Source: an uncultured Gammaproteobacteria bacterium (GTDB lineage Bacteria; Pseudomonadota; Gammaproteobacteria; Steroidobacterales; JABDMI01). From it: 64,000 bases of DNA. This document shows positions 1 to 64,000 of this stretch, one piece after another. Position 1 is the stretch's first letter. Every line of letters starts with the position of its first letter. The notes beneath the pieces were generated by a model that saw only the letters and a list, made by a program, of their open reading frames with translations, was not told where the DNA came from and ran no database searches. A program made the translations under genes and the position numbers. The DNA is taken from the NCBI GenBank assembly GCA_905479875.1, contig CAJQOG010000060.1, positions 3,853-67,852 on the forward strand, read 5' to 3'.

Positions 1-843
1 AAATCAGCTGACCAAGCATTATGGAAATTATTTATCCAGCGTTATGCAAAAATAGACCCAGCTAATCATGTTACTGAATTTAATGCCTGGTTCGGCATTA
101 ATGGTAACGATTTAGATGAAAGCCAATTATCTTATACTTTAGACAAGATGTATTCTAAAACATCTTTAGATCAGTTAGAAACTCGCTTAGCTCTACTTGA
201 TGCATCAGTCGATGACTTAGAAAAGAGCACCGATCCTTTCATGCAATTAGCTGTTGCTCTTTACGATACAAACAAGCAAGTTGAAGATGCTGGCAAAACA
301 CTAAGTGGTAAATTGCAAGAAACCCGTCCACAATATATGCAAGCTATTATTGATTACAAAACGGAACTAGGCGAGCCAATTTATGCCGATGCCAACAGTA
401 CATTACGTGTCACAGTAGGCAATGTAAAAGGTTATAGCGCTAAGGATGCCGTGCAATACACACCTTTCACTTCTCTGCGCGGTATTCTTCAGAAAGATAC
501 AGGTATCGAGCCATTTAACTCCCCTCAAAATCAACTTGATGCTATTAATGCTAAAGAATACGGTCCTTATTTTGAAAAGTCATTAGATTCGGTACCAGTT
601 AACTTTTTAAGTACTCTTGATATTACTGGTGGCAATTCCGGATCAGCAACCTTAGATAAAAATGCTGAATTTGTTGGCCTAGCATTTGATGGAAACTACG
701 AAAGCATTAATGCCGATTGGGATTTTAATGAAAAAATCGCTCGCTCAATTCATGTAGATGTTCGTTATATGTTGTGGACAATGGATAGACTCTATGGTGC
801 CGACAATCTACTTAAAGAAATGGGCGTAACATCTGCTTTTTAA
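1..843 (+). CDS. S46 family (DPP7/DPP11-like) serine peptidase, C-terminal part; 5' end lies outside the window
   Basis: Frame 1 is open from base 1 (KSADQALWKLF...) into the 148..843 ORF. The motif ITGGNSGSATLDKNAEFVGLAFDGNYESI resembles the catalytic-Ser region of S46 peptidases. Confidence 0.75.
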   Translation, partial: KSADQALWKLFIQRYAKIDPANHVTEFNAWFGINGNDLDESQLSYTLDKMYSKTSLDQLETRLALLDASVDDLEKSTDPFMQLAVALYDTNKQVEDAGKTLSGKLQETRPQYMQAIIDYKTELGEPIYADANSTLRVTVGNVKGYSAKDAVQYTPFTSLRGILQKDTGIEPFNSPQNQLDAINAKEYGPYFEKSLDSVPVNFLSTLDITGGNSGSATLDKNAEFVGLAFDGNYESINADWDFNEKIARSIHVDVRYMLWTMDRLYGADNLLKEMGVTSAF

Positions 844-870
844 CTTGCTCAAAATTAGTTTGGAAAAATT

Positions 871-1608
871 ATGACCAATTTGACGCTTGAAGAATTACTT
901 AAAGAAAACCTTTTACCCAAAGATTTACGTTTCTCGCCGTTTAAGATTGTGTCACGTTGGTTTAACCAGGCTGTTGATCTAGCGTGGCAGCCTAACCCAA
1001 ACAATATGGTAATCAGCACGGTTCAAGAAAGCACTCAAAAGAAAACCGTTCAAGCCAGTGTATTAGATAACGAGGCTTCTGAAGAAAAGGTATATGTACC
1101 TGATGCACGTGTTGTTTTGTGCAAAGATATGAATATTGAAAAAGGCTACTTGGTTTTTTATAGCAATTATCAATCGGCCAAGGGTCAACAGCTAAAATTA
1201 AATGCAAATGCCACCGCGCTTTTCCATTGGGATAATCTAGGACGTCAAGTTCGAATCAGCGGTAAGGTTATGAAATCCCCAGTGATGGAAAGTGAAAACT
1301 ATTACAACTCACGCAATCCATTGAGTCGCATTGGGGCTTGGGCGTCTGATCAGAGTCAAAGCATAGCTTCACGTCAAGCCTTAGTTGATCGTGTAGAAGA
1401 AGAGCAACAACGCTTCAAGCCAGCTGGTGAAAACATCCCAAGACCACCTCATTGGGGTGGATATAGATTGTGGGCAAATAAAGTGGAATTATGGATTTCA
1501 CACCCTGGACGTATTCATGATCGTGCAGTCTGGACTCGTGAAATTAAAGACCAACAAGAAGATCAATTCCATTTTAGCAAATGGTCATCTACTCGTCTGC
1601 AGCCATAA
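871..1608 (+). CDS. pdxH: pyridoxamine 5'-phosphate oxidase
   Basis: Collinear with E. coli PdxH by recall. It has the HWGGYRL, ELW and GRIHDR motifs and the typical C-terminal RLQP. It carries an extra ~25-aa insert near residues 50-78. Confidence 0.9.
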   Translation: MTNLTLEELLKENLLPKDLRFSPFKIVSRWFNQAVDLAWQPNPNNMVISTVQESTQKKTVQASVLDNEASEEKVYVPDARVVLCKDMNIEKGYLVFYSNYQSAKGQQLKLNANATALFHWDNLGRQVRISGKVMKSPVMESENYYNSRNPLSRIGAWASDQSQSIASRQALVDRVEEEQQRFKPAGENIPRPPHWGGYRLWANKVELWISHPGRIHDRAVWTREIKDQQEDQFHFSKWSSTRLQP

Positions 1609-1725
1609 TTGTGACTAAATGTTACTCACGTTCAGTTATAGTTCAGACTAGTTTGATAGTCTAGTTACATCAGAAGTCCGTCTCACTAGAATTTAGACGG
1701 TTGAGTAAATTGTAGGAGCGTTAAA

Positions 1726-2736
1726 TTGAATACACAGAGTATAGAAAACATCATTAAAAACAACAAGATAACTAGATATTTGGCACTTTCTGCTGTTTTA
1801 GTATCAGGCTTGTTTTTAAGCGGCTGCGTGAGCGACCCTTACGAAGATGATTACGGATATAGCTCTTCGCAAGGTGAATATTACGGCGATTATGATGAAG
1901 GATACGTTGATGAGCCTAGTACTCAAGTATCAGTTTACGCTTCTAGTGGCTCGCATCGTCATCGCTCAAGCTACTATGATCCATATTATGCTCGTCATTA
2001 TAATGGTTATTATTTTGACCCATTTTATGGTGTGTACTACTCTTACGGCGCTGGAGCTTATGGAGCTTATGGTTCTTATCGTAGTGGTTTTGGGTATTAT
2101 TGCCCATTACATCGTAGCTACTTTGGGCACTCCCATTATCGCTCGCATAACCATAGTCGTCATCACAGAAATGTAATTCGATATGACAGAAATCATCACC
2201 GACGTGATGCCCGTAACCGCAATCACCGTAATCGTAATAATGTCATTCAACCCAATACTGAAGCTCTTGCATCAAATACACGTCGAGCAGCTGGAGATCG
2301 TAATAGAGAAACCAGAAACCCAAGACGCGATAGCAATGTCAGCTTAGGTCAAAGTGGCTTAGATGGATCAATCGCTACTCGAGACAGACAACAACGACGC
2401 ATTAGAAACCGTGACAGACAAGGCAATGCTCAAGTGTCTTCTCCAAGAATACCTACGACCGCTGAGCCTACGCAGAATGCTAATTCGCAAACACAAGCCT
2501 TGAGTGATGCACGGCGTAGACAAATTGCGGCAGCTCGTGCTGAACATGCTCGAAGAGCTGAGGCGAACCAACAAAACCAAAATTCAAACTCCCAACAAGA
2601 ACGTCGCGAGTCAAACTCGAACAACTCATCTCGACGCGAGCGAGCTAGAGAACAAAGTCAATCACGTCGATCTTCTAATTCTGACCGCTCAAGCAATAGC
2701 CGCTCAAGAAGTAGGTCACGAACCCAAAGACACTAA
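1726..2736 (+). CDS. low-complexity lipoprotein (Tyr/Gly-rich, His/Arg-rich, Arg/Ser/Asn/Gln-rich); function unknown
   Basis: TTG start preceded by AGGAG 7 nt upstream. Signal peptide with lipobox LSGC. Terminator hairpin directly downstream. Extreme composition produces long ORFs in other frames, but only this frame has an SD and a signal peptide. Confidence 0.6.
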   Translation: MNTQSIENIIKNNKITRYLALSAVLVSGLFLSGCVSDPYEDDYGYSSSQGEYYGDYDEGYVDEPSTQVSVYASSGSHRHRSSYYDPYYARHYNGYYFDPFYGVYYSYGAGAYGAYGSYRSGFGYYCPLHRSYFGHSHYRSHNHSRHHRNVIRYDRNHHRRDARNRNHRNRNNVIQPNTEALASNTRRAAGDRNRETRNPRRDSNVSLGQSGLDGSIATRDRQQRRIRNRDRQGNAQVSSPRIPTTAEPTQNANSQTQALSDARRRQIAAARAEHARRAEANQQNQNSNSQQERRESNSNNSSRRERAREQSQSRRSSNSDRSSNSRSRSRSRTQRH

Positions 2737-2765
2737 AATTCTTAAGCTTTAAAACTGATACACTT

Positions 2766-2793
2766 AAGCCCTATTTTTCAATAGGGCTTTTTA
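2766..2793 (+). terminator. rho-independent terminator after the low-complexity lipoprotein gene
   Basis: Stem AAGCCCTAT / ATAGGGCTT followed by a T-run. Confidence 0.6.
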
Positions 2794-2861
2794 TTTCCTA
2801 AGAATTTAATCATGGCTTAGGATAAATTTATTAGCTCGAATATTTGGTTTTCTTTTTTAAA

Positions 2862-3635
2862 ATGAATGTATTAAGCTGCAAAAATTTAAGCCTCGAAGTA
2901 GGACTTGGTAAAGACAAGCAAGTGTTACTAAAAGATTGTAATTTTGACACAAATTCTGGTGATGTACTGTGTATTCTAGGAAGAAACGGCAGTGGAAAAA
3001 CCCATTTACTCAAAACACTAGCAGGCTTAATCAAACCTACAGCAGGGTTAGTTTATTTACAAAATTCTGTCATTGATGATTTAAGTAGAAGAAAGATAGC
3101 AAAAATTTTAGGCCTAATCACTCAAGCTCATGATGATCCTTTCCCAATAAATGTTTTTGATCATGCTCTTGCAGGCAGGCACCCACATTTAGGTTTTTTA
3201 GATTGGGAAGGTGTACATGATATTGAGTTAACTCAACATGCTTTGAGTAGAGTGGAGTTAGATAAGAAGCAAACACAGAATGTACAAACACTTTCTGGAG
3301 GGGAAAGAAAGCGATTAGCAATTGCCCGCGTACTTACACAAAACCCCGATGTCTATTTATGGGACGAACCGACTAACCATTTAGACCCAGCTCACCAACA
3401 ACAAACTACTGATTTAATTTTAGATTTAAAAAGCCAAAACAAGACTCAAGTCATCGCCTTACATGATGTAAATCATGCTGCACGCATTGCTACACATATT
3501 TTATATTTAATGGACGATGGTCAATGGTGCTTTGGTACAGCTGAAAAAATGCTTAGCTTAGAAGCCTTAGAAGCCGTCTACGATACAAGTTTTAAAATTT
3601 TTGAACAAGCAGGGCAGCGTTATTTTGTAATGTAA
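2862..3635 (+). CDS. ABC transporter ATP-binding protein, iron-siderophore/cobalamin (BtuD/FepC-like) class
   Basis: Walker A GRNGSGKTHLLKTLAG, signature LSGGERKRLAIARVL, Walker B LWDEPTNHLD. ATG at 2862 is preferred over the TTG at 2844. Confidence 0.8.
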   Translation: MNVLSCKNLSLEVGLGKDKQVLLKDCNFDTNSGDVLCILGRNGSGKTHLLKTLAGLIKPTAGLVYLQNSVIDDLSRRKIAKILGLITQAHDDPFPINVFDHALAGRHPHLGFLDWEGVHDIELTQHALSRVELDKKQTQNVQTLSGGERKRLAIARVLTQNPDVYLWDEPTNHLDPAHQQQTTDLILDLKSQNKTQVIALHDVNHAARIATHILYLMDDGQWCFGTAEKMLSLEALEAVYDTSFKIFEQAGQRYFVM

Positions 3636-3650
3636 TTTCTTTACTTATCT

Positions 3651-4439
3651 CTAAGTATAAGCAATTATATTCAGCAACTCATCATGCAAAATGCCATTTG
3701 TTGCCAACAAGTTAACCGTATTCAGTCCAACCGGCTTACCGTCTAACTGAGTAACTCTACCGCCAGCTGCTTCAACAATAACGGTTAAAGCCGCGATATC
3801 CAAAATATTAAGATCTGATTCAATAATTGCATCAATTTTTCCTGCCGCCAGCAAATGATAATGATAAAAATCACCATAACCACGATTACGACGAACTCGA
3901 CTAATCACTTTGCCCAGATTTTGCCACTGTGGCTTTAAAGCAATAGTTTTTAAATTGCCAGTAGATAAAGCAGCCTGCTCAAGCGTGTCGATAGCACTTA
4001 CGCTAAGTTTTTCGCCATTTAAAAAACCATCTTGACCCTTAATTGCAATAGCAATTTCATTAAACTGTGGCGCACTAGACACTCCCAATACCAATTCACC
4101 TTTATGCATTAAGGCAATTTGTGTAGAAAAAAACGGATAGCCGCGAACAAAACTTTTTGTTCCGTCAATTGGGTCAATTAACCAAAGAAACTCGGCATCC
4201 ATAGACTGTTGTCCAGTTTCTTCGCCATAAAACCCATCATCAGGAAACGCTTCTAATAATATTTTACGAATGGTTTTTTCAGATTCTACATCGGCCTGAG
4301 TTACTGGCGAATCATCGTCTTTAAGCTCAACCGATAACTCTCCATCTTGCTGAATTTTATAATAATGTCGGATAACTTCAGCAGCCGCTTGAGCAGCTTC
4401 TTGTGCTTTTCTTAATCGGATTGTCAGTGCGTGTGGCAT
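3651..4439 (-). CDS. inositol monophosphatase family protein (possibly HisN-type histidinol phosphatase)
   Basis: IMPase motifs WLIDPIDGTKSF and a downstream GDFYHYHLLAAGKIDA-type region. Confidence 0.8.
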   Translation of the reverse strand: MPHALTIRLRKAQEAAQAAAEVIRHYYKIQQDGELSVELKDDDSPVTQADVESEKTIRKILLEAFPDDGFYGEETGQQSMDAEFLWLIDPIDGTKSFVRGYPFFSTQIALMHKGELVLGVSSAPQFNEIAIAIKGQDGFLNGEKLSVSAIDTLEQAALSTGNLKTIALKPQWQNLGKVISRVRRNRGYGDFYHYHLLAAGKIDAIIESDLNILDIAALTVIVEAAGGRVTQLDGKPVGLNTVNLLATNGILHDELLNIIAYT

Positions 4440-4503
4440 GGTTTTCGCTCTAAATATATCGGTCTTAAATATCTACAAGCCGTATTATCTCATAAGCAAT
4501 AGC

Positions 4504-4531
4504 TTGACCTCAGAGTTTTCATGGTTAGAAT
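4504..4531 (+). promoter_or_regulatory. putative sigma70 promoter of the btuB leader
   Basis: TTGACC, 16 nt spacer, TAGAAT, placed just upstream of riboswitch helix P1. Confidence 0.4.
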
Positions 4532-4537
4532 GCACAG

Positions 4538-4790
4538 TTCAGGTGTTTTTGATTGTGTGCAAATTACATTCAAAACATTGGGAAGTTGGTGACACTTAGT
4601 ATTGATCATTTTTTGATATTAACAGTTAATTCCAACACTGCCCCCGCAACGGTGATTGAATTTAAAGTTTTTACACGCTTTTAATAAAGCAGCCACTGCG
4701 ACTCAGAAAACAGTCGTGGGAAGGCGTAAATTCCTTTATTAGCAAAATGCTAGTAAAAATTCATAAGTCCGGAGACCGACCTGTACAAAT
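4538..4790 (+). promoter_or_regulatory. cobalamin (B12) riboswitch
   Basis: Conserved elements are all present: GGGAAGTTGGTGA (4580-4592), AATTCCAACACTGCCCCCGCAACGGTG (4628-4654), GCCACTG...CGTGGGAAGGC (4692-4724) and the B12 box AGTCCGGAGACCGACCTG (4766-4783). P1 candidate is CAGGT 4540-4544 pairing with ACCTG 4779-4783. It sits upstream of a TonB-dependent receptor. Confidence 0.85.
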
Positions 4791-4908
4791 TTTTTTAGTC
4801 CGATCGCGGGTGGCGTATCTTGGCTGTTATTCTCTACTCACTAAAGTAGTTTATTTCGCCATACTCCTCTAGCTTTCAAACACGCAGCTAAACGTACGGG
4901 AGTTCTAC

Positions 4909-6780
4909 ATGGCGCGATACAACATTCAACAAAAACCTGCTTTATTCTTTATTCTCGCAAGCATAATGCTAAGTGCTTTTTATTCCACAGTAAGTATTCT
5001 CGCGAATGACGTGGTTGAAGAAGAAATATTAGTAACAGCCACACGATCTGCTAAATTACAAAGCGAATTGGCGATTGGTAATATCATTATTACCCGCGAA
5101 GATATTGAAAGGACTAATGCAGCTGATTTAGCTGATTTATTACGTTTTCAAGCGGGTTTAGATATAGGTCGAAATGGCGGACCTGGTCAAACCACATCAG
5201 TTTTCATACGTGGAACTGAATCAAATCATACATTAGTACTAATTAATGGCGTAAAAATGAACCCTGGCACCATTGGTGGCGCCGCAATTCAGAACATTAG
5301 CCCAGAAATTATTGAACGTATTGAAATCATTAAAGGCCCCCGCTCATCTCTCTATGGTTCTGAAGCCATTGGTGGCGTGATAAATATCATCACGCGTAAA
5401 ACTCAAGATACAGCCCTAAGCACAGAACTAGCTTTAGGCAGCTTTGGAAGCAAACAAATTACCACAAATAGTGAGTATCGCGATCAAGATAAGTTTGCTA
5501 GCTTTACACTTGATTGGAAAGATACAGATGGATTTGCAAGCCTGCGTGAGCAAACGCAAGATCGTGGACATGACAGTTTAAGTTTAAACTTACGAGCAGG
5601 CTTAAATATCCTTTCACAAGATGTTGAACTAAATCACTGGCAAACATCAGGCAATACTGAGTATTATGGTTTTGATACTAGCGCATTTACTACAGGACCC
5701 TTAGACCAAGATTTCAACAATGCTGTAACTTCTTTAAGCGTTGGGTCAACTTTATTAGAGCAATGGAAAAGTAATTTTATAATCGCTAAAGCCAATGATG
5801 CTATTAATCAAAATCAACTAGACTTTTTCTTTTTCCCTACTCCGCAAAAAGACTTAGTAGAAACTGATCGATTAAGTTTTGACTGGCAAAATTCTGTTAG
5901 TTTACAAAACGTTGAATTAACTGCTGGCGCATACTTTGAAAGGGAAAAAACTGAATCCTTATCATTTGGTAGTGCCTACAATGATAAAACTGAGTCTAAA
6001 GCCGTGTACTTTGGTGCCGACACCAAGTTGTTTGGACTTGATAGTATTATTGCAGCTCGTTATACGGAACATGAAACAGCTGGAAGTAATATCAGCTGGA
6101 ATACTGAATTTTCCTATCCAGTTAATTCAGATTTACGCCTTGGAATTACCGCTGGAACTGCATTCAGAGCGCCAGATGCTACTGATAGATTTGGATTTGG
6201 TGGTAACCCAAACTTAAAAACTGAGGAATCAACAAGCTTTAGCGCAGTACTCAATTGGAATAGCCGAGTAGGAAATATTAATTTTGAATTATTTCAAACA
6301 GACATTGATAACTTAATTGAAGCTGTAAATATTGATCCTGTAAATTTCATATTTCAAAATATCAATGTTGCTGAAAGCCAAATAAAAGGCATTGAATTAG
6401 GCCATAAAATTTTATTGAACGAATGGTCTTTCGAAACAACGGCCTTAGTTCAAAGCCCAAAAAATAAATTAGCAGATACAGACTTGCTACGCAGGGCGCG
6501 TCGTAGTTTATCGACTCATGTGGTAAGAAACTTTGACCAACTTAGCCTAGGCTTACAATTGTTAGCCAGTAGCAAACGTGTGGATATTGATGCCGTTAGC
6601 TTTGGAGCAGTAAAAAATTCAGGCTATGTGCTAACAAATCTAACTGGCTCTTATGACTTTACAAAAAATTTGTCTATGCAGGCAAAAATCGAAAACTTAT
6701 TGGATACTACCTACGAAACAGCAGCAGGCTATCAACAGGCTGAAAGACATTACTTATTAAGCCTTCGCTTAAGTTATTAA
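4909..6780 (+). CDS. btuB: TonB-dependent vitamin B12 outer-membrane receptor
   Basis: Signal peptide, TonB box (EEEILVTATR), plug-domain motifs (FIRGTESNHTLVLINGV, IEIIKGPRSSLYGSEAIGGVINIIT), and a beta-barrel ending in an aromatic residue. It is preceded by the B12 riboswitch. Confidence 0.85.
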   Translation: MARYNIQQKPALFFILASIMLSAFYSTVSILANDVVEEEILVTATRSAKLQSELAIGNIIITREDIERTNAADLADLLRFQAGLDIGRNGGPGQTTSVFIRGTESNHTLVLINGVKMNPGTIGGAAIQNISPEIIERIEIIKGPRSSLYGSEAIGGVINIITRKTQDTALSTELALGSFGSKQITTNSEYRDQDKFASFTLDWKDTDGFASLREQTQDRGHDSLSLNLRAGLNILSQDVELNHWQTSGNTEYYGFDTSAFTTGPLDQDFNNAVTSLSVGSTLLEQWKSNFIIAKANDAINQNQLDFFFFPTPQKDLVETDRLSFDWQNSVSLQNVELTAGAYFEREKTESLSFGSAYNDKTESKAVYFGADTKLFGLDSIIAARYTEHETAGSNISWNTEFSYPVNSDLRLGITAGTAFRAPDATDRFGFGGNPNLKTEESTSFSAVLNWNSRVGNINFELFQTDIDNLIEAVNIDPVNFIFQNINVAESQIKGIELGHKILLNEWSFETTALVQSPKNKLADTDLLRRARRSLSTHVVRNFDQLSLGLQLLASSKRVDIDAVSFGAVKNSGYVLTNLTGSYDFTKNLSMQAKIENLLDTTYETAAGYQQAERHYLLSLRLSY

Positions 6781-6815
6781 TACTGATAAGCTATTGGTTT
6801 AAACTGGAGAATAAT

Positions 6816-7391
6816 GTGGGTAATCGATTAAGTAAAATCTACACTAAAACGGGCGATCAAGGCACAACTGGACTTGGAAATGGAGAACGAGTTGCAAAAG
6901 ATGCAACTCGTGTTGAAGCATACGGAACTGTAGATGAACTTAATGCAAGCATTGGTTTGCTACTAAGCTGTGATAATTTAAGTTCAACAATTCGCAATTG
7001 CCTGGTTGAAGTGCAACATGATTTATTCGATTTAGGTGGTGAATTATGTATCCCTGGTTTTGAATTAGTTAAAGCTGAATTTACTGAAGCATTAGAAAAA
7101 ACCTTAGATGAACTTAATGCTGATCTACCTGCACTTAAAGATTTCATCCTACCGTCCGGTGGCGAAGCATCGTCTCGCTGCCATTTAGCTCGTACTATCT
7201 GCAGAAGAGCAGAACGTCGGGTGTGGACTTTAATTCAAGAAACTGAAGATGAAAAACTGGTTAACTTAGAAGGCGCTAAATACCTAAACCGTTTATCTGA
7301 TTTACTCTTTGTAATTGCGCGAGTACTCGCTAGAAAAGAAAATGGTAGTGAAGTTATTTGGAAACGTGGCAAATTAAAAGCTAAAGACTAA
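6816..7391 (+). CDS. PduO-type ATP:cob(I)alamin adenosyltransferase
   Basis: N-terminus IYTKTGDQGTTGL...RVEAYGTVDELNA is typical of PduO-type enzymes. GTG start with GGAG 6 nt upstream. Immediately downstream of btuB. Confidence 0.85.
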   Translation: MGNRLSKIYTKTGDQGTTGLGNGERVAKDATRVEAYGTVDELNASIGLLLSCDNLSSTIRNCLVEVQHDLFDLGGELCIPGFELVKAEFTEALEKTLDELNADLPALKDFILPSGGEASSRCHLARTICRRAERRVWTLIQETEDEKLVNLEGAKYLNRLSDLLFVIARVLARKENGSEVIWKRGKLKAKD

Positions 7392-7406
7392 AGAATTAAG
7401 TCATAT

Positions 7407-8330
7407 TTATTGTTCATCAGCACTAAACTTATTATTTCTCCAAACGTCAAGAACTTCACAAATATTCCTTGTTCCTTGCAACATCCGTAAACTTGCACGC
7501 GAAACTTCATCACCAGACACTTTTAAAATACTAGCCTGTGAAATACTCTCAAGCTTTTCCCAAGATTTACTGGTTTGCTCATAACTTTGATTAGTCGTTA
7601 ATATTACTTCTGGCTTTGCCGCTAACACCGCCTCAGGACTCAATGGACTGGCTAACTCAACGTGATTTGAAAACACATTTCGGGCTCCACATACTCGCAA
7701 CATTTCACTAATGGTATGAGCGCTCCCAATACTATAGATGGGTTGCGTTGAAATTTGATAAAACACAGCAATATTTTTTTTATTTTCGAACTCAGTTACA
7801 AGTGCCTGCAATTCTTGCTTGTATTGTTCGCTAATTCCAAGTGGCGGAACCTTAACTAGGTTACTTATTGCTTGTATTTGCTGTGGCAATTGAAAAAGAC
7901 TGGCGTTGGGAAATTTTTCAACTCTATACCCTCGCCTTTCTATTTCTGTAATTAAATGTTTAGGATTACCTCCTTCCCATGCCAGAATTAAATCTGGTTT
8001 AAGCTGAGCAAGCTTTTCCCAATCTATTCTAAATGCATCGCCTATTCGTGGAATACTCATGGCGTCTTCTGGATAGTCACTGTATTCGACTGTGGCTATA
8101 ATTCTATTTTGCACACCTAAACTAAAGAGCAGTTCAGTTAGATGAGGAGCAAGAGTAATTATTCTTTGAGGTGTTGCATCGAGCAAAAAATCATTCTGAT
8201 TAACAGACTTAGGCTCTTCCGACTCACAGGCAAACAAACAAGCAAACAATATGAGATAAAAATACCTGCTCAAATATTGGATCAATTTAGAGTGCCCCAC
8301 AAAGTAAGCAATGCAATTATTACGGCCCAA
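7407..8330 (-). CDS. btuF: periplasmic cobalamin-binding protein (ABC substrate-binding, BtuF-like)
   Basis: Collinear with E. coli BtuF by recall (RIITLAPHLTELLFSLG, LKPDLILAWEGGN). Lipoprotein-like signal LFACLFAC. The start is uncertain: there is no ATG, and TTG candidates lie at 8330, 8285 and 8273. Starting at 8273 removes the overlap with ampE. Confidence 0.75.
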   Translation of the reverse strand: MGRNNCIAYFVGHSKLIQYLSRYFYLILFACLFACESEEPKSVNQNDFLLDATPQRIITLAPHLTELLFSLGVQNRIIATVEYSDYPEDAMSIPRIGDAFRIDWEKLAQLKPDLILAWEGGNPKHLITEIERRGYRVEKFPNASLFQLPQQIQAISNLVKVPPLGISEQYKQELQALVTEFENKKNIAVFYQISTQPIYSIGSAHTISEMLRVCGARNVFSNHVELASPLSPEAVLAAKPEVILTTNQSYEQTSKSWEKLESISQASILKVSGDEVSRASLRMLQGTRNICEVLDVWRNNKFSADEQ

Positions 8331-9226
8331 ACCAAGGCACTACGTTTAACTAAATTTAAGGCCTCTGTAGTGCAATCTTTTGCGACCTTGGGATCAGCCA
8401 TAGCCAACTTATCTGGTGTATCTAAAGCAGCCGTACCAGTCTGTTGCATAACAGCTTGATTACTTGCGTAAAAATCACTAGCTTGTGAGTAATCTATATT
8501 TTTAAGTGCATACATAGCTCTGTCATAATTACCTGTAAGCACATAGCTTAGTGCAGTTAGACGAGCTGGTATATAACCTAACAACCCCTGTATTTGACGG
8601 AAGATGCCATTAACTTCTGTTGCTTGACTTATGTGACTATCACTCTGATTTTGAGAAATTTTGAAGCTTTCTCTACGCAAAGAATTAGTAGTGCGAAACA
8701 TAGCGGCGCCAACTGGGCCAAAAGGTAAGATTGCCGCAAAGATTAAATACCAAAAAATTACTGCAAAAAATCTTTTATTTCCTTGCGCTAAGATACCCTC
8801 AGTTACTGTACGCGAACAAGCTTCCAACATACTGTGCTCACGAATTTCAGTAAGTGGTAATGCCGCTTCGATGAGTAAAGCTTCTTTTTCAGCATTACCA
8901 GCAGGATCATTCAAAGCTTTTTGGTAATCTTCTACGTCACTCACCAAATCATGAGGCCCAAATGAGAAGAAGAGAACAATGACTGAAAAAATTATATAAA
9001 GAATTTTTTCATCTTCTATAACCAGCCATATATTTATTAAAATCACTGGCAAAAGAACTAATAACAGTGAGAATATCACTACTACTGTATTTAAGAATCT
9101 ATTTTTCTTAATTAACCCAAACCACATTGGTATATACACTTGGGCAACTCGAGGTGAACGCAAATGAAAAAGCTTTGTAGTAGCTGATTCTAAGAATATA
9201 CCTATCAATAATGCTAATAAATTCAT
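8282..9226 (-). CDS. ampE: AmpE-like inner-membrane protein
   Basis: Polytopic membrane protein whose ATG at 9226 follows the ampD stop by 1 nt, the classic ampD-ampE arrangement. The N-terminal 22 codons of the maximal ORF overlap ampD and were discarded. Confidence 0.65.
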   Translation of the reverse strand: MNLLALLIGIFLESATTKLFHLRSPRVAQVYIPMWFGLIKKNRFLNTVVVIFSLLLVLLPVILINIWLVIEDEKILYIIFSVIVLFFSFGPHDLVSDVEDYQKALNDPAGNAEKEALLIEAALPLTEIREHSMLEACSRTVTEGILAQGNKRFFAVIFWYLIFAAILPFGPVGAAMFRTTNSLRRESFKISQNQSDSHISQATEVNGIFRQIQGLLGYIPARLTALSYVLTGNYDRAMYALKNIDYSQASDFYASNQAVMQQTGTAALDTPDKLAMADPKVAKDCTTEALNLVKRSALVWAVIIALLTLWGTLN

Positions 9227-9227
9227 A

Positions 9228-9812
9228 TTAATTTCTCTGTATCTTATTCCAATCAAAATTTGGACCCGGATCGGTTTTACGACCTGGTGCAATATCCGAA
9301 TGCCCTGTAATTCTTGAACGTGTTAATTTGGGGTAAACTGCACATAAGGAACTAATTGCCAATTCAAGCTTTATATATTGCTCTTGGGTAAATATATCTT
9401 CATCACAGCCTTCTAACTCAATCCCTACACTGAAGTCATTACAATTATTTTGCCCTTGGTATTCTGAAATACCCGCATGCCATGCTCTACAATGAAATGG
9501 TACATATTGTTTAATTTCACCATTCCGTTGTATGAGCAAATGACTAGAAACACGTAAATGGGCAATTTCCGAAAAATATGTGTCTTTATTTTTTTCTAAT
9601 GTCCCACAAAATAATTGATCAATATAGTTACCTCCATATTTCTTTGGCGGCAAACTAATTGCATGTATTACAATCAAATCCAACTGAATCTCACCGTGTT
9701 TATCTGTTGGTCTTGCATCACAATAAGGCGAACAAAATTGCTTAGCTTGTGTCAATAAACCAGATGTTTTATTGATTGTATAACCATTATTTTTCTCAGC
9801 ACTATTCATCAC
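9228..9812 (-). CDS. ampD: 1,6-anhydro-N-acetylmuramyl-L-alanine amidase
   Basis: Amidase_2 motifs: IVIHAISLPP, RAWHAG, GIELEG, ITGHSDIAPGRKTDPG. Confidence 0.85.
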   Translation of the reverse strand: MMNSAEKNNGYTINKTSGLLTQAKQFCSPYCDARPTDKHGEIQLDLIVIHAISLPPKKYGGNYIDQLFCGTLEKNKDTYFSEIAHLRVSSHLLIQRNGEIKQYVPFHCRAWHAGISEYQGQNNCNDFSVGIELEGCDEDIFTQEQYIKLELAISSLCAVYPKLTRSRITGHSDIAPGRKTDPGPNFDWNKIQRN

Positions 9813-9866
9813 CTATTATAATACCTTTATTCGAGTTGGTTTTACTCTCAATTATTTGGATTTTTC

Positions 9867-10601
9867 ATGCTGCGCATACATCACTCTGGCCACTTACAAA
9901 AAAACATTAACGTAGATTTAAGCTCCGAAGCCTCGCATCATGTTTTAAATGTAATGCGTTTAAAAATAGATGCTGAGTTTAGGATTTTTAACGCCTCAGG
10001 GGAATTTCTTGCTCGTTTACAAGCAATCTCAAATAAAATTGCTAATGTTAATGTTGGAGAAATGCTTGGAAGTAATCCTGAATCAGATTGCGAAATTACA
10101 TTATTACAGGCGGTAACTCGGCGAGAACGCATGGATTACTCTATTCAAAAAGCAACTGAAATGGGCGTAACAACCATTCAGCCAGTGCTTACACAGCATT
10201 GTGTAGTGAAACTGAACCAAAAAAAATCCTCACAACGAATTGAGCATTGGAAAGGCATTGCTTTACATGCCGCTGAACAAAGTGGGCGATTGAAAATTCC
10301 AGAAATAAAACCAATTTTAACTTGGAGCAACGCACTTATTGAATATAACGAGACTAAAGCATTAAAATTAATCTTTGCCTTAGCTGCCTCAAAGCCACTA
10401 AATCAAATAACGTCTGATTCCAAAAATATTTTACTAGCCCTTGGCCCAGTTGGCGGATTTAGTATAGCGGAGCTTGATCAGGCAATGAGCAAAGATTACA
10501 AGGCTATTAAATTAGGCCCACGAATTTTACGCGCCGAAACCGCAACAACAGCTGCATTGACAGCGATTCAAATGCGCTGGGGCGATTTAGATAAAAGCTA
10601 A
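9867..10601 (+). CDS. rsmE: 16S rRNA (uracil1498-N3)-methyltransferase
   Basis: Collinear with E. coli RsmE by recall: LLQAVTRRERMDYSIQKATEMGV, GPVGGFS, LGPRILRAETA. Confidence 0.85.
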   Translation: MLRIHHSGHLQKNINVDLSSEASHHVLNVMRLKIDAEFRIFNASGEFLARLQAISNKIANVNVGEMLGSNPESDCEITLLQAVTRRERMDYSIQKATEMGVTTIQPVLTQHCVVKLNQKKSSQRIEHWKGIALHAAEQSGRLKIPEIKPILTWSNALIEYNETKALKLIFALAASKPLNQITSDSKNILLALGPVGGFSIAELDQAMSKDYKAIKLGPRILRAETATTAALTAIQMRWGDLDKS

Positions 10602-10603
10602 AC

Positions 10604-11068
10604 TCATATAAACTGCAAAATCTTTTTTTCTAAAAACTGCAAATTTGGAATTTGTGGTCTATCGTTAAATAACTTTAACTGCGTGATGATTGGACAGTCA
10701 TCCGGAAACTTCACATCTTCATCCACCACCAAATCTTTTTCTTTTACGCCAATTAATTGTGGAAAACCCTCAACAAACATTGCATAAACTTGATTAGGAA
10801 TTTCATCACTTAAGGCCGTCATTATAGCGATACGTGTTCGACTGTTTTTCTCAGGAACTTGTTTCCCGCACAAGCCTTCAAATGAAATCAATGGAACGTG
10901 ATTATTTTGCCAATCAATAGTACCTGGCAACCAATCCGGGGTGCTTGAATCACTCAAGGGCTCTGGTGTCTTGTAACGAACTATTTCTCTTACCGCAGTG
11001 CGTGGCAATAGCAAACGTTGTCGCTGAATTGGCACAAGTAGAGCATAAATTTCATTAGCTGTGGACAT
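10604..11068 (-). CDS. CheW-like coupling protein (ChpC-like position downstream of chpA)
   Basis: Single CheW-like domain of 154 aa, 12 nt downstream of the chpA stop. Confidence 0.7.
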   Translation of the reverse strand: MSTANEIYALLVPIQRQRLLLPRTAVREIVRYKTPEPLSDSSTPDWLPGTIDWQNNHVPLISFEGLCGKQVPEKNSRTRIAIMTALSDEIPNQVYAMFVEGFPQLIGVKEKDLVVDEDVKFPDDCPIITQLKLFNDRPQIPNLQFLEKKILQFI

Positions 11069-11080
11069 GTTTCAAACCGT

Positions 11081-14000
11081 TTAGTGTTTATTTAAATGTG
11101 GCTGAATGGCTTCTAGCAACTGATCTTCACGATAAGGCTTTCCAAGGTAATCGTCTACGCCAATTTCAATTGCACGATTACGATGCTTATCACCTGTACG
11201 AGAGGTAATCATAATAATAGGTACGTTACTAATTCTTGGGTCTTGGCGCACATGCTCTGCAAGCTCATATCCATCCATACGAGGCATTTCTATATCTAAA
11301 AGAATTAAATCGGGGCTATGCTCTTGTAAAACACTCAAGGCATCTAAACCATCTCGAGCCGTCAGTACTTCCATTTTATTTCTTTCTAATAATCTCTCTG
11401 TAACACGTCTAACTGTAATGGAATCATCTACAACTAAAATTAATGGTAGAGACTCGCGCGTAACAATATTTTCAGCAACTGCAACATCTTGTAATTTAAC
11501 CCCAAGTAGTGCGTCAATATCCAAAATTACTACGATACGTCCATCACCCAAAATTGTTGCGCCAGAGATGCCTCGAATACCAGCGATTTGTGGACCAACT
11601 GGCTTGATAACCATCTCACGATTACCAATTAACTCACTAACAACTAACGCAGCATGATGATCACCGCCAGTGACCATAATCACTGACAGTTCCTGCTCGT
11701 CGGGATCAAAAGAAAAATTCGGTGAACCTAACAATTGTGCTAAATTTTTCACTGAATATTCTTGATTAGCATATTCGTAAACTGGGCTTTCTTGTGTAAG
11801 TAAATGCTGAACATTAGCCAGAGACATTTTTGCTACACCATCAACTTTATGAATAGGAATGGCGTAGTTCTCTTCTCCGGCCCTTACTAAAAGAGCATGG
11901 TTGATTGCGCGTGTAAATGGTAAACGCATTGAAAATCGTGTGAATTTTCCTGGCTCACTAATTATTTGCAGTGAACCGCCTAATTGTTTCACTTCAGATG
12001 CAACCACGTCCATACCAACACCGCGACCGGCACTCTGAGTCACCTCTGTAGCAGTTGAAAAACCGGAAGCTAAAATTAGTTGGGCTAAATCGGCATCACT
12101 TGCCTTTTGACCGTCTCTCAACATTCCAATACTTATGGCTTTTTCACGAATTTGCGTATAATTTAATCCAGCGCCATCGTCTTCTAATTCTAGAATCAAT
12201 TGAGCACCTTCACGACTTAGGCGTAACTGAACAACACCCTCAGGATCTTTTCCAGCAGCAACTCTATCTTCGGGGCTTTCGATTCCATGAATAACAGAAT
12301 TACGAATCATATGCTCAAGAGGCGCCTGCATACGCTCTATTACTTGGCGATCGATTTCGCTTTCGGCACCTTGCACATTCAGATCAACTTTTTTACTGGT
12401 CTCATTAGCAATTTGTCGCACTATCCTTGCATAGCGTGGAGCATAGCGTGCGAAAGGAATCATACGAACACGCATGAGATTGTCTTGCAAATCAGTCATC
12501 ACTCGCGACTGCTGTAAAAGTAAAGCCTCTGTATCTCTAAATTGATTTTCTAAAGAAGTTTCTAAACTTTGTAAATCGTTAACTGATTCAGCTAAGGCAC
12601 GAGAAATTTGTTGCACATTAGAATATTGATCCATTTCCAGTGGATCGAAATCATTATTATCCGATTCATCTCTATGCTGGTACAAAATGGTCGCTTCGGT
12701 TTCAATTTCCATTTTGCGTAATTGATCTTTTACGCGATTAACGGTGCGCGCCAATTCTGCTAAGTTTAAATTCGCATTACTAAGTTCTTGCTCAATTCGC
12801 GAACGGAAAATACTGACCTCACCCGCCTGATTGAGTAACACCTCTAAATTACTAGTGCTAATACGTGCAGCATCTTGTTGACGTTGCTGTATATCTCGAA
12901 CTTCTGAAACGTATTCAAAAATCGATTCTGTTGCAACGGGCTCATCGGTCAATGCGACTGAAGTAATTTCAACTTTATCCGATTCATTAGAACTAACTAC
13001 AACTTGTTCTGCAGTCTGAACTGTTTCAAGCTCAGAGCCGTCATTTTGGCCGGCAGCGAACTCTGGTTCTTCGGTTACAACACCGTCATCTAAATTGAAC
13101 TCAGACTCATCCAAAAGAGGTTGGATAACAGTGATAGATGGCATAGTCTTACTAAGCACTTCATCGGTAAACTCAAGTTCGGCAATTTCCTCAGATGACA
13201 TAGACGCTATTTTTACTGAAGCATCACCCAAGCCATCTTCTGAAGTTGAAATTAATTCTGATGCACCTTGCTCTACAGAATCTGTTAGCAATAATAAGCC
13301 TTCCGCTTCCTTACCTTCGATTAAATTCTGCATTACACTTAAGATATGCGGAGCTGATGTTGGTGGCTCTCCACGTTTCACTTCATCTAACATAGAGTGC
13401 ATATGATCTACAGCTGACTGTAAGGTTTTCTTAGCAACTTCAGACTGTTCTAGTGATTCATTTTTTAAACCCAGCATAAAGGATTCTACTTCATGCGTGA
13501 AATCACCAATACTCAATAGGCCAGCCATCCGCGCTCCACCTTTAAGGGTATGCAAATGGCGTAATAATTCAGAAATTACTTTATCACTAATGCCATCAGC
13601 ACCCCAACTGGCAACCGCAGCATCCGTCTCAGTAATAATTTCACTAGCTTCTTCTAAGAAAATATTAGTAATTTCAGAATCCACGGCCAGCATAGTTGGT
13701 GCTTGATGCTGGGTCAGTTGACTATCACTAGTTTGACTCTCAGCAACCATTAAAATATCGTCTAACTCAACCTCAAGGTCGTCCAACAAATCATCGGCAT
13801 CTATAGTTTCAAACTCTTCAAGCTCAATGGACAAGGACGAATCAATATCCGATTTACTGATTTCGGTTTTAGCCTCAATTTGTAGATCAATCTCTTCACG
13901 TAATACATGTAACTCAGCAATTAACTCAGGTGCTGCGAAAGACATTGGAATCTCTTGATTTATTACAGCAATCATATCTTCAATCTTATTTGTCACATTA

Positions 14001-16852
14001 CCAATGACATGCGCACTCTGCTCTTCTAAAGGCAATCCTTCGTCATATAGACGCTGCACGTAATGCTCTAATTCGCCTGTTATTTGCGTGATTGGTTCAA
14101 GATCGGCCATATTTGCACTGCCATGCAAGGTATGCACCGCTCTATGCATTGCACTGCTAATGCTTTTGCTAACAGATTTAGAACAAAAGTTACGTATTGT
14201 GGCAATGTGCTTTGCGGATTCTTCTGTATAAATATCGTAAAGTGGCTTTTCTAATTGGTAAGTTTTTTCAAGAACTTGCTCTGAAGTCTCTACTTCTACA
14301 ACTGTATTGTCCGATGTACTTTGGAGATCTGCGCCAAGTAATTTTTCCATCGCAGACTTATCGTCTGAGCTTATGATGGAGCGCATATCCATAATTTTCG
14401 TGTGTCCAACCGCTTCTGAGGGATTAACAAGTCCGCGCATATCTATTATTTGCGTAGCTGGCTTTTCGGAATCACTAACTGGTGCATTATCATTTTCTAC
14501 AGCATCCTGGTGCTTCAACTGCAACGGCAATGATGTACTTTCTGCAGCTTCAGCTTGTTCCACTAGTTTTTGTGAAATATACGACTCAAGCGAAAGCATT
14601 AGTTGATGAGCATCTTCTTTAGTGTCAACACCGGTTTCAAGTTGTTCAATCAAACTAGGAATACAGCTCACTGACCGATCGATTAAATGCACACCATCTG
14701 CATCCATTTTAATCGTGCCTTCCAAGACTCGGTTGATTAAGTGCTCAGCCTGCCAGGCCATTTCACTCATTCGTCTTGCGCCAACCATACGACCACTACC
14801 TTTTAAGGTATGAAAGCCTCTGCGCACAGAAACCAATGCATCACGGAGTTCATGATCACCTTTCCATGCTGAAAACTCTCGAGAAAGGCTTGTGTGAACT
14901 TCTGCAGCTTCTTCAAGAAAAATTTCGATAACTTCTGGGTCTGTTTCAAGTGACCGATCCATTACAGGATAAGCATCTGGATGGCCATTTTGAACATCGG
15001 AGTTATTTTGATTTGTCTTTTGAGTCATCGACTCAATTGCTTCAGGAGTTAATTTCGGTATCGCAACCGTGCCACTGCTTGACTCCGAAACCGTTAAAAG
15101 CTCAGTACTATTTAGATTTATTGTATTTTCACCGACAGGGCCGTCATGCTCTTTAGGTAATAGCTGTATTGGAGCTTCACGCAGAAGCTGCTCAAGACAG
15201 CTGTCAGCATTATCCAGCATATACCATGGGTCACGGCGATCTTTATTTAGTGTTTCCAAATAAAAGTCTACACTCTCGATTGCACCCGCGAGTAGTTCTA
15301 AATGTTCAGAATATGGCAGTCGTCCACTACCAATAAGAAAACGAGTTATGTAATCTTGCAAACGCTCGAGTACAACGGCTAATCTTTCTTTTTCAGCCAA
15401 CATGGTCGCTGCACGAGCTTCTTTTAAAAGTACTGGAGCGCGTGAAATTGGCTTCAAATCAGTTGGGTCACGCATAAACTGACTTATAACTTCTTTAACT
15501 CTCGCTATATTAACCTTGGTTTCTCTGAAGGTTGCCTCAAGAGCTTCTAACAAATATTTGGGTTTGTTTTTATCTTGCTTTCCGGCTAATTTATCTAACT
15601 CTTCCTCTAATCGAGATTCAACTTGAAGCAAAGAAGCAGCAATACTAATCAAGTGATTATCGGTAATTGGCTCATTACGTTCTAGTAATTGAGTCAGCTC
15701 ACGTTGTTGGTCTAAAACTCGAGCTTGTAACTCATTAAGACCTAACATACTCAAAGTGTCTGCAATTTTCTTCAGACTATCAAAACGCTGCTCTATTTGA
15801 ATGTTCTCTTTAGAACCTGTGCGATTGAAAATATCTAAAGCATCTTTTACTTTATCTAAATCTTCTCGAATAGCAGCTGATAAAGAAACCATGACCTGCG
15901 TGTCCGGCCCCGAAAGATTAGTTTGTGCTGATTCAAATTTTTCTTCTAATGGCAGGGACTCGTTTAAGCTAAAGGCTTTGCGAATTTTACTAACACGCTC
16001 ACCATTACTGGAAGCTCGCCCAATAAAATACAATAACTGGTTGATTAAACTACGGTCAGTGTTTTCTTGGAAGTGACGCTCACCATGATCTAAAATTCTT
16101 TTTGCCGCTCTATCAACTTGGCCAAACAACCGTCTGAGATCAGGGCTTGATTTCAAGCCCTGTTGCAATAAAGACTCAACCAGACCACCCGTAACCCACC
16201 AAAGTTTAAAACTACGTTCTTCTTTGGAGGCTTGTTCATACTTTTCTAGAATTACCGCTATTCTTGTTAGATGTTTTGGACCATATGGATCTTTGATCCA
16301 ACCCAATAAAGAGGTTTGAAACACGGCGCGATACTTACCAATAAGCTCACGTAAATCACCTTTTTGTGAAAGCTCAGTTAACTGAGGCAAAGTCACCGTT
16401 TTATCTGAGAGCTCATCATTTTTTACATCCATTAAATACAGCGTATCCTCAGAAAGCGGCTTGGCTTGACGTGCTGCACGCAACTCTTGCATAACTGGCA
16501 GTAAAGCCACCGAGTTTTCTTGGCCCTCTGACTCAATGGTTTTATGAAAAAATGCCGGTAAAGTTACAACACCTCTACTAATCGCCTCAAGAGAAAGCTG
16601 TGGACTTTTTGCTCTGCGCGATAGCAATTCATCAACATTAAGTAGCATTTCAGAAGCCAGCAAAGCCGAAGCGTTAAAATCGATAATTTCGAAAGCGCCT
16701 TTTGCGGTTTTAAGTAGCTCGCCAACCATACTTAAGTGTTTATCATTTTTGGTTTCAATAGCAAGCTCTAAAGCTGAACGAATATCGTTTAGCGTTAGCT
16801 TCATTTCATCCGAAATGACAAATAAAGTATCTCTAAATGCGGCTTCTAACAT
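11081..16852 (-). CDS. chpA: ChpA-type hybrid histidine kinase of the Pil-Chp chemosensory system (multi-Hpt CheA with C-terminal receiver)
   Basis: 1923 aa. Three canonical Hpt motifs (FHTLKGSGRMVG, VHTLHGSANMA, LHTLKGGARMAG) plus degenerate N-terminal Hpt-like segments. HATPase region (LEDDGAGL, GRGVGMDVV), CheW-like domain, and receiver (LILVVDDS...LLDIEMPRMDG...GKP). Confidence 0.9.
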   Translation of the reverse strand: MLEAAFRDTLFVISDEMKLTLNDIRSALELAIETKNDKHLSMVGELLKTAKGAFEIIDFNASALLASEMLLNVDELLSRRAKSPQLSLEAISRGVVTLPAFFHKTIESEGQENSVALLPVMQELRAARQAKPLSEDTLYLMDVKNDELSDKTVTLPQLTELSQKGDLRELIGKYRAVFQTSLLGWIKDPYGPKHLTRIAVILEKYEQASKEERSFKLWWVTGGLVESLLQQGLKSSPDLRRLFGQVDRAAKRILDHGERHFQENTDRSLINQLLYFIGRASSNGERVSKIRKAFSLNESLPLEEKFESAQTNLSGPDTQVMVSLSAAIREDLDKVKDALDIFNRTGSKENIQIEQRFDSLKKIADTLSMLGLNELQARVLDQQRELTQLLERNEPITDNHLISIAASLLQVESRLEEELDKLAGKQDKNKPKYLLEALEATFRETKVNIARVKEVISQFMRDPTDLKPISRAPVLLKEARAATMLAEKERLAVVLERLQDYITRFLIGSGRLPYSEHLELLAGAIESVDFYLETLNKDRRDPWYMLDNADSCLEQLLREAPIQLLPKEHDGPVGENTINLNSTELLTVSESSSGTVAIPKLTPEAIESMTQKTNQNNSDVQNGHPDAYPVMDRSLETDPEVIEIFLEEAAEVHTSLSREFSAWKGDHELRDALVSVRRGFHTLKGSGRMVGARRMSEMAWQAEHLINRVLEGTIKMDADGVHLIDRSVSCIPSLIEQLETGVDTKEDAHQLMLSLESYISQKLVEQAEAAESTSLPLQLKHQDAVENDNAPVSDSEKPATQIIDMRGLVNPSEAVGHTKIMDMRSIISSDDKSAMEKLLGADLQSTSDNTVVEVETSEQVLEKTYQLEKPLYDIYTEESAKHIATIRNFCSKSVSKSISSAMHRAVHTLHGSANMADLEPITQITGELEHYVQRLYDEGLPLEEQSAHVIGNVTNKIEDMIAVINQEIPMSFAAPELIAELHVLREEIDLQIEAKTEISKSDIDSSLSIELEEFETIDADDLLDDLEVELDDILMVAESQTSDSQLTQHQAPTMLAVDSEITNIFLEEASEIITETDAAVASWGADGISDKVISELLRHLHTLKGGARMAGLLSIGDFTHEVESFMLGLKNESLEQSEVAKKTLQSAVDHMHSMLDEVKRGEPPTSAPHILSVMQNLIEGKEAEGLLLLTDSVEQGASELISTSEDGLGDASVKIASMSSEEIAELEFTDEVLSKTMPSITVIQPLLDESEFNLDDGVVTEEPEFAAGQNDGSELETVQTAEQVVVSSNESDKVEITSVALTDEPVATESIFEYVSEVRDIQQRQQDAARISTSNLEVLLNQAGEVSIFRSRIEQELSNANLNLAELARTVNRVKDQLRKMEIETEATILYQHRDESDNNDFDPLEMDQYSNVQQISRALAESVNDLQSLETSLENQFRDTEALLLQQSRVMTDLQDNLMRVRMIPFARYAPRYARIVRQIANETSKKVDLNVQGAESEIDRQVIERMQAPLEHMIRNSVIHGIESPEDRVAAGKDPEGVVQLRLSREGAQLILELEDDGAGLNYTQIREKAISIGMLRDGQKASDADLAQLILASGFSTATEVTQSAGRGVGMDVVASEVKQLGGSLQIISEPGKFTRFSMRLPFTRAINHALLVRAGEENYAIPIHKVDGVAKMSLANVQHLLTQESPVYEYANQEYSVKNLAQLLGSPNFSFDPDEQELSVIMVTGGDHHAALVVSELIGNREMVIKPVGPQIAGIRGISGATILGDGRIVVILDIDALLGVKLQDVAVAENIVTRESLPLILVVDDSITVRRVTERLLERNKMEVLTARDGLDALSVLQEHSPDLILLDIEMPRMDGYELAEHVRQDPRISNVPIIMITSRTGDKHRNRAIEIGVDDYLGKPYREDQLLEAIQPHLNKH

Positions 16853-16897
16853 TGTTTTAATTGCACTCTTATTATTACTTTTCTGGCAGTGTTATTA

Positions 16898-18175
16898 CTA
16901 GATACTTTCTTCTTCAGAAAGCGTTTCATAATCATCATCCGATAATTCAGATTCAGGCAGGGTAAATCCTGCTACAGACTCACGTAACTCTTTCGCCAGG
17001 TCGGCAAGCTTAGATACGTTAGTAGAAGTTACTGAGGCTCCACCAGCGGTTTGTGTTGAATACTTTCGAAGAACTTCCATTGTTTTCATTACACTGCCGG
17101 CTTCTACTGATTGAGTTTTAGAAGCTTCTGAAATACCGGAAACCAACACTGAAATTTGTTTTGATACAGATTGAATTTCTTCCAGAGCTTCACCAGCATT
17201 CTCGGCAAGTTTTGCACCACCAACTACGTTAGCGGTTGATTCTTCCATAGATGCTACGGCTTCATTTGTATCCGTTTGAATAGTTCTTACTAAAGTTTCA
17301 ATCTGTCGAGTCGCATCAGTCGCTCGCTCAGCTAATCGCTGTACTTCATCGGCAACAACAGCAAAACCTCGCCCAGCCTCGCCCGCCATGGAAGCCTGTA
17401 TGGAGGCATTTAGAGCAAGGATATTTGTTTGCTCAGCAATGTCATTGATTAATCCAACAATGTTTCCAATTTCTTGAGAACTTTCACCTAAACGTTTAAT
17501 TCTCTTTGACGTTTCTTGAATTGTTTCACGAATTGACGCCATACCTTCAATAGTACGGCGTACTGCAATACTACCTTTATCGGCGATTTCTACAGATTGC
17601 TGAGCAACCTTAGAAGATGTTTCAGCATTACTGGTTACCCGACGAATGGATTCAGAAATTGAGTTGATCGCTTCATTAGCTTGAATCACGTGCTCATTCT
17701 GACTTGAACTTACATCACTCAACTTATTGGCTGTAATCTGTGTTTGCTGAGCAGAGCGGTTTACTTGAGTCGCTGTTTGGTCAATCGTTGTTACTAAATC
17801 CCGAAGAGCATCTACCGCATAGTTAATGGAGTCAGCGATAGAGCCGGTAACATCTTCAGTTACTGATGCCTCAACAGTTAAATCACCATCCGCTAAACTA
17901 CCTAACTCATCCATTAAACGTAAAATACCTTCTTGGTCACGCTCAGCTTTTTCCATGGCAAGTTCTGCAGAGGCACGCAGACCAGATGTTTTTGCGTAGG
18001 CTGTTAACATACCTAAAAAACATAGGCCTGCAACTAATACCAAGGCTTCATTAAAGAAATCTAATGTTGTGTCTAAGTTTAAAAAATTCACTACGCCCAG
18101 GGCAAGCAGCAGGAGTAAACCCAAGATACCTAACGTTGGTATTTGTTTGGGACTTAAATTACGTTGCTTTGCCAT
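16898..18175 (-). CDS. pilJ: PilJ-like methyl-accepting chemotaxis protein lacking a periplasmic domain
   Basis: Two N-terminal TM helices ~11 aa apart, a [25 protein letters not shown] linker, and the conserved MCP hairpin [36 protein letters not shown]. Confidence 0.8.
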
Positions 18176-18247
18176 AACTCTTCCTCTAGCAACATTTTTT
18201 GTTGCTCATTCTTAATTAATGTTTAAATATGTTTAATTTTTATAGTC

Positions 18248-18808
18248 TTAATTTATGGCGCTTGACTGCATAAATTTCTGACTCTCAACTAACTTTCGTA
18301 AACCTATTACTGGCCACGCCTGTTCGTCTCGACTGCATTCCCCTAGTAAAAAAGCTTTCAAACCAAATTTGCTTTCCACCGAACAAGTTTTACTGAGTTC
18401 AGACTCACTAAAACGCCTAAACCCTAAAACCTCATCTACAACTAAAGCTGCTGGTATACGTTCATGATTCACAACCAACATTCGCTCTTGCCCAGTGGTT
18501 TCGTGCCGATCATTTCCAAGAAATTTTGCAAAATCAACCACAGGGATAAGTTGGCTACGTAAATTTGCCAGGCCTTTAATCCACGCTTGCGCTCCAGGTA
18601 CTCGTGTACTTGGGATCAAGGCCAAAACCTCACGAACATCACTGCGCGATGTCATTAAAATTTCATCACCTATACGGAATGCAATACCTACCCATTCTTT
18701 TGCTTCTCCCCCACCAGAGTAAGATAAATTAACTGCACGGCAATGCCGCTCAAGCTCTTTAAGAAGATGAAAAGGGGTTTCACGATATGTATATAAATTA
18801 TCTATCAT
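18248..18808 (-). CDS. pilI: PilI-like CheW-domain protein
   Basis: CheW-like domain, positioned between pilH and pilJ. Confidence 0.7.
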   Translation of the reverse strand: MIDNLYTYRETPFHLLKELERHCRAVNLSYSGGGEAKEWVGIAFRIGDEILMTSRSDVREVLALIPSTRVPGAQAWIKGLANLRSQLIPVVDFAKFLGNDRHETTGQERMLVVNHERIPAALVVDEVLGFRRFSESELSKTCSVESKFGLKAFLLGECSRDEQAWPVIGLRKLVESQKFMQSSAIN

Positions 18809-18828
18809 AATTTTTTTAAATTGCTTTA

Positions 18829-19191
18829 CTATTTAAGCACTTCTTTGATTTTTTGAATTAGCTCTTTTTCTTTAACTGGTTTTACAATGTAATCTGAAGC
18901 GCCTTGTCGCATGCCCCAAATACGATCAGTTTCTTGACTTTTTGTAGTAACCATAATCACGGGAATGCCTGATGTGGCATCATTACGTGAGAGTTTACGG
19001 GTTGCTTGAAAGCCATTAACTCCTGGCATTACAACATCCATTAAGATTAAATCTGGTTTTTCATTAGTTGCTAATTCAACTCCAGACTTTCCGTCGCTTG
19101 CTACCAGCACGGTAAAACCATTACTTTCTAAAAAACCTTTAAGAATATGCACCTCAGTTGGTGAGTCATCTACTATTAATACAGTGGTCAT
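18829..19191 (-). CDS. pilH: PilH-like CheY-type response regulator
   Basis: Stand-alone receiver of 120 aa (VLIVDDS, LILMDVVMPG, KP). Confidence 0.85.
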   Translation of the reverse strand: MTTVLIVDDSPTEVHILKGFLESNGFTVLVASDGKSGVELATNEKPDLILMDVVMPGVNGFQATRKLSRNDATSGIPVIMVTTKSQETDRIWGMRQGASDYIVKPVKEKELIQKIKEVLK

Positions 19192-19220
19192 GTCTTTCCT
19201 CTTTTTTTATACTCAGAATC

Positions 19221-19628
19221 TCAAGCTTTAACGTAGCTTGTGATTGCAGTCAATAATTCCTCTTTAGTAAACGGTTTGGTTAAATACTCTTCCGAACCCA
19301 CAATTTTTCCTCGCGCACGATCAAACAAGCCATCTTTGCTCGATAACATGATAATTGGTGTTTTATTAAATGATTTATTATGCTTAATAAGCGCACAAGT
19401 CTGATAACCATCAAGTCGAGGCATCATGATGTCTACAAAAATAACATCGGGCTTGTGATCAGCAACTTTAGATAAAGCGTCAAAACCATCAATTGCTGTG
19501 AAGACCTGAAAGCCTTCTTTAGTCAATATAGATTCAGCTGTGCGCCTAATCGTTTTACTATCATCAATGATAAGGACTTTGAGCCCACTGTTTACTTCCG
19601 CCGACATATTACTCACACTTGCTCCCAA
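19221..19628 (-). CDS. pilG: PilG-like CheY-type response regulator
   Basis: Stand-alone receiver (VLIIDDSKTIR, IFVDIMMPRLDG, LTKPF) and first gene of the cluster. An alternative start lies at M8 (19607). Confidence 0.85.
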   Translation of the reverse strand: MGASVSNMSAEVNSGLKVLIIDDSKTIRRTAESILTKEGFQVFTAIDGFDALSKVADHKPDVIFVDIMMPRLDGYQTCALIKHNKSFNKTPIIMLSSKDGLFDRARGKIVGSEEYLTKPFTKEELLTAITSYVKA

Positions 19629-20043
19629 CTCGCTGGCTTTTCTTGATTTACGTTCTTCCCAAGCTCAGTCAAATTACTATAAATCATTGATATGCTTGAT
19701 ATTTTAAAAAAAAACCAAATTTAAAAATGAATAACCCAAGATATTACTTTAAAATTTTGTACAAAAATTACACTAACCCGAACTATAGATCAGCTGTTTA
19801 ATTCAGCAGCCAATAATAATTACCTGCCAAAACATATTTTTAAGCAACCTTTTTACCATATTAGTCTGTTCGAGCCAAGTTATTCAGGATGATTTTTACT
19901 AGATGTTCCAGTAAGTTATTTATACTTACCAAAGTTTTTTATGAAGTAAAATTAAAACCCAGCATAAACTAAGATGCAATTAAATTTTGTAAAAGCGGTC
20001 TGATTACAGATCAGACACTAGCATTTAAGGCCTTCAAAAAAAT

Positions 20044-21018
20044 ATGACTACAGCAAATTCGACAAAGAATCGTAAAATCGCATTTATCATGGATCCAATT
20101 GAGCAGGTCACGGCCTATAAAGATACAACTGTAGGTATGATATTTGCCGCTCAGAAAAAGGCCGATATTTTTTATATTACCCTCCCCAATGTATGGCTTG
20201 AGCAAGGCGTTGCCAGAGCAAATGTGCAGTCTTTAAAGCTTAACAATGATCAAGGTACTGATGATTGGTATGTACTAGGAAATTCCGTGGAAATGGATCT
20301 GGGCAGCTTTGATGCAATTTTAATGCGTAAAGACCCACCCTTTGATATGGAATACATTTATGCAACTTATATCTTAGATCGAGCTTCCGAAGCTGGCGCC
20401 TATGTAGCAAATAATCCCCAAAGCCTTAGAGACATTAATGAAAAAGCTTTCACCGCATGGTTCCCTGAACTTTGCCCACCAACATTAATTACTCGCAATA
20501 TGCGACGCATGATCGATTTTCAAGAACAGCATGGCAGCATTGTGGCTAAGCCTCTTGACGGCATGGGAGGCAAATCTATTTTTGTTGTGCACCCTAATGA
20601 CGGAAATCGACAGGTTGTGTTTGAAACGCTAACAGATAGCGGAAATAAATTTGCCATGGTGCAATCTTATATTCCTGCCATAACTGAAACTGGCGACCAG
20701 CGCGTCATTATCATTAATGGAGTTGCTGCACCTTACGCATTAGCACGGATTCCAAGCAAAGGCGAACACAGAGGCAACTTGGCTGCTGGCGGTAAAGGAA
20801 TTGGCGTACCACTCAGCGCTGCCGCACTTCGTATCGCCGAAATTGTTGGGCCAGAACTTAAAAAACGCGGAGTGCTTTTTGCAGGCCTAGATATTATTGG
20901 TGAGTACATGACTGAAATTAATGTCACCAGTCCAACAGGCATACGTGAACTCAATACTCAATTTGGCTTAAGCCTTGGCGATGATTACATCTCTACAGTA
21001 TTAGACCAATTAAACTAA
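20044..21018 (+). CDS. gshB: glutathione synthetase
   Basis: Prokaryotic GSH synthetase N-terminal domain and ATP-grasp motifs (LMRKDPPFD, AKPLDGMGG, GEHRGNLAAGG, GLDIIG..LTEINVTSPT). Confidence 0.9.
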   Translation: MTTANSTKNRKIAFIMDPIEQVTAYKDTTVGMIFAAQKKADIFYITLPNVWLEQGVARANVQSLKLNNDQGTDDWYVLGNSVEMDLGSFDAILMRKDPPFDMEYIYATYILDRASEAGAYVANNPQSLRDINEKAFTAWFPELCPPTLITRNMRRMIDFQEQHGSIVAKPLDGMGGKSIFVVHPNDGNRQVVFETLTDSGNKFAMVQSYIPAITETGDQRVIIINGVAAPYALARIPSKGEHRGNLAAGGKGIGVPLSAAALRIAEIVGPELKKRGVLFAGLDIIGEYMTEINVTSPTGIRELNTQFGLSLGDDYISTVLDQLN

Positions 21019-22137
21019 ATGATTCGTACTCTTACCACAATAAATAATAAACGGCATATATCTGGCATATTATTGCTGTTTATTCTTGTGATCTTGTCAG
21101 CTTGCAAACCTGAAGAAAAAAAATCTGAAGCAACAACATACAAGTTCGAGCGTTACACATTGGGTACTTACGTTCAACTGCAAGTTTATGCCAATAAAAC
21201 TCAAGCAAATAAATTTATAAGTCAATTTGATGTACTCAGTAAGCAAGATACCAAAGACTTATATGCATGGAACACAAACGGTTGGCTATCCTTTCAAAAC
21301 AGTTATTTAGTTAAAGCACAATGCGGCCTTCCTGTAGATGGTAAAACCTTGGCCTTGTTTAAAAAAATAAAAATATTACACAAACAAAGTAACGGCTTAT
21401 TTGATCCCACCGTTATGCCTCTCGTAGAATTATGGGGATTTCATAACTCTGAAGAAATGCGAGCATCACCTCCAACTGATAAAGAAATTAAAGATCTCAG
21501 AAACAAGTATGGAAAGATGCAAAATCTTGATGTACGCGATAAAACCATTTGTGCCACACAGCCCCTAAAAGTAGATCTGGGTGGTATTGCAAAAGGCTGG
21601 TTTGCTGAAAAAACGCTTAACTTATTAAATGCGAATAATATTAAAAATACTCTCATAGGTTTTGGTGGCGACTTAATAGCCCTCGGAGAAAAAGAAGATG
21701 GTTCAGCCTGGAAAGTTGGTTTAAAAAACCCTGATATTCATTGGGAGGGGTTTAATGCACCTGCACTTTTTAAGATTGAGAAAAATAGCAACAAAATTAC
21801 CGCAATTTTTACCTCAGGCGATTACGAACGACAATTTGAGCACCAAGGAAAACGTTTGCATCACATACTTGACCCTCGTACCGGATATCCCAATACCGAG
21901 GTGCGCAGTGTGACTGTGATGCACTCAGATCCTGTTTTAGCTGATGCCGCTGCCACTGCTTTACATGTGGCTGGAAAAGACTGGCAACGCATCGCACACC
22001 AAATGAATGTAAGTAAGGTATTAGTGCTGTTTCCAAACAAGCAAGCACAAATTACTGAATCATTGTCCAAGCTAACCACTTGGCTAGATGAGGATTACTC
22101 AGTTGAGATCATCACTCCTTCAAGTTCGACCAACTAA
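21019..22137 (+). CDS. apbE: FAD:protein FMN transferase (ApbE family lipoprotein)
   Basis: Lipobox LSAC and ApbE motifs (FDPTV, DLGGIAKG, TSGDYER, HHILDPRTG). The start codon abuts the gshB stop. Confidence 0.85.
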   Translation: MIRTLTTINNKRHISGILLLFILVILSACKPEEKKSEATTYKFERYTLGTYVQLQVYANKTQANKFISQFDVLSKQDTKDLYAWNTNGWLSFQNSYLVKAQCGLPVDGKTLALFKKIKILHKQSNGLFDPTVMPLVELWGFHNSEEMRASPPTDKEIKDLRNKYGKMQNLDVRDKTICATQPLKVDLGGIAKGWFAEKTLNLLNANNIKNTLIGFGGDLIALGEKEDGSAWKVGLKNPDIHWEGFNAPALFKIEKNSNKITAIFTSGDYERQFEHQGKRLHHILDPRTGYPNTEVRSVTVMHSDPVLADAAATALHVAGKDWQRIAHQMNVSKVLVLFPNKQAQITESLSKLTTWLDEDYSVEIITPSSSTN

Positions 22138-22202
22138 TTCTCGCGTTATACTGTATTAATATAAGCGAAAAATCCAATGATAAAATTTAATCAAACCCTA
22201 AT

Positions 22203-23075
22203 ATGCTGAATGATACAGACCGCTTAATGACTGCATTTTTTGTTGCCATACTTTTGCATGGAGTTCTAATTCTGGGAGTAACTTTTGAAGCCGATGTTTT
22301 TGACCGTCTTGGCAATGATCAACTTGAAGTAGTTTTAATTAACGGTCAAAGTGACGATCTAGAACCTAGCGATGCTCAATATTATGCTCAAGCAAATCAA
22401 CAAGGCTCGGGCAACACCGATGAGTTAGTAAGGGCATCTAGCAATCCCTCTCAAAATGATGCTATTAATAACCTTGGGCAAAAAAACCAACAAAATATTA
22501 CCAAGCGTGAGCTGGTGTCAGACGAAGCTATGCGTCAGTATCTTGCTGCAAGAAAATCCAATAAACGTAGCGCACTCATACAAGTGAAGCCCGATATTGC
22601 CGTTGCATCACAGCGTATGCAAGCTCGCTTAATGATGGTTGGCGAACAAATTTTAGCCCCTCAAGAAAATGCCGATGCAACCAATAGAATTACTGCTGAC
22701 AAAGAGAGAGAATTAGTAGTTTCGATCAATGCCAAAGAAATAAGTGTAGCCAACTATATTGGCGCATGGCGGAATAAAGTAGAACGAATCGGTAATCTTA
22801 ATTACCCTAAAGAGCTACTACAAAAAAATCGCAAACGTTCTCCGGTCTTAGATGTTTCAATTGCAAGAGACGGGTCTATTCGATCAGCGAAGATTGCACG
22901 AACCTCAGGTTCAGCAGCAACCGACCAAGCAGCACTGAGGATTTTGCGCTTGGCAGCACCGTATGATCCTTTTCCAGATGATTTAGCTGTTGGCAATGAT
23001 GCGCTAAGCTTCGTTTATCAATGGGATTTCACGACTGTTAAGAAAGTAAAAGGACGCGTCTTACTTGATAAATAG
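22203..23075 (+). CDS. TonB C-terminal-domain membrane protein (position equivalent to P. aeruginosa tonB3)
   Basis: N-terminal TM helix and a C-terminal TonB_C-like region (YPKELLQKNRKRSPVLDVSIARDGSIRSAKIARTSGSAATDQAALRILRLAAPYDPFP). Synteny gshB...yqgE. Confidence 0.65.
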   Translation: MLNDTDRLMTAFFVAILLHGVLILGVTFEADVFDRLGNDQLEVVLINGQSDDLEPSDAQYYAQANQQGSGNTDELVRASSNPSQNDAINNLGQKNQQNITKRELVSDEAMRQYLAARKSNKRSALIQVKPDIAVASQRMQARLMMVGEQILAPQENADATNRITADKERELVVSINAKEISVANYIGAWRNKVERIGNLNYPKELLQKNRKRSPVLDVSIARDGSIRSAKIARTSGSAATDQAALRILRLAAPYDPFPDDLAVGNDALSFVYQWDFTTVKKVKGRVLLDK

Positions 23076-23142
23076 CCTTCAAATGATTACCGTGAGCAAA
23101 TTCTCGGTTTAGTTCTTCTGCCACTTGAATGATAATGTCGCA

Positions 23143-23718
23143 ATGCAAGCACACTATCTCAATAACCACTTACTTATTGCCATGCCACAAATGCATGACG
23201 AAAGTTTTGAAAAAACCGTGACTCTAATTTGCGAACATAACGCCGAAGGAGCTTTAGGCATTGTTATTAATCGCCCACTATCAATTAATATTCGGGATAT
23301 TTTTGAGCAATTCGATTTGAACTGTGATGAAGGAATAGCAGAAGACCCTACGTTGATGGGTGGACCCGTTGCATCGGAACGTGGTTTTATCTTACATACC
23401 AATGAGAGCAAAGAAAATAAAACAAATCACTGGGATTCTAGCTTACAAGTTTCTGAAGATATCCAAGTAACTACATCACAAGATATTTTAGAAGCTATCG
23501 CTTCTGGTCATGGACCAAAAAAATTATACTTTGCACTTGGCTATTCCGGCTGGGAAGCGGGTCAACTTGAAGAAGAGCTTAGAGCAAATGCCTGGTTAGT
23601 TGCTCCGTTTAGTGAAGAGATACTTTTCTCTTTACCCTTTGAACAGAGATGGCATGCAGCAGCAAAATCAATTGGTGTTGACCTAAACAATTTAAGCACT
23701 GATTATGGACATGCATAG
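23143..23718 (+). CDS. yqgE: YqgE/AlgH family protein (UPF0301)
   Basis: Family hallmarks LLIAMPQMHDESFEKTVTLICEHN..GALGIVINRP. ATG at 23143 is preferred to the upstream TTG at 23125. Confidence 0.85.
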   Translation: MQAHYLNNHLLIAMPQMHDESFEKTVTLICEHNAEGALGIVINRPLSINIRDIFEQFDLNCDEGIAEDPTLMGGPVASERGFILHTNESKENKTNHWDSSLQVSEDIQVTTSQDILEAIASGHGPKKLYFALGYSGWEAGQLEEELRANAWLVAPFSEEILFSLPFEQRWHAAAKSIGVDLNNLSTDYGHA

Positions 23719-23729
23719 CTTCCATATTT

Positions 23730-24212
23730 ATGAATAAACCAATACAACAAATTATGGCTATAGATTTTGGGCTCAAGCGACTTGGTGTAGCTATTGCTAA
23801 TACTCTAACCAATAATGCAGAACCTTTAAAAACTTTGCATATTGAGGATGTAAAAACTATTCCTAAAAAACTGGAACAATTGATTAAAGAGTGGCAACCC
23901 CACAAGTTAGTCATGGGAATGCCGTATAATGTTGATGGTACCGAGGCCAAAATTGCAAAACAGATTCGTGCTTTTGCCTCTCTATTGGTTCAAGAAAGTA
24001 ATATTCCTCTTGAATATGTTGACGAAAGCTTCAGCTCTCACGAAGCTAGTCGTCAATTAAAACTCTTGAGGCAAAGCGGCGAGCGCAGTAAACGTGTAAT
24101 CAAAGGCGATTTAGATAAAGTGTCAGCGGCCATCATGCTACAACGCTGGCTTGATTCCGAAACACAAAGAAACGAGAAAGACTGCAAGCAACAAAACCTA
24201 TCCGAAGAATAA
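23730..24212 (+). CDS. ruvX: putative pre-16S rRNA nuclease / Holliday junction resolvase-like YqgF
   Basis: IMAIDFGLKRLGVA, PHKLVMGMPYNVDGTE, DESFSSHEA. Confidence 0.9.
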   Translation: MNKPIQQIMAIDFGLKRLGVAIANTLTNNAEPLKTLHIEDVKTIPKKLEQLIKEWQPHKLVMGMPYNVDGTEAKIAKQIRAFASLLVQESNIPLEYVDESFSSHEASRQLKLLRQSGERSKRVIKGDLDKVSAAIMLQRWLDSETQRNEKDCKQQNLSEE

Positions 24213-24225
24213 TTACAAATATTTT

Positions 24226-25143
24226 ATGTCTCACTTAAGTCAAATACACAATCTATCAAAATCTGATGTGCTGGAAATATTTTCACGTGCTGACAAATTA
24301 CGTACTATGCCCCCTGAAGAACGGGCATTACTACTGCAACATAAAATTTTAGCTAATGTGTTCTTTGAGCCAAGTACACGTACACGTTTATCTTTTGAAT
24401 CGGCGGCAAAGCAATTGGGCATGCATGTGCTCACCATGAACGAGAGTCAATCCTCACGTGTCAAAGGCGAGAGTTTTCTAGACACGCTGTTAACTCTTAA
24501 AGCCGTGGGCGCTGATGTTTTTGTGATTCGCACTAAAGACGAAAATATTTGCAGCGATATGGCAGAAAAAATGTCGCTATTGCATCCTGGCACTCACGTC
24601 ATTAATGCTGGCGGCGGCACACTAAACCATCCTACGCAAGGTTTATTAGATGTGTACAGCATGCTGCAACATAAACCAGAATTAAAAAATAGCAAAATTA
24701 TTATATGCGGTGACATTAAGCATTCGCGTGTAGCTCGTTCTACAACACAATGCCTAGCCGTATTGGGCATCCCGAATATACACCTAGTTGCACCAGAACA
24801 TTTGCTACCAAACCAGTCTGAATTTTCAAATTGCGTACTTTCTACTGATTTGGATAGCGCTGTTAGTGATGCTGACATCATTATGATGCTACGAATACAA
24901 AAAGAACGCATGCAACATACTGACATACCAAACCCTGAAAGTTACCAAGAAAATTTTGGCTTAACCACAATTCGCCTTAACAAGGCACAACCAGATGCCA
25001 TTGTTATGCATCCAGGCCCAATGAACCGCGGAGTGGAAATAAGCAGTGATGTAGCAGATGGAAAACAATCAATCATCGAAGAACAAGTAAACAACGGCTT
25101 GTATATTCGTATGGCGCTCTTTGATTTTTATTTAAACCCATAA
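24226..25143 (+). CDS. pyrB: aspartate carbamoyltransferase catalytic subunit
   Basis: FFEPSTRTRLSFE, HPTQGLLD, HPGPMNRG. ATG at 24226 was chosen; the 24151 ORF extension overlaps ruvX. Confidence 0.9.
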   Translation: MSHLSQIHNLSKSDVLEIFSRADKLRTMPPEERALLLQHKILANVFFEPSTRTRLSFESAAKQLGMHVLTMNESQSSRVKGESFLDTLLTLKAVGADVFVIRTKDENICSDMAEKMSLLHPGTHVINAGGGTLNHPTQGLLDVYSMLQHKPELKNSKIIICGDIKHSRVARSTTQCLAVLGIPNIHLVAPEHLLPNQSEFSNCVLSTDLDSAVSDADIIMMLRIQKERMQHTDIPNPESYQENFGLTTIRLNKAQPDAIVMHPGPMNRGVEISSDVADGKQSIIEEQVNNGLYIRMALFDFYLNP

Positions 25144-25169
25144 AATATATTTTAAAAATACAATCTACC

Positions 25170-26066
25170 ATGACAAACTCACAAAACAACAAAGCACATC
25201 GTAATCAAATTTTTCTTGAAGAAGCCACAGTTGTCAGTCAGGAAAAATGGCCAGGAGAGCAATTCATATTACGTGTCCATGCTCCTGAAACAGCACTGCG
25301 CGCTAAGGCAGGATCTTTCGCTCATTTAACTTGTGACCCAGCCGTTCCTATGCGAAGACCATTATCAATAATGCGTACCTCGCCTGAAGAAGGATGGGTA
25401 GATTTTCTTTATAAAATACACGGACATGGATTACATCATCTTAGTACACGAGATAAGGGTGATCAGATAAGTGTATTAGGACCTATTGGAAAAGGCTTTA
25501 CACTAAACAAGAATAAACCTCGACCTTTACTAATTGGCGGCGGAGTCGGAATTCCTCCCATGGTTTTTCTTGCAGAAAGCATTAAGGATGATAGCAATAA
25601 CAACTGGCAAACATTTTGCATAATGGGTTCGGAAATTCCTTTTCCGTTTGAAGTTATACAATCAAAATTACCAGCAAATGGGTTAGAGGATAACATCAAC
25701 GGCTCCCACCCACTGCTTGAAGCTTGGGGCATTCCTACACGCCTTGCATCATGGCAAGGCTATGAAAAATGTCATAAAGGTTTTGTAACTGATGTTGCTG
25801 ACATGTATCTCAGTCAATTAAGCGTAGGTGAATTACAAGAAATTGAAATATTCAGTTGTGGTCCTACGCCAATGCTAAAAGCAGTTGCAGCTTTAGCCAA
25901 AAAATATGCAGTCGCATGCCAAGTTTCTTTAGAAGAATACATGGCCTGTGCAGTTGGTGGTTGTGCAGGTTGTACAGTACCAGTACAAACATCCGATGGC
26001 ATTGAAATGCAGCGCGTATGTGTGGATGGTCCAGTATTTGATGCTTATGCAGTTTATCCACAATAA
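25170..26066 (+). CDS. PyrK-like dihydroorotate dehydrogenase electron-transfer subunit (FNR-like FAD/NAD domain plus C-terminal 2Fe-2S)
   Basis: RPLSIM flavin motif, GGGVGIPP nucleotide motif, and C-terminal cluster MACAVGGCAGCTVP...RVCVDGPVF. Confidence 0.75.
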   Translation: MTNSQNNKAHRNQIFLEEATVVSQEKWPGEQFILRVHAPETALRAKAGSFAHLTCDPAVPMRRPLSIMRTSPEEGWVDFLYKIHGHGLHHLSTRDKGDQISVLGPIGKGFTLNKNKPRPLLIGGGVGIPPMVFLAESIKDDSNNNWQTFCIMGSEIPFPFEVIQSKLPANGLEDNINGSHPLLEAWGIPTRLASWQGYEKCHKGFVTDVADMYLSQLSVGELQEIEIFSCGPTPMLKAVAALAKKYAVACQVSLEEYMACAVGGCAGCTVPVQTSDGIEMQRVCVDGPVFDAYAVYPQ

Positions 26067-26088
26067 ACCTTATGGAATAATCTCGCAC

Positions 26089-26120
26089 AAAAAAGCCGAA
26101 GATAAACTTCGGCTTTTTTA
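26089..26120. terminator. bidirectional rho-independent terminator between the pyrK-like and pilU-like genes
   Basis: AAAAGCCGAAG / CTTCGGCTTTT stem flanked by an A-run and a T-run. Confidence 0.7.
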
Positions 26121-26146
26121 TTTGTGCATTCTTTAGTTATTAATTT

Positions 26147-27202
26147 TCAACCAAAGTTTATACGCGCCTCTAAATCAGCTTTTGAATCAGCATTAATTAG
26201 TGCTTGCTCCATACTCACTTTGCCTGAATTATAGAGATTAAATAATGCCGTATCATAACTCTGCATACCGCCCTCGGCCGTGGATCTTAAGCCTTCTTTT
26301 ACACCTGATATATCACCTTTATGAATCATGTCGCGAATATGAGGGGTATTAATTAACAACTCTACAGCTGCGCAGCGTTTTCCATCTTTCATAATAACTA
26401 AGCGTTGAGAAATAATCGCGTTTAGGTATTGTGACAAATCAGTAAAAATCTGATGATGACGCTCTTGCGGGAACATATTAATAATACGATCTAAGGTTTC
26501 TGCTGCATTATTTGCATGCAATGTGGCTACCGTGAGATGACCTGTGCCAGCTAAGGTTAAAGCAGACTCCATGGTTTCAGCATCACGAATTTCGCCAATT
26601 AATATTACATCCGGAGCTTCGCGAACCGCACTACGTAGTGCGTTATGATAACTGTGCGTATCACTGCCAAGTTCTCGCTGATTCACAATTGAGCGCTTAC
26701 TTTTATGCAAAAACTCAATCGGGTCTTCAATCGTTAAAATATGGCTTGAGGTTTTTTCGTTACGACTATCAATCATCGCAGCCAAGGTTGTAGATTTACC
26801 TGATCCAGTAGCTCCAACCATCAGTACTAACCCGCGTTTATCCATAATCAGATCGCCAACTTTTTCTGGTAAATCCAAGTCTTCTAATCTCGGCGTTTCT
26901 GGTGAGATGAAACGTAAAACCAAAGCGATACTACTGCGTTGATGAAAAACATTTACTCGAAAACGTCCTAAACCTGATTCAGAGATAGCAAAATCAACCT
27001 CAAGGTTTTCAATCAAAGCTTCTTTTTCTGATTGAGTCATGATTGACATAGCTGCAGCTTTAACTGATGCCACATCCAATATCGTGTTGTTTACTGCACG
27101 AATCACCCCATCTATCTTAATTTTAATCGGTGAAAATGGGCTTAGAAATAAATCGGATGCTTTTTTCTCGGCCATTATTTTCAGCAAGGGTTTAATATTC
27201 AT
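26147..27202 (-). CDS. PilT/PilU-family type IV pilus retraction ATPase, second PilU-like paralogue
   Basis: Walker A GATGSGKST, Asp box, Walker B, His box (ATLHANNAAETLDRI). The C-terminus is of PilU type and lacks AIRNLIRE. Confidence 0.8.
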   Translation of the reverse strand: MNIKPLLKIMAEKKASDLFLSPFSPIKIKIDGVIRAVNNTILDVASVKAAAMSIMTQSEKEALIENLEVDFAISESGLGRFRVNVFHQRSSIALVLRFISPETPRLEDLDLPEKVGDLIMDKRGLVLMVGATGSGKSTTLAAMIDSRNEKTSSHILTIEDPIEFLHKSKRSIVNQRELGSDTHSYHNALRSAVREAPDVILIGEIRDAETMESALTLAGTGHLTVATLHANNAAETLDRIINMFPQERHHQIFTDLSQYLNAIISQRLVIMKDGKRCAAVELLINTPHIRDMIHKGDISGVKEGLRSTAEGGMQSYDTALFNLYNSGKVSMEQALINADSKADLEARINFG

Positions 27203-27240
27203 GCAGTGTTTTCCTAAAAGTATATTTTGAGTCTAAAAAA

Positions 27241-28392
27241 TTAAAATCTATCGTCTGGATCATTAAGTAACTCTAAGCTAGTTGATGTTTCAGCAACTTT
27301 GTCGGAGCGTTTACTATCTAACTTAACTCTCAAACGTAATTCATTTCGCGAATCGGCATTTCGCAATGCATCCTCATAGCTAATACTGCCATCTTCATAC
27401 AAATCAAATAAGGCCTGATCAAAAGTTTGCATACCCATGCGCGTCGACTTCGCCATAGTTTCTTTAAGCAAGTTTACTTCGCCTTTAAAAATCAAATCAG
27501 CAACTAGTGGAGAGTGAAGTAATATTTCCATTGCGGCCAATCTGCCTTTCCCAGAGGCCCTTGGTATTAAACGCTGTGAAATAAGTGCTTTTAAATTTAA
27601 AGATAAATCCATTAACAATTGATCACGTCGCTCCTCAGGGAAAAAGTTAATAATACGATCAATAGCCTGGTTCGAGTTGTTCGCATGTAAAGTTGCCAAA
27701 CAGAGATGTCCAGTTTCAGCAAATTGAACCGCATATTCCATAGTTTCTCTACTACGAATTTCTCCCATTAAAATAACATCTGGAGCTTGACGTAATGTAT
27801 TCATCAATGCCACTTCCCACGAGTCGGTATCTACTCCAACTTCCCGTTGTGTCATTACACAGTTTTGATGTCTGTGTACAAATTCAATTGGATCTTCGAT
27901 GGTAATGATATGGCCATTTGAATTTTTATTTCTGTGGTCAAGCATTGCTGCAAGTGAGGTTGATTTACCAGAACCTGTAGCACCAACAATAATGACTAGA
28001 CCACGTTTTTGCAGAACCACATCTTTTAATACAGGAGGTAGTCCTAATTTATCAAACTCAGGAATGTCTGTTGTAATTGTACGTAATACAGCGCCCATGT
28101 GGCTTTGTTGTACAAAAGCATTAACCCTGAAACGGCCAATTCCACGCGGGCTAATAGCAAAGTTACACTCTTTTGTACTATCAAATGCCTTGGTTTGTTT
28201 GTCGTTCATAATTGAACGCACAATCACGCTAGCTTGCAATGGTGTTAATGGCTTATCCGATACTGGACGTACTTCACCATCTACCTTGAAAGCTGGCGGA
28301 AAACCTGCTGTGATAAATAAATCAGAACCATTTTTTGCTACCATTGCACGCAATAAATCTTGCATGAATTTTATTGCTTGATCTCTTTCCAT
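27241..28392 (-). CDS. pilU: type IV pilus ATPase PilU
   Basis: GATGSGKST, TLHANNSNQAIDRIINFFP, and a PilU-type C-terminus. Directly downstream of pilT. Confidence 0.85.
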   Translation of the reverse strand: MERDQAIKFMQDLLRAMVAKNGSDLFITAGFPPAFKVDGEVRPVSDKPLTPLQASVIVRSIMNDKQTKAFDSTKECNFAISPRGIGRFRVNAFVQQSHMGAVLRTITTDIPEFDKLGLPPVLKDVVLQKRGLVIIVGATGSGKSTSLAAMLDHRNKNSNGHIITIEDPIEFVHRHQNCVMTQREVGVDTDSWEVALMNTLRQAPDVILMGEIRSRETMEYAVQFAETGHLCLATLHANNSNQAIDRIINFFPEERRDQLLMDLSLNLKALISQRLIPRASGKGRLAAMEILLHSPLVADLIFKGEVNLLKETMAKSTRMGMQTFDQALFDLYEDGSISYEDALRNADSRNELRLRVKLDSKRSDKVAETSTSLELLNDPDDRF

Positions 28393-28447
28393 TTCTTATA
28401 AACTCTTATATTTAAAACATTTAATCGAATTACTTGTACATTGCTCT

Positions 28448-29488
28448 TTAGAACAATTCTTTTTGCTTAGCGCGATAACGTGCATCTTGACGAGATATTT
28501 GACCTCGTTTGACCATATTTTGTAAGCACTGATCAAGAGTTTGCATGCCCTCAGATTGACCAGTCTGGATGGCCGAATACATTTGTGCAATTTTACCTTC
28601 ACGAATAAGATTTCGAATCGCTGCTGTACCAATCATAATTTCATGCGCAGCAATTCTACCTCCACCAATTTTTTTAAGTAAGGTTTGTGAAATAACCGCA
28701 CGTAATGACTCAGAGAGCATAGATCTAACCATCTCCTTTTCTGCGGCAGGAAAAACATCCACAATACGATCAATAGTTTTTGCCGCTGAGGTTGTGTGCA
28801 AAGTGCCGAATACTAAATGACCAGTTTCTGCTGCAGTAAGCGCTAGGCGTATCGTTTCTAAATCACGCATCTCACCAACTAAAATCACATCGGGATCTTC
28901 TCGTAAAGCCGAGCGTAATGCCTCGTTGAACCCAAGGGTATCGCGATGTACTTCACGTTGGTTAATTAGGCATTTTTTACTTTCATGCACAAATTCAATT
29001 GGATCTTCAATGGTTAAAATATGATGCGGCTTGGATTCATTAATATAATTAACCATAGCGGCTAATGTTGTAGATTTGCCCGAACCTGTAGGCCCCGTCA
29101 CTAAAACGATACCGCGAGGCTGATCTGCAATGTCCATAAATGACGCAGGAGCAGCGATATCTTCAAGGGTAAGCACTTTTGAAGGAATCGTACGGAAGAC
29201 TGCTGAAGCTCCTCGGTTTTGGTTAAACGCATTCACACGAAAACGAGCAAGGTCTGGTATTTCGAAAGAAAAATCCGTTTCTAAAAACTCTTCATAATCT
29301 TTGCGTTGCTTGTCATTCATGATGTCATAAATCATGGTATGCACATCTTTATGGGATAATGAATCCATATTAAGACGTTTTATATCACCGTCAACACGAA
29401 TCATTGGCGGTAAACCACCTGCTAAATGTAAATCAGATGCATTGTTTTTCACACTAAATGTTAAAAGCTGTGCAATATCAACCGGCAT
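28448..29488 (-). CDS. pilT: type IV pilus twitching motility ATPase PilT
   Basis: ASDLHLAGGLPPMIRVDG, GPTGSGKSTT, TLHTTSAAKTIDRIVDVFP, and the PilT-specific AIRNLIREGK. Confidence 0.9.
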   Translation of the reverse strand: MPVDIAQLLTFSVKNNASDLHLAGGLPPMIRVDGDIKRLNMDSLSHKDVHTMIYDIMNDKQRKDYEEFLETDFSFEIPDLARFRVNAFNQNRGASAVFRTIPSKVLTLEDIAAPASFMDIADQPRGIVLVTGPTGSGKSTTLAAMVNYINESKPHHILTIEDPIEFVHESKKCLINQREVHRDTLGFNEALRSALREDPDVILVGEMRDLETIRLALTAAETGHLVFGTLHTTSAAKTIDRIVDVFPAAEKEMVRSMLSESLRAVISQTLLKKIGGGRIAAHEIMIGTAAIRNLIREGKIAQMYSAIQTGQSEGMQTLDQCLQNMVKRGQISRQDARYRAKQKELF

Positions 29489-29656
29489 GAGATAATCCTT
29501 ATTTGTATGTTTTTTAAATCAGCTTGCTTAGCCTAGAGTTTTTTTAATTAGATTAGTGACTTACTCGTCAATGAACTTGGCACAAATCAACCCGAACCTT
29601 TAGTATAGCGTACCAAATCGGTAAAACCGAAGTCCAATATTCACTAATTTACCAAA

Positions 29657-30358
29657 ATGATTGATATTAAACAAAATCTGTTACAAATTCGTAACGAAAT
29701 AACTCAAATCAGCCTAAAATCTGTGCGCTCGGCTGATGAAGTTACTTTGGTAGCTGTTAGTAAGACCAAGCCTCTTGAACTCATATCGGAAGCCTATCAA
29801 TGCGGCCAACGACATTTTGCAGAAAACTATGTTCAAGAAGGAGTAGAAAAAATACACAATTGGGCGACTTCCCAAAATGCTTCAATGGACCCCATTATTT
29901 GGCATTTTATAGGCTCAATTCAAAGTAATAAATGCGCTTCTATTGCACAAAATTTTGACTGGGTACATTCTTTAGCAAGCGTAAAACATGCTCGACGTCT
30001 AAATAGTTATCGACAAGAACTCCAAACTCCACTTAACGTGTGCATCCAAGTGCAAATTAAAAATGAAAGTCAACGAAGTGGCTTAGCTCTGGATGAAGTG
30101 ACTGAGTTTTTACTCCAAATAGCTGATTTCCCTCTGTTAAATGTTCGTGGTTTAATGTGTGTATTACCTGTAGGGTGGCAAGGCGAACAAGCAAATTATG
30201 GCTTTGATTTAGTGCACAAAAAATTTATAGAATTAAAAGCCAAGCATACAAACCTTGACACTTTATCGCTTGGAATGTCTGGCGATTATAGAAATGCACT
30301 AAGTCATGGCTCTACGATGTTACGCTTAGGGTCTGCTGTTTTTGGCAAACGTAAATAA
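29657..30358 (+). CDS. yggS: YggS family pyridoxal-phosphate homeostasis protein
   Basis: LVAVSKTKP, FAENYVQE, HFIGSIQSNK, LSLGMSGDY. Divergent from pilT as in Pseudomonas. Confidence 0.9.
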   Translation: MIDIKQNLLQIRNEITQISLKSVRSADEVTLVAVSKTKPLELISEAYQCGQRHFAENYVQEGVEKIHNWATSQNASMDPIIWHFIGSIQSNKCASIAQNFDWVHSLASVKHARRLNSYRQELQTPLNVCIQVQIKNESQRSGLALDEVTEFLLQIADFPLLNVRGLMCVLPVGWQGEQANYGFDLVHKKFIELKAKHTNLDTLSLGMSGDYRNALSHGSTMLRLGSAVFGKRK

Positions 30359-30412
30359 GCGCTCAATCAATCATAGGTTGAATAAGCTAGACGTATTTGA
30401 GGTCAATTAATT

Positions 30413-31255
30413 ATGAATTTCAAGTCAAAAAAAATAACCTTTGTAGGTGGCGGGAATATGGCTCGCAGCTTAATCAGCGGCTTGATTAAACATGGCATGC
30501 CAAATGAGAACATACAGGTCATAGTACCTGACTCAGAACGAGCAACTAGCCTTGCTGAAGATTTTCAAATTCGCACACAGCCTAAAGCGGACAATGGAAT
30601 TTTAAATGTAGATATCATTCTCTTTGCCGTAAAACCACAAATTTTGAAACCTGTTTGCAAAGATATAGCAAAATTTTTGAACAACTCCTCTGCAATTGTC
30701 TTATCAATTGCCGCAGGCATAAAAACAGACAACATTCGACAATGGCTAAACAAGAGCAATTCAAATTCTATAAAAATAATTCGTGCCATGCCAAATACAC
30801 CCGCGTTAATTGGCTTAGGCGCTACTGGCTTATTTGGGGCTGGTGAGCTTGATGAAGCTGAGACATTTTATATTGAGAGTGTTTTTAACGCTGTAGGTAT
30901 TAGTATCTGGGTCAATTCAGAGAGTGACTTAGATGCCGTTACAGCTTTATCCGGAAGTGGCCCTGCCTATTTATTTAGCTTATTCGAGCATTTAATTTCT
31001 GCGGGCGTTGAACAAGGGTTAAGCGTTGATCAAGCATTCCAATTAGTTACGCAAACCGCAGTTGGTGCTGCGCAAATGGCAAAAACTGCCCAAAACAATA
31101 ACATCAGAACATTACGAAACAATGTGACATCTAAAGGCGGAACCACGGAAGCTGGCTTAAATGTATTAGCGAAACACAATTTTGAACATATAATAAAAAA
31201 AGTCATTTCTGCTGCGAAAAATCGATCGCTAGAACTTTCCAAAGATTTTTCTTAA
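30413..31255 (+). CDS. proC: pyrroline-5-carboxylate reductase
   Basis: FVGGGNMA, RAMPNTPA, SGSGPAY, VTSKGGTTEAG. Confidence 0.9.
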   Translation: MNFKSKKITFVGGGNMARSLISGLIKHGMPNENIQVIVPDSERATSLAEDFQIRTQPKADNGILNVDIILFAVKPQILKPVCKDIAKFLNNSSAIVLSIAAGIKTDNIRQWLNKSNSNSIKIIRAMPNTPALIGLGATGLFGAGELDEAETFYIESVFNAVGISIWVNSESDLDAVTALSGSGPAYLFSLFEHLISAGVEQGLSVDQAFQLVTQTAVGAAQMAKTAQNNNIRTLRNNVTSKGGTTEAGLNVLAKHNFEHIIKKVISAAKNRSLELSKDFS

Positions 31256-31310
31256 TCTAGTTAAGTTTTGAAAACCACAACAAAACATCACCACACAAGC
31301 CGAGAATCTA

Positions 31311-31853
31311 ATGCGAGCACTTACCTTTTTAATTGAAACTAGTTTTAATATTGTATTAAGTATTTTCTTGATACGCATGACCTTACAATGGGTAAGAGCA
31401 AATTTTAGCAATCCAATCGTTCAGGTTGTTACAAGGTTTACTAACCCAGTAATTCTTCAACTACGTAAAGTTGTACCACCTATTGGAAAATTGGATACCG
31501 CCTCATTAATTGCTTGCATAGCGATAGCCGCGTTAATGTCATTTAGCTTGTTTTTATTAAACGGGGTTGAAATGAATGCAATTTTGGGCCAACCAAAATT
31601 TTTACTTTTAGACACTGCACGTAGACTACTGCTGTGTATTGTGCAACTTTATTGGGTTCTCATTCTTTTCACTATAATATTAAGCTGGATGCAGCCACAT
31701 CAACACTCGCCTCTCACGGCCGTACTTTCCGAACTTACTGAGCCGCTTCTTAAGCCTATGCGCCGAATTCTTAAGCCCATTGGAGGATTAGATTTATCTC
31801 CAATACCAGTACTTATTCTTTTATCAGCGCTGATACATCAATTTAGTATTTGA
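31311..31853 (+). CDS. yggT: YggT family membrane protein
   Basis: Four-TM protein with a duplicated YGGT-like motif (GGLDLSPI), following proC. Confidence 0.8.
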   Translation: MRALTFLIETSFNIVLSIFLIRMTLQWVRANFSNPIVQVVTRFTNPVILQLRKVVPPIGKLDTASLIACIAIAALMSFSLFLLNGVEMNAILGQPKFLLLDTARRLLLCIVQLYWVLILFTIILSWMQPHQHSPLTAVLSELTEPLLKPMRRILKPIGGLDLSPIPVLILLSALIHQFSI

Positions 31854-31957
31854 TTATTTTTAATAAAAATATCAACTGAAATTTAAAATGTATTTGGTAA
31901 ATTCTAAAAGTCAGGCGTATAGTGTGTAGGAACTTAGCTTAATATGGAGTTAGTATC

Positions 31958-32461
31958 ATGAACTTTTGTCTTAAAAATACATTTGCAGTAGTAATTTTAT
32001 TTAGTTATCTCTCAGCCTGTGGGGGACCAGCTCCTTCAAGCGAGACTTTATCAGGCGCTCCTGCAGCCAATGAAATCAAAAAAAATAAAATGTTTGATGA
32101 CGGTAAACATGTAATATATTTTAATGCTATTACAACTGACTTTCTGGAACCCGAGATAGCCAAAGCAAATAATATTACTCGCAGTAAAAATCGTGCTTTA
32201 GTGAATATTGCAATTCAGAAAAAAAATACAGACGGTACAAAAACACCGGTAAATGCTAGCTTAAATGCTACTGTAACAAACCTTACTGGACAGCTTAAAA
32301 ATGTTGATTGGCGAAAAGTGAATGAAGGTTCAGCTATCTATTATTTAGGTTTGGTAAATATAGCCAATGGTGAAACTCTCATCTTTGATTTGCAACCAGT
32401 ACCAGAAGGACAAGACGAAAGTATTGCGGTAAGATTCCAACATCGCTTTTTTAATGATTAA
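31958..32461 (+). CDS. DUF4426-like lipoprotein
   Basis: Lipobox LSACGG. Matches my recollection of the DUF4426 proteins encoded after yggT in Pseudomonas (YFNAI..FL.PEIA....ITRS....LVNI, AIYYLG). Confidence 0.65.
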   Translation: MNFCLKNTFAVVILFSYLSACGGPAPSSETLSGAPAANEIKKNKMFDDGKHVIYFNAITTDFLEPEIAKANNITRSKNRALVNIAIQKKNTDGTKTPVNASLNATVTNLTGQLKNVDWRKVNEGSAIYYLGLVNIANGETLIFDLQPVPEGQDESIAVRFQHRFFND

Positions 32462-32639
32462 GATTTCTTATAATAACGATTAAATCTTAAGCAAAAACGT
32501 GGAAATAGCATGCATAAGCTATATAATTTAAAAAAAATGTCATAAACATCTGTTTTTTTTTTCTAAATATGCTATTTTTCGCTCACAGAATAAAGTTTAA
32601 ATTTAATATCCACTATTCAATCTCAGGAGAGCTACCTAA

Positions 32640-32981
32640 ATGGCTACTAAGAAAAAAACACCTGCAAAACCACCTGCAGCTAAGCCACCGACAAAAACAG
32701 AAATTTTACGCACAATCTCTGACGAAACCGGTTTAACTCGTCGTGACGTAGATGCAGTTTTCGAATCATTACGCGGTTTAATCAAGAAAAATCTTGGCCG
32801 TCGTGGTCCAGGCGTTTTCACTTTACCGGGTCTTGTTAAAGTTAAGGTTGTTACTAAGCCTGCAACTAAATCTCGTAAAGGGATTAACCCGTTCACGGGT
32901 GAAGAAATAATGATTAAAGCAAAGCCTGCACGTAAAGCAGTTAAAGTACTTGCACTAAAAGCACTTAAAGATATGATCTAA
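32640..32981 (+). CDS. HU-family DNA-binding protein with a Lys/Pro/Ala-rich N-terminal tail
   Basis: HU/IHF fold signature (ILRTISDETGLTRRDVDAVFESL...NPFTGEEIMIKAKPA) preceded by MATKKKTPAKPPAAKPPTK. SD GGAGAG upstream and a strong terminator downstream. Confidence 0.75.
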   Translation: MATKKKTPAKPPAAKPPTKTEILRTISDETGLTRRDVDAVFESLRGLIKKNLGRRGPGVFTLPGLVKVKVVTKPATKSRKGINPFTGEEIMIKAKPARKAVKVLALKALKDMI

Positions 32982-33017
32982 ATTTATAATGTGGCTATCA
33001 ATGCCAATGTATAAATT

Positions 33018-33049
33018 AAAAAAAACCGACATTCAATGTCGGTTTTTTT
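33018..33049. terminator. bidirectional rho-independent terminator
   Basis: CCGACAT-TCA-ATGTCGG stem flanked by A8 and T7, between convergent genes. Confidence 0.75.
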
Positions 33050-33093
33050 ATATCTAAAATTTAATTAAATCTAATCACATATAAATTTTAACA

Positions 33094-33732
33094 CTAAAGA
33101 CCACCTAACCAAGCACTGACCACATCACGTAAAACAGTTAGTTGGCCATGAAAAAAATGGTCCGCATTTGGTACTTCAACTAATTGCACTTCTTCATTAA
33201 ATGGTTCTAACCATGCTTTTACATCATGTATCAGCACTAGCTCATCTTCCAACCCCTGAATAGTCAACCACGGCATGTTTGGTGCTTTAATTTTTGAAAA
33301 ATCCCAACGACCAACAGGTGGTGCAACAGTGATTAAACTTTTCAACTTTATATGCTCTGGGGAAAATCCATCTTGAGCAGTTTGTAAGGCCACATAAGAG
33401 CCAAAAGAAAACCCGGCCAGATTGAAATCTAAATCTGGCCATCTAGAATGGGCCCAGGTCATAACTGCTAGAACATCAGCAACTTCACCTTGACCATCAT
33501 CATGCACACCTTCACTTTTACCTACTCCACGAAAGTTAAAACGAATAGTTATCATATTGGCGTCTTTAAAACTACGCGCCAACATATACGCCACTTTATT
33601 GTGCATGGTCCCTTGAAATAGAGGATGAGGATGACAAATAATACCAATAGCGATTGGTGTCGATGTAGAACCCTCCACCAATAGTTCAAGTGAACCCGCA
33701 GGCCCATCAATAAGTAAAGACTCACTACTCAT
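33094..33732 (-). CDS. alpha/beta-fold hydrolase (COG2945-like)
   Basis: HPHP...RFNFRGVGKSEG and the nucleophile elbow GFSFGS. Confidence 0.7.
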   Translation of the reverse strand: MSSESLLIDGPAGSLELLVEGSTSTPIAIGIICHPHPLFQGTMHNKVAYMLARSFKDANMITIRFNFRGVGKSEGVHDDGQGEVADVLAVMTWAHSRWPDLDFNLAGFSFGSYVALQTAQDGFSPEHIKLKSLITVAPPVGRWDFSKIKAPNMPWLTIQGLEDELVLIHDVKAWLEPFNEEVQLVEVPNADHFFHGQLTVLRDVVSAWLGGL

Positions 33733-33764
33733 AATTTTTTACACAAAGTTTTAGAATGACAAAT

Positions 33765-35630
33765 TTAAATACCAATTTTAAATTCCATATCTTCAACACT
33801 AACCCTGCCTGTCTCAGTAAATTTGTCACTGGCTTTTGCAGGAGCATAATAAAGTAAGGTATCCCCAGCAGTAGGCTCTATTGATTCATTTGCAGTAGCC
33901 AAAATTAATTCACTGTTAGCCTTAATAACTAAGACCAACATTGCCTCTGCAGATGCATCTCCCAGAAAATCACTATACGTATAATTATCACTTAGTTTAG
34001 TACTGTAAAACTGCCAGTCACGAATATGAAGTTTCCAAAGCCGCTCAAATACCGCATCATACTGAAAAGCCGGTTTGCCACGAATTGAACGAGTAACGCC
34101 ACGCTCGCCTTCTTCTGCACTGATTCCCATTGGAAGCTGATAAACTGATTTTCTCCCAATTTCAGGAGCAAGCGCTGTGCAAACTAGCGCATTATAAGCA
34201 TCATTACTGGTTGCGGCTAACACAACATCAATATGTGAAATTTCTACCGTAGCTTCCGCAAAATCGGATAATATTTCACCATAAAAAATCGGCACTCCTG
34301 CTAAACGCGCTGATCGTAAACTGTGCCAAGAACTATCTGCCACCAAAACTTCAACTTCTAAACTTTTCAACTTCTTAGCAAGTTCTATTGACCAAGGTGA
34401 GCCGCCTACAATCAAAAGAGTTTGCTTATCGGGCGCAGCAAGACCCAAACGTCGTGCAAGCCAACCAATACTCATGCCATGTAAAACCACTGTGACAAAA
34501 ATCACAAAAAAGATGAGTGGTAATAAGGCTTCACCATCAGGATAACCGGCCTCATATAAACGTGGCCCCATAACGCCGGCCGTAGCGGCAGCAACAATTC
34601 CACGCGGAGCAATCCAGGAAAGCAATATACGATCATTACGCGGCATCCCTGAGCCCATAGTTGCCAGCCAAATAGTCACAGGACGACAAACCAATAATAC
34701 AACGACTATTAAAGCCACACCCTGCCACCCAATAACCCGTGCAATTCGTAGATCAATATTTGCTGTAAGCATCACAAACACAACTGACACTAACATTACA
34801 GTGATGTATTCTTTAAAGCGCCTCATGTCTTGTAAGCCGGGCAGATGCATATTACCAATCACCATGCCCATAATTGTTACCGCAAGCAAACCTGCTTCAT
34901 GTTGTAATGCATTAGATACCTCAAACACTATCAAGACCAAAGTTAACATTACCGGCGATTTAAGATATTCAGGTACATATCCATGCAAAAACGCCTTACC
35001 AGTTAACCAGCCTCCTAAACCTCCAAGGAAAATGCCAGACATTAAAGCTAAACTTAAGCCAGTAGCGATAGCAACCCAGCCACTACCCTCACCAGCAAAA
35101 ACAAAAAACTGAAATACTAAAACAGCAAGCAAAGCACCAATTGGATCGTTAACTATGCCTTCCCACTTTAAGTACGATGCTGTGCGACGGTTCAGTCCTG
35201 CTTGGCGTAACAAGGGCATAATCACTGTGGGTCCAGTGACTACTAGAATAGCACCAAATACTAAAGAAACTGGCCAGCTTAAACCACCAACAAAGTGACC
35301 GGCCAATGCACAAGTAACAAATGCTACTGGTGCTCCAATATAAACTAAACGTTTAACACCAGACGCAGCAACACGCAGTTCATGAATATGTAAATTAAGC
35401 CCCCCCTCAAATAAGATAATAGCTACACATAAGCTAATAATTGAGCGACGCAAATCTTCATTAAAAATTTCAGATGGTATTACCCAGCCCAAAGCCGATT
35501 TACCGACCAATAAACCTGCCGTTGCCAACAACACAATTGCAGGCAAGCGTGTGCGCCAAGCTAGCCACTGAGCGCCAACACCAAGCGCCACAATGGCGAC
35601 AATAATTAAAGATATATGTTCAGTGTCCAA
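33765..35630 (-). CDS. CPA1-family cation/proton (Na+/H+) antiporter with a C-terminal RCK/TrkA-like domain
   Basis: About 12 TM helices, then a soluble domain with a Rossmann-like segment LLIVGGSPWSIELAKKL. Confidence 0.8.
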   Translation of the reverse strand: MDTEHISLIIVAIVALGVGAQWLAWRTRLPAIVLLATAGLLVGKSALGWVIPSEIFNEDLRRSIISLCVAIILFEGGLNLHIHELRVAASGVKRLVYIGAPVAFVTCALAGHFVGGLSWPVSLVFGAILVVTGPTVIMPLLRQAGLNRRTASYLKWEGIVNDPIGALLAVLVFQFFVFAGEGSGWVAIATGLSLALMSGIFLGGLGGWLTGKAFLHGYVPEYLKSPVMLTLVLIVFEVSNALQHEAGLLAVTIMGMVIGNMHLPGLQDMRRFKEYITVMLVSVVFVMLTANIDLRIARVIGWQGVALIVVVLLVCRPVTIWLATMGSGMPRNDRILLSWIAPRGIVAAATAGVMGPRLYEAGYPDGEALLPLIFFVIFVTVVLHGMSIGWLARRLGLAAPDKQTLLIVGGSPWSIELAKKLKSLEVEVLVADSSWHSLRSARLAGVPIFYGEILSDFAEATVEISHIDVVLAATSNDAYNALVCTALAPEIGRKSVYQLPMGISAEEGERGVTRSIRGKPAFQYDAVFERLWKLHIRDWQFYSTKLSDNYTYSDFLGDASAEAMLVLVIKANSELILATANESIEPTAGDTLLYYAPAKASDKFTETGRVSVEDMEFKIGI

Positions 35631-35875
35631 ATGTAATCTCGATCAAAAATGACTGCTAAACTTAACGTGTGTATGGCCTGCATGCAAGCCTGAATATCAA
35701 AAATATTGATTGTAAGTTTCTGATTTTGCTGGTAGTGAGGCAAATTGTTTGTACAATAGCAGAGGTTTTAGAAGCTAATACAATGATTAACTAGAATTGT
35801 CATTTTTATGGTTAGCGTAAACACATACACCAACATTGATTATAATTAACACAAGGCAAACTTTTTTAACCTAAA

Positions 35876-36217
35876 ATGTACTTTGACTCTATTGATGACA
35901 GCAAAAAACCTGCGATAATTCGAATCGTGTTACTTGGCGCTACAAGCTTTATCGCTATTGCGTTTTTGAGTATAAAATCCGTCATACCCAGCATTGAAAA
36001 AGATATATTAAACAATGTCAACGTTGCATTGATGGAAAATAAACTCCCTAACATTCTTGTTACCGTAACAGGACAAGATATAACACTAGAGGGTTTTGTT
36101 ACAGAACAAATCCAAGACAAAGCAATCCAAGTTATAAGCCAAATTAAAGGTGTTGAAAATGTAACTTCTGAATTCATCTTGGTAGATTCAGTACCAGTAA
36201 CTGGAAAAGTAGAATGA
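35876..36217 (+). CDS. BON-domain membrane-anchored protein
   Basis: N-terminal TM helix and a BON-like segment VTVTGQDITLEGFVTEQIQDKAIQVISQIKGVENV. Confidence 0.6.
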   Translation: MYFDSIDDSKKPAIIRIVLLGATSFIAIAFLSIKSVIPSIEKDILNNVNVALMENKLPNILVTVTGQDITLEGFVTEQIQDKAIQVISQIKGVENVTSEFILVDSVPVTGKVE

Positions 36218-37272
36218 TTTATCTAATTGGCAAAATGTTACTGCCATTATTTTTTGCCGTGATGATTGGCTTATGGCTGGGCTGGCAGTTGCGTGGTTTA
36301 GATTTTTCTCAAAGATTACGAACTTTGCAAAATGAATGGGCTGCTCGATTTCGATCTTCAGACCAAGAACGTGATTTTGCTATTAAAAAATCTACAACTC
36401 TTGACCTAAAAAGCAAACAATACAAACAGCAACTTGAAGCTAGTGGCAAATTGCTTAAACGCTATGAAGAGTCTCGAAAACAGTCACAAATTACCATTGA
36501 AGAAGACAACAAACTCATCAAAAAACTTAGCTCTGGCTTAAACCTTTTACGCACTAACTTAGTTGATCGCGATGAAAAGCTAAAAAAACTTTCTACTATT
36601 CTGATTAAGCTTAAAGAGCTAGAGCGTTCGCAAAAAGATAAAATTCGCTCAGGAAGTAATACCATTGAACGTCTAATGCTTCAAGCACAAGAAAAATCTA
36701 GCAAAATTCAAGTACTTCATGACGAACTCAATACGGTACAGGAAAATCAAAAATCTACACAAGCAAGCAGTAGTGATATAAAACAAGATTATTACGATTT
36801 ACAGGCAAAATTAAACGATAGAGAAACTAAATTAGACTTAATTAAGCAAGAATTAGAGTCACAAAAAGAAACCGCTACTTCAATGGAAAAAGAGCTACAA
36901 GCAATTCAAGCTCAAGTAACTACTGCACCAGCAAATGATTTAAATATGCAATTAACAAAATCTAATCGACCTGTTTGGATTTTAGAAGAACCCAGTGAAC
37001 GCAAGGACAATTTGCAGGTGATTAAAGGCATTGGGCCAGTCATGGAAAAGCTTCTAAATGAAATTGGGATTTTCCACTACAACCAACTTGCACGCATGAA
37101 TGAATCAGACTGTTTATGGGTTTCAGATCGTATTCGCACTTTCCCAAAGCGCATCAAACGCGATCGCTGGCAACAACAAGCTGTTGAACTAGACTTAGAT
37201 CAACACGATCATAACCAGACAGTCTTCACTAATCATTCGCAAGCTGCCCTTAATTTAGAGGAAGAAGAATGA
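36214..37272 (+). CDS. membrane-anchored coiled-coil protein with a C-terminal helix-hairpin-helix-like motif
   Basis: N-terminal TM helix, ~230 aa of heptad-like K/E/Q/L-rich sequence, and a C-terminal LQVIKGIGPVMEKLLNEIGIFHYNQLA...RIKRDRWQQQA. ATGA overlap with both neighbours. Confidence 0.6.
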   Translation: MIYLIGKMLLPLFFAVMIGLWLGWQLRGLDFSQRLRTLQNEWAARFRSSDQERDFAIKKSTTLDLKSKQYKQQLEASGKLLKRYEESRKQSQITIEEDNKLIKKLSSGLNLLRTNLVDRDEKLKKLSTILIKLKELERSQKDKIRSGSNTIERLMLQAQEKSSKIQVLHDELNTVQENQKSTQASSSDIKQDYYDLQAKLNDRETKLDLIKQELESQKETATSMEKELQAIQAQVTTAPANDLNMQLTKSNRPVWILEEPSERKDNLQVIKGIGPVMEKLLNEIGIFHYNQLARMNESDCLWVSDRIRTFPKRIKRDRWQQQAVELDLDQHDHNQTVFTNHSQAALNLEEEE

Positions 37273-37898
37273 AATTAACTATTAAAGAATTCTCACTTAA
37301 CAAACACATACCGGTTGAATTTGCATTTGCGATTCCTGACATTGCACAACATGTTGCTTTAAGCGATAACTTGAACCCTACTCTCACCTGGTCAGACGCC
37401 CCTGTTAATACGAAATCGTTTGTATTGCTATGTGTAGACCCTGATGTACCCAGCAAGCCAGACGATGTAAACCAGGAAGATAGAGAAATCTCTGATGACT
37501 TACCTCGCTGTGATTTTTATCATTGGGTCATGGTAGATATACCCAATTCAATTAAGCAAATTACAGCTGGCTCTTGTTCATCATCGGTTGTTGCACATGG
37601 TAAGAAAAATCCTGATGGGCCCGATGGGTCTCGACAAGGCATTAATGATTACACTCAATGGTTTAATGGTGATGAAACTATGCATGGAGAATACTACGGA
37701 TACGATGGTCCGTGTCCTCCATGGAATGACAGCATTATTCATCATTATCATTTCATTTTATATGCAACTGACCTTGAACGCTGCGAAGTAGATGGCGCTT
37801 TTACAGGACCTGATGTCAAAGCAGCCATTGAAGGGCATATCTTAGCTCAAGCCGAAGTAATTGGCACTTACTCACTAAACCCTAGATTAATCTCTTAA
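37269..37898 (+). CDS. YbhB/YbcL family PEBP (Raf-kinase-inhibitor-like) protein
   Basis: PEBP motifs DPDVPS, YHWVMVDIP, GYDGPCPP, HHYHFILYA. Confidence 0.85.
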   Translation: MKLTIKEFSLNKHIPVEFAFAIPDIAQHVALSDNLNPTLTWSDAPVNTKSFVLLCVDPDVPSKPDDVNQEDREISDDLPRCDFYHWVMVDIPNSIKQITAGSCSSSVVAHGKKNPDGPDGSRQGINDYTQWFNGDETMHGEYYGYDGPCPPWNDSIIHHYHFILYATDLERCEVDGAFTGPDVKAAIEGHILAQAEVIGTYSLNPRLIS

Positions 37899-37922
37899 AT
37901 TCATTTTATATTTTTAAGAAAC

Positions 37923-37948
37923 TAAAAAGCCTAGTAGTTAGCTAGGCT
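37923..37948 (-). terminator. probable terminator of the tonB gene
   Basis: AGCCTAG / CTAGGCT stem with a T5 run on the minus strand. Confidence 0.5.
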
Positions 37949-37975
37949 AATTAGTTTCCTTAAATATACTTTTAC

Positions 37976-38569
37976 TTATAATCTAAAAGCAATACGCTTC
38001 CTATCAACTCGTTTAGTTAACTCACTATTAGAATATTTCCATTTAAATACAGCCTCGCGAGCTGCTTTCTCGAATAAAGAATGTGAAGACTCAATAACAC
38101 GAACATCTACTACCTTGCCGTATTTATCCACTACATTCTCTACAATTACGAACCCTTCTAAACTTCTACGCTCAGCTGCTTCAGGATATTTAACTTTAGA
38201 TCCAACTAAGACTGTTAAATCAGGTGGTGAGATATCTTCCAAAACAGGTGGCGCCGGCCTTGTTCCTGGTATATCACCAATTCCTACTCGAACTCGGGTT
38301 GGAGGCGCAGGCATGTCTACTGGCTTCATTGGCGCAACCGGAATAATTGGTGTCTCAAAATTTGGCTGCTGATTTATCGGCGGTGGAGGTTTTACCTCAG
38401 AAGGGTTTTCAGCTATTAACTCAGGTTCATCAAAAGGTACATAGACATAAGTATCTGTTGGTGATGGTGGTGTTACTTGTGCATCATGCTTATCTATTAA
38501 ATATGTCATCATTAAAAAAAGTGAAAGGCTTACCGCAATACCGGCCAAGCAAGATATCATGTAACGCAT
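37976..38569 (-). CDS. tonB: energy transducer TonB
   Basis: N-terminal TM anchor, Pro-rich spacer (KPPPPINQQP..PAPPTRV) and a C-terminal TonB_C domain (YPEAAERRSLEGFVIVENVVDKYGKVVDVRVIES). Confidence 0.75.
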   Translation of the reverse strand: MRYMISCLAGIAVSLSLFLMMTYLIDKHDAQVTPPSPTDTYVYVPFDEPELIAENPSEVKPPPPINQQPNFETPIIPVAPMKPVDMPAPPTRVRVGIGDIPGTRPAPPVLEDISPPDLTVLVGSKVKYPEAAERRSLEGFVIVENVVDKYGKVVDVRVIESSHSLFEKAAREAVFKWKYSNSELTKRVDRKRIAFRL

Positions 38570-38761
38570 GGTGACTCTCCTTTATTATTCTGTTCTCCTT
38601 TAAGCTACACAGACATCCACTAATTTACAAATTTATTTGTATTTTACAATTCTTAATTTTTGTTAAATAAAAAACTTCAAAGTACTATTAAAAGCTAAGT
38701 TATTGAATAGAATCGAATTAAATTAATGTTCAATTTAACTGAAAAATTTTTCGCTAACAAA

Positions 38762-38795
38762 GAAAAAAGTCTTTGAAAAAAATTCCAAAGACTTT
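38762..38795 (-). terminator. probable terminator of the amidohydrolase gene
   Basis: AAAGTCTTTG / CAAAGACTTT stem followed by a T-run on the minus strand. Confidence 0.55.
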
Positions 38796-38882
38796 CAACT
38801 CAGTACCCCGAAGTATTTATGACGATACTTAAAAGTATAAAAAATTATGCATTTTATCTAACCTATTAATAAACATTCATAC

Positions 38883-40199
38883 TTAATTTACCAATGGCTT
38901 TTTATAAAGTTTTCCGTCTTTCATAATAAATTCTATGCGTTGTAATTTGGTTATATCATCTAAAGGGTTTCCTTTAACCGCAATAATATCAGCCAACTTA
39001 TCCACCTCTAAAGTCCCCAAAGTTTCAGAAACACCTAAAAGCTCTGCTGTATTAACAGTTGCCGATTTCAAAGCCTGAATAGGTGTCATACCCGCCTCAA
39101 CCATATAAACAAACTCTTCTGCGTTGCGACCATGTTCTGAAACACCACTATCCGTGCCAAAGGCAATATTAACACCCGCTTTATTAGCTCGGCCAAAAGT
39201 TTCTTGAATGATTGGACCAATAGTTGCCGCCTTAGGGCGCACTACTTCTGGGAAATAGCCATCAATTTTTGATTTTTCTGCTACCCACTTACCAGCAATA
39301 ATCGTTGGTACATAATATGCATCAAATTTTTTCAGCAAGTTAATAACATCTTCATCCATATAAGTGCCATGTTCTATTGTTTTTACACCTGCCCGCAAGG
39401 CTCTCTTCATTCCCTCGGCTCCATGAGCATGTGCAGCTACATGCATATCATAATCATTTGCCGTAGCAATAATGGCCTCTAACTCTTCCTGGTTAAACTG
39501 TGGGTTTTGCCCATTTTTTGCAACACTTAAAACTCCACCTGTTGCAGTAATTTTAATTAAATCAGCCCCGTCTTTGTAGCGTTGGCGCACGGCTTTAATT
39601 GCTTCTGACGGACCGTCAATCACTCCATTCTTTGGAGTAGCCTCAGGCTGCAGTGAACTCGACATTCCATTGGTAGGGTCGGCATGACCACCTGTAGTAG
39701 CAATAGATTTCGCTGCCGTAAAAATTCTTGGCCCATCAATTAAACCAGAATTAATGGCGTTGCGAAGTGAGACCGTTATATTATGACTATCACCTAAATC
39801 TCGCACCGTGGTAAAGCCGGCATCTAAAGTGCGTTTTGCAAAAACTACTGACTTAAATGAAATGTCAGCAGCTTCATTACGAAAACGGTCTAAATAAATT
39901 GTTGGTCCAAACTGCATAGTTAAATGCGTGTGCATATCCATAAGACCTGGCAAAACGGTGTGCTCTTTCAAATTAATCAGATCATCGTCTTTATCTGGCT
40001 CAACATAACCTTCTTTAATATCTACAATTGAATTGCCTTCAATATAAAGTGTAACTTCTTTTTGAATTTTATTTGAGGTCATATCCAGCATGCGACCGGC
40101 ATGCAAAACAGTTGCAGCCTGAGTGTGTTCTGAAAAACCAACTACGCATATGACTATAGCCAACACACTTAAATTAATTCCCTTAAAACTATCCAACAT
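38883..40199 (-). CDS. secreted metal-dependent amidohydrolase family protein
   Basis: Signal peptide, MDMHTHL metal motif, HAHG, FGTDSG. ATG at 40199 with GGGAGA upstream is preferred to the TTG at 40214. Confidence 0.8.
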   Translation of the reverse strand: MLDSFKGINLSVLAIVICVVGFSEHTQAATVLHAGRMLDMTSNKIQKEVTLYIEGNSIVDIKEGYVEPDKDDDLINLKEHTVLPGLMDMHTHLTMQFGPTIYLDRFRNEAADISFKSVVFAKRTLDAGFTTVRDLGDSHNITVSLRNAINSGLIDGPRIFTAAKSIATTGGHADPTNGMSSSLQPEATPKNGVIDGPSEAIKAVRQRYKDGADLIKITATGGVLSVAKNGQNPQFNQEELEAIIATANDYDMHVAAHAHGAEGMKRALRAGVKTIEHGTYMDEDVINLLKKFDAYYVPTIIAGKWVAEKSKIDGYFPEVVRPKAATIGPIIQETFGRANKAGVNIAFGTDSGVSEHGRNAEEFVYMVEAGMTPIQALKSATVNTAELLGVSETLGTLEVDKLADIIAVKGNPLDDITKLQRIEFIMKDGKLYKKPLVN

Positions 40200-40264
40200 G
40201 CTTTTTTCTCCCAAATAAATATTTTTAACTTTAAAGCCTCATTTTATCTAATAAGTATAACTCT

Positions 40265-40864
40265 TTATTCGCTAATACGTGTGGCTTGTAATTTATAAAC
40301 CGACGTCCACGACTCGCCGCTATTAGATGACCATTGCATTTGCCAACTAAAGCTAGTTTCTTGAATATCACTAAAAATAACTTTGGTGATTCTGCCTTTT
40401 TCATTTACTTGTGAAATAAAACTAACTTCTGTTTCTGTTTCATTACCAGTGTAATACTCTAGACTTCTCGTTCGTGAAGAAAGCCAAACTGCAGACCAGC
40501 TTTTACTCCAAGGGTTATATACTCTTAGCTGGCTACCAAACCCTGGAGTCGTTTGCGAATCATTAGTATTACTTTTCCACTCATCACGAATTGCCGTTCC
40601 ACCTTGAATCGCAAAAAAACTCCAAGTTGCTCCCGCCTGCTCTTGCCATTCACCATTTTTTTGCAACTGCCAATCTTGAATTTTCCAATTGCCGATTAAA
40701 TTACTTAACAATCCCAAATTTAGATTTCTAGTGGGGGTCTTGCTTTCAGTGACTGCTTTAACTGATGCCTTGCTATCATTAGATTGTATCGGCGAGTTTG
40801 CACATGCAGAAAAGGAAAGAATACAAATGAAACTCATACAAAAGTAAATATATTTTTTTCGCAT
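40265..40864 (-). CDS. hypothetical lipoprotein (Trp/Ser-rich beta-type domain)
   Basis: Lipobox FSAC. No family recognised with confidence. Confidence 0.55.
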   Translation of the reverse strand: MRKKYIYFCMSFICILSFSACANSPIQSNDSKASVKAVTESKTPTRNLNLGLLSNLIGNWKIQDWQLQKNGEWQEQAGATWSFFAIQGGTAIRDEWKSNTNDSQTTPGFGSQLRVYNPWSKSWSAVWLSSRTRSLEYYTGNETETEVSFISQVNEKGRITKVIFSDIQETSFSWQMQWSSNSGESWTSVYKLQATRISE

Positions 40865-40898
40865 ATGTCGTTACTCCATATTTTAAGACTAGGTAAAC

Positions 40899-40932
40899 AA
40901 AAAAAGCTATCGCTCCAAGCAATAGCTTTTTT
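40899..40932. terminator. bidirectional rho-independent terminator
   Basis: AAAGCTAT / ATAGCTTT stem flanked by A- and T-runs, downstream of the 40968..41246 gene. Confidence 0.6.
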
Positions 40933-40967
40933 ATTAAAGAATTATCATGTAAAACCCAAGTCTATAT

Positions 40968-41246
40968 TTATTCGCCACAAGCTTTTCTAGCTGCTTGGTC
41001 AAGATTGCCGCCAGTTTTTATAATACCTTTAGATTTCGGTCCTTCGTATGCAAAACTTCCATCTTTAGATTCAAGCACCATTAGTTCACTGCCATTTGCA
41101 CAACTGCCATAGTAAACCATACCATTATCAGTTGGATACCCATGTTTTATTTCATAGGCAGAAAGACTAGTACCCACAACTCCAAGTGTAAATGCAATAA
41201 AAGAAATTTTGCTCAATGCTACAAACTTATTCATCAATAACCTCAC
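40968..41246 (-). CDS. small secreted hypothetical protein (two Cys)
   Basis: Signal-peptide-like N-terminus and its own terminator. The start is GTG 41246 or ATG 41234. Confidence 0.5.
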   Translation of the reverse strand: MRLLMNKFVALSKISFIAFTLGVVGTSLSAYEIKHGYPTDNGMVYYGSCANGSELMVLESKDGSFAYEGPKSKGIIKTGGNLDQAARKACGE

Positions 41247-41393
41247 TATTTTTTATAAAAGAGCGATTACATAAAAATCGCTAAGAATCTAAAAATTTAT
41301 ATAAGTTTGTATATAAGACAAAATTCTTAACCAAATTCACATTTAGCAGTCGATCGCCACAAACCGAGTAAATTTTAGCATGCAAATCATTAA

Positions 41394-41437
41394 AAACAAA
41401 AAAACCTGAGATTATTTCAAATAATCTCAGGTTTTAT
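41394..41437 (-). terminator. strong rho-independent terminator
   Basis: 12-13 bp stem ACCTGAGATTATT / AATAATCTCAGGT with a long T-run on the minus strand, 25 nt after the 41463..41654 ORF. Confidence 0.75.
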
Positions 41438-41462
41438 AAGGTTTTTTGCAGTTCAGTCTTAA

Positions 41463-41654
41463 CTAATCTTTGTCTACAAGAAAAGGATATTCATCAACAG
41501 CACCGTTTTGCAAAATTTTCTTAGTAACCACGCCAATTGCAACGCTTGTCCAAGCCGCTTTGGATTTTTTAGTTATATTGGACCCGTCAGGATTATGGGT
41601 TTCAGAGGTGAGCACTGGGCGAGTCCATTCCAAATCATTCAATTTTTTAGTCAT
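41463..41654 (-). CDS. small hypothetical protein (63 aa)
   Basis: ORF followed directly by a strong terminator. No family recognised. Confidence 0.45.
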   Translation of the reverse strand: MTKKLNDLEWTRPVLTSETHNPDGSNITKKSKAAWTSVAIGVVTKKILQNGAVDEYPFLVDKD

Positions 41655-42011
41655 TCTGGTTCTCTTAAAATGCTGTAAGGCCTATTTGGCTTATTAATAT
41701 TAATATTTCTTTTTTTGTTCATGCAATTATTGAGTAGCTGGAGTTTGAAAAACGTGAGCCAGTTCACAGTTCAGTATTTTTTTATAAATTATGGCACCAA
41801 TAATCGCCTAAATTACACCATTCATCAAAACCGAAAACTGGTATCTTACTGATATTTATAGAAATTATGGCGATTTCGAGGAAATTTTTCTTAATAAATC
41901 TAATTGGTTTAAAAGCGTGACTACTATCACAGAAAGTCCAGTTGAAAATTCTTAGAATGATTGCACTGATTAAAGAAGTTGAGATTGTATTTATCTCTTT
42001 TGGAAAAATTA

Positions 42012-42209
42012 ATGAACACATCAATTAACAAACTTGAAGAACGTTTAAACGAATTAGAGAATCTTCGTTTGCAGCGTCAAACATGGCTGAATGATTTGAT
42101 AAACCCAATGACTGAACGTTTGCAGTATCTTTCTGAATTACGTACAAAACCAGAGAATCAAACAAGCAATGTCATTCAATTCCCCTTAGAGCGTCGCTTC
42201 TCTAAATAA
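42012..42209 (+). CDS. small hypothetical coiled-coil protein (65 aa)
   Basis: ATG at 42012 within the 41979 ORF. Heptad-like LEERLNELENLRLQRQ. Weak SD. Followed by a structured region and a terminator. Confidence 0.4.
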   Translation: MNTSINKLEERLNELENLRLQRQTWLNDLINPMTERLQYLSELRTKPENQTSNVIQFPLERRFSK

Positions 42210-42325
42210 AAATAACCCTGGAAATTGAAGAACAAATAGCATTCATTAATTAGCTAGAGCAAGCACGAATGAATGACAAGAATTTTGAAACATGATGTTT
42301 CAACCCGAGCAGCAAACTCCCTTAG

Positions 42326-42351
42326 CCACGCCTCCGGTCGTGGTTTTTTTT
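42326..42351 (+). terminator. rho-independent terminator
   Basis: CCACG-N8-CGTGG stem followed by T8. Confidence 0.7.
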
Positions 42352-42367
42352 ATTCAAATTCTAATTT

Positions 42368-43345
42368 TTAGCTAGAAAAGTGCTCAAGAAAGAAATCATC
42401 CGACCATGAATTGAGCTTACCATCCTTGAGAAAACCGCAGTGTCCACCATAAGGTGATTTAACGATACTAAGATATTCAGACTTATAAAGCTTATCAGAA
42501 CCGGAATGCGGAATTATCGTATCGTCTTCAGCCAGCAAAATCACCGTGGGTATTTGCAAGTTTTGTAATCGGTCATCTTTCAAGGCATAAGCATCAAAAT
42601 ATTGCTTAGAACTTTCAAACTCTCCAAACTCTCCAAGTAAAACCTCTGTTAATTTAGCCAAATCCTTATGCTCTAGAAGTTTCTGTTTATTATATTTTTC
42701 TGGAAAAATCTCAGCTTTTTTTGTTAGTGAAGCACGCCATTTTTTTAGAAAGTACCAATTATAAGCAACAAAGCCATTCTGAATTTCATGCATAGTTTCA
42801 AATGGGTCAATTGGCGGACAAATTGCAACTACTTTATCAATAGATAAAGCGTGCTCATGAGCAACAGCCGCCACTCTTACACAAAAGTTACCTCCTAAAG
42901 AATAACCTCCCATGAAAAATTGCTTTGGCTGATATCTGGCCTGAATCGCCTTAACAGCTCCAACAACTTCATCTAAACGGCATGAATGAAACAAATCTTC
43001 ATTTAAGTGATGACTGTCACCATGATCTCTTAGATTTAAGCGAAAAACTGAATACCCATTAGTGTATAAAGTTTGCGCCGAAGACAATAAATACATTGAA
43101 TTCGCACTACCTTCCCAGCCATGCATTAAAACTACTAAAGGCGCCTCTGGATTAGGGCTAGCGCTGTAAAATCCTTGTAAACGTACGTCATCTCCACAAT
43201 CAAGGATTACTTCCTCAGTGATATCGAGCAGAGGTTTTGATTTTTTCTCAACGAAGAGCCGTCTTAACTTGAATGTAGCCAATAAAGATTGCACATGGGT
43301 GTTTCTCGCCCAAAATGGCGGCTTATAGTTTGCAATTTCATACAT
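42368..43345 (-). CDS. alpha/beta hydrolase, YheT/ABHD1-3-like (UPF0017)
   Basis: N-terminal W..NTHVQS motif, HGWEGS, nucleophile elbow GYSLGG. Confidence 0.8.
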   Translation of the reverse strand: MYEIANYKPPFWARNTHVQSLLATFKLRRLFVEKKSKPLLDITEEVILDCGDDVRLQGFYSASPNPEAPLVVLMHGWEGSANSMYLLSSAQTLYTNGYSVFRLNLRDHGDSHHLNEDLFHSCRLDEVVGAVKAIQARYQPKQFFMGGYSLGGNFCVRVAAVAHEHALSIDKVVAICPPIDPFETMHEIQNGFVAYNWYFLKKWRASLTKKAEIFPEKYNKQKLLEHKDLAKLTEVLLGEFGEFESSKQYFDAYALKDDRLQNLQIPTVILLAEDDTIIPHSGSDKLYKSEYLSIVKSPYGGHCGFLKDGKLNSWSDDFFLEHFSS

Positions 43346-43539
43346 AATTTTATTGTGAAGCGATACTTTGCTTATTCGCTTATAACTAGAAATAGAAAAT
43401 ACATTTTAACATTCATTTACTACCAGTAATTTGCTAAGAAAAAATTTAGCTAAAGGATATCCGTCAAACTGTAATAAAACTTGAATAATATATATCAACT
43501 CCCATATTATTATTAGACTTTAACTAGTAGGGGCAAAAC

Positions 43540-44412
43540 ATGGCAGATTCACAGCATATTTTTAATTCGACCGATAAAAGCTTTCCAGATGACGTGATTC
43601 AAAAATCTGAAGATACCACCGTTTTAGTTGATTTCTGGGCACCATGGTGTGGTCCATGTCGCATGCTTGCTCCAATATTAGAGCAACTTGCCGATCACTT
43701 TGAAGGTAACTTACTAATTGCCAAAGTCAATACTGATGAAAATCCAGCTCTTGCACAACACTTTGGAATTAGAGGCATTCCTGCTCTTAAAGTAATTTCT
43801 GGACGAGAAGTGGTTTATGAAACTACTGGCGTGCAAAGTGTTGCGGTTTTAATCGAAGCTTTAAGCCCATTTATAAACACAGCTGAGTCAGAAAAAGCCT
43901 CGGAAAATTCAGAAATAGATGAATCTATAGAAAACTCTTTTAAACCGGCAGAGCGTATTGCTGAATTAGAAGCGGCATTAGAACAAAATCCTGATGATGA
44001 AAATATGAATTTAGAATTGATCAGCACTTACTTAATTAACAATCAAACCGATGCGGCTTATGCGAGACTTCTTACGCTTCCAATTAATGTCACTGAAACA
44101 GAGCATGGACAAAAAGTTAAAGTGCTGGTAGATTTTTACCGCGCTAAACAACATGCTCCTGATTATGATGCCCTCAGTAATGAGCTTATTAAAGATCCAA
44201 ACAATCACGCAGCACGCTATCAAACGGGTGTGCATAAACTCTTAGAAGGCTCTCAACAAGCTGCACTTCAGGACTTCTTATACATTTTTGAAACTGCCCC
44301 TGACTTTGAGGATGGCTTAGGCCGGAAAGCATTGCTGGCTGCCTTCACTATTACTGATGATGACAATCTAATCAAAACATATAGACGAAAAATGGCAAGT
44401 CTTTTACATTAG
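43540..44412 (+). CDS. thioredoxin-domain protein with a C-terminal TPR-like domain (YbbN/CnoX-like) retaining a WCGPC active site
   Basis: VDFWAPWCGPCRMLAP thioredoxin motif plus a ~170-aa helical C-terminal extension. Confidence 0.85.
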   Translation: MADSQHIFNSTDKSFPDDVIQKSEDTTVLVDFWAPWCGPCRMLAPILEQLADHFEGNLLIAKVNTDENPALAQHFGIRGIPALKVISGREVVYETTGVQSVAVLIEALSPFINTAESEKASENSEIDESIENSFKPAERIAELEAALEQNPDDENMNLELISTYLINNQTDAAYARLLTLPINVTETEHGQKVKVLVDFYRAKQHAPDYDALSNELIKDPNNHAARYQTGVHKLLEGSQQAALQDFLYIFETAPDFEDGLGRKALLAAFTITDDDNLIKTYRRKMASLLH

Positions 44413-44423
44413 AATATCAGTCT

Positions 44424-45416
44424 ATGAAATTACAACAACTTCGCTACTTAATTGCGGTGGCCGATAATCATCTAAGCCTAACAAAAGCGGCTCAAAAAAT
44501 TCATACATCGCAACCTGGTTTAAGTAAACAATTGCGTTTACTTGAAGATGAATTACAAACAAAATTGTTTCAAAGAAGTGGCAAACAGCTTGTGGGACTA
44601 ACAACTATTGGTGCTGAGGTTTTAGCTCGTGCGAGAAATATACTGCAAGAAATTGCCAACATCAAAGAGCTTGCTGGTGACGAACGTGACGAAGTTGAAG
44701 GCTCTTTTAGCTTAGCTACAACCTTGACGCAAGCAAAATATGTTTTACCTAAAGTTTTTAAAAGCTTTCATGAAAAATTTCCAAAATTACGCATTGACAT
44801 TCAACAAGGCTCTACTGATCAAATTTTAGATTTACTAAAAAAACAAGAAGTCGATTTTGCTGTAGCATCCGGCTTTGATAACCTTGGCCCTGATGTTATT
44901 AAAATACCTTGTTACCAATGGGAACGAGTTATCCTCTTCCCTCATGACCATCCACTTGGCGATTTAAAAAATATTTCCTTAAAAGATATTGCCGAATATC
45001 CAATTGTGACTTACAACATTCCCAATTCGGTTAACTCAAGTTTGCATCAAGCCTTTAAATTAGAAGGTCTGGAACCCAATATTGTGTTCACAGCCCGAGA
45101 TTCTGACATTATCAAAACCTATGTAAAAAATGGTTTTGGTATAGGCATCATTGCCAATATTGCTTTTAACCCAAGTGAAGACCGTGATTTAATTGGCTTT
45201 AATGCACAAGACATTCTTCCGACCAGTTTGACCTGGATTGCTTGTAATAAAAACCTTTTCATTAAAAAATATATGCAAGAATTTGTAAAACTCTTTGCTC
45301 CACATATTTCTGAAGCTGATTTGAAAATTTATTTACATCCTGAAACGATTAGCGAGTTCGATTTACTCAATGATAACCACATGGAATCACTTGCTGCTTT
45401 GCCTATGCACAACTAG
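44424..45416 (+). CDS. cysB: LysR-family transcriptional regulator, CysB-like
   Basis: N-terminus MKLQQLRYLIAV....L..AA..IHTSQPGLSKQLRLLEDEL and the rest are collinear with E. coli CysB by recall (PCYQWERVILFPHDHPL, IVFTARDSDIIKTYV). Confidence 0.7.
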   Translation: MKLQQLRYLIAVADNHLSLTKAAQKIHTSQPGLSKQLRLLEDELQTKLFQRSGKQLVGLTTIGAEVLARARNILQEIANIKELAGDERDEVEGSFSLATTLTQAKYVLPKVFKSFHEKFPKLRIDIQQGSTDQILDLLKKQEVDFAVASGFDNLGPDVIKIPCYQWERVILFPHDHPLGDLKNISLKDIAEYPIVTYNIPNSVNSSLHQAFKLEGLEPNIVFTARDSDIIKTYVKNGFGIGIIANIAFNPSEDRDLIGFNAQDILPTSLTWIACNKNLFIKKYMQEFVKLFAPHISEADLKIYLHPETISEFDLLNDNHMESLAALPMHN

Positions 45417-45596
45417 ATAGGTTACTCTTATTTTTAATTTTGGTTTTTAATTAAACTATCCACTTAATTTCTCAGAGTGTTTAGAGTTTGCTACTTCTTT
45501 AATTATTCTAAAAGCGGCTCAATATACTAAAATGCAATAATTAAAACTCAGGTCACAATACTGTGGACTGTTTAAATTCCCAAGCAGTGATTTTTT

Positions 45597-46310
45597 ATGA
45601 ACATTCTATTATTCAATCAAGAAGACATTATTGAACAATCTAAAAATAGAAATATTATTCGTATCCAAGATGAGCGATTCACTCATTTAAGATCGAGAAA
45701 ATTCGTACTTAACGACTCTTTAAGAGTTGGAGAAATCGATGGCTTGTGTGGTCAGGGAACTATTAGCAAACTAGATAAAAACTTTCTTGAAATTGAATAC
45801 CAACTCATAAATAAACCTCCACAAGCGGCTGCGGCTAAATTAATTCTCGCATTACCACGCCCGATCATGCTCAAACGCTTATTAGTGGATATTGCCATGC
45901 TGGGTATTAAAGATATTGTCTTGCTTGGAACCAAACAGGTTGAAAAGAGCTTTTGGTCCAGTCAATTACTCAAAGAAGATAATTTTAAAAAATATTTGCT
46001 CAAAGGTTTGGAACAGTCTTGCGATACGGTATTACCCAGAGTCACTTTAGAAAATAAATTTCTACCTTTTGTTGAAGATAAGTTAGCCGACTTCGCTACA
46101 GGAAAAATAATCCTCGCTCACCCAACGGCAACAGAACTTTGTCAGCAACCTTCTAATGAGCCGTTTACATTGATTGTGGGTCCAGAATCTGGATTTACTG
46201 AATATGAAGTTGATAAGTTTATTGAGAATGGTGCTAGAGCCGTCACCATTGGCAAAAGACATCTACGAGTGGAAACTGCAGCAATTTATTTGTTGGGACG
46301 TTTATTGTGA
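45597..46310 (+). CDS. RsmE-family (PF04452-like) RNA methyltransferase paralogue
   Basis: LILALPRP, LIVGPESGFTEYE, IGKRHLRVETAA. Divergent from the canonical rsmE at 9867. Confidence 0.7.
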   Translation: MNILLFNQEDIIEQSKNRNIIRIQDERFTHLRSRKFVLNDSLRVGEIDGLCGQGTISKLDKNFLEIEYQLINKPPQAAAAKLILALPRPIMLKRLLVDIAMLGIKDIVLLGTKQVEKSFWSSQLLKEDNFKKYLLKGLEQSCDTVLPRVTLENKFLPFVEDKLADFATGKIILAHPTATELCQQPSNEPFTLIVGPESGFTEYEVDKFIENGARAVTIGKRHLRVETAAIYLLGRLL

Positions 46311-46342
46311 TGAGTGATTATTTTTTATACTAAGACAATAAA

Positions 46343-46418
<76 letters not shown>

Positions 46419-46468
46419 AAGGGTCATTGAAATGACGGTATTAAGATGTGAATAAACCTTAAGGTCGC

Positions 46469-46498
46469 GTATTATGCGGGCTTGAAGCGTGCAGTCAA
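46469..46498 (-). promoter_or_regulatory. putative sigma70 promoter for tRNA-Phe
   Basis: Minus strand TTGACT, 18 nt spacer, TAATAC, about 50 nt upstream of the tRNA 5' end. Confidence 0.4.
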
Positions 46499-46584
46499 GC
46501 AAAAAGGCTTAAAAATCCTCTTCGATACGAAAAATCAAACAAAAACTACTGTTTTTAAAGCTTTCTGAACAATTAACACAAGCT

Positions 46585-46860
46585 TTATTCCGCGTCTGGC
46601 GCAACAAAATCCGCGGGCGCTTCAGAACCTTCACCGAAGAAATACTTTTCCATCTCAGCTTCTAAAAATTTTCTATCTTTAGCATTAATAGGACTTAGTC
46701 GATACTCATTAATCAACATGGTCTGATGACCTAGCCATTGCTGCCAAGCTTGTTTAGACACTGAAGTAAAAATTCGCTGTCCTAAATCACCTGGATAAGG
46801 CTGGAAATCTAAGCCTTCGGCTTCTTGTTTTTGTAAAACACATTGCACAGTTCTGCTCAT
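46585..46860 (-). CDS. yggX: Fe(2+)-trafficking / oxidative damage protection protein
   Basis: MSRTVQCV...[16 protein letters not shown]...[11 protein letters not shown]. Downstream of mutY. Confidence 0.9.
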
Positions 46861-46877
46861 TTTATTCTCAATATTTT

Positions 46878-47951
46878 TTATAAATCTAGTTGCGATAAAT
46901 CTTCAAGTAAGCGTTTTACCGGAGCGGCTATACCCACTTCTAACTCACCTTGCAGTGGAAAATACTTTGCTGGTGAATCTTGTATTTGACGAGTATGTTT
47001 ACTAGTCCTTATTTTATCCGATAGCTGCAACACGTGGGGATGAATGTCGAGATGATAATGACTAAAAGTATGTCTAAATGAATCTAATATTATGAGCTCT
47101 AGCTCCGAGGAAAAATTATCCTCTACATATTCATTTAGATATTCTTGGGCGCTAAATTCAGGAAAAGACCATAAGCCACCCCAAATGCCGGTAGGTGGGC
47201 GTTGTTGTAAATATACAGTTTGCTTATCAAGCACACATAAAACATAAGCTTGTTTAACTGGTTTATTTTTTTTGGGTTTAGAATGGGGCAATTCTGAAAT
47301 GCGATCAGTTTTAAATGCCTTGCACTTTTTATGTAAGGGACAGTCTTTACATAAAGGCTTGCTGCGCTTACAAACTAATGCGCCTATGTCCATAATCGCT
47401 TGCGTGTAATCGTCTACTCGGTCTTGCGGCGTGACCTCTTTTGAATGCGCCCACAGTTTTTTTGCAACGGCACTTACACCATACCAACCATCCACTGCAA
47501 AATAACGTGCTAATACTCGCTTCACGTTTCCATCTAGAATTGGGTATGACTGCTTAAAAGCTTGTGCCATAATTGCGCCCGCCGTTGATGGCCCAATACC
47601 AGGCAAGGCCAGCAAGGTTTCGAAATCTTCAGGAATTGCTTGATAATCATCCCACATACTGACTGCGGTTTTGTGTAGGTTACGCCCACGAGCGTAATAG
47701 CCTAAACCTGACCAATGGGCTAAAACATCATCTTGTGAAGCTGAAGCCAAAGATTGTAAATTAGGAAAAGAAGCAATGAATTTTTGGTAATAAGGAATAA
47801 CTGTGGTGACTTGAGTTTGTTGCAACATCACTTCCGACAACCAAATATGATATGGCCTGTCTTTTTTAGGAATAGATTTTACTTTCCACGGCAGTGACTT
47901 GCGTCCAAACTTATCGTACCAAGTCAGAACCTCTTGAGAGAATTTACTCAA
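46878..47951 (-). CDS. mutY: A/G-specific adenine DNA glycosylase
   Basis: [24 protein letters not shown], Hh[16 protein letters not shown], 4Fe-4S Cys cluster (C..C...C.....C), and a C-terminal NUDIX-like domain. Confidence 0.9.
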
Positions 47952-48669
47952 GAGGCTTCACATCCTGTTCAGTTTTTTTCTCTTTCTTTTTGTCCATTTT
48001 TACAAAATCTATTTGGGGCAAATCCAGCAAAGGAAAATTCTGATTTTTATCGAACTTAATTTGCGATTTTCCTTGTGCATATTTTTCCATACGCTCTACA
48101 ATTTCTAAACCATCTTTTGCCAATGATTTTTTAATCATATAAGTCCCAAGCAAAGGAGGAACCCAAAACCCAGGTTCAAACTCCATGCTGTAATCAATTT
48201 GCGTGAACGTTTCTTCTTTGGACGATTCGTCGCCGTTTTTAAAATCAACTTCGGACAAATTCCACATCGTTTTATTCCAACGAACATTTTTACTCAGTTC
48301 AGGTAACAGTAAAGTAACAATTCTTTGATTCTCAACGGTATCCATGCGCTCAACTTTTTCCACACTACGACAAAGAAAGGCCACACAACCTTGCAAATGA
48401 CTAAACACTCGACGTGTACCATCCGCCGCAGGGGTAACTTCCTGGCTTTGCTTAATACCACGCGAGAAGTGATGCATATTGTTATAGTCGGTTAATACCT
48501 CATACATTGTATTTTTAGGCACATCAACCAGTAAGCTACTATCCAGATAGAAACGCTTACCCTTGCGCTTTACTTCCATCTTTAGCATTTCAGCCGCTTG
48601 CAAGCTGCCTACTGTAGATATACAAACAATAATTAAAAATGCGAGGTTTTTTAAATCAAACAATTTCAT
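47944..48669 (-). CDS. secreted SRPBCC/START-like hypothetical protein with a Lys-rich tail
   Basis: Signal peptide and a weak resemblance to the cyclase/dehydrase (SRPBCC) fold. An 8-nt overlap with the mutY start suggests co-transcription. Confidence 0.5.
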   Translation of the reverse strand: MKLFDLKNLAFLIIVCISTVGSLQAAEMLKMEVKRKGKRFYLDSSLLVDVPKNTMYEVLTDYNNMHHFSRGIKQSQEVTPAADGTRRVFSHLQGCVAFLCRSVEKVERMDTVENQRIVTLLLPELSKNVRWNKTMWNLSEVDFKNGDESSKEETFTQIDYSMEFEPGFWVPPLLGTYMIKKSLAKDGLEIVERMEKYAQGKSQIKFDKNQNFPLLDLPQIDFVKMDKKKEKKTEQDVKPLE

Positions 48670-48677
48670 AAATTTAA

Positions 48678-51305
48678 TTATTTACCAAACAAGTCTTTAA
48701 GCCTATCTTTTGCTTTTTGCTCAAGTTCGTTTTTTTTCTGCTCGACGGGATCCACTTCTTCTGGCTTAACTTCAGGCTCCTGACTAGGATCTTCCGTCTC
48801 AGGACTGGCTTGATCTTCAGGGTTTTGTGAAATGGGCTCCTCTGCCGGTGTTTCTACTGGCGCTGGCTCATTTCTAGCGCCACCGAAAAGTCCGCCTAAT
48901 TTATCTCCCAATTTATCTTTAATCTTGTCTTCTAGTTCCTCTTTAACTCTATCTTCCGTTTTTTTGCGAATGTAGCCTGCAACATCTGGTCTGATTTTTG
49001 GTTCAAATAAAGTGCCCGTGATTTTCACTGGAATACTTGCACCAACTAATTCATCTAAACTCAATTCAGCACTAGAGCCGGACACCGCAGATTTACTTTC
49101 CAAGATATCGGCATTAACAGAATAGTTAATCTCATTACTACTTAAGTTAAGTTGTCCATTACCCCTAATACGCATACGTGGCATTACGGCAAGAAAATCT
49201 TCATTTTTCAACAAGCCCTGAGCAACATTTGCTGTTGCTGATAATTGCTTGAAAGCGGTTTGCTTTGTATCTACAGCCTCATTAGTTTCCCGTCGCAATA
49301 AAGCTAAGGCATTAGCTACAGCGTAATTTAAGTCGAATCCTTGTAACACACCGTCATTTACTTTCAGATCCAAATCACCCAATGCATTTGCACGCATTTC
49401 TCCTACCGTTTTTCCACGCGTGTCTATAGTAATACGACCAGTGGTTGAACCTGTCATCATCTGCTCTGCCCACAAAGCATCGCCCATGGCAGCTAAATCA
49501 ATTCCCGTAATATTTTCAGCAGTTTGCAGTCTTGGAACATCACCACTAACATCCAAACGAATGTCACCAGAATATTGGCCTCCAAAGAAGCCTGCTTTAG
49601 AAGGAAAGACCCTTAATTTACCATCTAATAAATTAATACCCGCTTCTAAATCTGTAGTAATAATGTTGGCGACAGTCATTTTGCCAACTTTCAATGAGCC
49701 CTTTGCATCCCACTCTTTAAGTGGCGCTTGTGGAATAACAATGGCATTGATTGCAGCATCTTTAGCAGCTGAACTCTGCTTATCTTGTAATGCGTCCGCT
49801 TGTTTGGGTGGAATTAATCTATTTGCGTCTAAACTTTCAGCCGATAAATCGAAAGTGATTTTCTTCGCCTTTAAATCTGTAAGTGCCGCTCTGCCTAACC
49901 ACTTTGTCCCATCAATGAAAGCTGTCATCTCTGTAAGTGATGCACTATTCTTTGATGCTGTAAAATTTGCATCTAATTTGGCTTGAGTCCATGCTTCGTC
50001 AGACATTTCTGGTAATTCAATCTCTAGCCTAGCGGCTAATTCCTTAGGGGAAAACTCTGCAAGCTTAATGTTACCGGTTAAAGACAAATTATCATCGACT
50101 ATATTTTTTCCAGTTACCGAGCCCCTTATATCTAATTCAAAAACCTTGGCAACAAAGTCTTGTAAAAATACTTTATTAGTCTCCAAGCTTAAAGATAAAC
50201 TGGGTGCGGCAAGTTGAGCGCTTAATTCTTTTTCCGGCAAAGAATCACCTTTAGCTGTTCCGTTTAAGTTGAATGATTCCAAGCCCAAGGTTTTGTTCGC
50301 AAAACTCAAACGCTCCGCTTGTAAAGCACTTTGTAAACTATCACCTGGCAAGGCGCTGCCTTGTAATTCAACTTTAATATCCGCTTTAGGTAAACTCAGT
50401 GCATCATCCTTGTAAGTTAAAGTAGTGCCTTTAATTATAATGTCAGCTTGTTTAGCTAAACTTGGCATATTAGTTATATCAATTTGTATCTCTGGATTAC
50501 TTAATACTAGCTCACCCTGAATGTAGCGAATGTCAGTCACATCAATATCGGCATGGATATTTTCAGCTTGTGCATCTAGACCTTGAATATCCAGACTAAT
50601 CACTGGATCTGAAAATACGAAATTTTCAAGATCACTTAACTTGGTCTTACCCTTAAGTTTTACCTGACCTTGAATAACAGGCTCTTTAAGCTCAAAAGAA
50701 AACTCACTATCAATCGTAGTTTCTACTCCTGCTTTTAGCTGACCCGTAGAAAACTCCTTAATGGTCAAAGCAATGTCTTGTTTATTTAAGGCGTCAACCC
50801 ATTGCAAATTAGCATTTTGTAAACTAAAGCCTGCGATACTGCCCGTTAACCCATCACTATTGGAACTTGATGATGGAGTATTACTGGACTCAGGCGATTT
50901 AAAGCGTTCTTGAATATCATCCCAATTGCTTGTACCTTGTGCATTGCGCTCTAACCACACATCAACGCCATTTAATTGTATACGGTCGGCTACAACATTC
51001 TTCTTTATAAGCGGCATCAACTGTAAGCGAATAGAAGCTTGCTCGACAGTTAAAAATTTGTCAGCAGAAAAGCCTTCAGCATTACTTAATTCAGCATCGC
51101 TTAGTTCAACCCCTAACCAAGGGTAAAAACTGGCTTTAAGTTCGCCATTTAGACTTAAGTCTCGTCCGGTTTCATCTTTAACTGTTTGAATAATTTTTTC
51201 TTTATAAGAGTTTGCATCAAAAGTAGCCACAAAAATTGCTACAGCAGCTACTGCTAAAATCAGCACTAGAAAAAGTAGTCCAAATATCCATTTAATTACG
51301 CGCAT
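48678..51305 (-). CDS. asmA: AsmA family outer-membrane biogenesis protein
   Basis: N-terminal TM anchor, a long beta-rich repetitive body, and an acidic/Pro-rich tail. The asmA-mutY neighbourhood is known from other gammaproteobacteria. Confidence 0.75.
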   Translation of the reverse strand: MRVIKWIFGLLFLVLILAVAAVAIFVATFDANSYKEKIIQTVKDETGRDLSLNGELKASFYPWLGVELSDAELSNAEGFSADKFLTVEQASIRLQLMPLIKKNVVADRIQLNGVDVWLERNAQGTSNWDDIQERFKSPESSNTPSSSSNSDGLTGSIAGFSLQNANLQWVDALNKQDIALTIKEFSTGQLKAGVETTIDSEFSFELKEPVIQGQVKLKGKTKLSDLENFVFSDPVISLDIQGLDAQAENIHADIDVTDIRYIQGELVLSNPEIQIDITNMPSLAKQADIIIKGTTLTYKDDALSLPKADIKVELQGSALPGDSLQSALQAERLSFANKTLGLESFNLNGTAKGDSLPEKELSAQLAAPSLSLSLETNKVFLQDFVAKVFELDIRGSVTGKNIVDDNLSLTGNIKLAEFSPKELAARLEIELPEMSDEAWTQAKLDANFTASKNSASLTEMTAFIDGTKWLGRAALTDLKAKKITFDLSAESLDANRLIPPKQADALQDKQSSAAKDAAINAIVIPQAPLKEWDAKGSLKVGKMTVANIITTDLEAGINLLDGKLRVFPSKAGFFGGQYSGDIRLDVSGDVPRLQTAENITGIDLAAMGDALWAEQMMTGSTTGRITIDTRGKTVGEMRANALGDLDLKVNDGVLQGFDLNYAVANALALLRRETNEAVDTKQTAFKQLSATANVAQGLLKNEDFLAVMPRMRIRGNGQLNLSSNEINYSVNADILESKSAVSGSSAELSLDELVGASIPVKITGTLFEPKIRPDVAGYIRKKTEDRVKEELEDKIKDKLGDKLGGLFGGARNEPAPVETPAEEPISQNPEDQASPETEDPSQEPEVKPEEVDPVEQKKNELEQKAKDRLKDLFGK

Positions 51306-51535
51306 AGGTTTTTAGTCTTGTTTATGAAAAAAGTTAATAAATACCACGGTATTTATAGGTCAGTGTAACGCTTCAAGATGAATTTAAAATGAAGCAGATA
51401 GAAGTTCGACCTCTAAAACAGTGATTTTACGTCAGCTTGAGTGAAATATATTGTATTAAAGTCAATTGCGTAGATTTTTCAAGCAGTTGAAGCTTATATA
51501 CAGTCTCTACTAGTCTATTACGTTAAAATACACCC

Positions 51536-52228
51536 ATGGATAAAGAAAACTCGAACATTAAATTTCCGCGTAGCATTAAGAGCTTTGTTTTGCGTGAAGG
51601 CCGTTTTACCGAAGGCCAGCAGCACGCCTTTGAATTACATTGGAAAAGCTTTGGCCTGGATTACATAGACAAGCTTGTGGATTTACCCACACTATTCGAG
51701 CGTGAAGCGCCCACGATTCTAGAAATTGGCTTTGGCAATGGCGACAGCTTGGCTCAAATGGCTGAACAAAACCCACAAAATAATTACCTTGGCATTGAAG
51801 TGCATCGACCGGGTGCCGGTCAACTATTACAACAAATTGAGAAAAGAGAACTGAGTAATCTTCGTGTGAGTACTCGTGATGCGGTTGACGTTTTAAAAAA
51901 TCAATTACCTGAAAACAGCTTAAATGGCGCTCAAATCTTCTTTCCTGATCCATGGCCTAAAAAACGCCACCATAAACGTCGTATCATTCAAGGTGATTTT
52001 ATGACGCTATTGGCTAGCCGTTTAAATAAAAATGGCTTTGTACACCTGGCCACCGATTGGGCGCCGTATGCTAATCATATGTTAGAAGTTATGCAAAGCC
52101 ATCCAGACTATACAAATACTAGTGAAAATTTTATTGCCAGACCTGAATTTAGACCCTTAACTAAGTTTGAACAACGAGGTTTAAAACTTGGGCATGAGAT
52201 TTTTGATTTAATGTTTGTTAAAAAATAG
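51536..52228 (+). CDS. trmB: tRNA (guanine46-N7)-methyltransferase
   Basis: LEIGFGNG, NYLGIEVH, FFPDPWPKKRHHKRR, TKFEQRG. Confidence 0.9.
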   Translation: MDKENSNIKFPRSIKSFVLREGRFTEGQQHAFELHWKSFGLDYIDKLVDLPTLFEREAPTILEIGFGNGDSLAQMAEQNPQNNYLGIEVHRPGAGQLLQQIEKRELSNLRVSTRDAVDVLKNQLPENSLNGAQIFFPDPWPKKRHHKRRIIQGDFMTLLASRLNKNGFVHLATDWAPYANHMLEVMQSHPDYTNTSENFIARPEFRPLTKFEQRGLKLGHEIFDLMFVKK

Positions 52229-52230
52229 TT

Positions 52231-53286
52231 TTGTCTCAAACTTACGACAGCATCATTATCGGACAAGGCCTTGCTGGCAGCATTCTTGCATACCGTCTAC
52301 TTATAAGCGGAAAAAAAGTTTTAGTCATAGATAATCAACATCATGGCTCGTCATCAAAAGTTGCTGCAGGCATTATCAATCCTATCACTGGGTACCGGCT
52401 AATAACCAATGTTTTATTAAGCAAACAAAGAGAATGCTCTCTCCGCTTGTATAAAGAATTAGAAAAATTACTCAACCAGAAACTCGTTAGCGAATTAAAG
52501 CAGTTTCGTTTATTAAAATCTGAAGAACAAGCTAGCTTTTGGGAAAAACGCAAAAACCACTCTACCTATAAAGACTATGCTGGCGACTCATTTTCTAGTT
52601 TTGAGCCTTTTTTAAAAAACGATTTTGGTGTAGTAGAAATCCATAAAACTCTTCGTATACACACTTCGGAGCTTCTACTTAATTTAAAACAGTGGCTTAT
52701 TAAAAACAACAGTTATCTTGTTCAAAAAATCCATCACCATAAAATAGAAGTATCAACTAATAAAATTACAATAGGCCAATTAGAAAGCCAAAACATCATA
52801 TTTTGTGAAGGCTACCAAGTGCGCCATAATCCTTGGTGGAAACATTTACCTTTTAAATTATCAAAAGGTGAAATTTTAAAAGTTGAACTGGATAGACCAA
52901 TCAATGCGATGCTGAACTGGCGACAATGGCTGGTTCCTGATTCAGAAAGTGGTAAAACAGCATTATTGGGAGCTAATTATGAATGGGGTGAATTTTCAAA
53001 TGAAGACGCTTGCAATGTAACTAGTGAAGCAAGGGAGTATCTTATGATGCGCTTGGCAAACAATACAAAATTGAACGCTAAGCTTATTGAACAAACGGCT
53101 GGTGTTCGACCGACACCAACACACCGTTATCCATACATCGGAAGCCATAAAGAATCGAGTAATGTGTTTTGCTTTAATGGTTTTGGCAGCAAAGGTTGCT
53201 TAACCATCCCATATTACAGCAGTTTATTTGCAGACCATCTAATTAAGAATACTCCATTGCCTGAAGATGTTACTAGATGGCTATAG
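52231..53286 (+). CDS. DAO-family FAD-dependent oxidoreductase
   Basis: N-terminal dinucleotide fold IIIGQGLAGSILAYRL...VLVID. TTG start 2 nt after the trmB stop. The 3' end overlaps the next gene by 10 nt. Confidence 0.75.
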   Translation: MSQTYDSIIIGQGLAGSILAYRLLISGKKVLVIDNQHHGSSSKVAAGIINPITGYRLITNVLLSKQRECSLRLYKELEKLLNQKLVSELKQFRLLKSEEQASFWEKRKNHSTYKDYAGDSFSSFEPFLKNDFGVVEIHKTLRIHTSELLLNLKQWLIKNNSYLVQKIHHHKIEVSTNKITIGQLESQNIIFCEGYQVRHNPWWKHLPFKLSKGEILKVELDRPINAMLNWRQWLVPDSESGKTALLGANYEWGEFSNEDACNVTSEAREYLMMRLANNTKLNAKLIEQTAGVRPTPTHRYPYIGSHKESSNVFCFNGFGSKGCLTIPYYSSLFADHLIKNTPLPEDVTRWL

Positions 53287-53849
53287 AACATAAACCGCAT
53301 CTTACTCAACAAGCGCATAGCCTCATCCAGGAGCACTTCAAATCTCTTGATATGACCCCTAGACATGCCATTGATGCAACCTGCGGCAATGGGTTTGACA
53401 CTTTGTTTTTAGCCGAATTAGTTAATGAAAATGTGTACGCCTTTGATATTCAAGATATAGCGATTAAAAATACTCAAGAAATATTGCAAGGAAAAAACTT
53501 AGACCATAAAGTTAAATTAATAAAATCTGGGCATGAGAACCTTACAAATTATATTAAAAAACCAATTGACATCATCATGTTCAATTTAGGTTACTTGCCG
53601 CAAGCCGATAAGACTATCACCACAATCACTAATACAAGCATCACAGCTATAGAATATGCCTTGTCTTTACTTTCAAACCATGGCTTGTTAAGTATTCTTT
53701 GCTATCCAGGACACCTCGAAGGGAAAAAAGAAACCATGGCGACAAATGCTCTAGTTGAAAACCTGCCTGAAAAATTTAAGGTTAATAAGCATCAGTCGCA
53801 TTTCCAAAACTTTAAATCACCTATACTTTATCTAGTTAGTAAAATTTAG
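53277..53849 (+). CDS. YtqB/MnmM-family class I SAM-dependent methyltransferase
   Basis: DATCGNGFDTLFLAELV, VYAFDIQ, MFNLGYLPQADKTITT, YPGHLEGKKE. This matches my recollection of the 'putative rRNA methylase' (PF06962) family that includes B. subtilis YtqB. Confidence 0.75.
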   Translation: MAIEHKPHLTQQAHSLIQEHFKSLDMTPRHAIDATCGNGFDTLFLAELVNENVYAFDIQDIAIKNTQEILQGKNLDHKVKLIKSGHENLTNYIKKPIDIIMFNLGYLPQADKTITTITNTSITAIEYALSLLSNHGLLSILCYPGHLEGKKETMATNALVENLPEKFKVNKHQSHFQNFKSPILYLVSKI

Positions 53850-54892
53850 TCCTTACCTTTAAAATCAATAAAATTAGTTACAAATTTTTGAGCTATTTGA
53901 TTACCATTTTCTGCAGCAATTTCAATCCATCTTTCGCCCTTGCGTTTACTACTCCTACATTGCGTATCTTGAATTAACCTCAAACCAATTATTAACTGTG
54001 CCTGATGATAGCCATTTTTCGCCGACAACTCGAGTAACTCATTGCGTTTTTTATAATCAATTTTAGCTTTAAACAAACCTGGTACCGCAGTAGCTAATAA
54101 ATATTGAGCCCTCGAATTATCAGCATTTGCCATTTCAATAAATTTCGCGACAGAGGCTTTGCTATGTTCGGCTTGAACCTTAGACCATTTCTTTGTATGA
54201 AAAGTAATATCGTATGTTGCATAACGTAATGGAACTTGATTTGGAAGAGTTTCAAACAGTGGGTATTCAAATTTCTTTACTGCACGCATTGTTTCTACGG
54301 CATAACCTAAGCCTCGTGGAAACTCATCTAACAAATCTACGTCTACAACCTTGCCCTCAGCATTAATACTGTAACCAACGTTTATATAACCGTTGACTTG
54401 TTTCCTTCTGGCTGTGCTAGGGGCTTTGGGCTTAATTTGCTTAACGGCTGTGTATACTGGTTCTTTAGAGGTGAGATAGTCCTCTCGACTGCAAACAAAG
54501 GGTTGTAACTTACTTGTGTAACTTTGCGAACCATACTGCTCTTCTAAGTTCAAAAAAACCGCTTCAGATTCACTAGCTTGCGTGATTGATAATTTGTTTT
54601 TAGCATTAACTGTAGAATATTGCTCATTAAAACTATTAGCTATCTTCATCCATGCGTAAGCTTGCTCATAGCTTTGTTCAACATACACACCCTGAGAATA
54701 CATAAGGCCAATATTGTAAATTGCCTCTGCATTACCAACTGCAGCTAACTGCATAAACTCTCTGTAGGCAGATTCATGATCACCATTTGCATAATTATCC
54801 ATAGCACCAACAAAATCAGCATAAGAACTACTATTCACAGAGTTAACTAAAAAAACTGCAAAAACTATTAAAACTGAGTAAATGTATTTCAT
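53846..54892 (-). CDS. secreted Sel1-repeat protein with an internal TonB_C-like domain
   Basis: Signal peptide. Sel1-like repeats (GNAEAIYNIGLMYSQGVYVEQSYEQAYAWMKIA; GYHQAQLIIGLRL; ENGNQIAQ). The central segment INVGYSINAEGKVVDVDLLDEFP is TonB_C-like. Confidence 0.6.
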   Translation of the reverse strand: MKYIYSVLIVFAVFLVNSVNSSSYADFVGAMDNYANGDHESAYREFMQLAAVGNAEAIYNIGLMYSQGVYVEQSYEQAYAWMKIANSFNEQYSTVNAKNKLSITQASESEAVFLNLEEQYGSQSYTSKLQPFVCSREDYLTSKEPVYTAVKQIKPKAPSTARRKQVNGYINVGYSINAEGKVVDVDLLDEFPRGLGYAVETMRAVKKFEYPLFETLPNQVPLRYATYDITFHTKKWSKVQAEHSKASVAKFIEMANADNSRAQYLLATAVPGLFKAKIDYKKRNELLELSAKNGYHQAQLIIGLRLIQDTQCRSSKRKGERWIEIAAENGNQIAQKFVTNFIDFKGKD

Positions 54893-54945
54893 GATTGCCT
54901 TTTAATATTAACTTTGTTTAACAACATTCTACTTTAAAAATGCAT

Positions 54946-55197
54946 AAAAAAACCCGAACAAAATTAATGTTCGGGTTTTGCCATCCTGGCAATAGTGTAG
55001 GCGATCTAAAATCAATCCTTTGAAAAATCAAACGAGTTGCGTTCTCGTTATAGTGAGCTAACGGTTGATACAATAAGATTCATCCTAAATCATTCATCAA
55101 CAAAGCAATCTAATCCATCAATGAGCTCCCTGCCCAAATTATTGCTTGTTTACTATCCTTAAGCTCTTTGCTATCCCTAAACATCCTTGTTGAAGCC
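54946..55197 (-). ncRNA. candidate Csr/Rsm-family (CsrB/RsmY/RsmZ-like) CsrA-sequestering sRNA; 5' end approximate
   Basis: Eight GGA motifs in ~250 nt of ORF-free sequence, several in hairpin loops (ACA-AGGA-UGU, GAUU-UAGGAUG-AAUC, UCAA-AGGA-UUGA, UUGCC-AGGAU-GGCAA). Terminal strong rho-independent terminator (stem 54950-54960 / 54968-54978, U7). GacA-box-like palindrome upstream. Confidence 0.6.
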
Positions 55198-55247
55198 ATA
55201 TTGCTAGAAAGGCGGATAGTTGTCTGTCAGACATGTACTACATGGTC

Positions 55248-55265
55248 TGTAGGAGACTTCCTACA
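55248..55265. promoter_or_regulatory. GacA/UvrY-box-like palindrome TGTAGG-N6-CCTACA
   Basis: Core of a perfect 10-bp inverted repeat (55245-55268). It differs from the TGTAAG-N6-CTTACA consensus by one symmetric substitution and lies ~55-70 nt upstream of the first GGA hairpin of the candidate sRNA. Confidence 0.45.
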
Positions 55266-55285
55266 GACATTTAAGTTACTGAAAA

Positions 55286-56641
55286 TCAACGAAAAGAAAC
55301 ATATAAACCTGTTTCTTCATCTTCAGAGTTATAGGCTAAGCCAATTCCAATTTGTACACCAACAAACCATGGAACTCTCCAGCGCACCCCAGCACCAGCA
55401 GACCAGCCTAAATTTTTGCGATTACGAGTACCGCTTTCAAAGTAAATGTCGTCTACTTCAGCAAACCACTCAGCACGTAAACTAGGATAGGCCGATAAAC
55501 GTGTGTGCTTAAACGGTTTAAATGTAAATGGGGTAAGGTACGCGGCTTTTAGGTAATAGTAACGATCACCTTCAAAATCATCATAACTAACACCACGTAA
55601 ACGTGCAGCTTGGCTATTTTGGAACGGCACAAAATCTTCATACGCACCATTACTCCAACCCAAACCTGCTTGCATCTCAACTTCACTGTGCTCACGCAAA
55701 CCAACAGCGTGATGCCAGTTGGCGAATAGTTCCTGCGTTAATGGGTTTCTATTACCACGTGTTGCAAGGCTGGGTTCAACACGGTATGTAAAATCAAACC
55801 CTTCAAGACTATAGCGCCGATCATGCAGTTGATTGTAATGCGCTTGAAACTCAATACCTAAATGACTTTGGTCTGCGTCATCAATTCCACTAATCGCTGG
55901 ATTTGTACTTTTCCATGAGCGGTGACTTAAGGCTGAACCAATACGCCAACCTTTTTGTCGTTGGCTCTTATGAAACCAGCGAGAAATGCCTACATTTGAC
56001 GAGCGAAAAATCTCATTAAAAGGGGTATCTGTGGCAACACCATCAAAGGCTCTTGTTTCTAAATCGATGTAAGTAAACCCAATTTGTCCGTCGTAATCAG
56101 AATTTTTTATTTGTGGGCTAGAAAATGAAATTGCAGCTTTGCTCTCGCTCTCCCTGATATCTGAATCATAGGTTTTTTTCCGAATATTTAAACGACCCTT
56201 TTGATTCAGGCCACCTATATTGCTCCAGTTGCCACGGATACCGTAATTTAAACTTCCGGATTCGGTGCTTGCTACGTATGGGATAACTAGAAGATAACGC
56301 TTTTCAAGCATCGTAAAATTAATGCTTACCGAGTTTTCACTTTGCTGGCTTTCAGCGTCTACAGATTTAAATAAACTTAAGTCTTCAATAGCTTGACGAG
56401 CAGCTTCGAGATTTTTGCAGGTATGAATATCACCGACCTGCAAATCAATTTGTCTTTTAACAATACTCAATCGGGTCGTATTTAAACCCACATAGTCGAT
56501 GGAGTTAATCCGACTGCCTTCACCTACACATTCTAGCGAACCAGCAAATAGCGATTTACAGGTAAACAATACAAGAATGGAAAAACTTATTCGTAAGATA
56601 AAGTTAATCTCACAAACCAAAGGCCGTGCGAATGCCATCAA
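55286..56641 (-). CDS. Omp85-superfamily outer-membrane protein (single POTRA plus surface-antigen beta-barrel)
   Basis: Signal peptide, POTRA-like segment (IDYVGLNTTRLSIVKRQIDLQVGD...EAARQAIEDLSLFKSVD), and alternating beta-strand pattern to the C-terminus. The 5' end overlaps marC by 32 nt. Confidence 0.6.
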   Translation of the reverse strand: MMAFARPLVCEINFILRISFSILVLFTCKSLFAGSLECVGEGSRINSIDYVGLNTTRLSIVKRQIDLQVGDIHTCKNLEAARQAIEDLSLFKSVDAESQQSENSVSINFTMLEKRYLLVIPYVASTESGSLNYGIRGNWSNIGGLNQKGRLNIRKKTYDSDIRESESKAAISFSSPQIKNSDYDGQIGFTYIDLETRAFDGVATDTPFNEIFRSSNVGISRWFHKSQRQKGWRIGSALSHRSWKSTNPAISGIDDADQSHLGIEFQAHYNQLHDRRYSLEGFDFTYRVEPSLATRGNRNPLTQELFANWHHAVGLREHSEVEMQAGLGWSNGAYEDFVPFQNSQAARLRGVSYDDFEGDRYYYLKAAYLTPFTFKPFKHTRLSAYPSLRAEWFAEVDDIYFESGTRNRKNLGWSAGAGVRWRVPWFVGVQIGIGLAYNSEDEETGLYVSFR

Positions 56642-57236
56642 TCATAAACTGCACGGCCAAAGCACATAAAACAACGCCCAAGAGTCTATCCAATACATTT
56701 GCACCTGTTTCACCCAATAACTTCATCACAGGTTTAGACAACAATAAAAATATTAGTGCCAGTGCCAGTACAATTAATACTATAACAATCAAGGCCGTGA
56801 ACATTACAGGATCATTACGCATATCAGTACTTAGTAACAATACTGTAGTAATAGTACCCGGCCCAGCTATTAATGGGAAAGCTAATGGAAAAACAGAAAT
56901 ATCATCTTTTTGCCTAGCCTCAGCAGACTCTTTAACCGTCGTGGAACGCAAGCCTGTATGACGTGCAAATACCATATCAAAACCATTAATTAGCAAAAGC
57001 AATCCACCTGCAATTTTAAAAGCTGGAATGGTTATTCCCATGGCCCTAAGAAAGTGTCCACCAATGAATAAAAACATTAATAAAATTACTGTAGACAAAA
57101 AAGTAGCCTTATAAGCCATCTTTTTTCGATAGGCATCACTGCCACCACGAGTCATAGCTCCAAAAATTGGCGCAAGTGCAATAGGATCTATTACAACAAA
57201 AAGAATAATAAAAGTGTTAACTAACTGTTCTATCAT
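56610..57236 (-). CDS. MarC family (UPF0056) integral membrane protein
   Basis: Six-TM protein with the N-terminal FVVIDPIALAPIF family motif. Confidence 0.85.
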   Translation of the reverse strand: MIEQLVNTFIILFVVIDPIALAPIFGAMTRGGSDAYRKKMAYKATFLSTVILLMFLFIGGHFLRAMGITIPAFKIAGGLLLLINGFDMVFARHTGLRSTTVKESAEARQKDDISVFPLAFPLIAGPGTITTVLLLSTDMRNDPVMFTALIVIVLIVLALALIFLLLSKPVMKLLGETGANVLDRLLGVVLCALAVQFMIDGIRTAFGL

Positions 57237-57432
57237 GATTTTGCTATCGCAACAAATATAATATATTTGTTTATTTGAGATGAGAAGAGTAACTTAAAGT
57301 TACACCTTAAAAAGATATTTGCAATTTTAAAAATATTTATTTTTTAACCGCAACATCACCGTTATAAGGAGACATTGTACGCGAAACTTTAAAAAAAAAC
57401 TTTTAACAATTATATAGCTTAGGATTCAGACT

Positions 57433-57717
57433 ATGCGATTGCCTCATCCAATTATCGGGAAATGGTACAAGCTTGACAATGGCGAACTTTTTGAAGTTGT
57501 TGCAATTGACGAGCATGACCGTACTATTGAAATTCAGCACTATGATGGCTCAATAGGTGAGTATGATTTTGACTCATGGGCTATTAGTGAAATTACGGAG
57601 AGCTCCCCACCTGAAGACTGGTCCGGCGCATACGACATACTACCTGAAGACTACGGCGTTGATCGTGAACAGCATATTGCCGGATATCGTGGCAATCAAT
57701 TAGACAGGTTTGAATAA
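57433..57717 (+). CDS. small acidic hypothetical protein
   Basis: 94-aa ORF with AGGA upstream. No family recognised with confidence. Confidence 0.5.
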   Translation: MRLPHPIIGKWYKLDNGELFEVVAIDEHDRTIEIQHYDGSIGEYDFDSWAISEITESSPPEDWSGAYDILPEDYGVDREQHIAGYRGNQLDRFE

Positions 57718-57753
57718 ATCTAGTATTTTGAATTCTTCTTGGCTTCATTCAAA

Positions 57754-58107
57754 CTAAAGAATTATTTGTATCACGTCGTTTTCACGCACGCATTTAAGCG
57801 AATTTAATTGCTTCCCTACGCAAGGCCCTGCATCACAAATACCTGTATGCAACTCAAACATTGCTCCGTGCGCTGCACACATTATCTTACTCGCATCTTT
57901 ATTTAAAAACCTATCAGGCTTCCACTGCAACATGCGGCCTTGGTGTGGACAATTATTTGCATAAGCAAAAATTTCCTCGCCCTTTTGCACTACAAATCCA
58001 AAATATGGGCGATTGTTTTGGTACAAAACAAACTCTTTGCTGTTCAAAACATTTAATTCATTTTGAGTGCAAACAGGAAAAAGGCGTTGTTTATTTTCAG
58101 TGGTCAT
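57754..58107 (-). CDS. Rieske (2Fe-2S) domain protein
   Basis: CPHQG...(17 aa)...CAAHG Rieske motif. Confidence 0.8.
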   Translation of the reverse strand: MTTENKQRLFPVCTQNELNVLNSKEFVLYQNNRPYFGFVVQKGEEIFAYANNCPHQGRMLQWKPDRFLNKDASKIMCAAHGAMFELHTGICDAGPCVGKQLNSLKCVRENDVIQIIL

Positions 58108-58197
58108 AAGGACTTTATTCGTAAATTGATGAACGGCATCGTATAATCCAAGCGAATTATGCTTTGATTTTTCAACAAAGCCAAGGATTAATCTTTA

Positions 58198-58644
58198 ATG
58201 AATACCAAAGTAAGTCCCATACCAACACCGCCGTTTAAGACGGCTTTTCTTGCTGAACAAGCTTTTTATCTTGCTTTTGTTCGTAAAGACATAAAATTAA
58301 TGGAGAAGGTCTGGGCGAATACTGTAACCACTTATTGCTTACACCCAGCTCAACAACCGTTAGTTGGTACAACCGCAATTATGAATAGTTGGCAGCAAGT
58401 ATTTTCTTCTATTCAAACAACTCAATTAAAAATTGAACATCAAAATATCGGTAGCGACAAAAATTTAGCAGTGCATCGTGTAACTGAACACATCAGTATG
58501 AAAACGAAAGAAAAAACCGAACAACAGGCCACCATACATTCTATTAACACTTTTCAATGCATCAATAATAACTGGTATATGATTTCGCATCATTCCGCAC
58601 CAGCTCCTGAAATTGTTAAACCGCAAGGTGCGGCGATTCATTAA
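58198..58644 (+). CDS. NTF2-like / SnoaL-DUF4440-like protein
   Basis: Size and pattern (AF..AF...D...M..VWA; W.MISHHSAP) fit the NTF2 fold. Weak call. Confidence 0.55.
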   Translation: MNTKVSPIPTPPFKTAFLAEQAFYLAFVRKDIKLMEKVWANTVTTYCLHPAQQPLVGTTAIMNSWQQVFSSIQTTQLKIEHQNIGSDKNLAVHRVTEHISMKTKEKTEQQATIHSINTFQCINNNWYMISHHSAPAPEIVKPQGAAIH

Positions 58645-58646
58645 AT

Positions 58647-59999
58647 TTAGAGATTGCCATCTTTAAATAAAGGATGTTTCCGTAATAGCTTACCTAAATA
58701 GAGAAGTATCAGTAAGGCTGGAATCACCATTAACGCGGTTATAACAAAGAAAATAAACCAGTTTCCATTTAACGCATCCACCATATAACCACTTCCAGAA
58801 GATACCGACGTTCTACCCATATTTCCTATTGAAACAAATAAGGCGTACTGAGTAGCTGTATATGAACGACTGGTAAAGAAGGATACAAAAGCGATAAATG
58901 CCACTGTTGATAAAGCTACCGTGAAATTATCTAATATCAAGGTAACAAAAAACAACAGCTCATTAGGTCCAATTATTGACATAGCAGCAAAAAGCAAATT
59001 GGTTGCCGACATTGCAACGCCACCAATAAACAAACCCCTTATCAAGCCATAACGAGTATTCAGCATCGCTCCTAAAAACGCGAAAATGGCTGTTGAGATC
59101 CCACCAATAAATTTTGAGTAGAAACCGATTTGGTCTGTGGAAAAACCTATTTCTTTGTAAAAAACTAAGGACATTCTTCCCAAAAATGCTTCACCCAATT
59201 TAAATGTAAATATAAATATTAAAAGCGCTATGGCAATATCTTTACCGCAGCGTTCAAAAAATTCAGTAAAAGGATTTATAAATGTTTTAACAAACCATTC
59301 TGATAAAGATAGTTTATCTTTACCTAAAGCATTAAATAGTTCTTCATTCGTATCGGTATGAACTTTAGGCAACAGAAACAAAAGTGCAATTTGCAATAAA
59401 ACTAACACCGTTAACACTTGGTAAACATCTGGCCATTCCATGCCAACTTTCTCACCACCCAAAAATAAAGCTAAAGCGCCACCAATAAAGCCATAACCTG
59501 CATACCAACCGCCTGTTGCCGCCGCCGCCGCATAAGGCATTTTTTCAACTTCATCTTCGTCCAGCACATCAATACGATAGGCATCAATCGCAATATCTTG
59601 AGTGGCTGATGCAATTGCTATAAGCAATGCTGCCAAGCCTAACAACCAAATATTTTCTTCAGGATCAATTCTGCTTAATGAAAAAGTACCTATAGCGATA
59701 AAGACCAAACAAACAGCAATCCATGACCGACGCTGATCAAGCAATTTATACAGAATTGGAATTCTTAATCGGTCAAGTAAAGGTGCCCATGTGAAATTTA
59801 AGGCATACATAGTTCCAACAATGCCAAGAAAGCCAATGGTACTACGAGAAAATTCTAAGTCTTTTAACCACAAGGTTAATACTGAGCCATGTAATATCCA
59901 TGGAAACCCGCTCATAAACCCGAGCAATAAGATACTTAAGATGCGCGTATCATTTAAGGCTCTTAAGGTATCAGCAAAACTTAGTGTTTTAGTAGACAA
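58647..59999 (-). CDS. ampG: AmpG-family muropeptide MFS permease
   Basis: N-terminus collinear with E. coli AmpG by recall (LLGFMSGFPWIL..SVLTLWLKD......IGF..IVGTMYALNFTWAPLLDR). About 12-14 TM helices. Confidence 0.8.
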   Translation of the reverse strand: MSTKTLSFADTLRALNDTRILSILLLGFMSGFPWILHGSVLTLWLKDLEFSRSTIGFLGIVGTMYALNFTWAPLLDRLRIPILYKLLDQRRSWIAVCLVFIAIGTFSLSRIDPEENIWLLGLAALLIAIASATQDIAIDAYRIDVLDEDEVEKMPYAAAAATGGWYAGYGFIGGALALFLGGEKVGMEWPDVYQVLTVLVLLQIALLFLLPKVHTDTNEELFNALGKDKLSLSEWFVKTFINPFTEFFERCGKDIAIALLIFIFTFKLGEAFLGRMSLVFYKEIGFSTDQIGFYSKFIGGISTAIFAFLGAMLNTRYGLIRGLFIGGVAMSATNLLFAAMSIIGPNELLFFVTLILDNFTVALSTVAFIAFVSFFTSRSYTATQYALFVSIGNMGRTSVSSGSGYMVDALNGNWFIFFVITALMVIPALLILLYLGKLLRKHPLFKDGNL

Positions 60000-60007
60000 G
60001 TAAAACC

Positions 60008-60787
60008 TTACAAATCGTAATCAACAATAAAAGGAGCATGATCCGAGAACTTCTGTTCTTTATAAACCTCTGTACGAATCACTTTGCCTTTTAATTTTGG
60101 TGATAACACTTGGTAATCAAGCCTCCATCCAACATTATTATTATAAGCCTGCCCTCGATTAGACCACCAGGTATAAGTTTCTGGCTCTTGGTCTAATTCA
60201 CGGAATGCATCCACATAACCCACTTCATCAAATAAGTTTGTTAGCCATTCACGCTCTTCAGGCAAACACCCAGAGTTTTTTTGATTAGATTTCCAGTTTT
60301 TAATGTCTTGTTCCGTATGGACAATATTCCAATCACCACAAATAATAAAATCTCGGCGTTTGCGTTTAAAATCTTTTAGTAAACCCATGAACAAATCCAT
60401 GAATCTAAATTTAGCCAACTGGCGTTCTTCTTTGGATGACCCAGACGGTAAATACACAGACAGTACCGATAACTTATCAAACTGAGCTTCAATTACACGA
60501 CCCTCATTGTTAAATTCATCCCATTTATCACTAACATCAACACCATAAATTACTTTCTTAGGTTTTTCTTTCGAATAGATTGCTGTACCGCTATATCCTT
60601 TTTTAACCGCATCAAAAAAGTAATTGTGATAACCCTTGGGATGAAATACATCATCAGTTAGCTGATGAACTTGTGCCTTTGTTTCTTGAATACAAATTAC
60701 GTCTGCATCAACCACAGTCAACCAATCAAAAAAACCTTTGCGCGCAGCGGCACGAATTCCATTGGTATTTACACTAATAACTCGCAT
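60008..60787 (-). CDS. xthA: exodeoxyribonuclease III
   Basis: MRVISVNTNGIR, ICIQETK, ICGDWNI, WRLDY, SDHAP. Confidence 0.9.
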   Translation of the reverse strand: MRVISVNTNGIRAAARKGFFDWLTVVDADVICIQETKAQVHQLTDDVFHPKGYHNYFFDAVKKGYSGTAIYSKEKPKKVIYGVDVSDKWDEFNNEGRVIEAQFDKLSVLSVYLPSGSSKEERQLAKFRFMDLFMGLLKDFKRKRRDFIICGDWNIVHTEQDIKNWKSNQKNSGCLPEEREWLTNLFDEVGYVDAFRELDQEPETYTWWSNRGQAYNNNVGWRLDYQVLSPKLKGKVIRTEVYKEQKFSDHAPFIVDYDL

Positions 60788-60914
60788 TTACTCTCTCTTT
60801 TCTAGCATATTTCATAACAATCGGTATCATAGCAGCATACTAAATGACTAAGGAAAAACTTAGTCATTAATTTTTATTACTACTTTTTTTAACTAATTTG
60901 CGAAAGAAATCATC

Positions 60915-61592
60915 ATGCTCGATTTTCAAAATAAATTCATTCAAATTGCTCAAGAATGCGGCTCCCTAAAATACGGAAAGTTCACCTTAAAGTCTGGTCG
61001 TGTTTCTCCGTACTTCTTTAATGCAGGCCTATTAAATACAGGCGCGGCTTTAGCGCAGCTTGCAAACTGCTATGCCGAACGAATTGCTATGGCGGTTGAG
61101 GCCGAGGGCTTAGAGTTTGATGTCCTTTTTGGACCAGCTTATAAAGGTATCCCACTCGCTGCAATTACAGCAGCTGCCCTTTCTAACAATCATAATATGA
61201 ATGTGCCATACGCCTTTAATCGCAAAGAAGCTAAAACTCACGGCGAAGGCGGCAGTATTGTTGGAGCTGAACTAAAAGGTAAAGTCCTAATTATTGATGA
61301 TGTAATAACCGCTGGTACTGCCATTCGAGAAGCGGCGAGTATCATTACTAATAATGGAGCAGAATTAGCTGGAGTAATTATTGCAGTCGATCGACAAGAA
61401 CGTGGCAGCACTGACACCGGTCTGAGTGAGCACTCTGCGGTACAAGAAGTTGAATCGCAATACGGCATTCCTGTACTCAGTATTTTAAATCTATCTCAAT
61501 TAATTGATCACTTAAAGCAATCAGGTGAAAATTTAAACACTTCACTTGATTCCATGCAGGCTTACCGTGATAAATATGGCCTAACAGCTTAA
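60915..61592 (+). CDS. pyrE: orotate phosphoribosyltransferase
   Basis: [33 protein letters not shown] motif [13 protein letters not shown]. Confidence 0.9.
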
Positions 61593-61800
61593 TCACCTCA
61601 CCAAATGTAAAATAATGACAAATTTTGTCATTTAAATGAATACCCTCCTCTTATGTATCTAAATTGAGAACATTTAAATTCAGTTTAAATTCAGCCACCT
61701 AAGATATGATAGGTCTATTATTGCTAGAAAATTAAGCATTGCTTTTGATTTGGCATAATATTTGTTACTATTAATATTAAAAATAGATAAATTAAACCGA

Positions 61801-62487
61801 ATGATAAATAAAACTAAACATAATATTCTGCCTAAAAAATATAAGCTAACAGCCCTAGTCATGCTTGTGGGCAGTTTACTAACCGCTACTTTTGCACAAG
61901 CAGGTTTATATCGTTGGGTAGATGAAAATGGAGTCGTGCACTTTGGCGATCGCATTCCTGCTAAATACGCAAAAATTGAACGAGAAATTTATAGCAGCCA
62001 AGGCGTAGTCATAGATGTGTTACCCGCTGAAAAGACCAAAGAAGAACTGGTTGCAGAAGAATTACAACGCCAATTAGCTCTTGAACAAGAACGATTAAGT
62101 AAATTATCTGCCTTACGCGATAAAACATTATTGGTCTCATATAACACGGTAAAAGACATAGAGCGTACGCGTGATGAAAAACTCGCTGTAACATTTTCTC
62201 AAATTGACTTACTAAACTTGAACTTAGAAAACTTGCGTCAGCAAAAAGAAAGTCTCACTGTGAGGACGGATATAGTTGCAAAGGGAAGTTCTCCAGACAA
62301 AGAAGATACTTTAGCTCGATTTGCTACACAAAAAATCAACAACGATATCGCTGAAAAAGACCTAATTACTAAGCGGAATGCTTTAGAAGCTGAAACTTAC
62401 AAAATCACTGCCTTTTTCGCCAAAGAAGCGGCTGATTTCACCTTACTGAAATTACAACAAGAAGCAAAAAAAGAGAGTAACCTCTAA
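61801..62487 (+). CDS. DUF4124-domain protein with a coiled-coil C-terminus
   Basis: Signal peptide then LYRWVDENGVVHFGD, the DUF4124 hallmark. ATG at 61801 is preferred to the upstream start at 61762. Confidence 0.7.
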   Translation: MINKTKHNILPKKYKLTALVMLVGSLLTATFAQAGLYRWVDENGVVHFGDRIPAKYAKIEREIYSSQGVVIDVLPAEKTKEELVAEELQRQLALEQERLSKLSALRDKTLLVSYNTVKDIERTRDEKLAVTFSQIDLLNLNLENLRQQKESLTVRTDIVAKGSSPDKEDTLARFATQKINNDIAEKDLITKRNALEAETYKITAFFAKEAADFTLLKLQQEAKKESNL

Positions 62488-62496
62488 ATATAGTTC

Positions 62497-62961
62497 TTAG
62501 CTTCTACCCGAGTGTCCAAAGCCTCCAGCGCCCCGCTCACTAGCAACAAAGTCTTCCACTAGATCAAACACAACTTGCTCAACTGGTACAAAAACCATTT
62601 GAGCAATCCGGTCGCCTGGCTGTATCTCATAGGCCTTTTGGCTCCTATTCCATAGGGAAATAAACACTTGACCCTGATAGTCAGAATCAATCAAGCCGGT
62701 TAAATTGCCCAAAACCAAGCCATGTTTATGACCCAACCCTGATCTAGGCCAAAGTACCGCTGCCAGACTTGGGTCATTAATGAAAATTGCTAAACCAGAT
62801 GGAATCAATTCTGTTTGCCCTGGCTCTATAGTCATTGGTGCGTCAATACAAGCTCGCAAATCCAGGCCTGCAGAGCCATCAGTGGCATAAGCGGGTACTG
62901 GAAATTCATCACCTAAACGAGAATCAAGTATTTTTAACTGAATTTTGCGAGCTGTAGACAT
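62497..62961 (-). CDS. dut: dUTP diphosphatase
   Basis: [44 protein letters not shown] at 62961 was chosen; the ORF extension to 63069 was discarded. Confidence 0.9.
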
Positions 62962-63217
62962 AAGGTTTCTTCTTTTCAAAATTAGATAGTAATTAGAGAT
63001 GGCATTGTGGATTAGTGCTTTGATAAGGTCAAATAAAAAATTTTGTGACCATTCTATTGGAAATGTCATCTTTACTTTTTAAACCTGTAAAAAAACTAAA
63101 CATTTATCTTTCATTTCTTTTTGCAACGCAGCATATGGGGTAAAAAAGTCTATGCTTAAGCCTTTTCTACACATTAATGCTATATTGCAACGTCAGAAAA
63201 ACGCAAAAAGGTTCTTT

Positions 63218-64000
63218 ATGAAATTACGTAATCTCACAATCACGTTGGCAAGCGCTTGTTTATTAGCAGCTTGTAGCGGTAAGACTGACTCTGCCGATAT
63301 ATCAACAAACATAGTAGAAAAAACTGTAGCACTAACAAGCGGTATTGATACGTCTGGTTTTGATAAATCTGTACGTGTGCAAGATGATTTTTATAATCAT
63401 GTAAATGGTACTTGGTTAAAAAACACTGAAATACCTGCTGACAAATCAAACTACAGCATGTTTTCCAAAATTGCAGATCAAGCAGAACTTGATATTCGCA
63501 CAATTATTGAGGAAACAAGTAGCAAAAAAGATGCCCCTAAGGGCTCAGCTGCACAAAAAATTCGCGACTACTACAATACTTATACAAATGGTGCAGAAAA
63601 TCCAAGTGTAAATCTTGATGGCTTAAAAGAAGAGTTTGCTCTTATTGACGGCATCACCAATATTGATGACTTTTACAACGCTCTGGGAGAATTAGGCAAA
63701 GTTGGAGTTAATGGTCCAATTGGAGGCTACATTTATTCGGACCTTAAAAATCCTGATGTGTATGAGGTCTATCTAAGCCAGTCAGGAATTTCCTTACCTG
63801 ATAGAGACTACTATTTAGAAGATGATGAAAACTTTGTTAAAGGCCGAGAACTTTATAAAACTTATATCAAAACTATTACAGCATTTACAAACATGGACGG
63901 TGGAGATGATATTGCCAATAATATTTTGGCACTAGAAACGAATATTGCTACACACATGTGGCCAAAGGAAAAAAATCGTAATCCAGATTTGCGCTATAAC
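63218..64000 (+). CDS. M13 family metallopeptidase (PepO/endothelin-converting-enzyme-like) lipoprotein, N-terminal part; 3' end outside the window
   Basis: ATG at 63218, lipobox LAACSG, and the M13 N-terminal signature DDFYNHVNGTWL..TEIPADKS.YS.F. The frame is open to the window end. Confidence 0.85.
   Translation, partial: MKLRNLTITLASACLLAACSGKTDSADISTNIVEKTVALTSGIDTSGFDKSVRVQDDFYNHVNGTWLKNTEIPADKSNYSMFSKIADQAELDIRTIIEETSSKKDAPKGSAAQKIRDYYNTYTNGAENPSVNLDGLKEEFALIDGITNIDDFYNALGELGKVGVNGPIGGYIYSDLKNPDVYEVYLSQSGISLPDRDYYLEDDENFVKGRELYKTYIKTITAFTNMDGGDDIANNILALETNIATHMWPKEKNRNPDLRYN

Follow-up and report, generated by a model that had tools for sequence, protein, structure and literature searches.

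A stand-alone FAD oxidase gene overlapping mnmM in a gammaproteobacterium: a probable unfused counterpart of MnmC

The wobble modification mnm5s2U34 adjusts how split codon boxes are decoded, and the last steps of its synthesis are performed by a patchwork of non-orthologous enzymes. In the stretch of DNA analysed here, which comes from an uncultured marine gammaproteobacterium (64,000 nt, hereafter the window), a gene for a DAO-family FAD oxidoreductase lies between trmB and a gene for a methyltransferase of the YtqB/MnmM family. This arrangement raises the question of whether the oxidoreductase and MnmM together do the job of the bifunctional MnmC of E. coli, namely the conversion of cmnm5s2U34 to mnm5s2U34. 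Judging from sequence comparison, we consider that they probably do. The replacement of MnmC by a non-fused DAO oxidase and MnmM had been suggested in a first-pass annotation, and this "split MnmC" reading is supported by Rosetta-stone fusions of the two families, by the conserved adjacency of their genes, by their near-perfect co-occurrence in a sample of the class, and by a genome content in which MnmA, MnmE and MnmG are present while neither MnmC nor MnmL was found in the 89%-complete draft.

In the proposed pathway, MnmEG and MnmA would build cmnm5s2U34 on wobble-uridine tRNAs, by analogy with the known substrates of MnmM, which are tRNA-Glu, tRNA-Lys and tRNA-Gln. The 351-aa flavoprotein would then use FAD and O2 to oxidise the C-alpha-N bond of the glycine-derived carboxymethyl group, and hydrolysis of the imine would yield nm5s2U34 and glyoxylate in a reaction of the MnmC1 type; the substrate, the product and the O2 dependence are those that we infer for this enzyme. 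Finally, MnmM, translationally coupled to the oxidase, would methylate nm5s2U34 with SAM to give mnm5s2U34.

Anatomy of the trmB-DAO-mnmM unit

The three genes are tightly packed on the plus strand of the window, with the following features:

trmB, 51536..52228, plus strand: tRNA (guanine46-N7)-methyltransferase, gene 1 of the three-gene unit
trmB/DAO junction, 52226..52233, plus strand: trmB stop TAG, 2-nt spacer, DAO start TTG
DAO gene, 52231..53286, plus strand: FAD-dependent oxidase (MnmC1-like), unfused and from a DAO clade of its own, 351 aa; would turn cmnm5(s2)U34 into nm5(s2)U34
DAO/mnmM overlap, 53277..53286, plus strand: 10 nt between the mnmM start and the DAO stop, in different frames; translational coupling
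mnmM (YtqB family), 53277..53849, plus strand: predicted SAM-dependent nm5s2U34 to mnm5s2U34 methyltransferase, 190 aa

Every ORF position, the TTG start and the 10-nt overlap described in the first-pass annotation were confirmed. The sequence reads TAG at 52226-52228 for the stop of trmB, TTG for the DAO start 2 nt past it, TAG at 53284-53286 for the DAO stop and ATG at 53277 for the start of mnmM. The TTG start is credible because it is the first start codon past the upstream in-frame stop, and also because the FAD GxGxxG motif runs from residue 11 and the alignments with homologues begin at residues 1-6. The neighbouring genes, one asmA-like and divergent, the other Sel1/TonB_C-like and convergent, delimit the unit, and we infer that trmB, the DAO gene and mnmM are co-transcribed as one unit. 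A promoter and terminator scan of 51250-54050 returned fewer sites than were found in shuffled sequence and was uninformative. Three marine metatranscriptome runs of one study contain short contigs that match parts of trmB (51624-51830) and of the DAO gene (52885-53064 and 53121-53282) without a difference, with DNA carry-over being possible; none of the matching contigs in these runs bridged a gene junction.

The identity of trmB is clear from 201.8 bits on TIGR00091 (equivalog cutoff 112.65) and 198 bits on PF02390. In a genome of the same genus (G301), a trmB of 87% identity also lies directly upstream of the DAO gene, with a similarly tight junction in which the gap is 5 nt. Two other assemblies break at this locus. 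However, trmB was found beside the DAO gene at none of the 80 other loci of the DAO clade. The linkage is thus genus-specific and carries little functional weight.

The methyltransferase and the oxidase

The downstream protein belongs to MnmM, as the first-pass annotation had proposed and as the profile search that it recommended bore out: the protein scored 190.4 bits on the NF053511 equivalog model (cutoff 135) and 145 bits on PF06962. It was earlier noted that a grouping with true rRNA methylases would speak against the proposal; the score above the MnmM equivalog cutoff indicates otherwise. The best solved relative is the S. aureus MnmM 8H1A (E = 7e-33). In B. subtilis MnmM, D34, N101, Y104, K110, Y141 and H144 are essential (PMC9976899), and these correspond to D33, N103, Y106, K112, Y143 and H146 of the window protein. 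All six are invariant or nearly so across 20 MnmM partners of the DAO clade. The equivalog-level match together with the intact nm5-recognising residues implies an nm5(s2)U substrate.

The upstream protein is of the DAO family, as had been assigned, with 80.6 bits on PF01266 (cutoff 27.9), and it differs clearly from canonical MnmC1. On TIGR03197 (MnmC_Cterm) it reached 51 bits, below the cutoff of 174.2, and all members of the DAO clade tested scored 51-88, compared with 522.6 for the E. coli MnmC1 domain. BLAST matched it to the latter over a 98-residue patch alone (E = 9e-5). The AF2 model (pLDDT 96.2) has as its nearest solved folds glycine oxidase, IdaA (iminodiacetate oxidase), CmiS2 and MnmC, which are all enzymes oxidising N-carboxymethyl amines. 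The FAD-site residues G271, G273, G518, R567 and G619 of MnmC are more than 98% conserved (PMC3648344, Table 2) and align with G11, G13, G247, R293 and G322 of the window DAO, but all five are common to ThiO as well and are therefore non-discriminating. R293, an arginine of the carboxylate-binding type aligned with R567 of E. coli MnmC, is invariant. K321 is basic like R618 of MnmC1, whereas ThiO has an Asn there.

In the phylogenetic trees, which were quick trees with SH-aLRT support only, the DAO clade (34 rows, fused and split forms) separated from MnmC1 and ThiO at 99%. MnmC1 formed its own clade at 97-99% and ThiO at 98%, and the trees did not resolve which of the two is nearer to the DAO clade. 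Clustered at 50% identity, this clade amounts to about 1,200 clusters. For both window proteins, the closest relatives that carry a name come from MAGs with the label Arenicella or Gammaproteobacteria. A complex prediction for the DAO protein with MnmM scored 0.00 and gave no verdict, counting as evidence neither way.

Association of the two families and relation to known systems

The connection between the DAO clade and MnmM is seen directly in more than 40 PF01266-PF06962 fusion proteins of about 500-590 aa, in which MnmM is C-terminal; such fusions of the clade occur in other phyla. The window DAO aligns over its full length with the DAO halves of such fusions (E = 2e-63, 1e-61 and 1e-37), in the same order, and fused and unfused DAO forms interleave within one 99%-supported clade. 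The window itself holds the split form, with two ORFs in different frames and not a single DAO-MnmM polypeptide.

The first-pass annotation had regarded a lack of conservation as neighbours as an argument against the pair, and the genome comparisons point the other way. Among 80 related loci, mnmM lies immediately downstream of the DAO-clade gene at 26 and is fused to it at two more, and among the most similar relatives (at least 36% identity) the arrangement is present in 20 of the 21 assessable loci. Loci labelled Zetaproteobacteria, Bdellovibrionales, Methyloglobulus, Thiohalomonadaceae and Verrucomicrobiales share it too. Of 25 DAO-mnmM loci, 16 have exactly the same 10-nt overlap, one of them zetaproteobacterial. 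The recurrence of both the gene order and the overlap argues that the arrangement is not due to chance. At 49 of the 80 loci no methylase was found near the DAO-clade gene, and the neighbours at MnmM-less loci (YjbR, an MG2-domain giant protein, an MFS-acyltransferase and a methyladenine glycosylase) gave no functional clue.

In a sample of 300 genomes from the class, 15 contain the DAO clade and 15 contain MnmM, with both in 14, as raw counts uncorrected for phylogeny. In 13 of these 14 genomes, both genes are on a single contig, no more than about 100 nt apart or within one open frame. One family occurs without the other in the complete genome G044, with a DAO-clade gene flanked by unrelated genes and without MnmM or MnmC2, and in genome G213, with MnmM and without a DAO-clade gene. 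MnmC2 was found in one of the 14 pair carriers and in 59 of the 286 other class genomes, an exclusion that goes in the expected direction but is not significant (p = 0.32). The source genome is a draft of 202 contigs, 89% complete. The search for a canonical mnmC and for mnmE and mnmG, recommended at the outset, retrieved MnmA, MnmE and MnmG above cutoff from this draft; PF05430 (MnmC2) was not found in it, and neither MnmC_Cterm nor MnmL gave a match above cutoff. Because the draft is incomplete, the lack of MnmC and MnmL is provisional.

Compared with E. coli MnmC (MnmC2-MnmC1; 3PS9, 3AWI), the window pair is predicted to catalyse the same two reactions, and the modelled oxidase would share the glycine-oxidase-like fold (Foldseek TM about 0.75). 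However, the window methylase shares no homology with MnmC2, the oxidase represents a distinct paralogous clade (51 versus 523 bits on TIGR03197), and the domains come in the opposite order and on separate proteins. In Bacillus subtilis and Streptococcus mutans, MnmM is likewise present, and its demodifying partner is encoded beside it or as part of a fusion. That partner is the O2-independent radical-SAM enzyme MnmL (YtqA), whereas in the window it is an FAD oxidase. The first-pass annotation had stated that a DAO-family oxidoreductase was proposed for the oxidative step in Bacillus; we found no such proposal in the papers searched, which give MnmL as the Bacillus partner of MnmM (10.1101/2023.12.21.572861; PMC13602947). 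A putative Bacillus DAO oxidase, "YurR", was dropped because the same search yielded no supporting paper.

The closest precedents are the MnmC1/MnmM ("MnmC1-YtqB") fusions published by Jaroch et al. together with a predicted MnmC1 plus MnmM route (10.1101/2023.12.21.572861). They combine the same families in the same order, with DAO N-terminal, and have the same predicted function; in the fusion of Mariprofundus sp. EBB-1 (P0129), the DAO half gives a full-length alignment with the window DAO at 32% identity and the lowest of the E-values given above. The window differs in having the halves as separate genes with a 10-nt overlap and trmB upstream. The pairing of DAO with MnmM is thus not a new idea, and the novelty is modest, since Jaroch et al. 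had predicted the combination from fusions. The window locus cleanly exemplifies, with unfused genes, the predicted route through an FAD oxidase and MnmM.

Alternative readings and the wider role of the oxidase clade

Several alternatives to the MnmC-like pathway can be weighed against these data. MnmM alone might act on nm5s2U made by MnmEG through the ammonium route; the neighbouring DAO protein would then have a small-molecule substrate, an amine or amino acid with no relation to tRNA, and its link to mnmM would have another cause. An MnmM-only route has been predicted for Chlamydia by Jaroch et al. (10.1101/2023.12.21.572861), the DAO protein falls below the cutoff of every specific curated model, G044 and most Bacteroidota loci have no methylase beside the DAO gene, and G213 has MnmM without DAO. 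Nevertheless, we consider this explanation unlikely: repeated independent fusions with MnmM, the 10-nt overlap and the co-occurrence (14/15) would be difficult to account for if the two proteins had no pathway in common, and the link of the DAO clade to the unrelated methylase MnmC2, described below, indicates the same step. In addition, a 2026 preprint has questioned the ammonium route in E. coli in vivo. Another possibility, which we regard as quite improbable, is that the oxidase acts on U34 of tRNA but on another side chain or towards another product, such as a different xm5 derivative, and not E. coli-type mnm5s2U. Substrate details could differ, as the DAO clade is as distant from MnmC1 as from ThiO; on the other side stand the invariant carboxylate-binding-type arginine and the nm5(s2)U substrate implied by the MnmM equivalog match, which a carboxymethyl-cleaving oxidase would supply.

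That the DAO protein is ThiO, the glycine oxidase of the thiamine pathway, and stands beside mnmM by chance is hardly tenable. Glycine oxidases, in particular B. subtilis ThiO (1NG3/1RYI), are its best matches among solved structures in both sequence and fold, the active-site Arg is kept, TIGR02352 is its top NCBIfam match, and relatives are publicly annotated as "glycine oxidase". By analogy, the predicted chemistry would also be the same, namely C-alpha-N oxidation of a glycine moiety. However, the TIGR02352 score of 74.5 bits lies far below the ThiO cutoff of 250.8, true ThiO proteins form their separate 98%-supported clade, residue 321 is Lys in place of the Asn typical of ThiO, and ThiG and ThiH of the thiazole pathway were not found in the 89%-complete source draft. 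Furthermore, in a subsample of 120 genomes, each of the seven other carriers of the DAO clade possesses a separate ThiO as a paralogue at another locus, scoring above cutoff (275-320 bits).

The MnmC-like function of the oxidase may extend beyond its pairing with MnmM. In three Bacteroidia genomes the DAO-clade gene lies directly beside MnmC2, and the two co-occur genome-wide. Having two independent methylase partners, MnmM and MnmC2, ties the clade to the step preceding methylation. Lineages with only an orphan MnmC2 have been described by Cho et al. 2023, and lineages presumed to rely on the ammonium route by Jaroch et al.; the DAO clade may be the oxidase reported missing beside orphan MnmC2 in Bacteroidia. 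We lean slightly towards a broader proposal, in which the clade is a widespread, general stand-alone cmnm5(s2)U oxidase, the "missing MnmC(o)" of both groups of lineages, pairing with the nm5U methylase of each lineage. Its partner would be MnmM in several proteobacterial, verrucomicrobial and planctomycete lineages and MnmC2 in Bacteroidia. The curated models (TIGR03197, CDD) miss the DAO clade, and surveys consequently score its carriers as MnmC1-less. If the broader proposal is true, many "MnmC2-only" or "MnmM-only" genomes, most Bacteroidia included, would need no disputed ammonium route, and the database label "glycine oxidase" on proteins of this clade could be corrected.

Gene layout, methylase and the trmB neighbourhood

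The first-pass annotation had described trmB, a DAO-family FAD oxidase gene and a gene of the YtqB/MnmM methylase family as a tightly packed plus-strand unit, and had read the last two as a possible replacement of the fused MnmC protein (MnmC2 plus MnmC1). We could confirm the three open reading frames at the following coordinates.

Genes of the three-gene unit and its borders
48678-51305, minus strand: asmA-family gene, divergent; upstream border of the unit
51536-52228, plus strand: trmB; TAG stop at 52226-52228, read from the sequence
52231-53286, plus strand: DAO oxidase gene; TTG start, TAG stop at 53284-53286, 351 aa
53277-53849, plus strand: mnmM; ATG at 53277, frame different from that of the oxidase gene, 190 aa
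53846-54892, minus strand: Sel1/TonB_C-like gene, convergent; downstream border of the unit

The trmB stop lies 2 nt before the TTG, and both this start codon and the 10-nt overlap of the oxidase gene with mnmM were verified in the sequence. The family labels held in profile searches: TIGR00091 gave 201.8 bits for TrmB (cutoff 112.65), PF01266 gave 80.6 bits for the oxidase, and NF053511, the equivalog model for MnmM, gave 190.4 bits for the methylase (cutoff 135). The convergent downstream frame encodes a 348-aa protein that contains a Sel1 repeat and weakly matches TonB_C, and the 3' end of this frame shares 4 nt with mnmM.

The closest solved relative of the methylase is S. aureus MnmM (8H1A, E = 7e-33). 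The activity of B. subtilis MnmM requires K11, D34, N101, Y104, K110, Y141 and H144 (Cho et al., PMC9976899). The counterparts in the window protein are D33, N103, Y106, K112, Y143 and H146, and these six positions were (near-)invariant in an alignment of 20 MnmM proteins encoded beside the oxidase. Judged by its sequence, the window methylase is a bona fide MnmM.

The link to trmB stood for the window and its genus only. In the same-genus genome G301, trmB (87% identical) is followed after 5 nt by an oxidase gene (66% identity) cut by the contig end, and in G302, of the same genus, 22 nt separate mnmM from the end of its contig, indicating that the locus is kept in the genus. Beyond it, trmB adjoined the oxidase gene in none of 80 other loci, and the link is thus lineage-specific. 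Both other genus assemblies break at the oxidase/mnmM locus, inside the oxidase gene at L102 (G301:C90) and upstream of mnmM at L105 (G302:C74), perhaps because of variation between strains or faulty assembly around the oxidase gene.

Linkage of the oxidase to MnmM

Searching for longer MnmM-containing proteins, we recovered over 40 fusions of PF01266 to PF06962, each about 500-590 aa long, in Mariprofundus, Planctomycetes, Verrucomicrobia and elsewhere, as well as the known radical-SAM(MnmL)-MnmM fusions. The N-terminal half of the DAO-MnmM fusions aligns end to end with the window oxidase (E = 2e-63, 1e-61 and 1e-37), and quick trees placed the fused forms at at least three positions among its relatives, here termed the DAO clade. 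We found mnmM immediately 3' of a DAO-clade gene in 26 of 80 genomic loci and fused to it in two more. Within the closest group (at least 36% identity to the window protein; mostly MAGs labelled Arenicella or Gammaproteobacteria), mnmM was downstream in 20 of 21 assessable loci. The 10-nt overlap recurred identically in 16 of 25 loci, one of them zetaproteobacterial. A contig labelled 'MAG: Polaribacter sp.' (L023) carries a DAO-mnmM locus 42% identical to that of the window, with the layout and flanking genes of the Arenicella loci; this contig may be mis-binned.

Among 300 genomes drawn evenly from the class, 15 carried the DAO clade, 15 MnmM and 14 both, and 13 of the 14 dual carriers had the two no more than about 100 nt apart on a shared contig or joined in a single open frame. 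The pairing exceptions were G044, a complete genome with a DAO-clade gene and neither MnmM nor MnmC2 genome-wide, and G213, with MnmM and no DAO-clade member. The G044 gene (L137:2300-3436) is flanked by unrelated genes, a GGDEF response regulator and rdgC. In G213 (L107:1423-1983 and 2016-3455), a 479-aa ORF of no Pfam family lies 33 nt upstream of MnmM; the locus is rich in overlapping ORFs, so this ORF may be spurious, or another partner. MnmC2 (PF05430) overlapped with the DAO/MnmM pair in one genome, G191, by a weak match (33 bits); this exclusion did not reach significance (p = 0.32). Neither known nm5U methylase was seen in about three quarters of the 300 genomes (MnmC2 in 60, MnmM in 15).

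The two genes are thus conserved as neighbours, and their fusions, adjacency and co-occurrence, together with the lack of a detectable MnmC in the window's own draft genome (89% complete), support the split-MnmC interpretation. Its novelty is modest: Jaroch et al. (bioRxiv 10.1101/2023.12.21.572861) listed MnmC1/MnmM fusions and predicted, pending validation, that MnmC1 and MnmM together convert cmnm5s2U to mnm5s2U. The window pair is a new, unfused member of this predicted route, and the locus offers a ready test system for it. For the DAO oxidase that the first-pass annotation said had been proposed in Bacillus, we found no supporting paper in the literature consulted; the validated Bacillus partner is the radical-SAM protein MnmL.

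Identity and predicted reaction of the oxidase

The window oxidase scored 74.5 bits on the ThiO model (cutoff 250.8) and 51 bits on MnmC_Cterm (TIGR03197, cutoff 174.2), on which the E. coli MnmC1 domain itself reached 523 bits. Its match to that domain is limited to a 98-residue patch (E = 9e-5), and its best solved relatives by sequence are glycine oxidases (E = 2e-13). Clustered at 50% identity, the family (E <= 1e-30) amounts to some 1,200 clusters. In quick maximum-likelihood trees, 34 DAO-clade members grouped together (99% SH-aLRT), with canonical MnmC1 domains (97-99%) and true ThiO (98%) in separate clades; these trees give no branching order among the three. By these scores and groupings, the window oxidase is neither ThiO nor a canonical MnmC1.

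A role as the ThiO of thiamine synthesis was rejected on genomic context. Profile searches of the window's own genome (89% complete) found no ThiG, ThiH or above-cutoff ThiO, and all seven other DAO-clade carriers in a 120-genome subsample hold a separate ThiO (275-320 bits) elsewhere in the genome. The 121 genomes of this comparison include the unpublished genome G039, on which no conclusion rests.

The same draft assembly (2.23 Mb, 202 contigs) encodes MnmG (525 bits, gene truncated at the end of a contig), MnmE (349 bits) and MnmA (456 bits), so cmnm5s2U can be made. Canonical mnmC, in turn, was not found: the 89% complete assembly yielded no MnmC2 domain and no above-cutoff MnmC_Cterm or MnmL/YtqA, and it revealed no other enzyme known to catalyse the last two steps.

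The AlphaFold model of the oxidase (pLDDT 96.2) has as its nearest solved folds glycine oxidases, the iminodiacetate oxidase IdaA, CmiS2 and MnmC. Each of these oxidises the C-alpha-N bond of an N-substituted glycine. R293 of the window oxidase, invariant in the DAO clade, aligns to E. coli MnmC R567, one of the MnmC residues more than 98% conserved (G271, G273, G518, R567 and G619; PMC3648344 Table 2). K321 aligns with E. coli R618, a position that is basic in the DAO clade and MnmC1 and Asn in ThiO. From these fold neighbours and residue matches, we propose an MnmC1-type reaction: the oxidase would oxidise the carboxymethyl C-N bond of cmnm5s2U34 with FAD/O2, hydrolysis of the product would give nm5s2U34 and glyoxylate, and MnmM would methylate nm5s2U34 with SAM in the final step.

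The DAO clade and MnmC2 in Bacteroidia

No MnmM was nearby in 49 of the 80 DAO-clade loci, mostly from Saprospiraceae and Chitinophagales. In 151 Bacteroidia genomes centred on Niastella, the DAO clade occurred in 111 and stand-alone MnmC2 in 107 (both 94, DAO only 17, MnmC2 only 13, neither 27), an association with an odds ratio of 11.5 (Fisher p = 2e-9, kinship ignored). The sample includes the unpublished genome G415, positive for both genes, on which no conclusion rests. A stand-alone MnmC2 gene (PF05430) lies directly upstream of, or overlaps, the oxidase gene in three genomes.

Neighbouring MnmC2 and DAO-clade genes, same strand
L134:1206-2954 (G329)
L135:1146-2865 (G420)
L136:1224-2952 (G457)

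In two further genomes (G404 and G360), the neighbours are divergent and about 1.1 kb apart. The MnmC2-adjacent oxidases fell within the DAO clade in a quick tree, matched the window oxidase (E = 5e-46) and, like it, failed TIGR03197 (62-88 bits). The tie of one clade to two unrelated nm5U methylases supports a role in the preceding step. Cho et al. noted that an MnmC(o)-like enzyme is absent from Bacteroides yet expected to exist; our data suggest that the DAO clade is this enzyme, and more broadly it might account for the 'missing' MnmC(o) of Bacteroidota. In the literature consulted, we found no publication on the association of the DAO clade with MnmC2 in Bacteroidia; the clade, not recognised so far, may act in lineages with MnmM as well as in those with an orphan MnmC2.

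Other neighbours recur in the Saprospiraceae and Chitinophagales loci. In 25 of them (e.g. L048, L051, L053, L057 and L058), the DAO-clade gene is directly preceded by a YjbR-family (PF04237) gene of 118 aa, and in 19 a very large MG2-domain protein is encoded downstream.

Follow-up and report, generated by a model that had tools for sequence, protein, structure and literature searches.

A 393-nt gap (54893-55285) lies between an Omp85/POTRA-family outer-membrane protein (OMP) gene and a Sel1-repeat gene on the minus strand of the 64-kb stretch of DNA analysed here (the window; G+C content ~38%). The minus strand of positions 54946-55268 carries a candidate small RNA (sRNA) unit that consists of a palindrome, weak -35-like and -10-like hexamers and a predicted RNA of ~246 nt (Table 1). 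A first-pass annotation had described a gap of this size without a credible ORF. The size is exact, and the gap contains short ORFs only, including ones of 31 and 51 codons; no gap ORF is common to the orthologues of the eight lineages listed below.

Exact-protein matches of the locus are on coastal marine metagenome scaffolds (SOLA time series). One protein of the window, MutY, was searched for relatives. Its close relatives are metagenomic only, and the best named matches, which include Thiomicrorhabdus, Thiosulfativibrio, Alteromonas and Shewanella, are ~50% identical. The host is therefore taken to be an uncultured, deeply branching gammaproteobacterium.

Table 1. Features of the candidate sRNA locus, in window coordinates unless given as RNA positions.
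Feature	Position	Strand	Description
Omp85/POTRA-family outer-membrane protein gene	55286-56641	minus	
Inverted repeat, 10 bp	55245-55268		core TGTAGG-AAGTCT-CCTACA at 55248-55265 (18 bp)
Extra half-site-like sequence TGTAGTACA	55242-55234	minus	5 bp downstream of the palindrome
Block CTGACAGACAA	55220-55230	minus	nearly invariant; holds weak -35-like CAGACA, 55226-55221
-10-like hexamer CAATAT	55198-55203	minus	17-nt spacer from the -35-like hexamer
Predicted sRNA, ~246 nt	54946-55191	minus	8 A(N)GGA motifs
A(N)GGA motifs, n=8	RNA positions 6, 16, 34, 63, 76, 107, 174, 206	minus	
5'-terminal hairpin ACA-AGGA-UGU	55181-55190	minus	motif ACAAGGAUGU; 7 nt past the -10-like hexamer
Central three-way domain	55103-55147	minus	7-bp stem AAGCAAU/AUUGCUU (55147-55141 paired with 55109-55103) around two GGA hairpins
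GGA hairpin UGGGC-AGGGA-GCUCA	55136-55122	minus	in the central domain
GGA hairpin UUGA-UGGA-UUAG	55121-55110	minus	in the central domain
Long hairpin	55064-55101	minus	outer stem GUUGAUG/UAUCAAC, inner stem GAUU/AAUC, apical loop UAGGAUG (55091-55077)
Hairpin without GGA, ACGAG-AACGCAA-CUCGU	55032-55048	minus	lineage-variable
Hairpin UCAA-AGGA-UUGA	55012-55023	minus	
Single-stranded element UUAGAUC(G/A)CCUACAC	54995-55009	minus	UAGAUC.CCU nearly invariant across lineages
Last GGA hairpin UUGCC-AGGAU-GGCAA	54978-54992	minus	abuts the terminator
Rho-independent terminator	54946-54978	minus	10-bp G+C-rich stem, 9-nt loop, U7 tail
Sel1-repeat gene	53846-54892	minus	

Conservation of the locus

Thirteen OMP homologues of 99-58% identity were collected. 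A profile search of genome and metagenome contigs with the OMP alignment returned three loci only, one truncated and one unrelated, and orthologous loci were obtained by exact-protein look-ups. They represent eight lineages: window/L001/L002/L022; L010; L008; L021; L011-13; L017; L014-16; and L018/19. The L020 contig ends 133 nt past the OMP gene, where the element is not yet reached, and is uninformative.

Besides the window lineage, seven metagenomic lineages whose OMP is 84% to 58% identical have the element immediately downstream of this gene. Both the GGA loops and the palindrome, for which conservation in orthologous intergenic regions had been anticipated, are kept across the eight lineages. 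Gene order is retained as MarC, OMP, the gap and rRNA methylase/DAO/TrmB. Only the window lineage and L008 have the Sel1 gene. It is absent from L010, L011-13, L017 and L021, and its place is occupied by other genes in L014-16 and by a glyoxalase gene in L018. The adjacency of sRNA and OMP gene persists through >40% protein divergence.

The palindrome and promoter region

The inverted repeat is perfect over 10 bp, and its core lies one symmetric substitution from the GacA/UvrY box, as first annotated. The box consensus is TGTAAG-N6-CTTACA (PMC4682653). The palindrome matches it at 10 of 12 specified positions with the same 6-6-6 geometry. It is a variant of the canonical box, from which a single symmetric A-to-G change sets it apart. 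The exact core occurred zero times in 100 shuffles of the window. Each orthologous locus has a single copy of the palindrome, and the remainder of the ~164 kb examined has none.

In an alignment of nine sequences, the GTAGG and CCTACA arms are invariant. The sole change in the 12 core positions, in L018, turns the first base from T into C and is uncompensated. The N6 spacer is variable (AAGTCT, AAGCAT, AAGCGT, AAGTGT, ATATGT, GGCTGT and ACGTCC). The palindrome centre is ~65 nt upstream of the predicted RNA start, and 64-66 nt separate it from the first ACA(A)GGA in all lineages, with diverged sequence in between. From the OMP stop codon to the palindrome there are ~10-25 nt in the closer lineages and ~80-86 nt in L014 and L018.

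TGTAG or TGTAA follows the inverted repeat after 4-5 bp in six of the eight lineages, with AGTAG in L008 and TGTCC in L017. In csrB of E. coli and Salmonella, TGTAGGAGA is located 5 bp downstream of the inverted repeat (Zere et al., PMC4682653). In Marinomonas mediterranea, the sequence TGTAGGGGAATTCTTACA upstream of csrA1 is a GacA-like box with a TGTAGG half-site (PMC8523701). TGTAGG half-sites are known from accepted GacA/UvrY contexts, namely E. coli csrB and Marinomonas csrA1. Much stronger degeneracy is seen in some functional upstream activating sequences, for example TATAGCGAAACGCTTACA of P. brassicacearum rsmX (PMC7911923). A literature search for TGTAGG with GacA returned primer tables only.

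Variants of the -10-like hexamer in relatives are TAATAT, CATAAT and TACTAT, and in every lineage this hexamer ends 6-7 nt upstream of the ACA(A)GGA motif. Both hexamers are weak, and a consensus promoter scan of the window called neither. Weak -35 and -10 hexamers are typical of activator-dependent promoters. The arrangement suggests a transcription start near 55191.

Together, the invariant arms, variable spacer and fixed distance to the RNA start support the view that the palindrome behaves as a protein-binding upstream activating sequence and not as an RNA hairpin. For a hairpin at the 3' end of an mRNA, one would expect pairing to be conserved in preference to sequence, and the position to follow that of the stop codon. 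The palindrome does the opposite, which disfavours the hairpin reading.

Neither csrA nor gacA/uvrY was detected in the 64-kb window by tblastn, which returned a CheY-like receiver domain only, and neither csrA nor gacA was found in ~10 kb beyond the window on L022. To our knowledge, CsrA is near-universal in Gammaproteobacteria.

The RNA could also be a CsrA sponge with a palindrome other than a GacA box, which we judge unlikely. The palindrome would then act at the RNA level, as a stabilising or terminating hairpin of the OMP mRNA, or be bound by some unrelated dimeric regulator, and the sRNA would be constitutive, otherwise controlled, or produced partly by OMP read-through and processing. 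Consistent with this, ~17 nt separate the OMP stop codon from the palindrome in the window, the palindrome could fold into a 10-bp hairpin, each half-site deviates from TGTAAG-N6-CTTACA at one position, and the 64-kb window yielded no gacA. However, no U-tract follows the palindrome on the sense strand, and its core arms show one uncompensated change, compared with compensatory changes at 15 of 27 pairs in the RNA stems of the locus. Its distance to the RNA start is fixed while that to the OMP stop varies, and E. coli csrB has a counterpart both to its geometry and to the extra half-site 5 bp downstream.

Architecture of the predicted RNA

GGA occurs nine times on the minus strand of 54946-55270, with eight copies in the RNA and one in the palindrome, and twice on the plus strand. 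The first-pass annotation had reported eight copies in ~250 nt where roughly three were expected by chance; the count is correct, and 325-nt windows across the 64 kb contain a mean of 2.6 GGA, with 0.4% reaching nine. Each of the eight GGA of the RNA is part of an A(N)GGA motif (expected number, 0.9; Poisson p = 5.5e-6), AGGAT is present five times versus 0.2 expected, and GGA and TCC number 8 and 0. Raw GGA count is insufficiently specific and is not unique to the element, because coding stretches elsewhere reach 8-10 per 250 nt. The A(N)GGA density of the RNA is the maximum among all 250-nt windows on both strands of the 64 kb (8 versus a mean of 0.91, sd 0.98). The runner-up stretch (25241-25490) is inside a gene whose product has the Fe-S cluster-binding domain of dihydroorotate dehydrogenase B, and was rejected as a coding coincidence.

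Orthologues from the seven other lineages have 5-10 GGA each, all in A(N)GGA context, and 0-2 TCC (p 3e-3 to 2e-7). Neighbouring GGA motifs in the window RNA are 10-67 nt apart, a range that suits bridging by CsrA dimers. The eight sites would hold roughly four such dimers.

Four hairpins with GGA loops and a strong rho-independent terminator abutting the last of them had been read from the sequence earlier, and all were recovered at the same positions. Two conserved GGA hairpins in the central domain had been overlooked. At the 5' end, ACA(A)GGAUGU is kept in six of the eight lineages, with ACAAGGAAGU in L010 and ACAGGACGU in L014; GGA is present in all eight. The CsrA consensus that Dubey et al. 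(2005) reportedly obtained by SELEX is RUACARGGAUGU, and the 5' motif of the window matches its core. Two single-stranded A(G/A)GGAUAG motifs follow the 5' hairpin.

In the outer stem of the central domain, five of seven pairs show compensatory changes and pairing amounts to 98.6%; L014 and L018 have GGGUAG/CUACCC and GGCAUU/AAUGCC, respectively, in its place. The outer stem of the long hairpin has compensatory changes at four of seven pairs, and its AGGAUG loop is invariant. The hairpin that lacks GGA gives way in L008, L011 and L021 to another of similar shape (GUAUG...CAUAU) and is missing without replacement from L014, L017 and L018. The next site is occupied in seven of the eight lineages by a short hairpin that has an (A/U)GGA loop. 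L017 is without two GGA sites: it keeps this short hairpin with its GGA lost, and it lacks the second GGA motif. Only UUAGCUUA is left of the UAGAUC element in L017.

The last GGA hairpin is kept in the window, L010, L014, L017 and L018, with compensatory arms UAGCA/UGCUA in L017. Its GGA is mutated to GAA or UAA in L008, L011 and L021. L014 and L018 maintain the terminator stem through compensatory changes. In L010 and L017 the terminator directly abuts the 3' end of the convergent methylase gene and may therefore work in both directions.

Base pairing was evaluated in thermodynamic ensembles. The unpaired probability of GGA in the window RNA is 0.53, versus 0.40 for other bases and 0.36 in shuffles. 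Across lineages it is 0.53-0.80, versus ~0.40 for the remaining bases and 0.36-0.46 in dinucleotide shuffles, and 0-7% of shuffles per lineage reach the observed value. Hand-placed helices are present in all lineages, often with differing sequences, and their pairing is partly by construction because the arms were chosen. RNAalifold on a plain MAFFT alignment gave four helices only. Distant sequences were out of register in that alignment, so a covariance-model alignment was needed.

The covariance model covers the central 90 nt and five helices and was seeded with the six closer lineages only. It recovers both of the most distant, non-seed lineages (L018, E = 4e-4; L014, E = 0.03), and no further copy of the RNA turned up when the window and the collected loci were searched. 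In the model alignment, 94.7% of cells pair versus 30-47% with partners slid by 1-3 columns, a percentage inflated by the fitting of the alignment to the structure. Double (compensatory) changes occur at 15 of 27 pairs; the slid controls give 0-3, and none of 500 shuffles attains the observed values. These compensatory counts and the recovery of unseen orthologues are stronger points than the pairing percentage. Covariation backs the stems that present three of the GGA loops; the further hairpins are hand-placed.

A base-pairing sRNA of Hfq/ProQ type, or one derived from the 3' UTR of the Omp85 gene, in which GGA is incidental or serves another RNA-binding protein, is highly improbable. Such an RNA would fit the tight synteny that all eight lineages show between element and OMP gene, and the conserved non-GGA block UAGAUC(R)CCUAC could be its seed region. 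Against it, the A(N)GGA context at 8/8 sites, the strong strand bias and the loop placement are kept over deep divergence and would scarcely be expected unless CsrA-type sites were under selection. The 5' motif ACAAGGAUGU, equal to the core of the SELEX consensus, and the conservation of independent promoter elements also argue against it. A cis-acting 5' leader or riboswitch of the Sel1-repeat gene, or a small-protein gene, has next to no chance of being correct and appears already contradicted by the comparative data: the element is directly upstream of the Sel1 gene on the same strand in the window and holds ORFs of 31 and 51 codons, but a strong terminator separates the two, no ORF is common to the lineages, alignment indels in the element are mostly 1-2 nt, no Rfam riboswitch matches, and the element is retained next to the convergent gene in L010, L011, L017 and L021, where the Sel1 gene is absent, and so is not a Sel1 leader.

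Class membership and known systems

No Csr/Rsm family of Rfam matched the window at the gathering threshold, and none matched the window or L014 at E<=10. L018 gave a non-significant PrrB_RsmZ match (11.8 bits, E = 1.6, gathering score 44). Other low-threshold matches in the window and two distant orthologues (MicC, NsiR1 and anti-hemB) were rejected as terminator-driven noise. The RNA falls outside the Rfam families CsrB, CsrC, RsmX, RsmY and PrrB_RsmZ (clan CL00106). This bears out two earlier remarks, that the sequence is unlike the E. coli and Pseudomonas members and that Csr/Rsm covariance models may miss it. Judged by its sequence, the candidate RNA is a new family, since no Rfam Csr/Rsm model matches it, within a well-known functional class.

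Kulkarni et al. 2006 described five features common to all known CsrA-regulating sRNAs: intergenic location, high AGGA/ARGGA density, a rho-independent terminator, GGA in loops or free regions, and a UvrY/GacA-type upstream site (PMC1488887). All five are present in the element, the upstream site with a variant half-site. The element is in a 393-nt gap with no conserved ORF and has eight A(N)GGA in ~246 nt, with enrichment in the seven other lineages as well. Its terminator stem and U7 are conserved with compensatory changes, and its GGA are unpaired at 0.53-0.80 versus ~0.40 for other bases. The 18-bp upstream site is a variant box that is essentially invariant and at a fixed distance from the RNA.

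We estimate a probability of roughly 75% that the element is an independently transcribed ~246-nt sRNA of the CsrB/CsrC/RsmX-Y-Z functional class. The first-pass annotation had proposed a Csr/Rsm-type sRNA with a GacA-box-like palindrome, and the sequence-level predictions tested all held. A GacA/UvrY-type response regulator would bind TGTAGG-N6-CCTACA, centred ~65 bp upstream, and activate the weak sigma-70 promoter. The transcript would show eight A(N)GGA, most of them in hairpin loops or single-stranded stretches. By binding several CsrA dimers simultaneously, these sites would titrate the protein away from target mRNAs, and the 3' end would be set by the terminator. Weak hexamers, the one-position deviation from the box, the closeness of the palindrome to the OMP stop codon in the window, GGA losses in some lineages, the failure to detect csrA or gacA in the window and ~10 kb beyond it, and the lack of an Rfam Csr/Rsm match count against this explanation. 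Its main residual rival touches the regulatory step only, that is, the nature of the palindrome.

A combined reading is a long shot. In it, the GacA/UvrY orthologue of the clade has changed its DNA specificity in favour of TGTAGG half-sites, the sRNA has a functional link to the Omp85-family gene, and UAGAUC(R)CCUAC has a second function. If so, the sRNA could, for example, arise from its own promoter and from OMP mRNA read-through, thereby tying outer-membrane protein export to Csr control, and UAGAUC(R)CCUAC would provide a base-pairing or decay-control function.

The alignment, structure and promoter signature describe a putative Csr/Rsm-type RNA outside the coverage of Rfam 15 and are usable for annotating the Gac-Csr cascade in metagenome-assembled genomes of the clade. 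The TGTAGG-N6-CCTACA signature is usable for finding paralogues and other GacA targets, and the regulatory state of the clade could be read from metatranscriptomes. The understanding of how the Csr system works is unchanged, and the candidate would not surprise a specialist.

Like CsrB and CsrC of E. coli and Salmonella (RF00018 and RF00084), the element is intergenic and has many A(N)GGA in hairpin loops, with the first GGA a few nucleotides from the 5' end and a terminal GGA hairpin beside a rho-independent terminator. The length and site number of CsrC are close to the ~246 nt and ~8 sites of the element. No sequence or covariance-model similarity to CsrB or CsrC is detectable, and the half-site is TGTAGG in the element whereas it is TGTGAG or TGTAAG in CsrB/CsrC. 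Shared with csrB of E. coli and Salmonella are an 18-bp 6-6-6 palindrome and an extra TGTAG-type half-site 5 bp downstream (PMC4682653). The palindrome centre lies ~65 bp upstream in the element and at about -183 in E. coli csrB (PMC4682653).

Pseudomonas RsmX, RsmY and RsmZ (RF02144, RF00195 and RF00166) resemble the element in a GacA-box-type palindrome near the promoter, a weak -35, GGA loops, a terminator and the titration mechanism proposed here. The element is roughly twice as long and differs in the arrangement of its helices, which include the central three-way domain.

The marine gammaproteobacterial CsrB/CsrC homologues, predicted as well as validated (Shewanella CsrB1/2, Marinomonas mediterranea CsrB/C and Vibrio CsrB1-4), were identified by the same five features. 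For Marinomonas CsrB/C (PMC8523701) and Shewanella CsrB1/2, experimental confirmation followed. These homologues have the canonical TGTAAG-N6-CTTACA, cultured hosts and demonstrated BarA/UvrY dependence, whereas the element has TGTAGG in both half-sites across the lineages and a metagenome-only host. The TGTAGG half-site is also seen in the GacA-like box of Marinomonas (PMC8523701).

Gene content around the predicted sRNA

The Sel1-repeat gene is found in the lineage of the window and in metagenomic contig L008, and is missing in four lineages (L010, L011, L017, and L021). Its position is taken by a 133-aa ORF and Usp in L014 and by a glyoxalase gene in L018. Across these contigs, the Sel1-repeat gene is a variable insertion. 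Where it is missing, the 3′ end of a convergent rRNA-methylase gene adjoins the terminator of the predicted CsrB/RsmZ-class sRNA (L010 4694/4693 and L017 4124/4127), and in these two loci the sRNA terminator is probably a shared bidirectional terminator. Contig L020 encodes an Omp85/POTRA-family homologue (OMP, 78% identity) and stops 133 nt past it. Neither the GacA/UvrY-box-like palindrome nor GGA motifs were found in this stretch (L020 4330–4462). The element may lie further downstream in the L020 lineage or may be absent.

Features of the window and of the predicted sRNA locus
Feature	Window position	Strand	Detail
Cobalamin riboswitch	4524–4798	+	77.5 bits
623-aa ORF	4909–6780	+	Downstream of cobalamin riboswitch
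Chp-type chemosensory cluster and PilT/PilU-family ATPase genes	11081–19191 and 26147–29488		
tRNA gene	46346–46418	-	72.5 bits; between 237-aa ORF and mutY
Sel1-repeat gene	53846–54892		Downstream of sRNA
UUAGAUC(G/A)CCUACAC block, single-stranded	54995–55009	-	Immediately 5′ of last GGA hairpin
TGTAG(T/A) half-site-like element	55234–55242		4–5 bp downstream of palindrome; alignment

Other features of the window

Judged from its position, the 623-aa ORF is probably a TonB-dependent B12 receptor. The Chp-type cluster encodes a 1923-aa ChpA-like Hpt/kinase/CheW/receiver protein, an MCP, CheW, and a CheY-like receiver. Together with three consecutive PilT/PilU-family ATPase genes nearby, this gene complement points to a twitching-motility lifestyle. 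The stretch that ranks second in the window for A(N)GGA density (25241–25490, forward strand, 7 per 250 nt) falls within a gene whose product contains the dihydroorotate dehydrogenase B Fe-S domain; this stretch was therefore rejected as an sRNA and attributed to coding coincidence.

Conserved elements without GGA motifs and near the palindrome

The UUAGAUC block contains no GGA and is near-invariant between the lineages compared. In L017 the block is reduced to a remnant, UUAGCUUA, and the second GGA motif (UAGGGA) is missing as well. These losses hint at a long-range pairing or at a distinct role, for instance in the control of decay or as a seed for base pairing.

Past the palindrome, the half-site-like element is conserved in the majority of lineages (A3 alignment). 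The csrB genes of E. coli and Salmonella carry TGTAGGAGA 5 bp downstream of the inverted repeat, the same placement as the element described here (PMC4682653).
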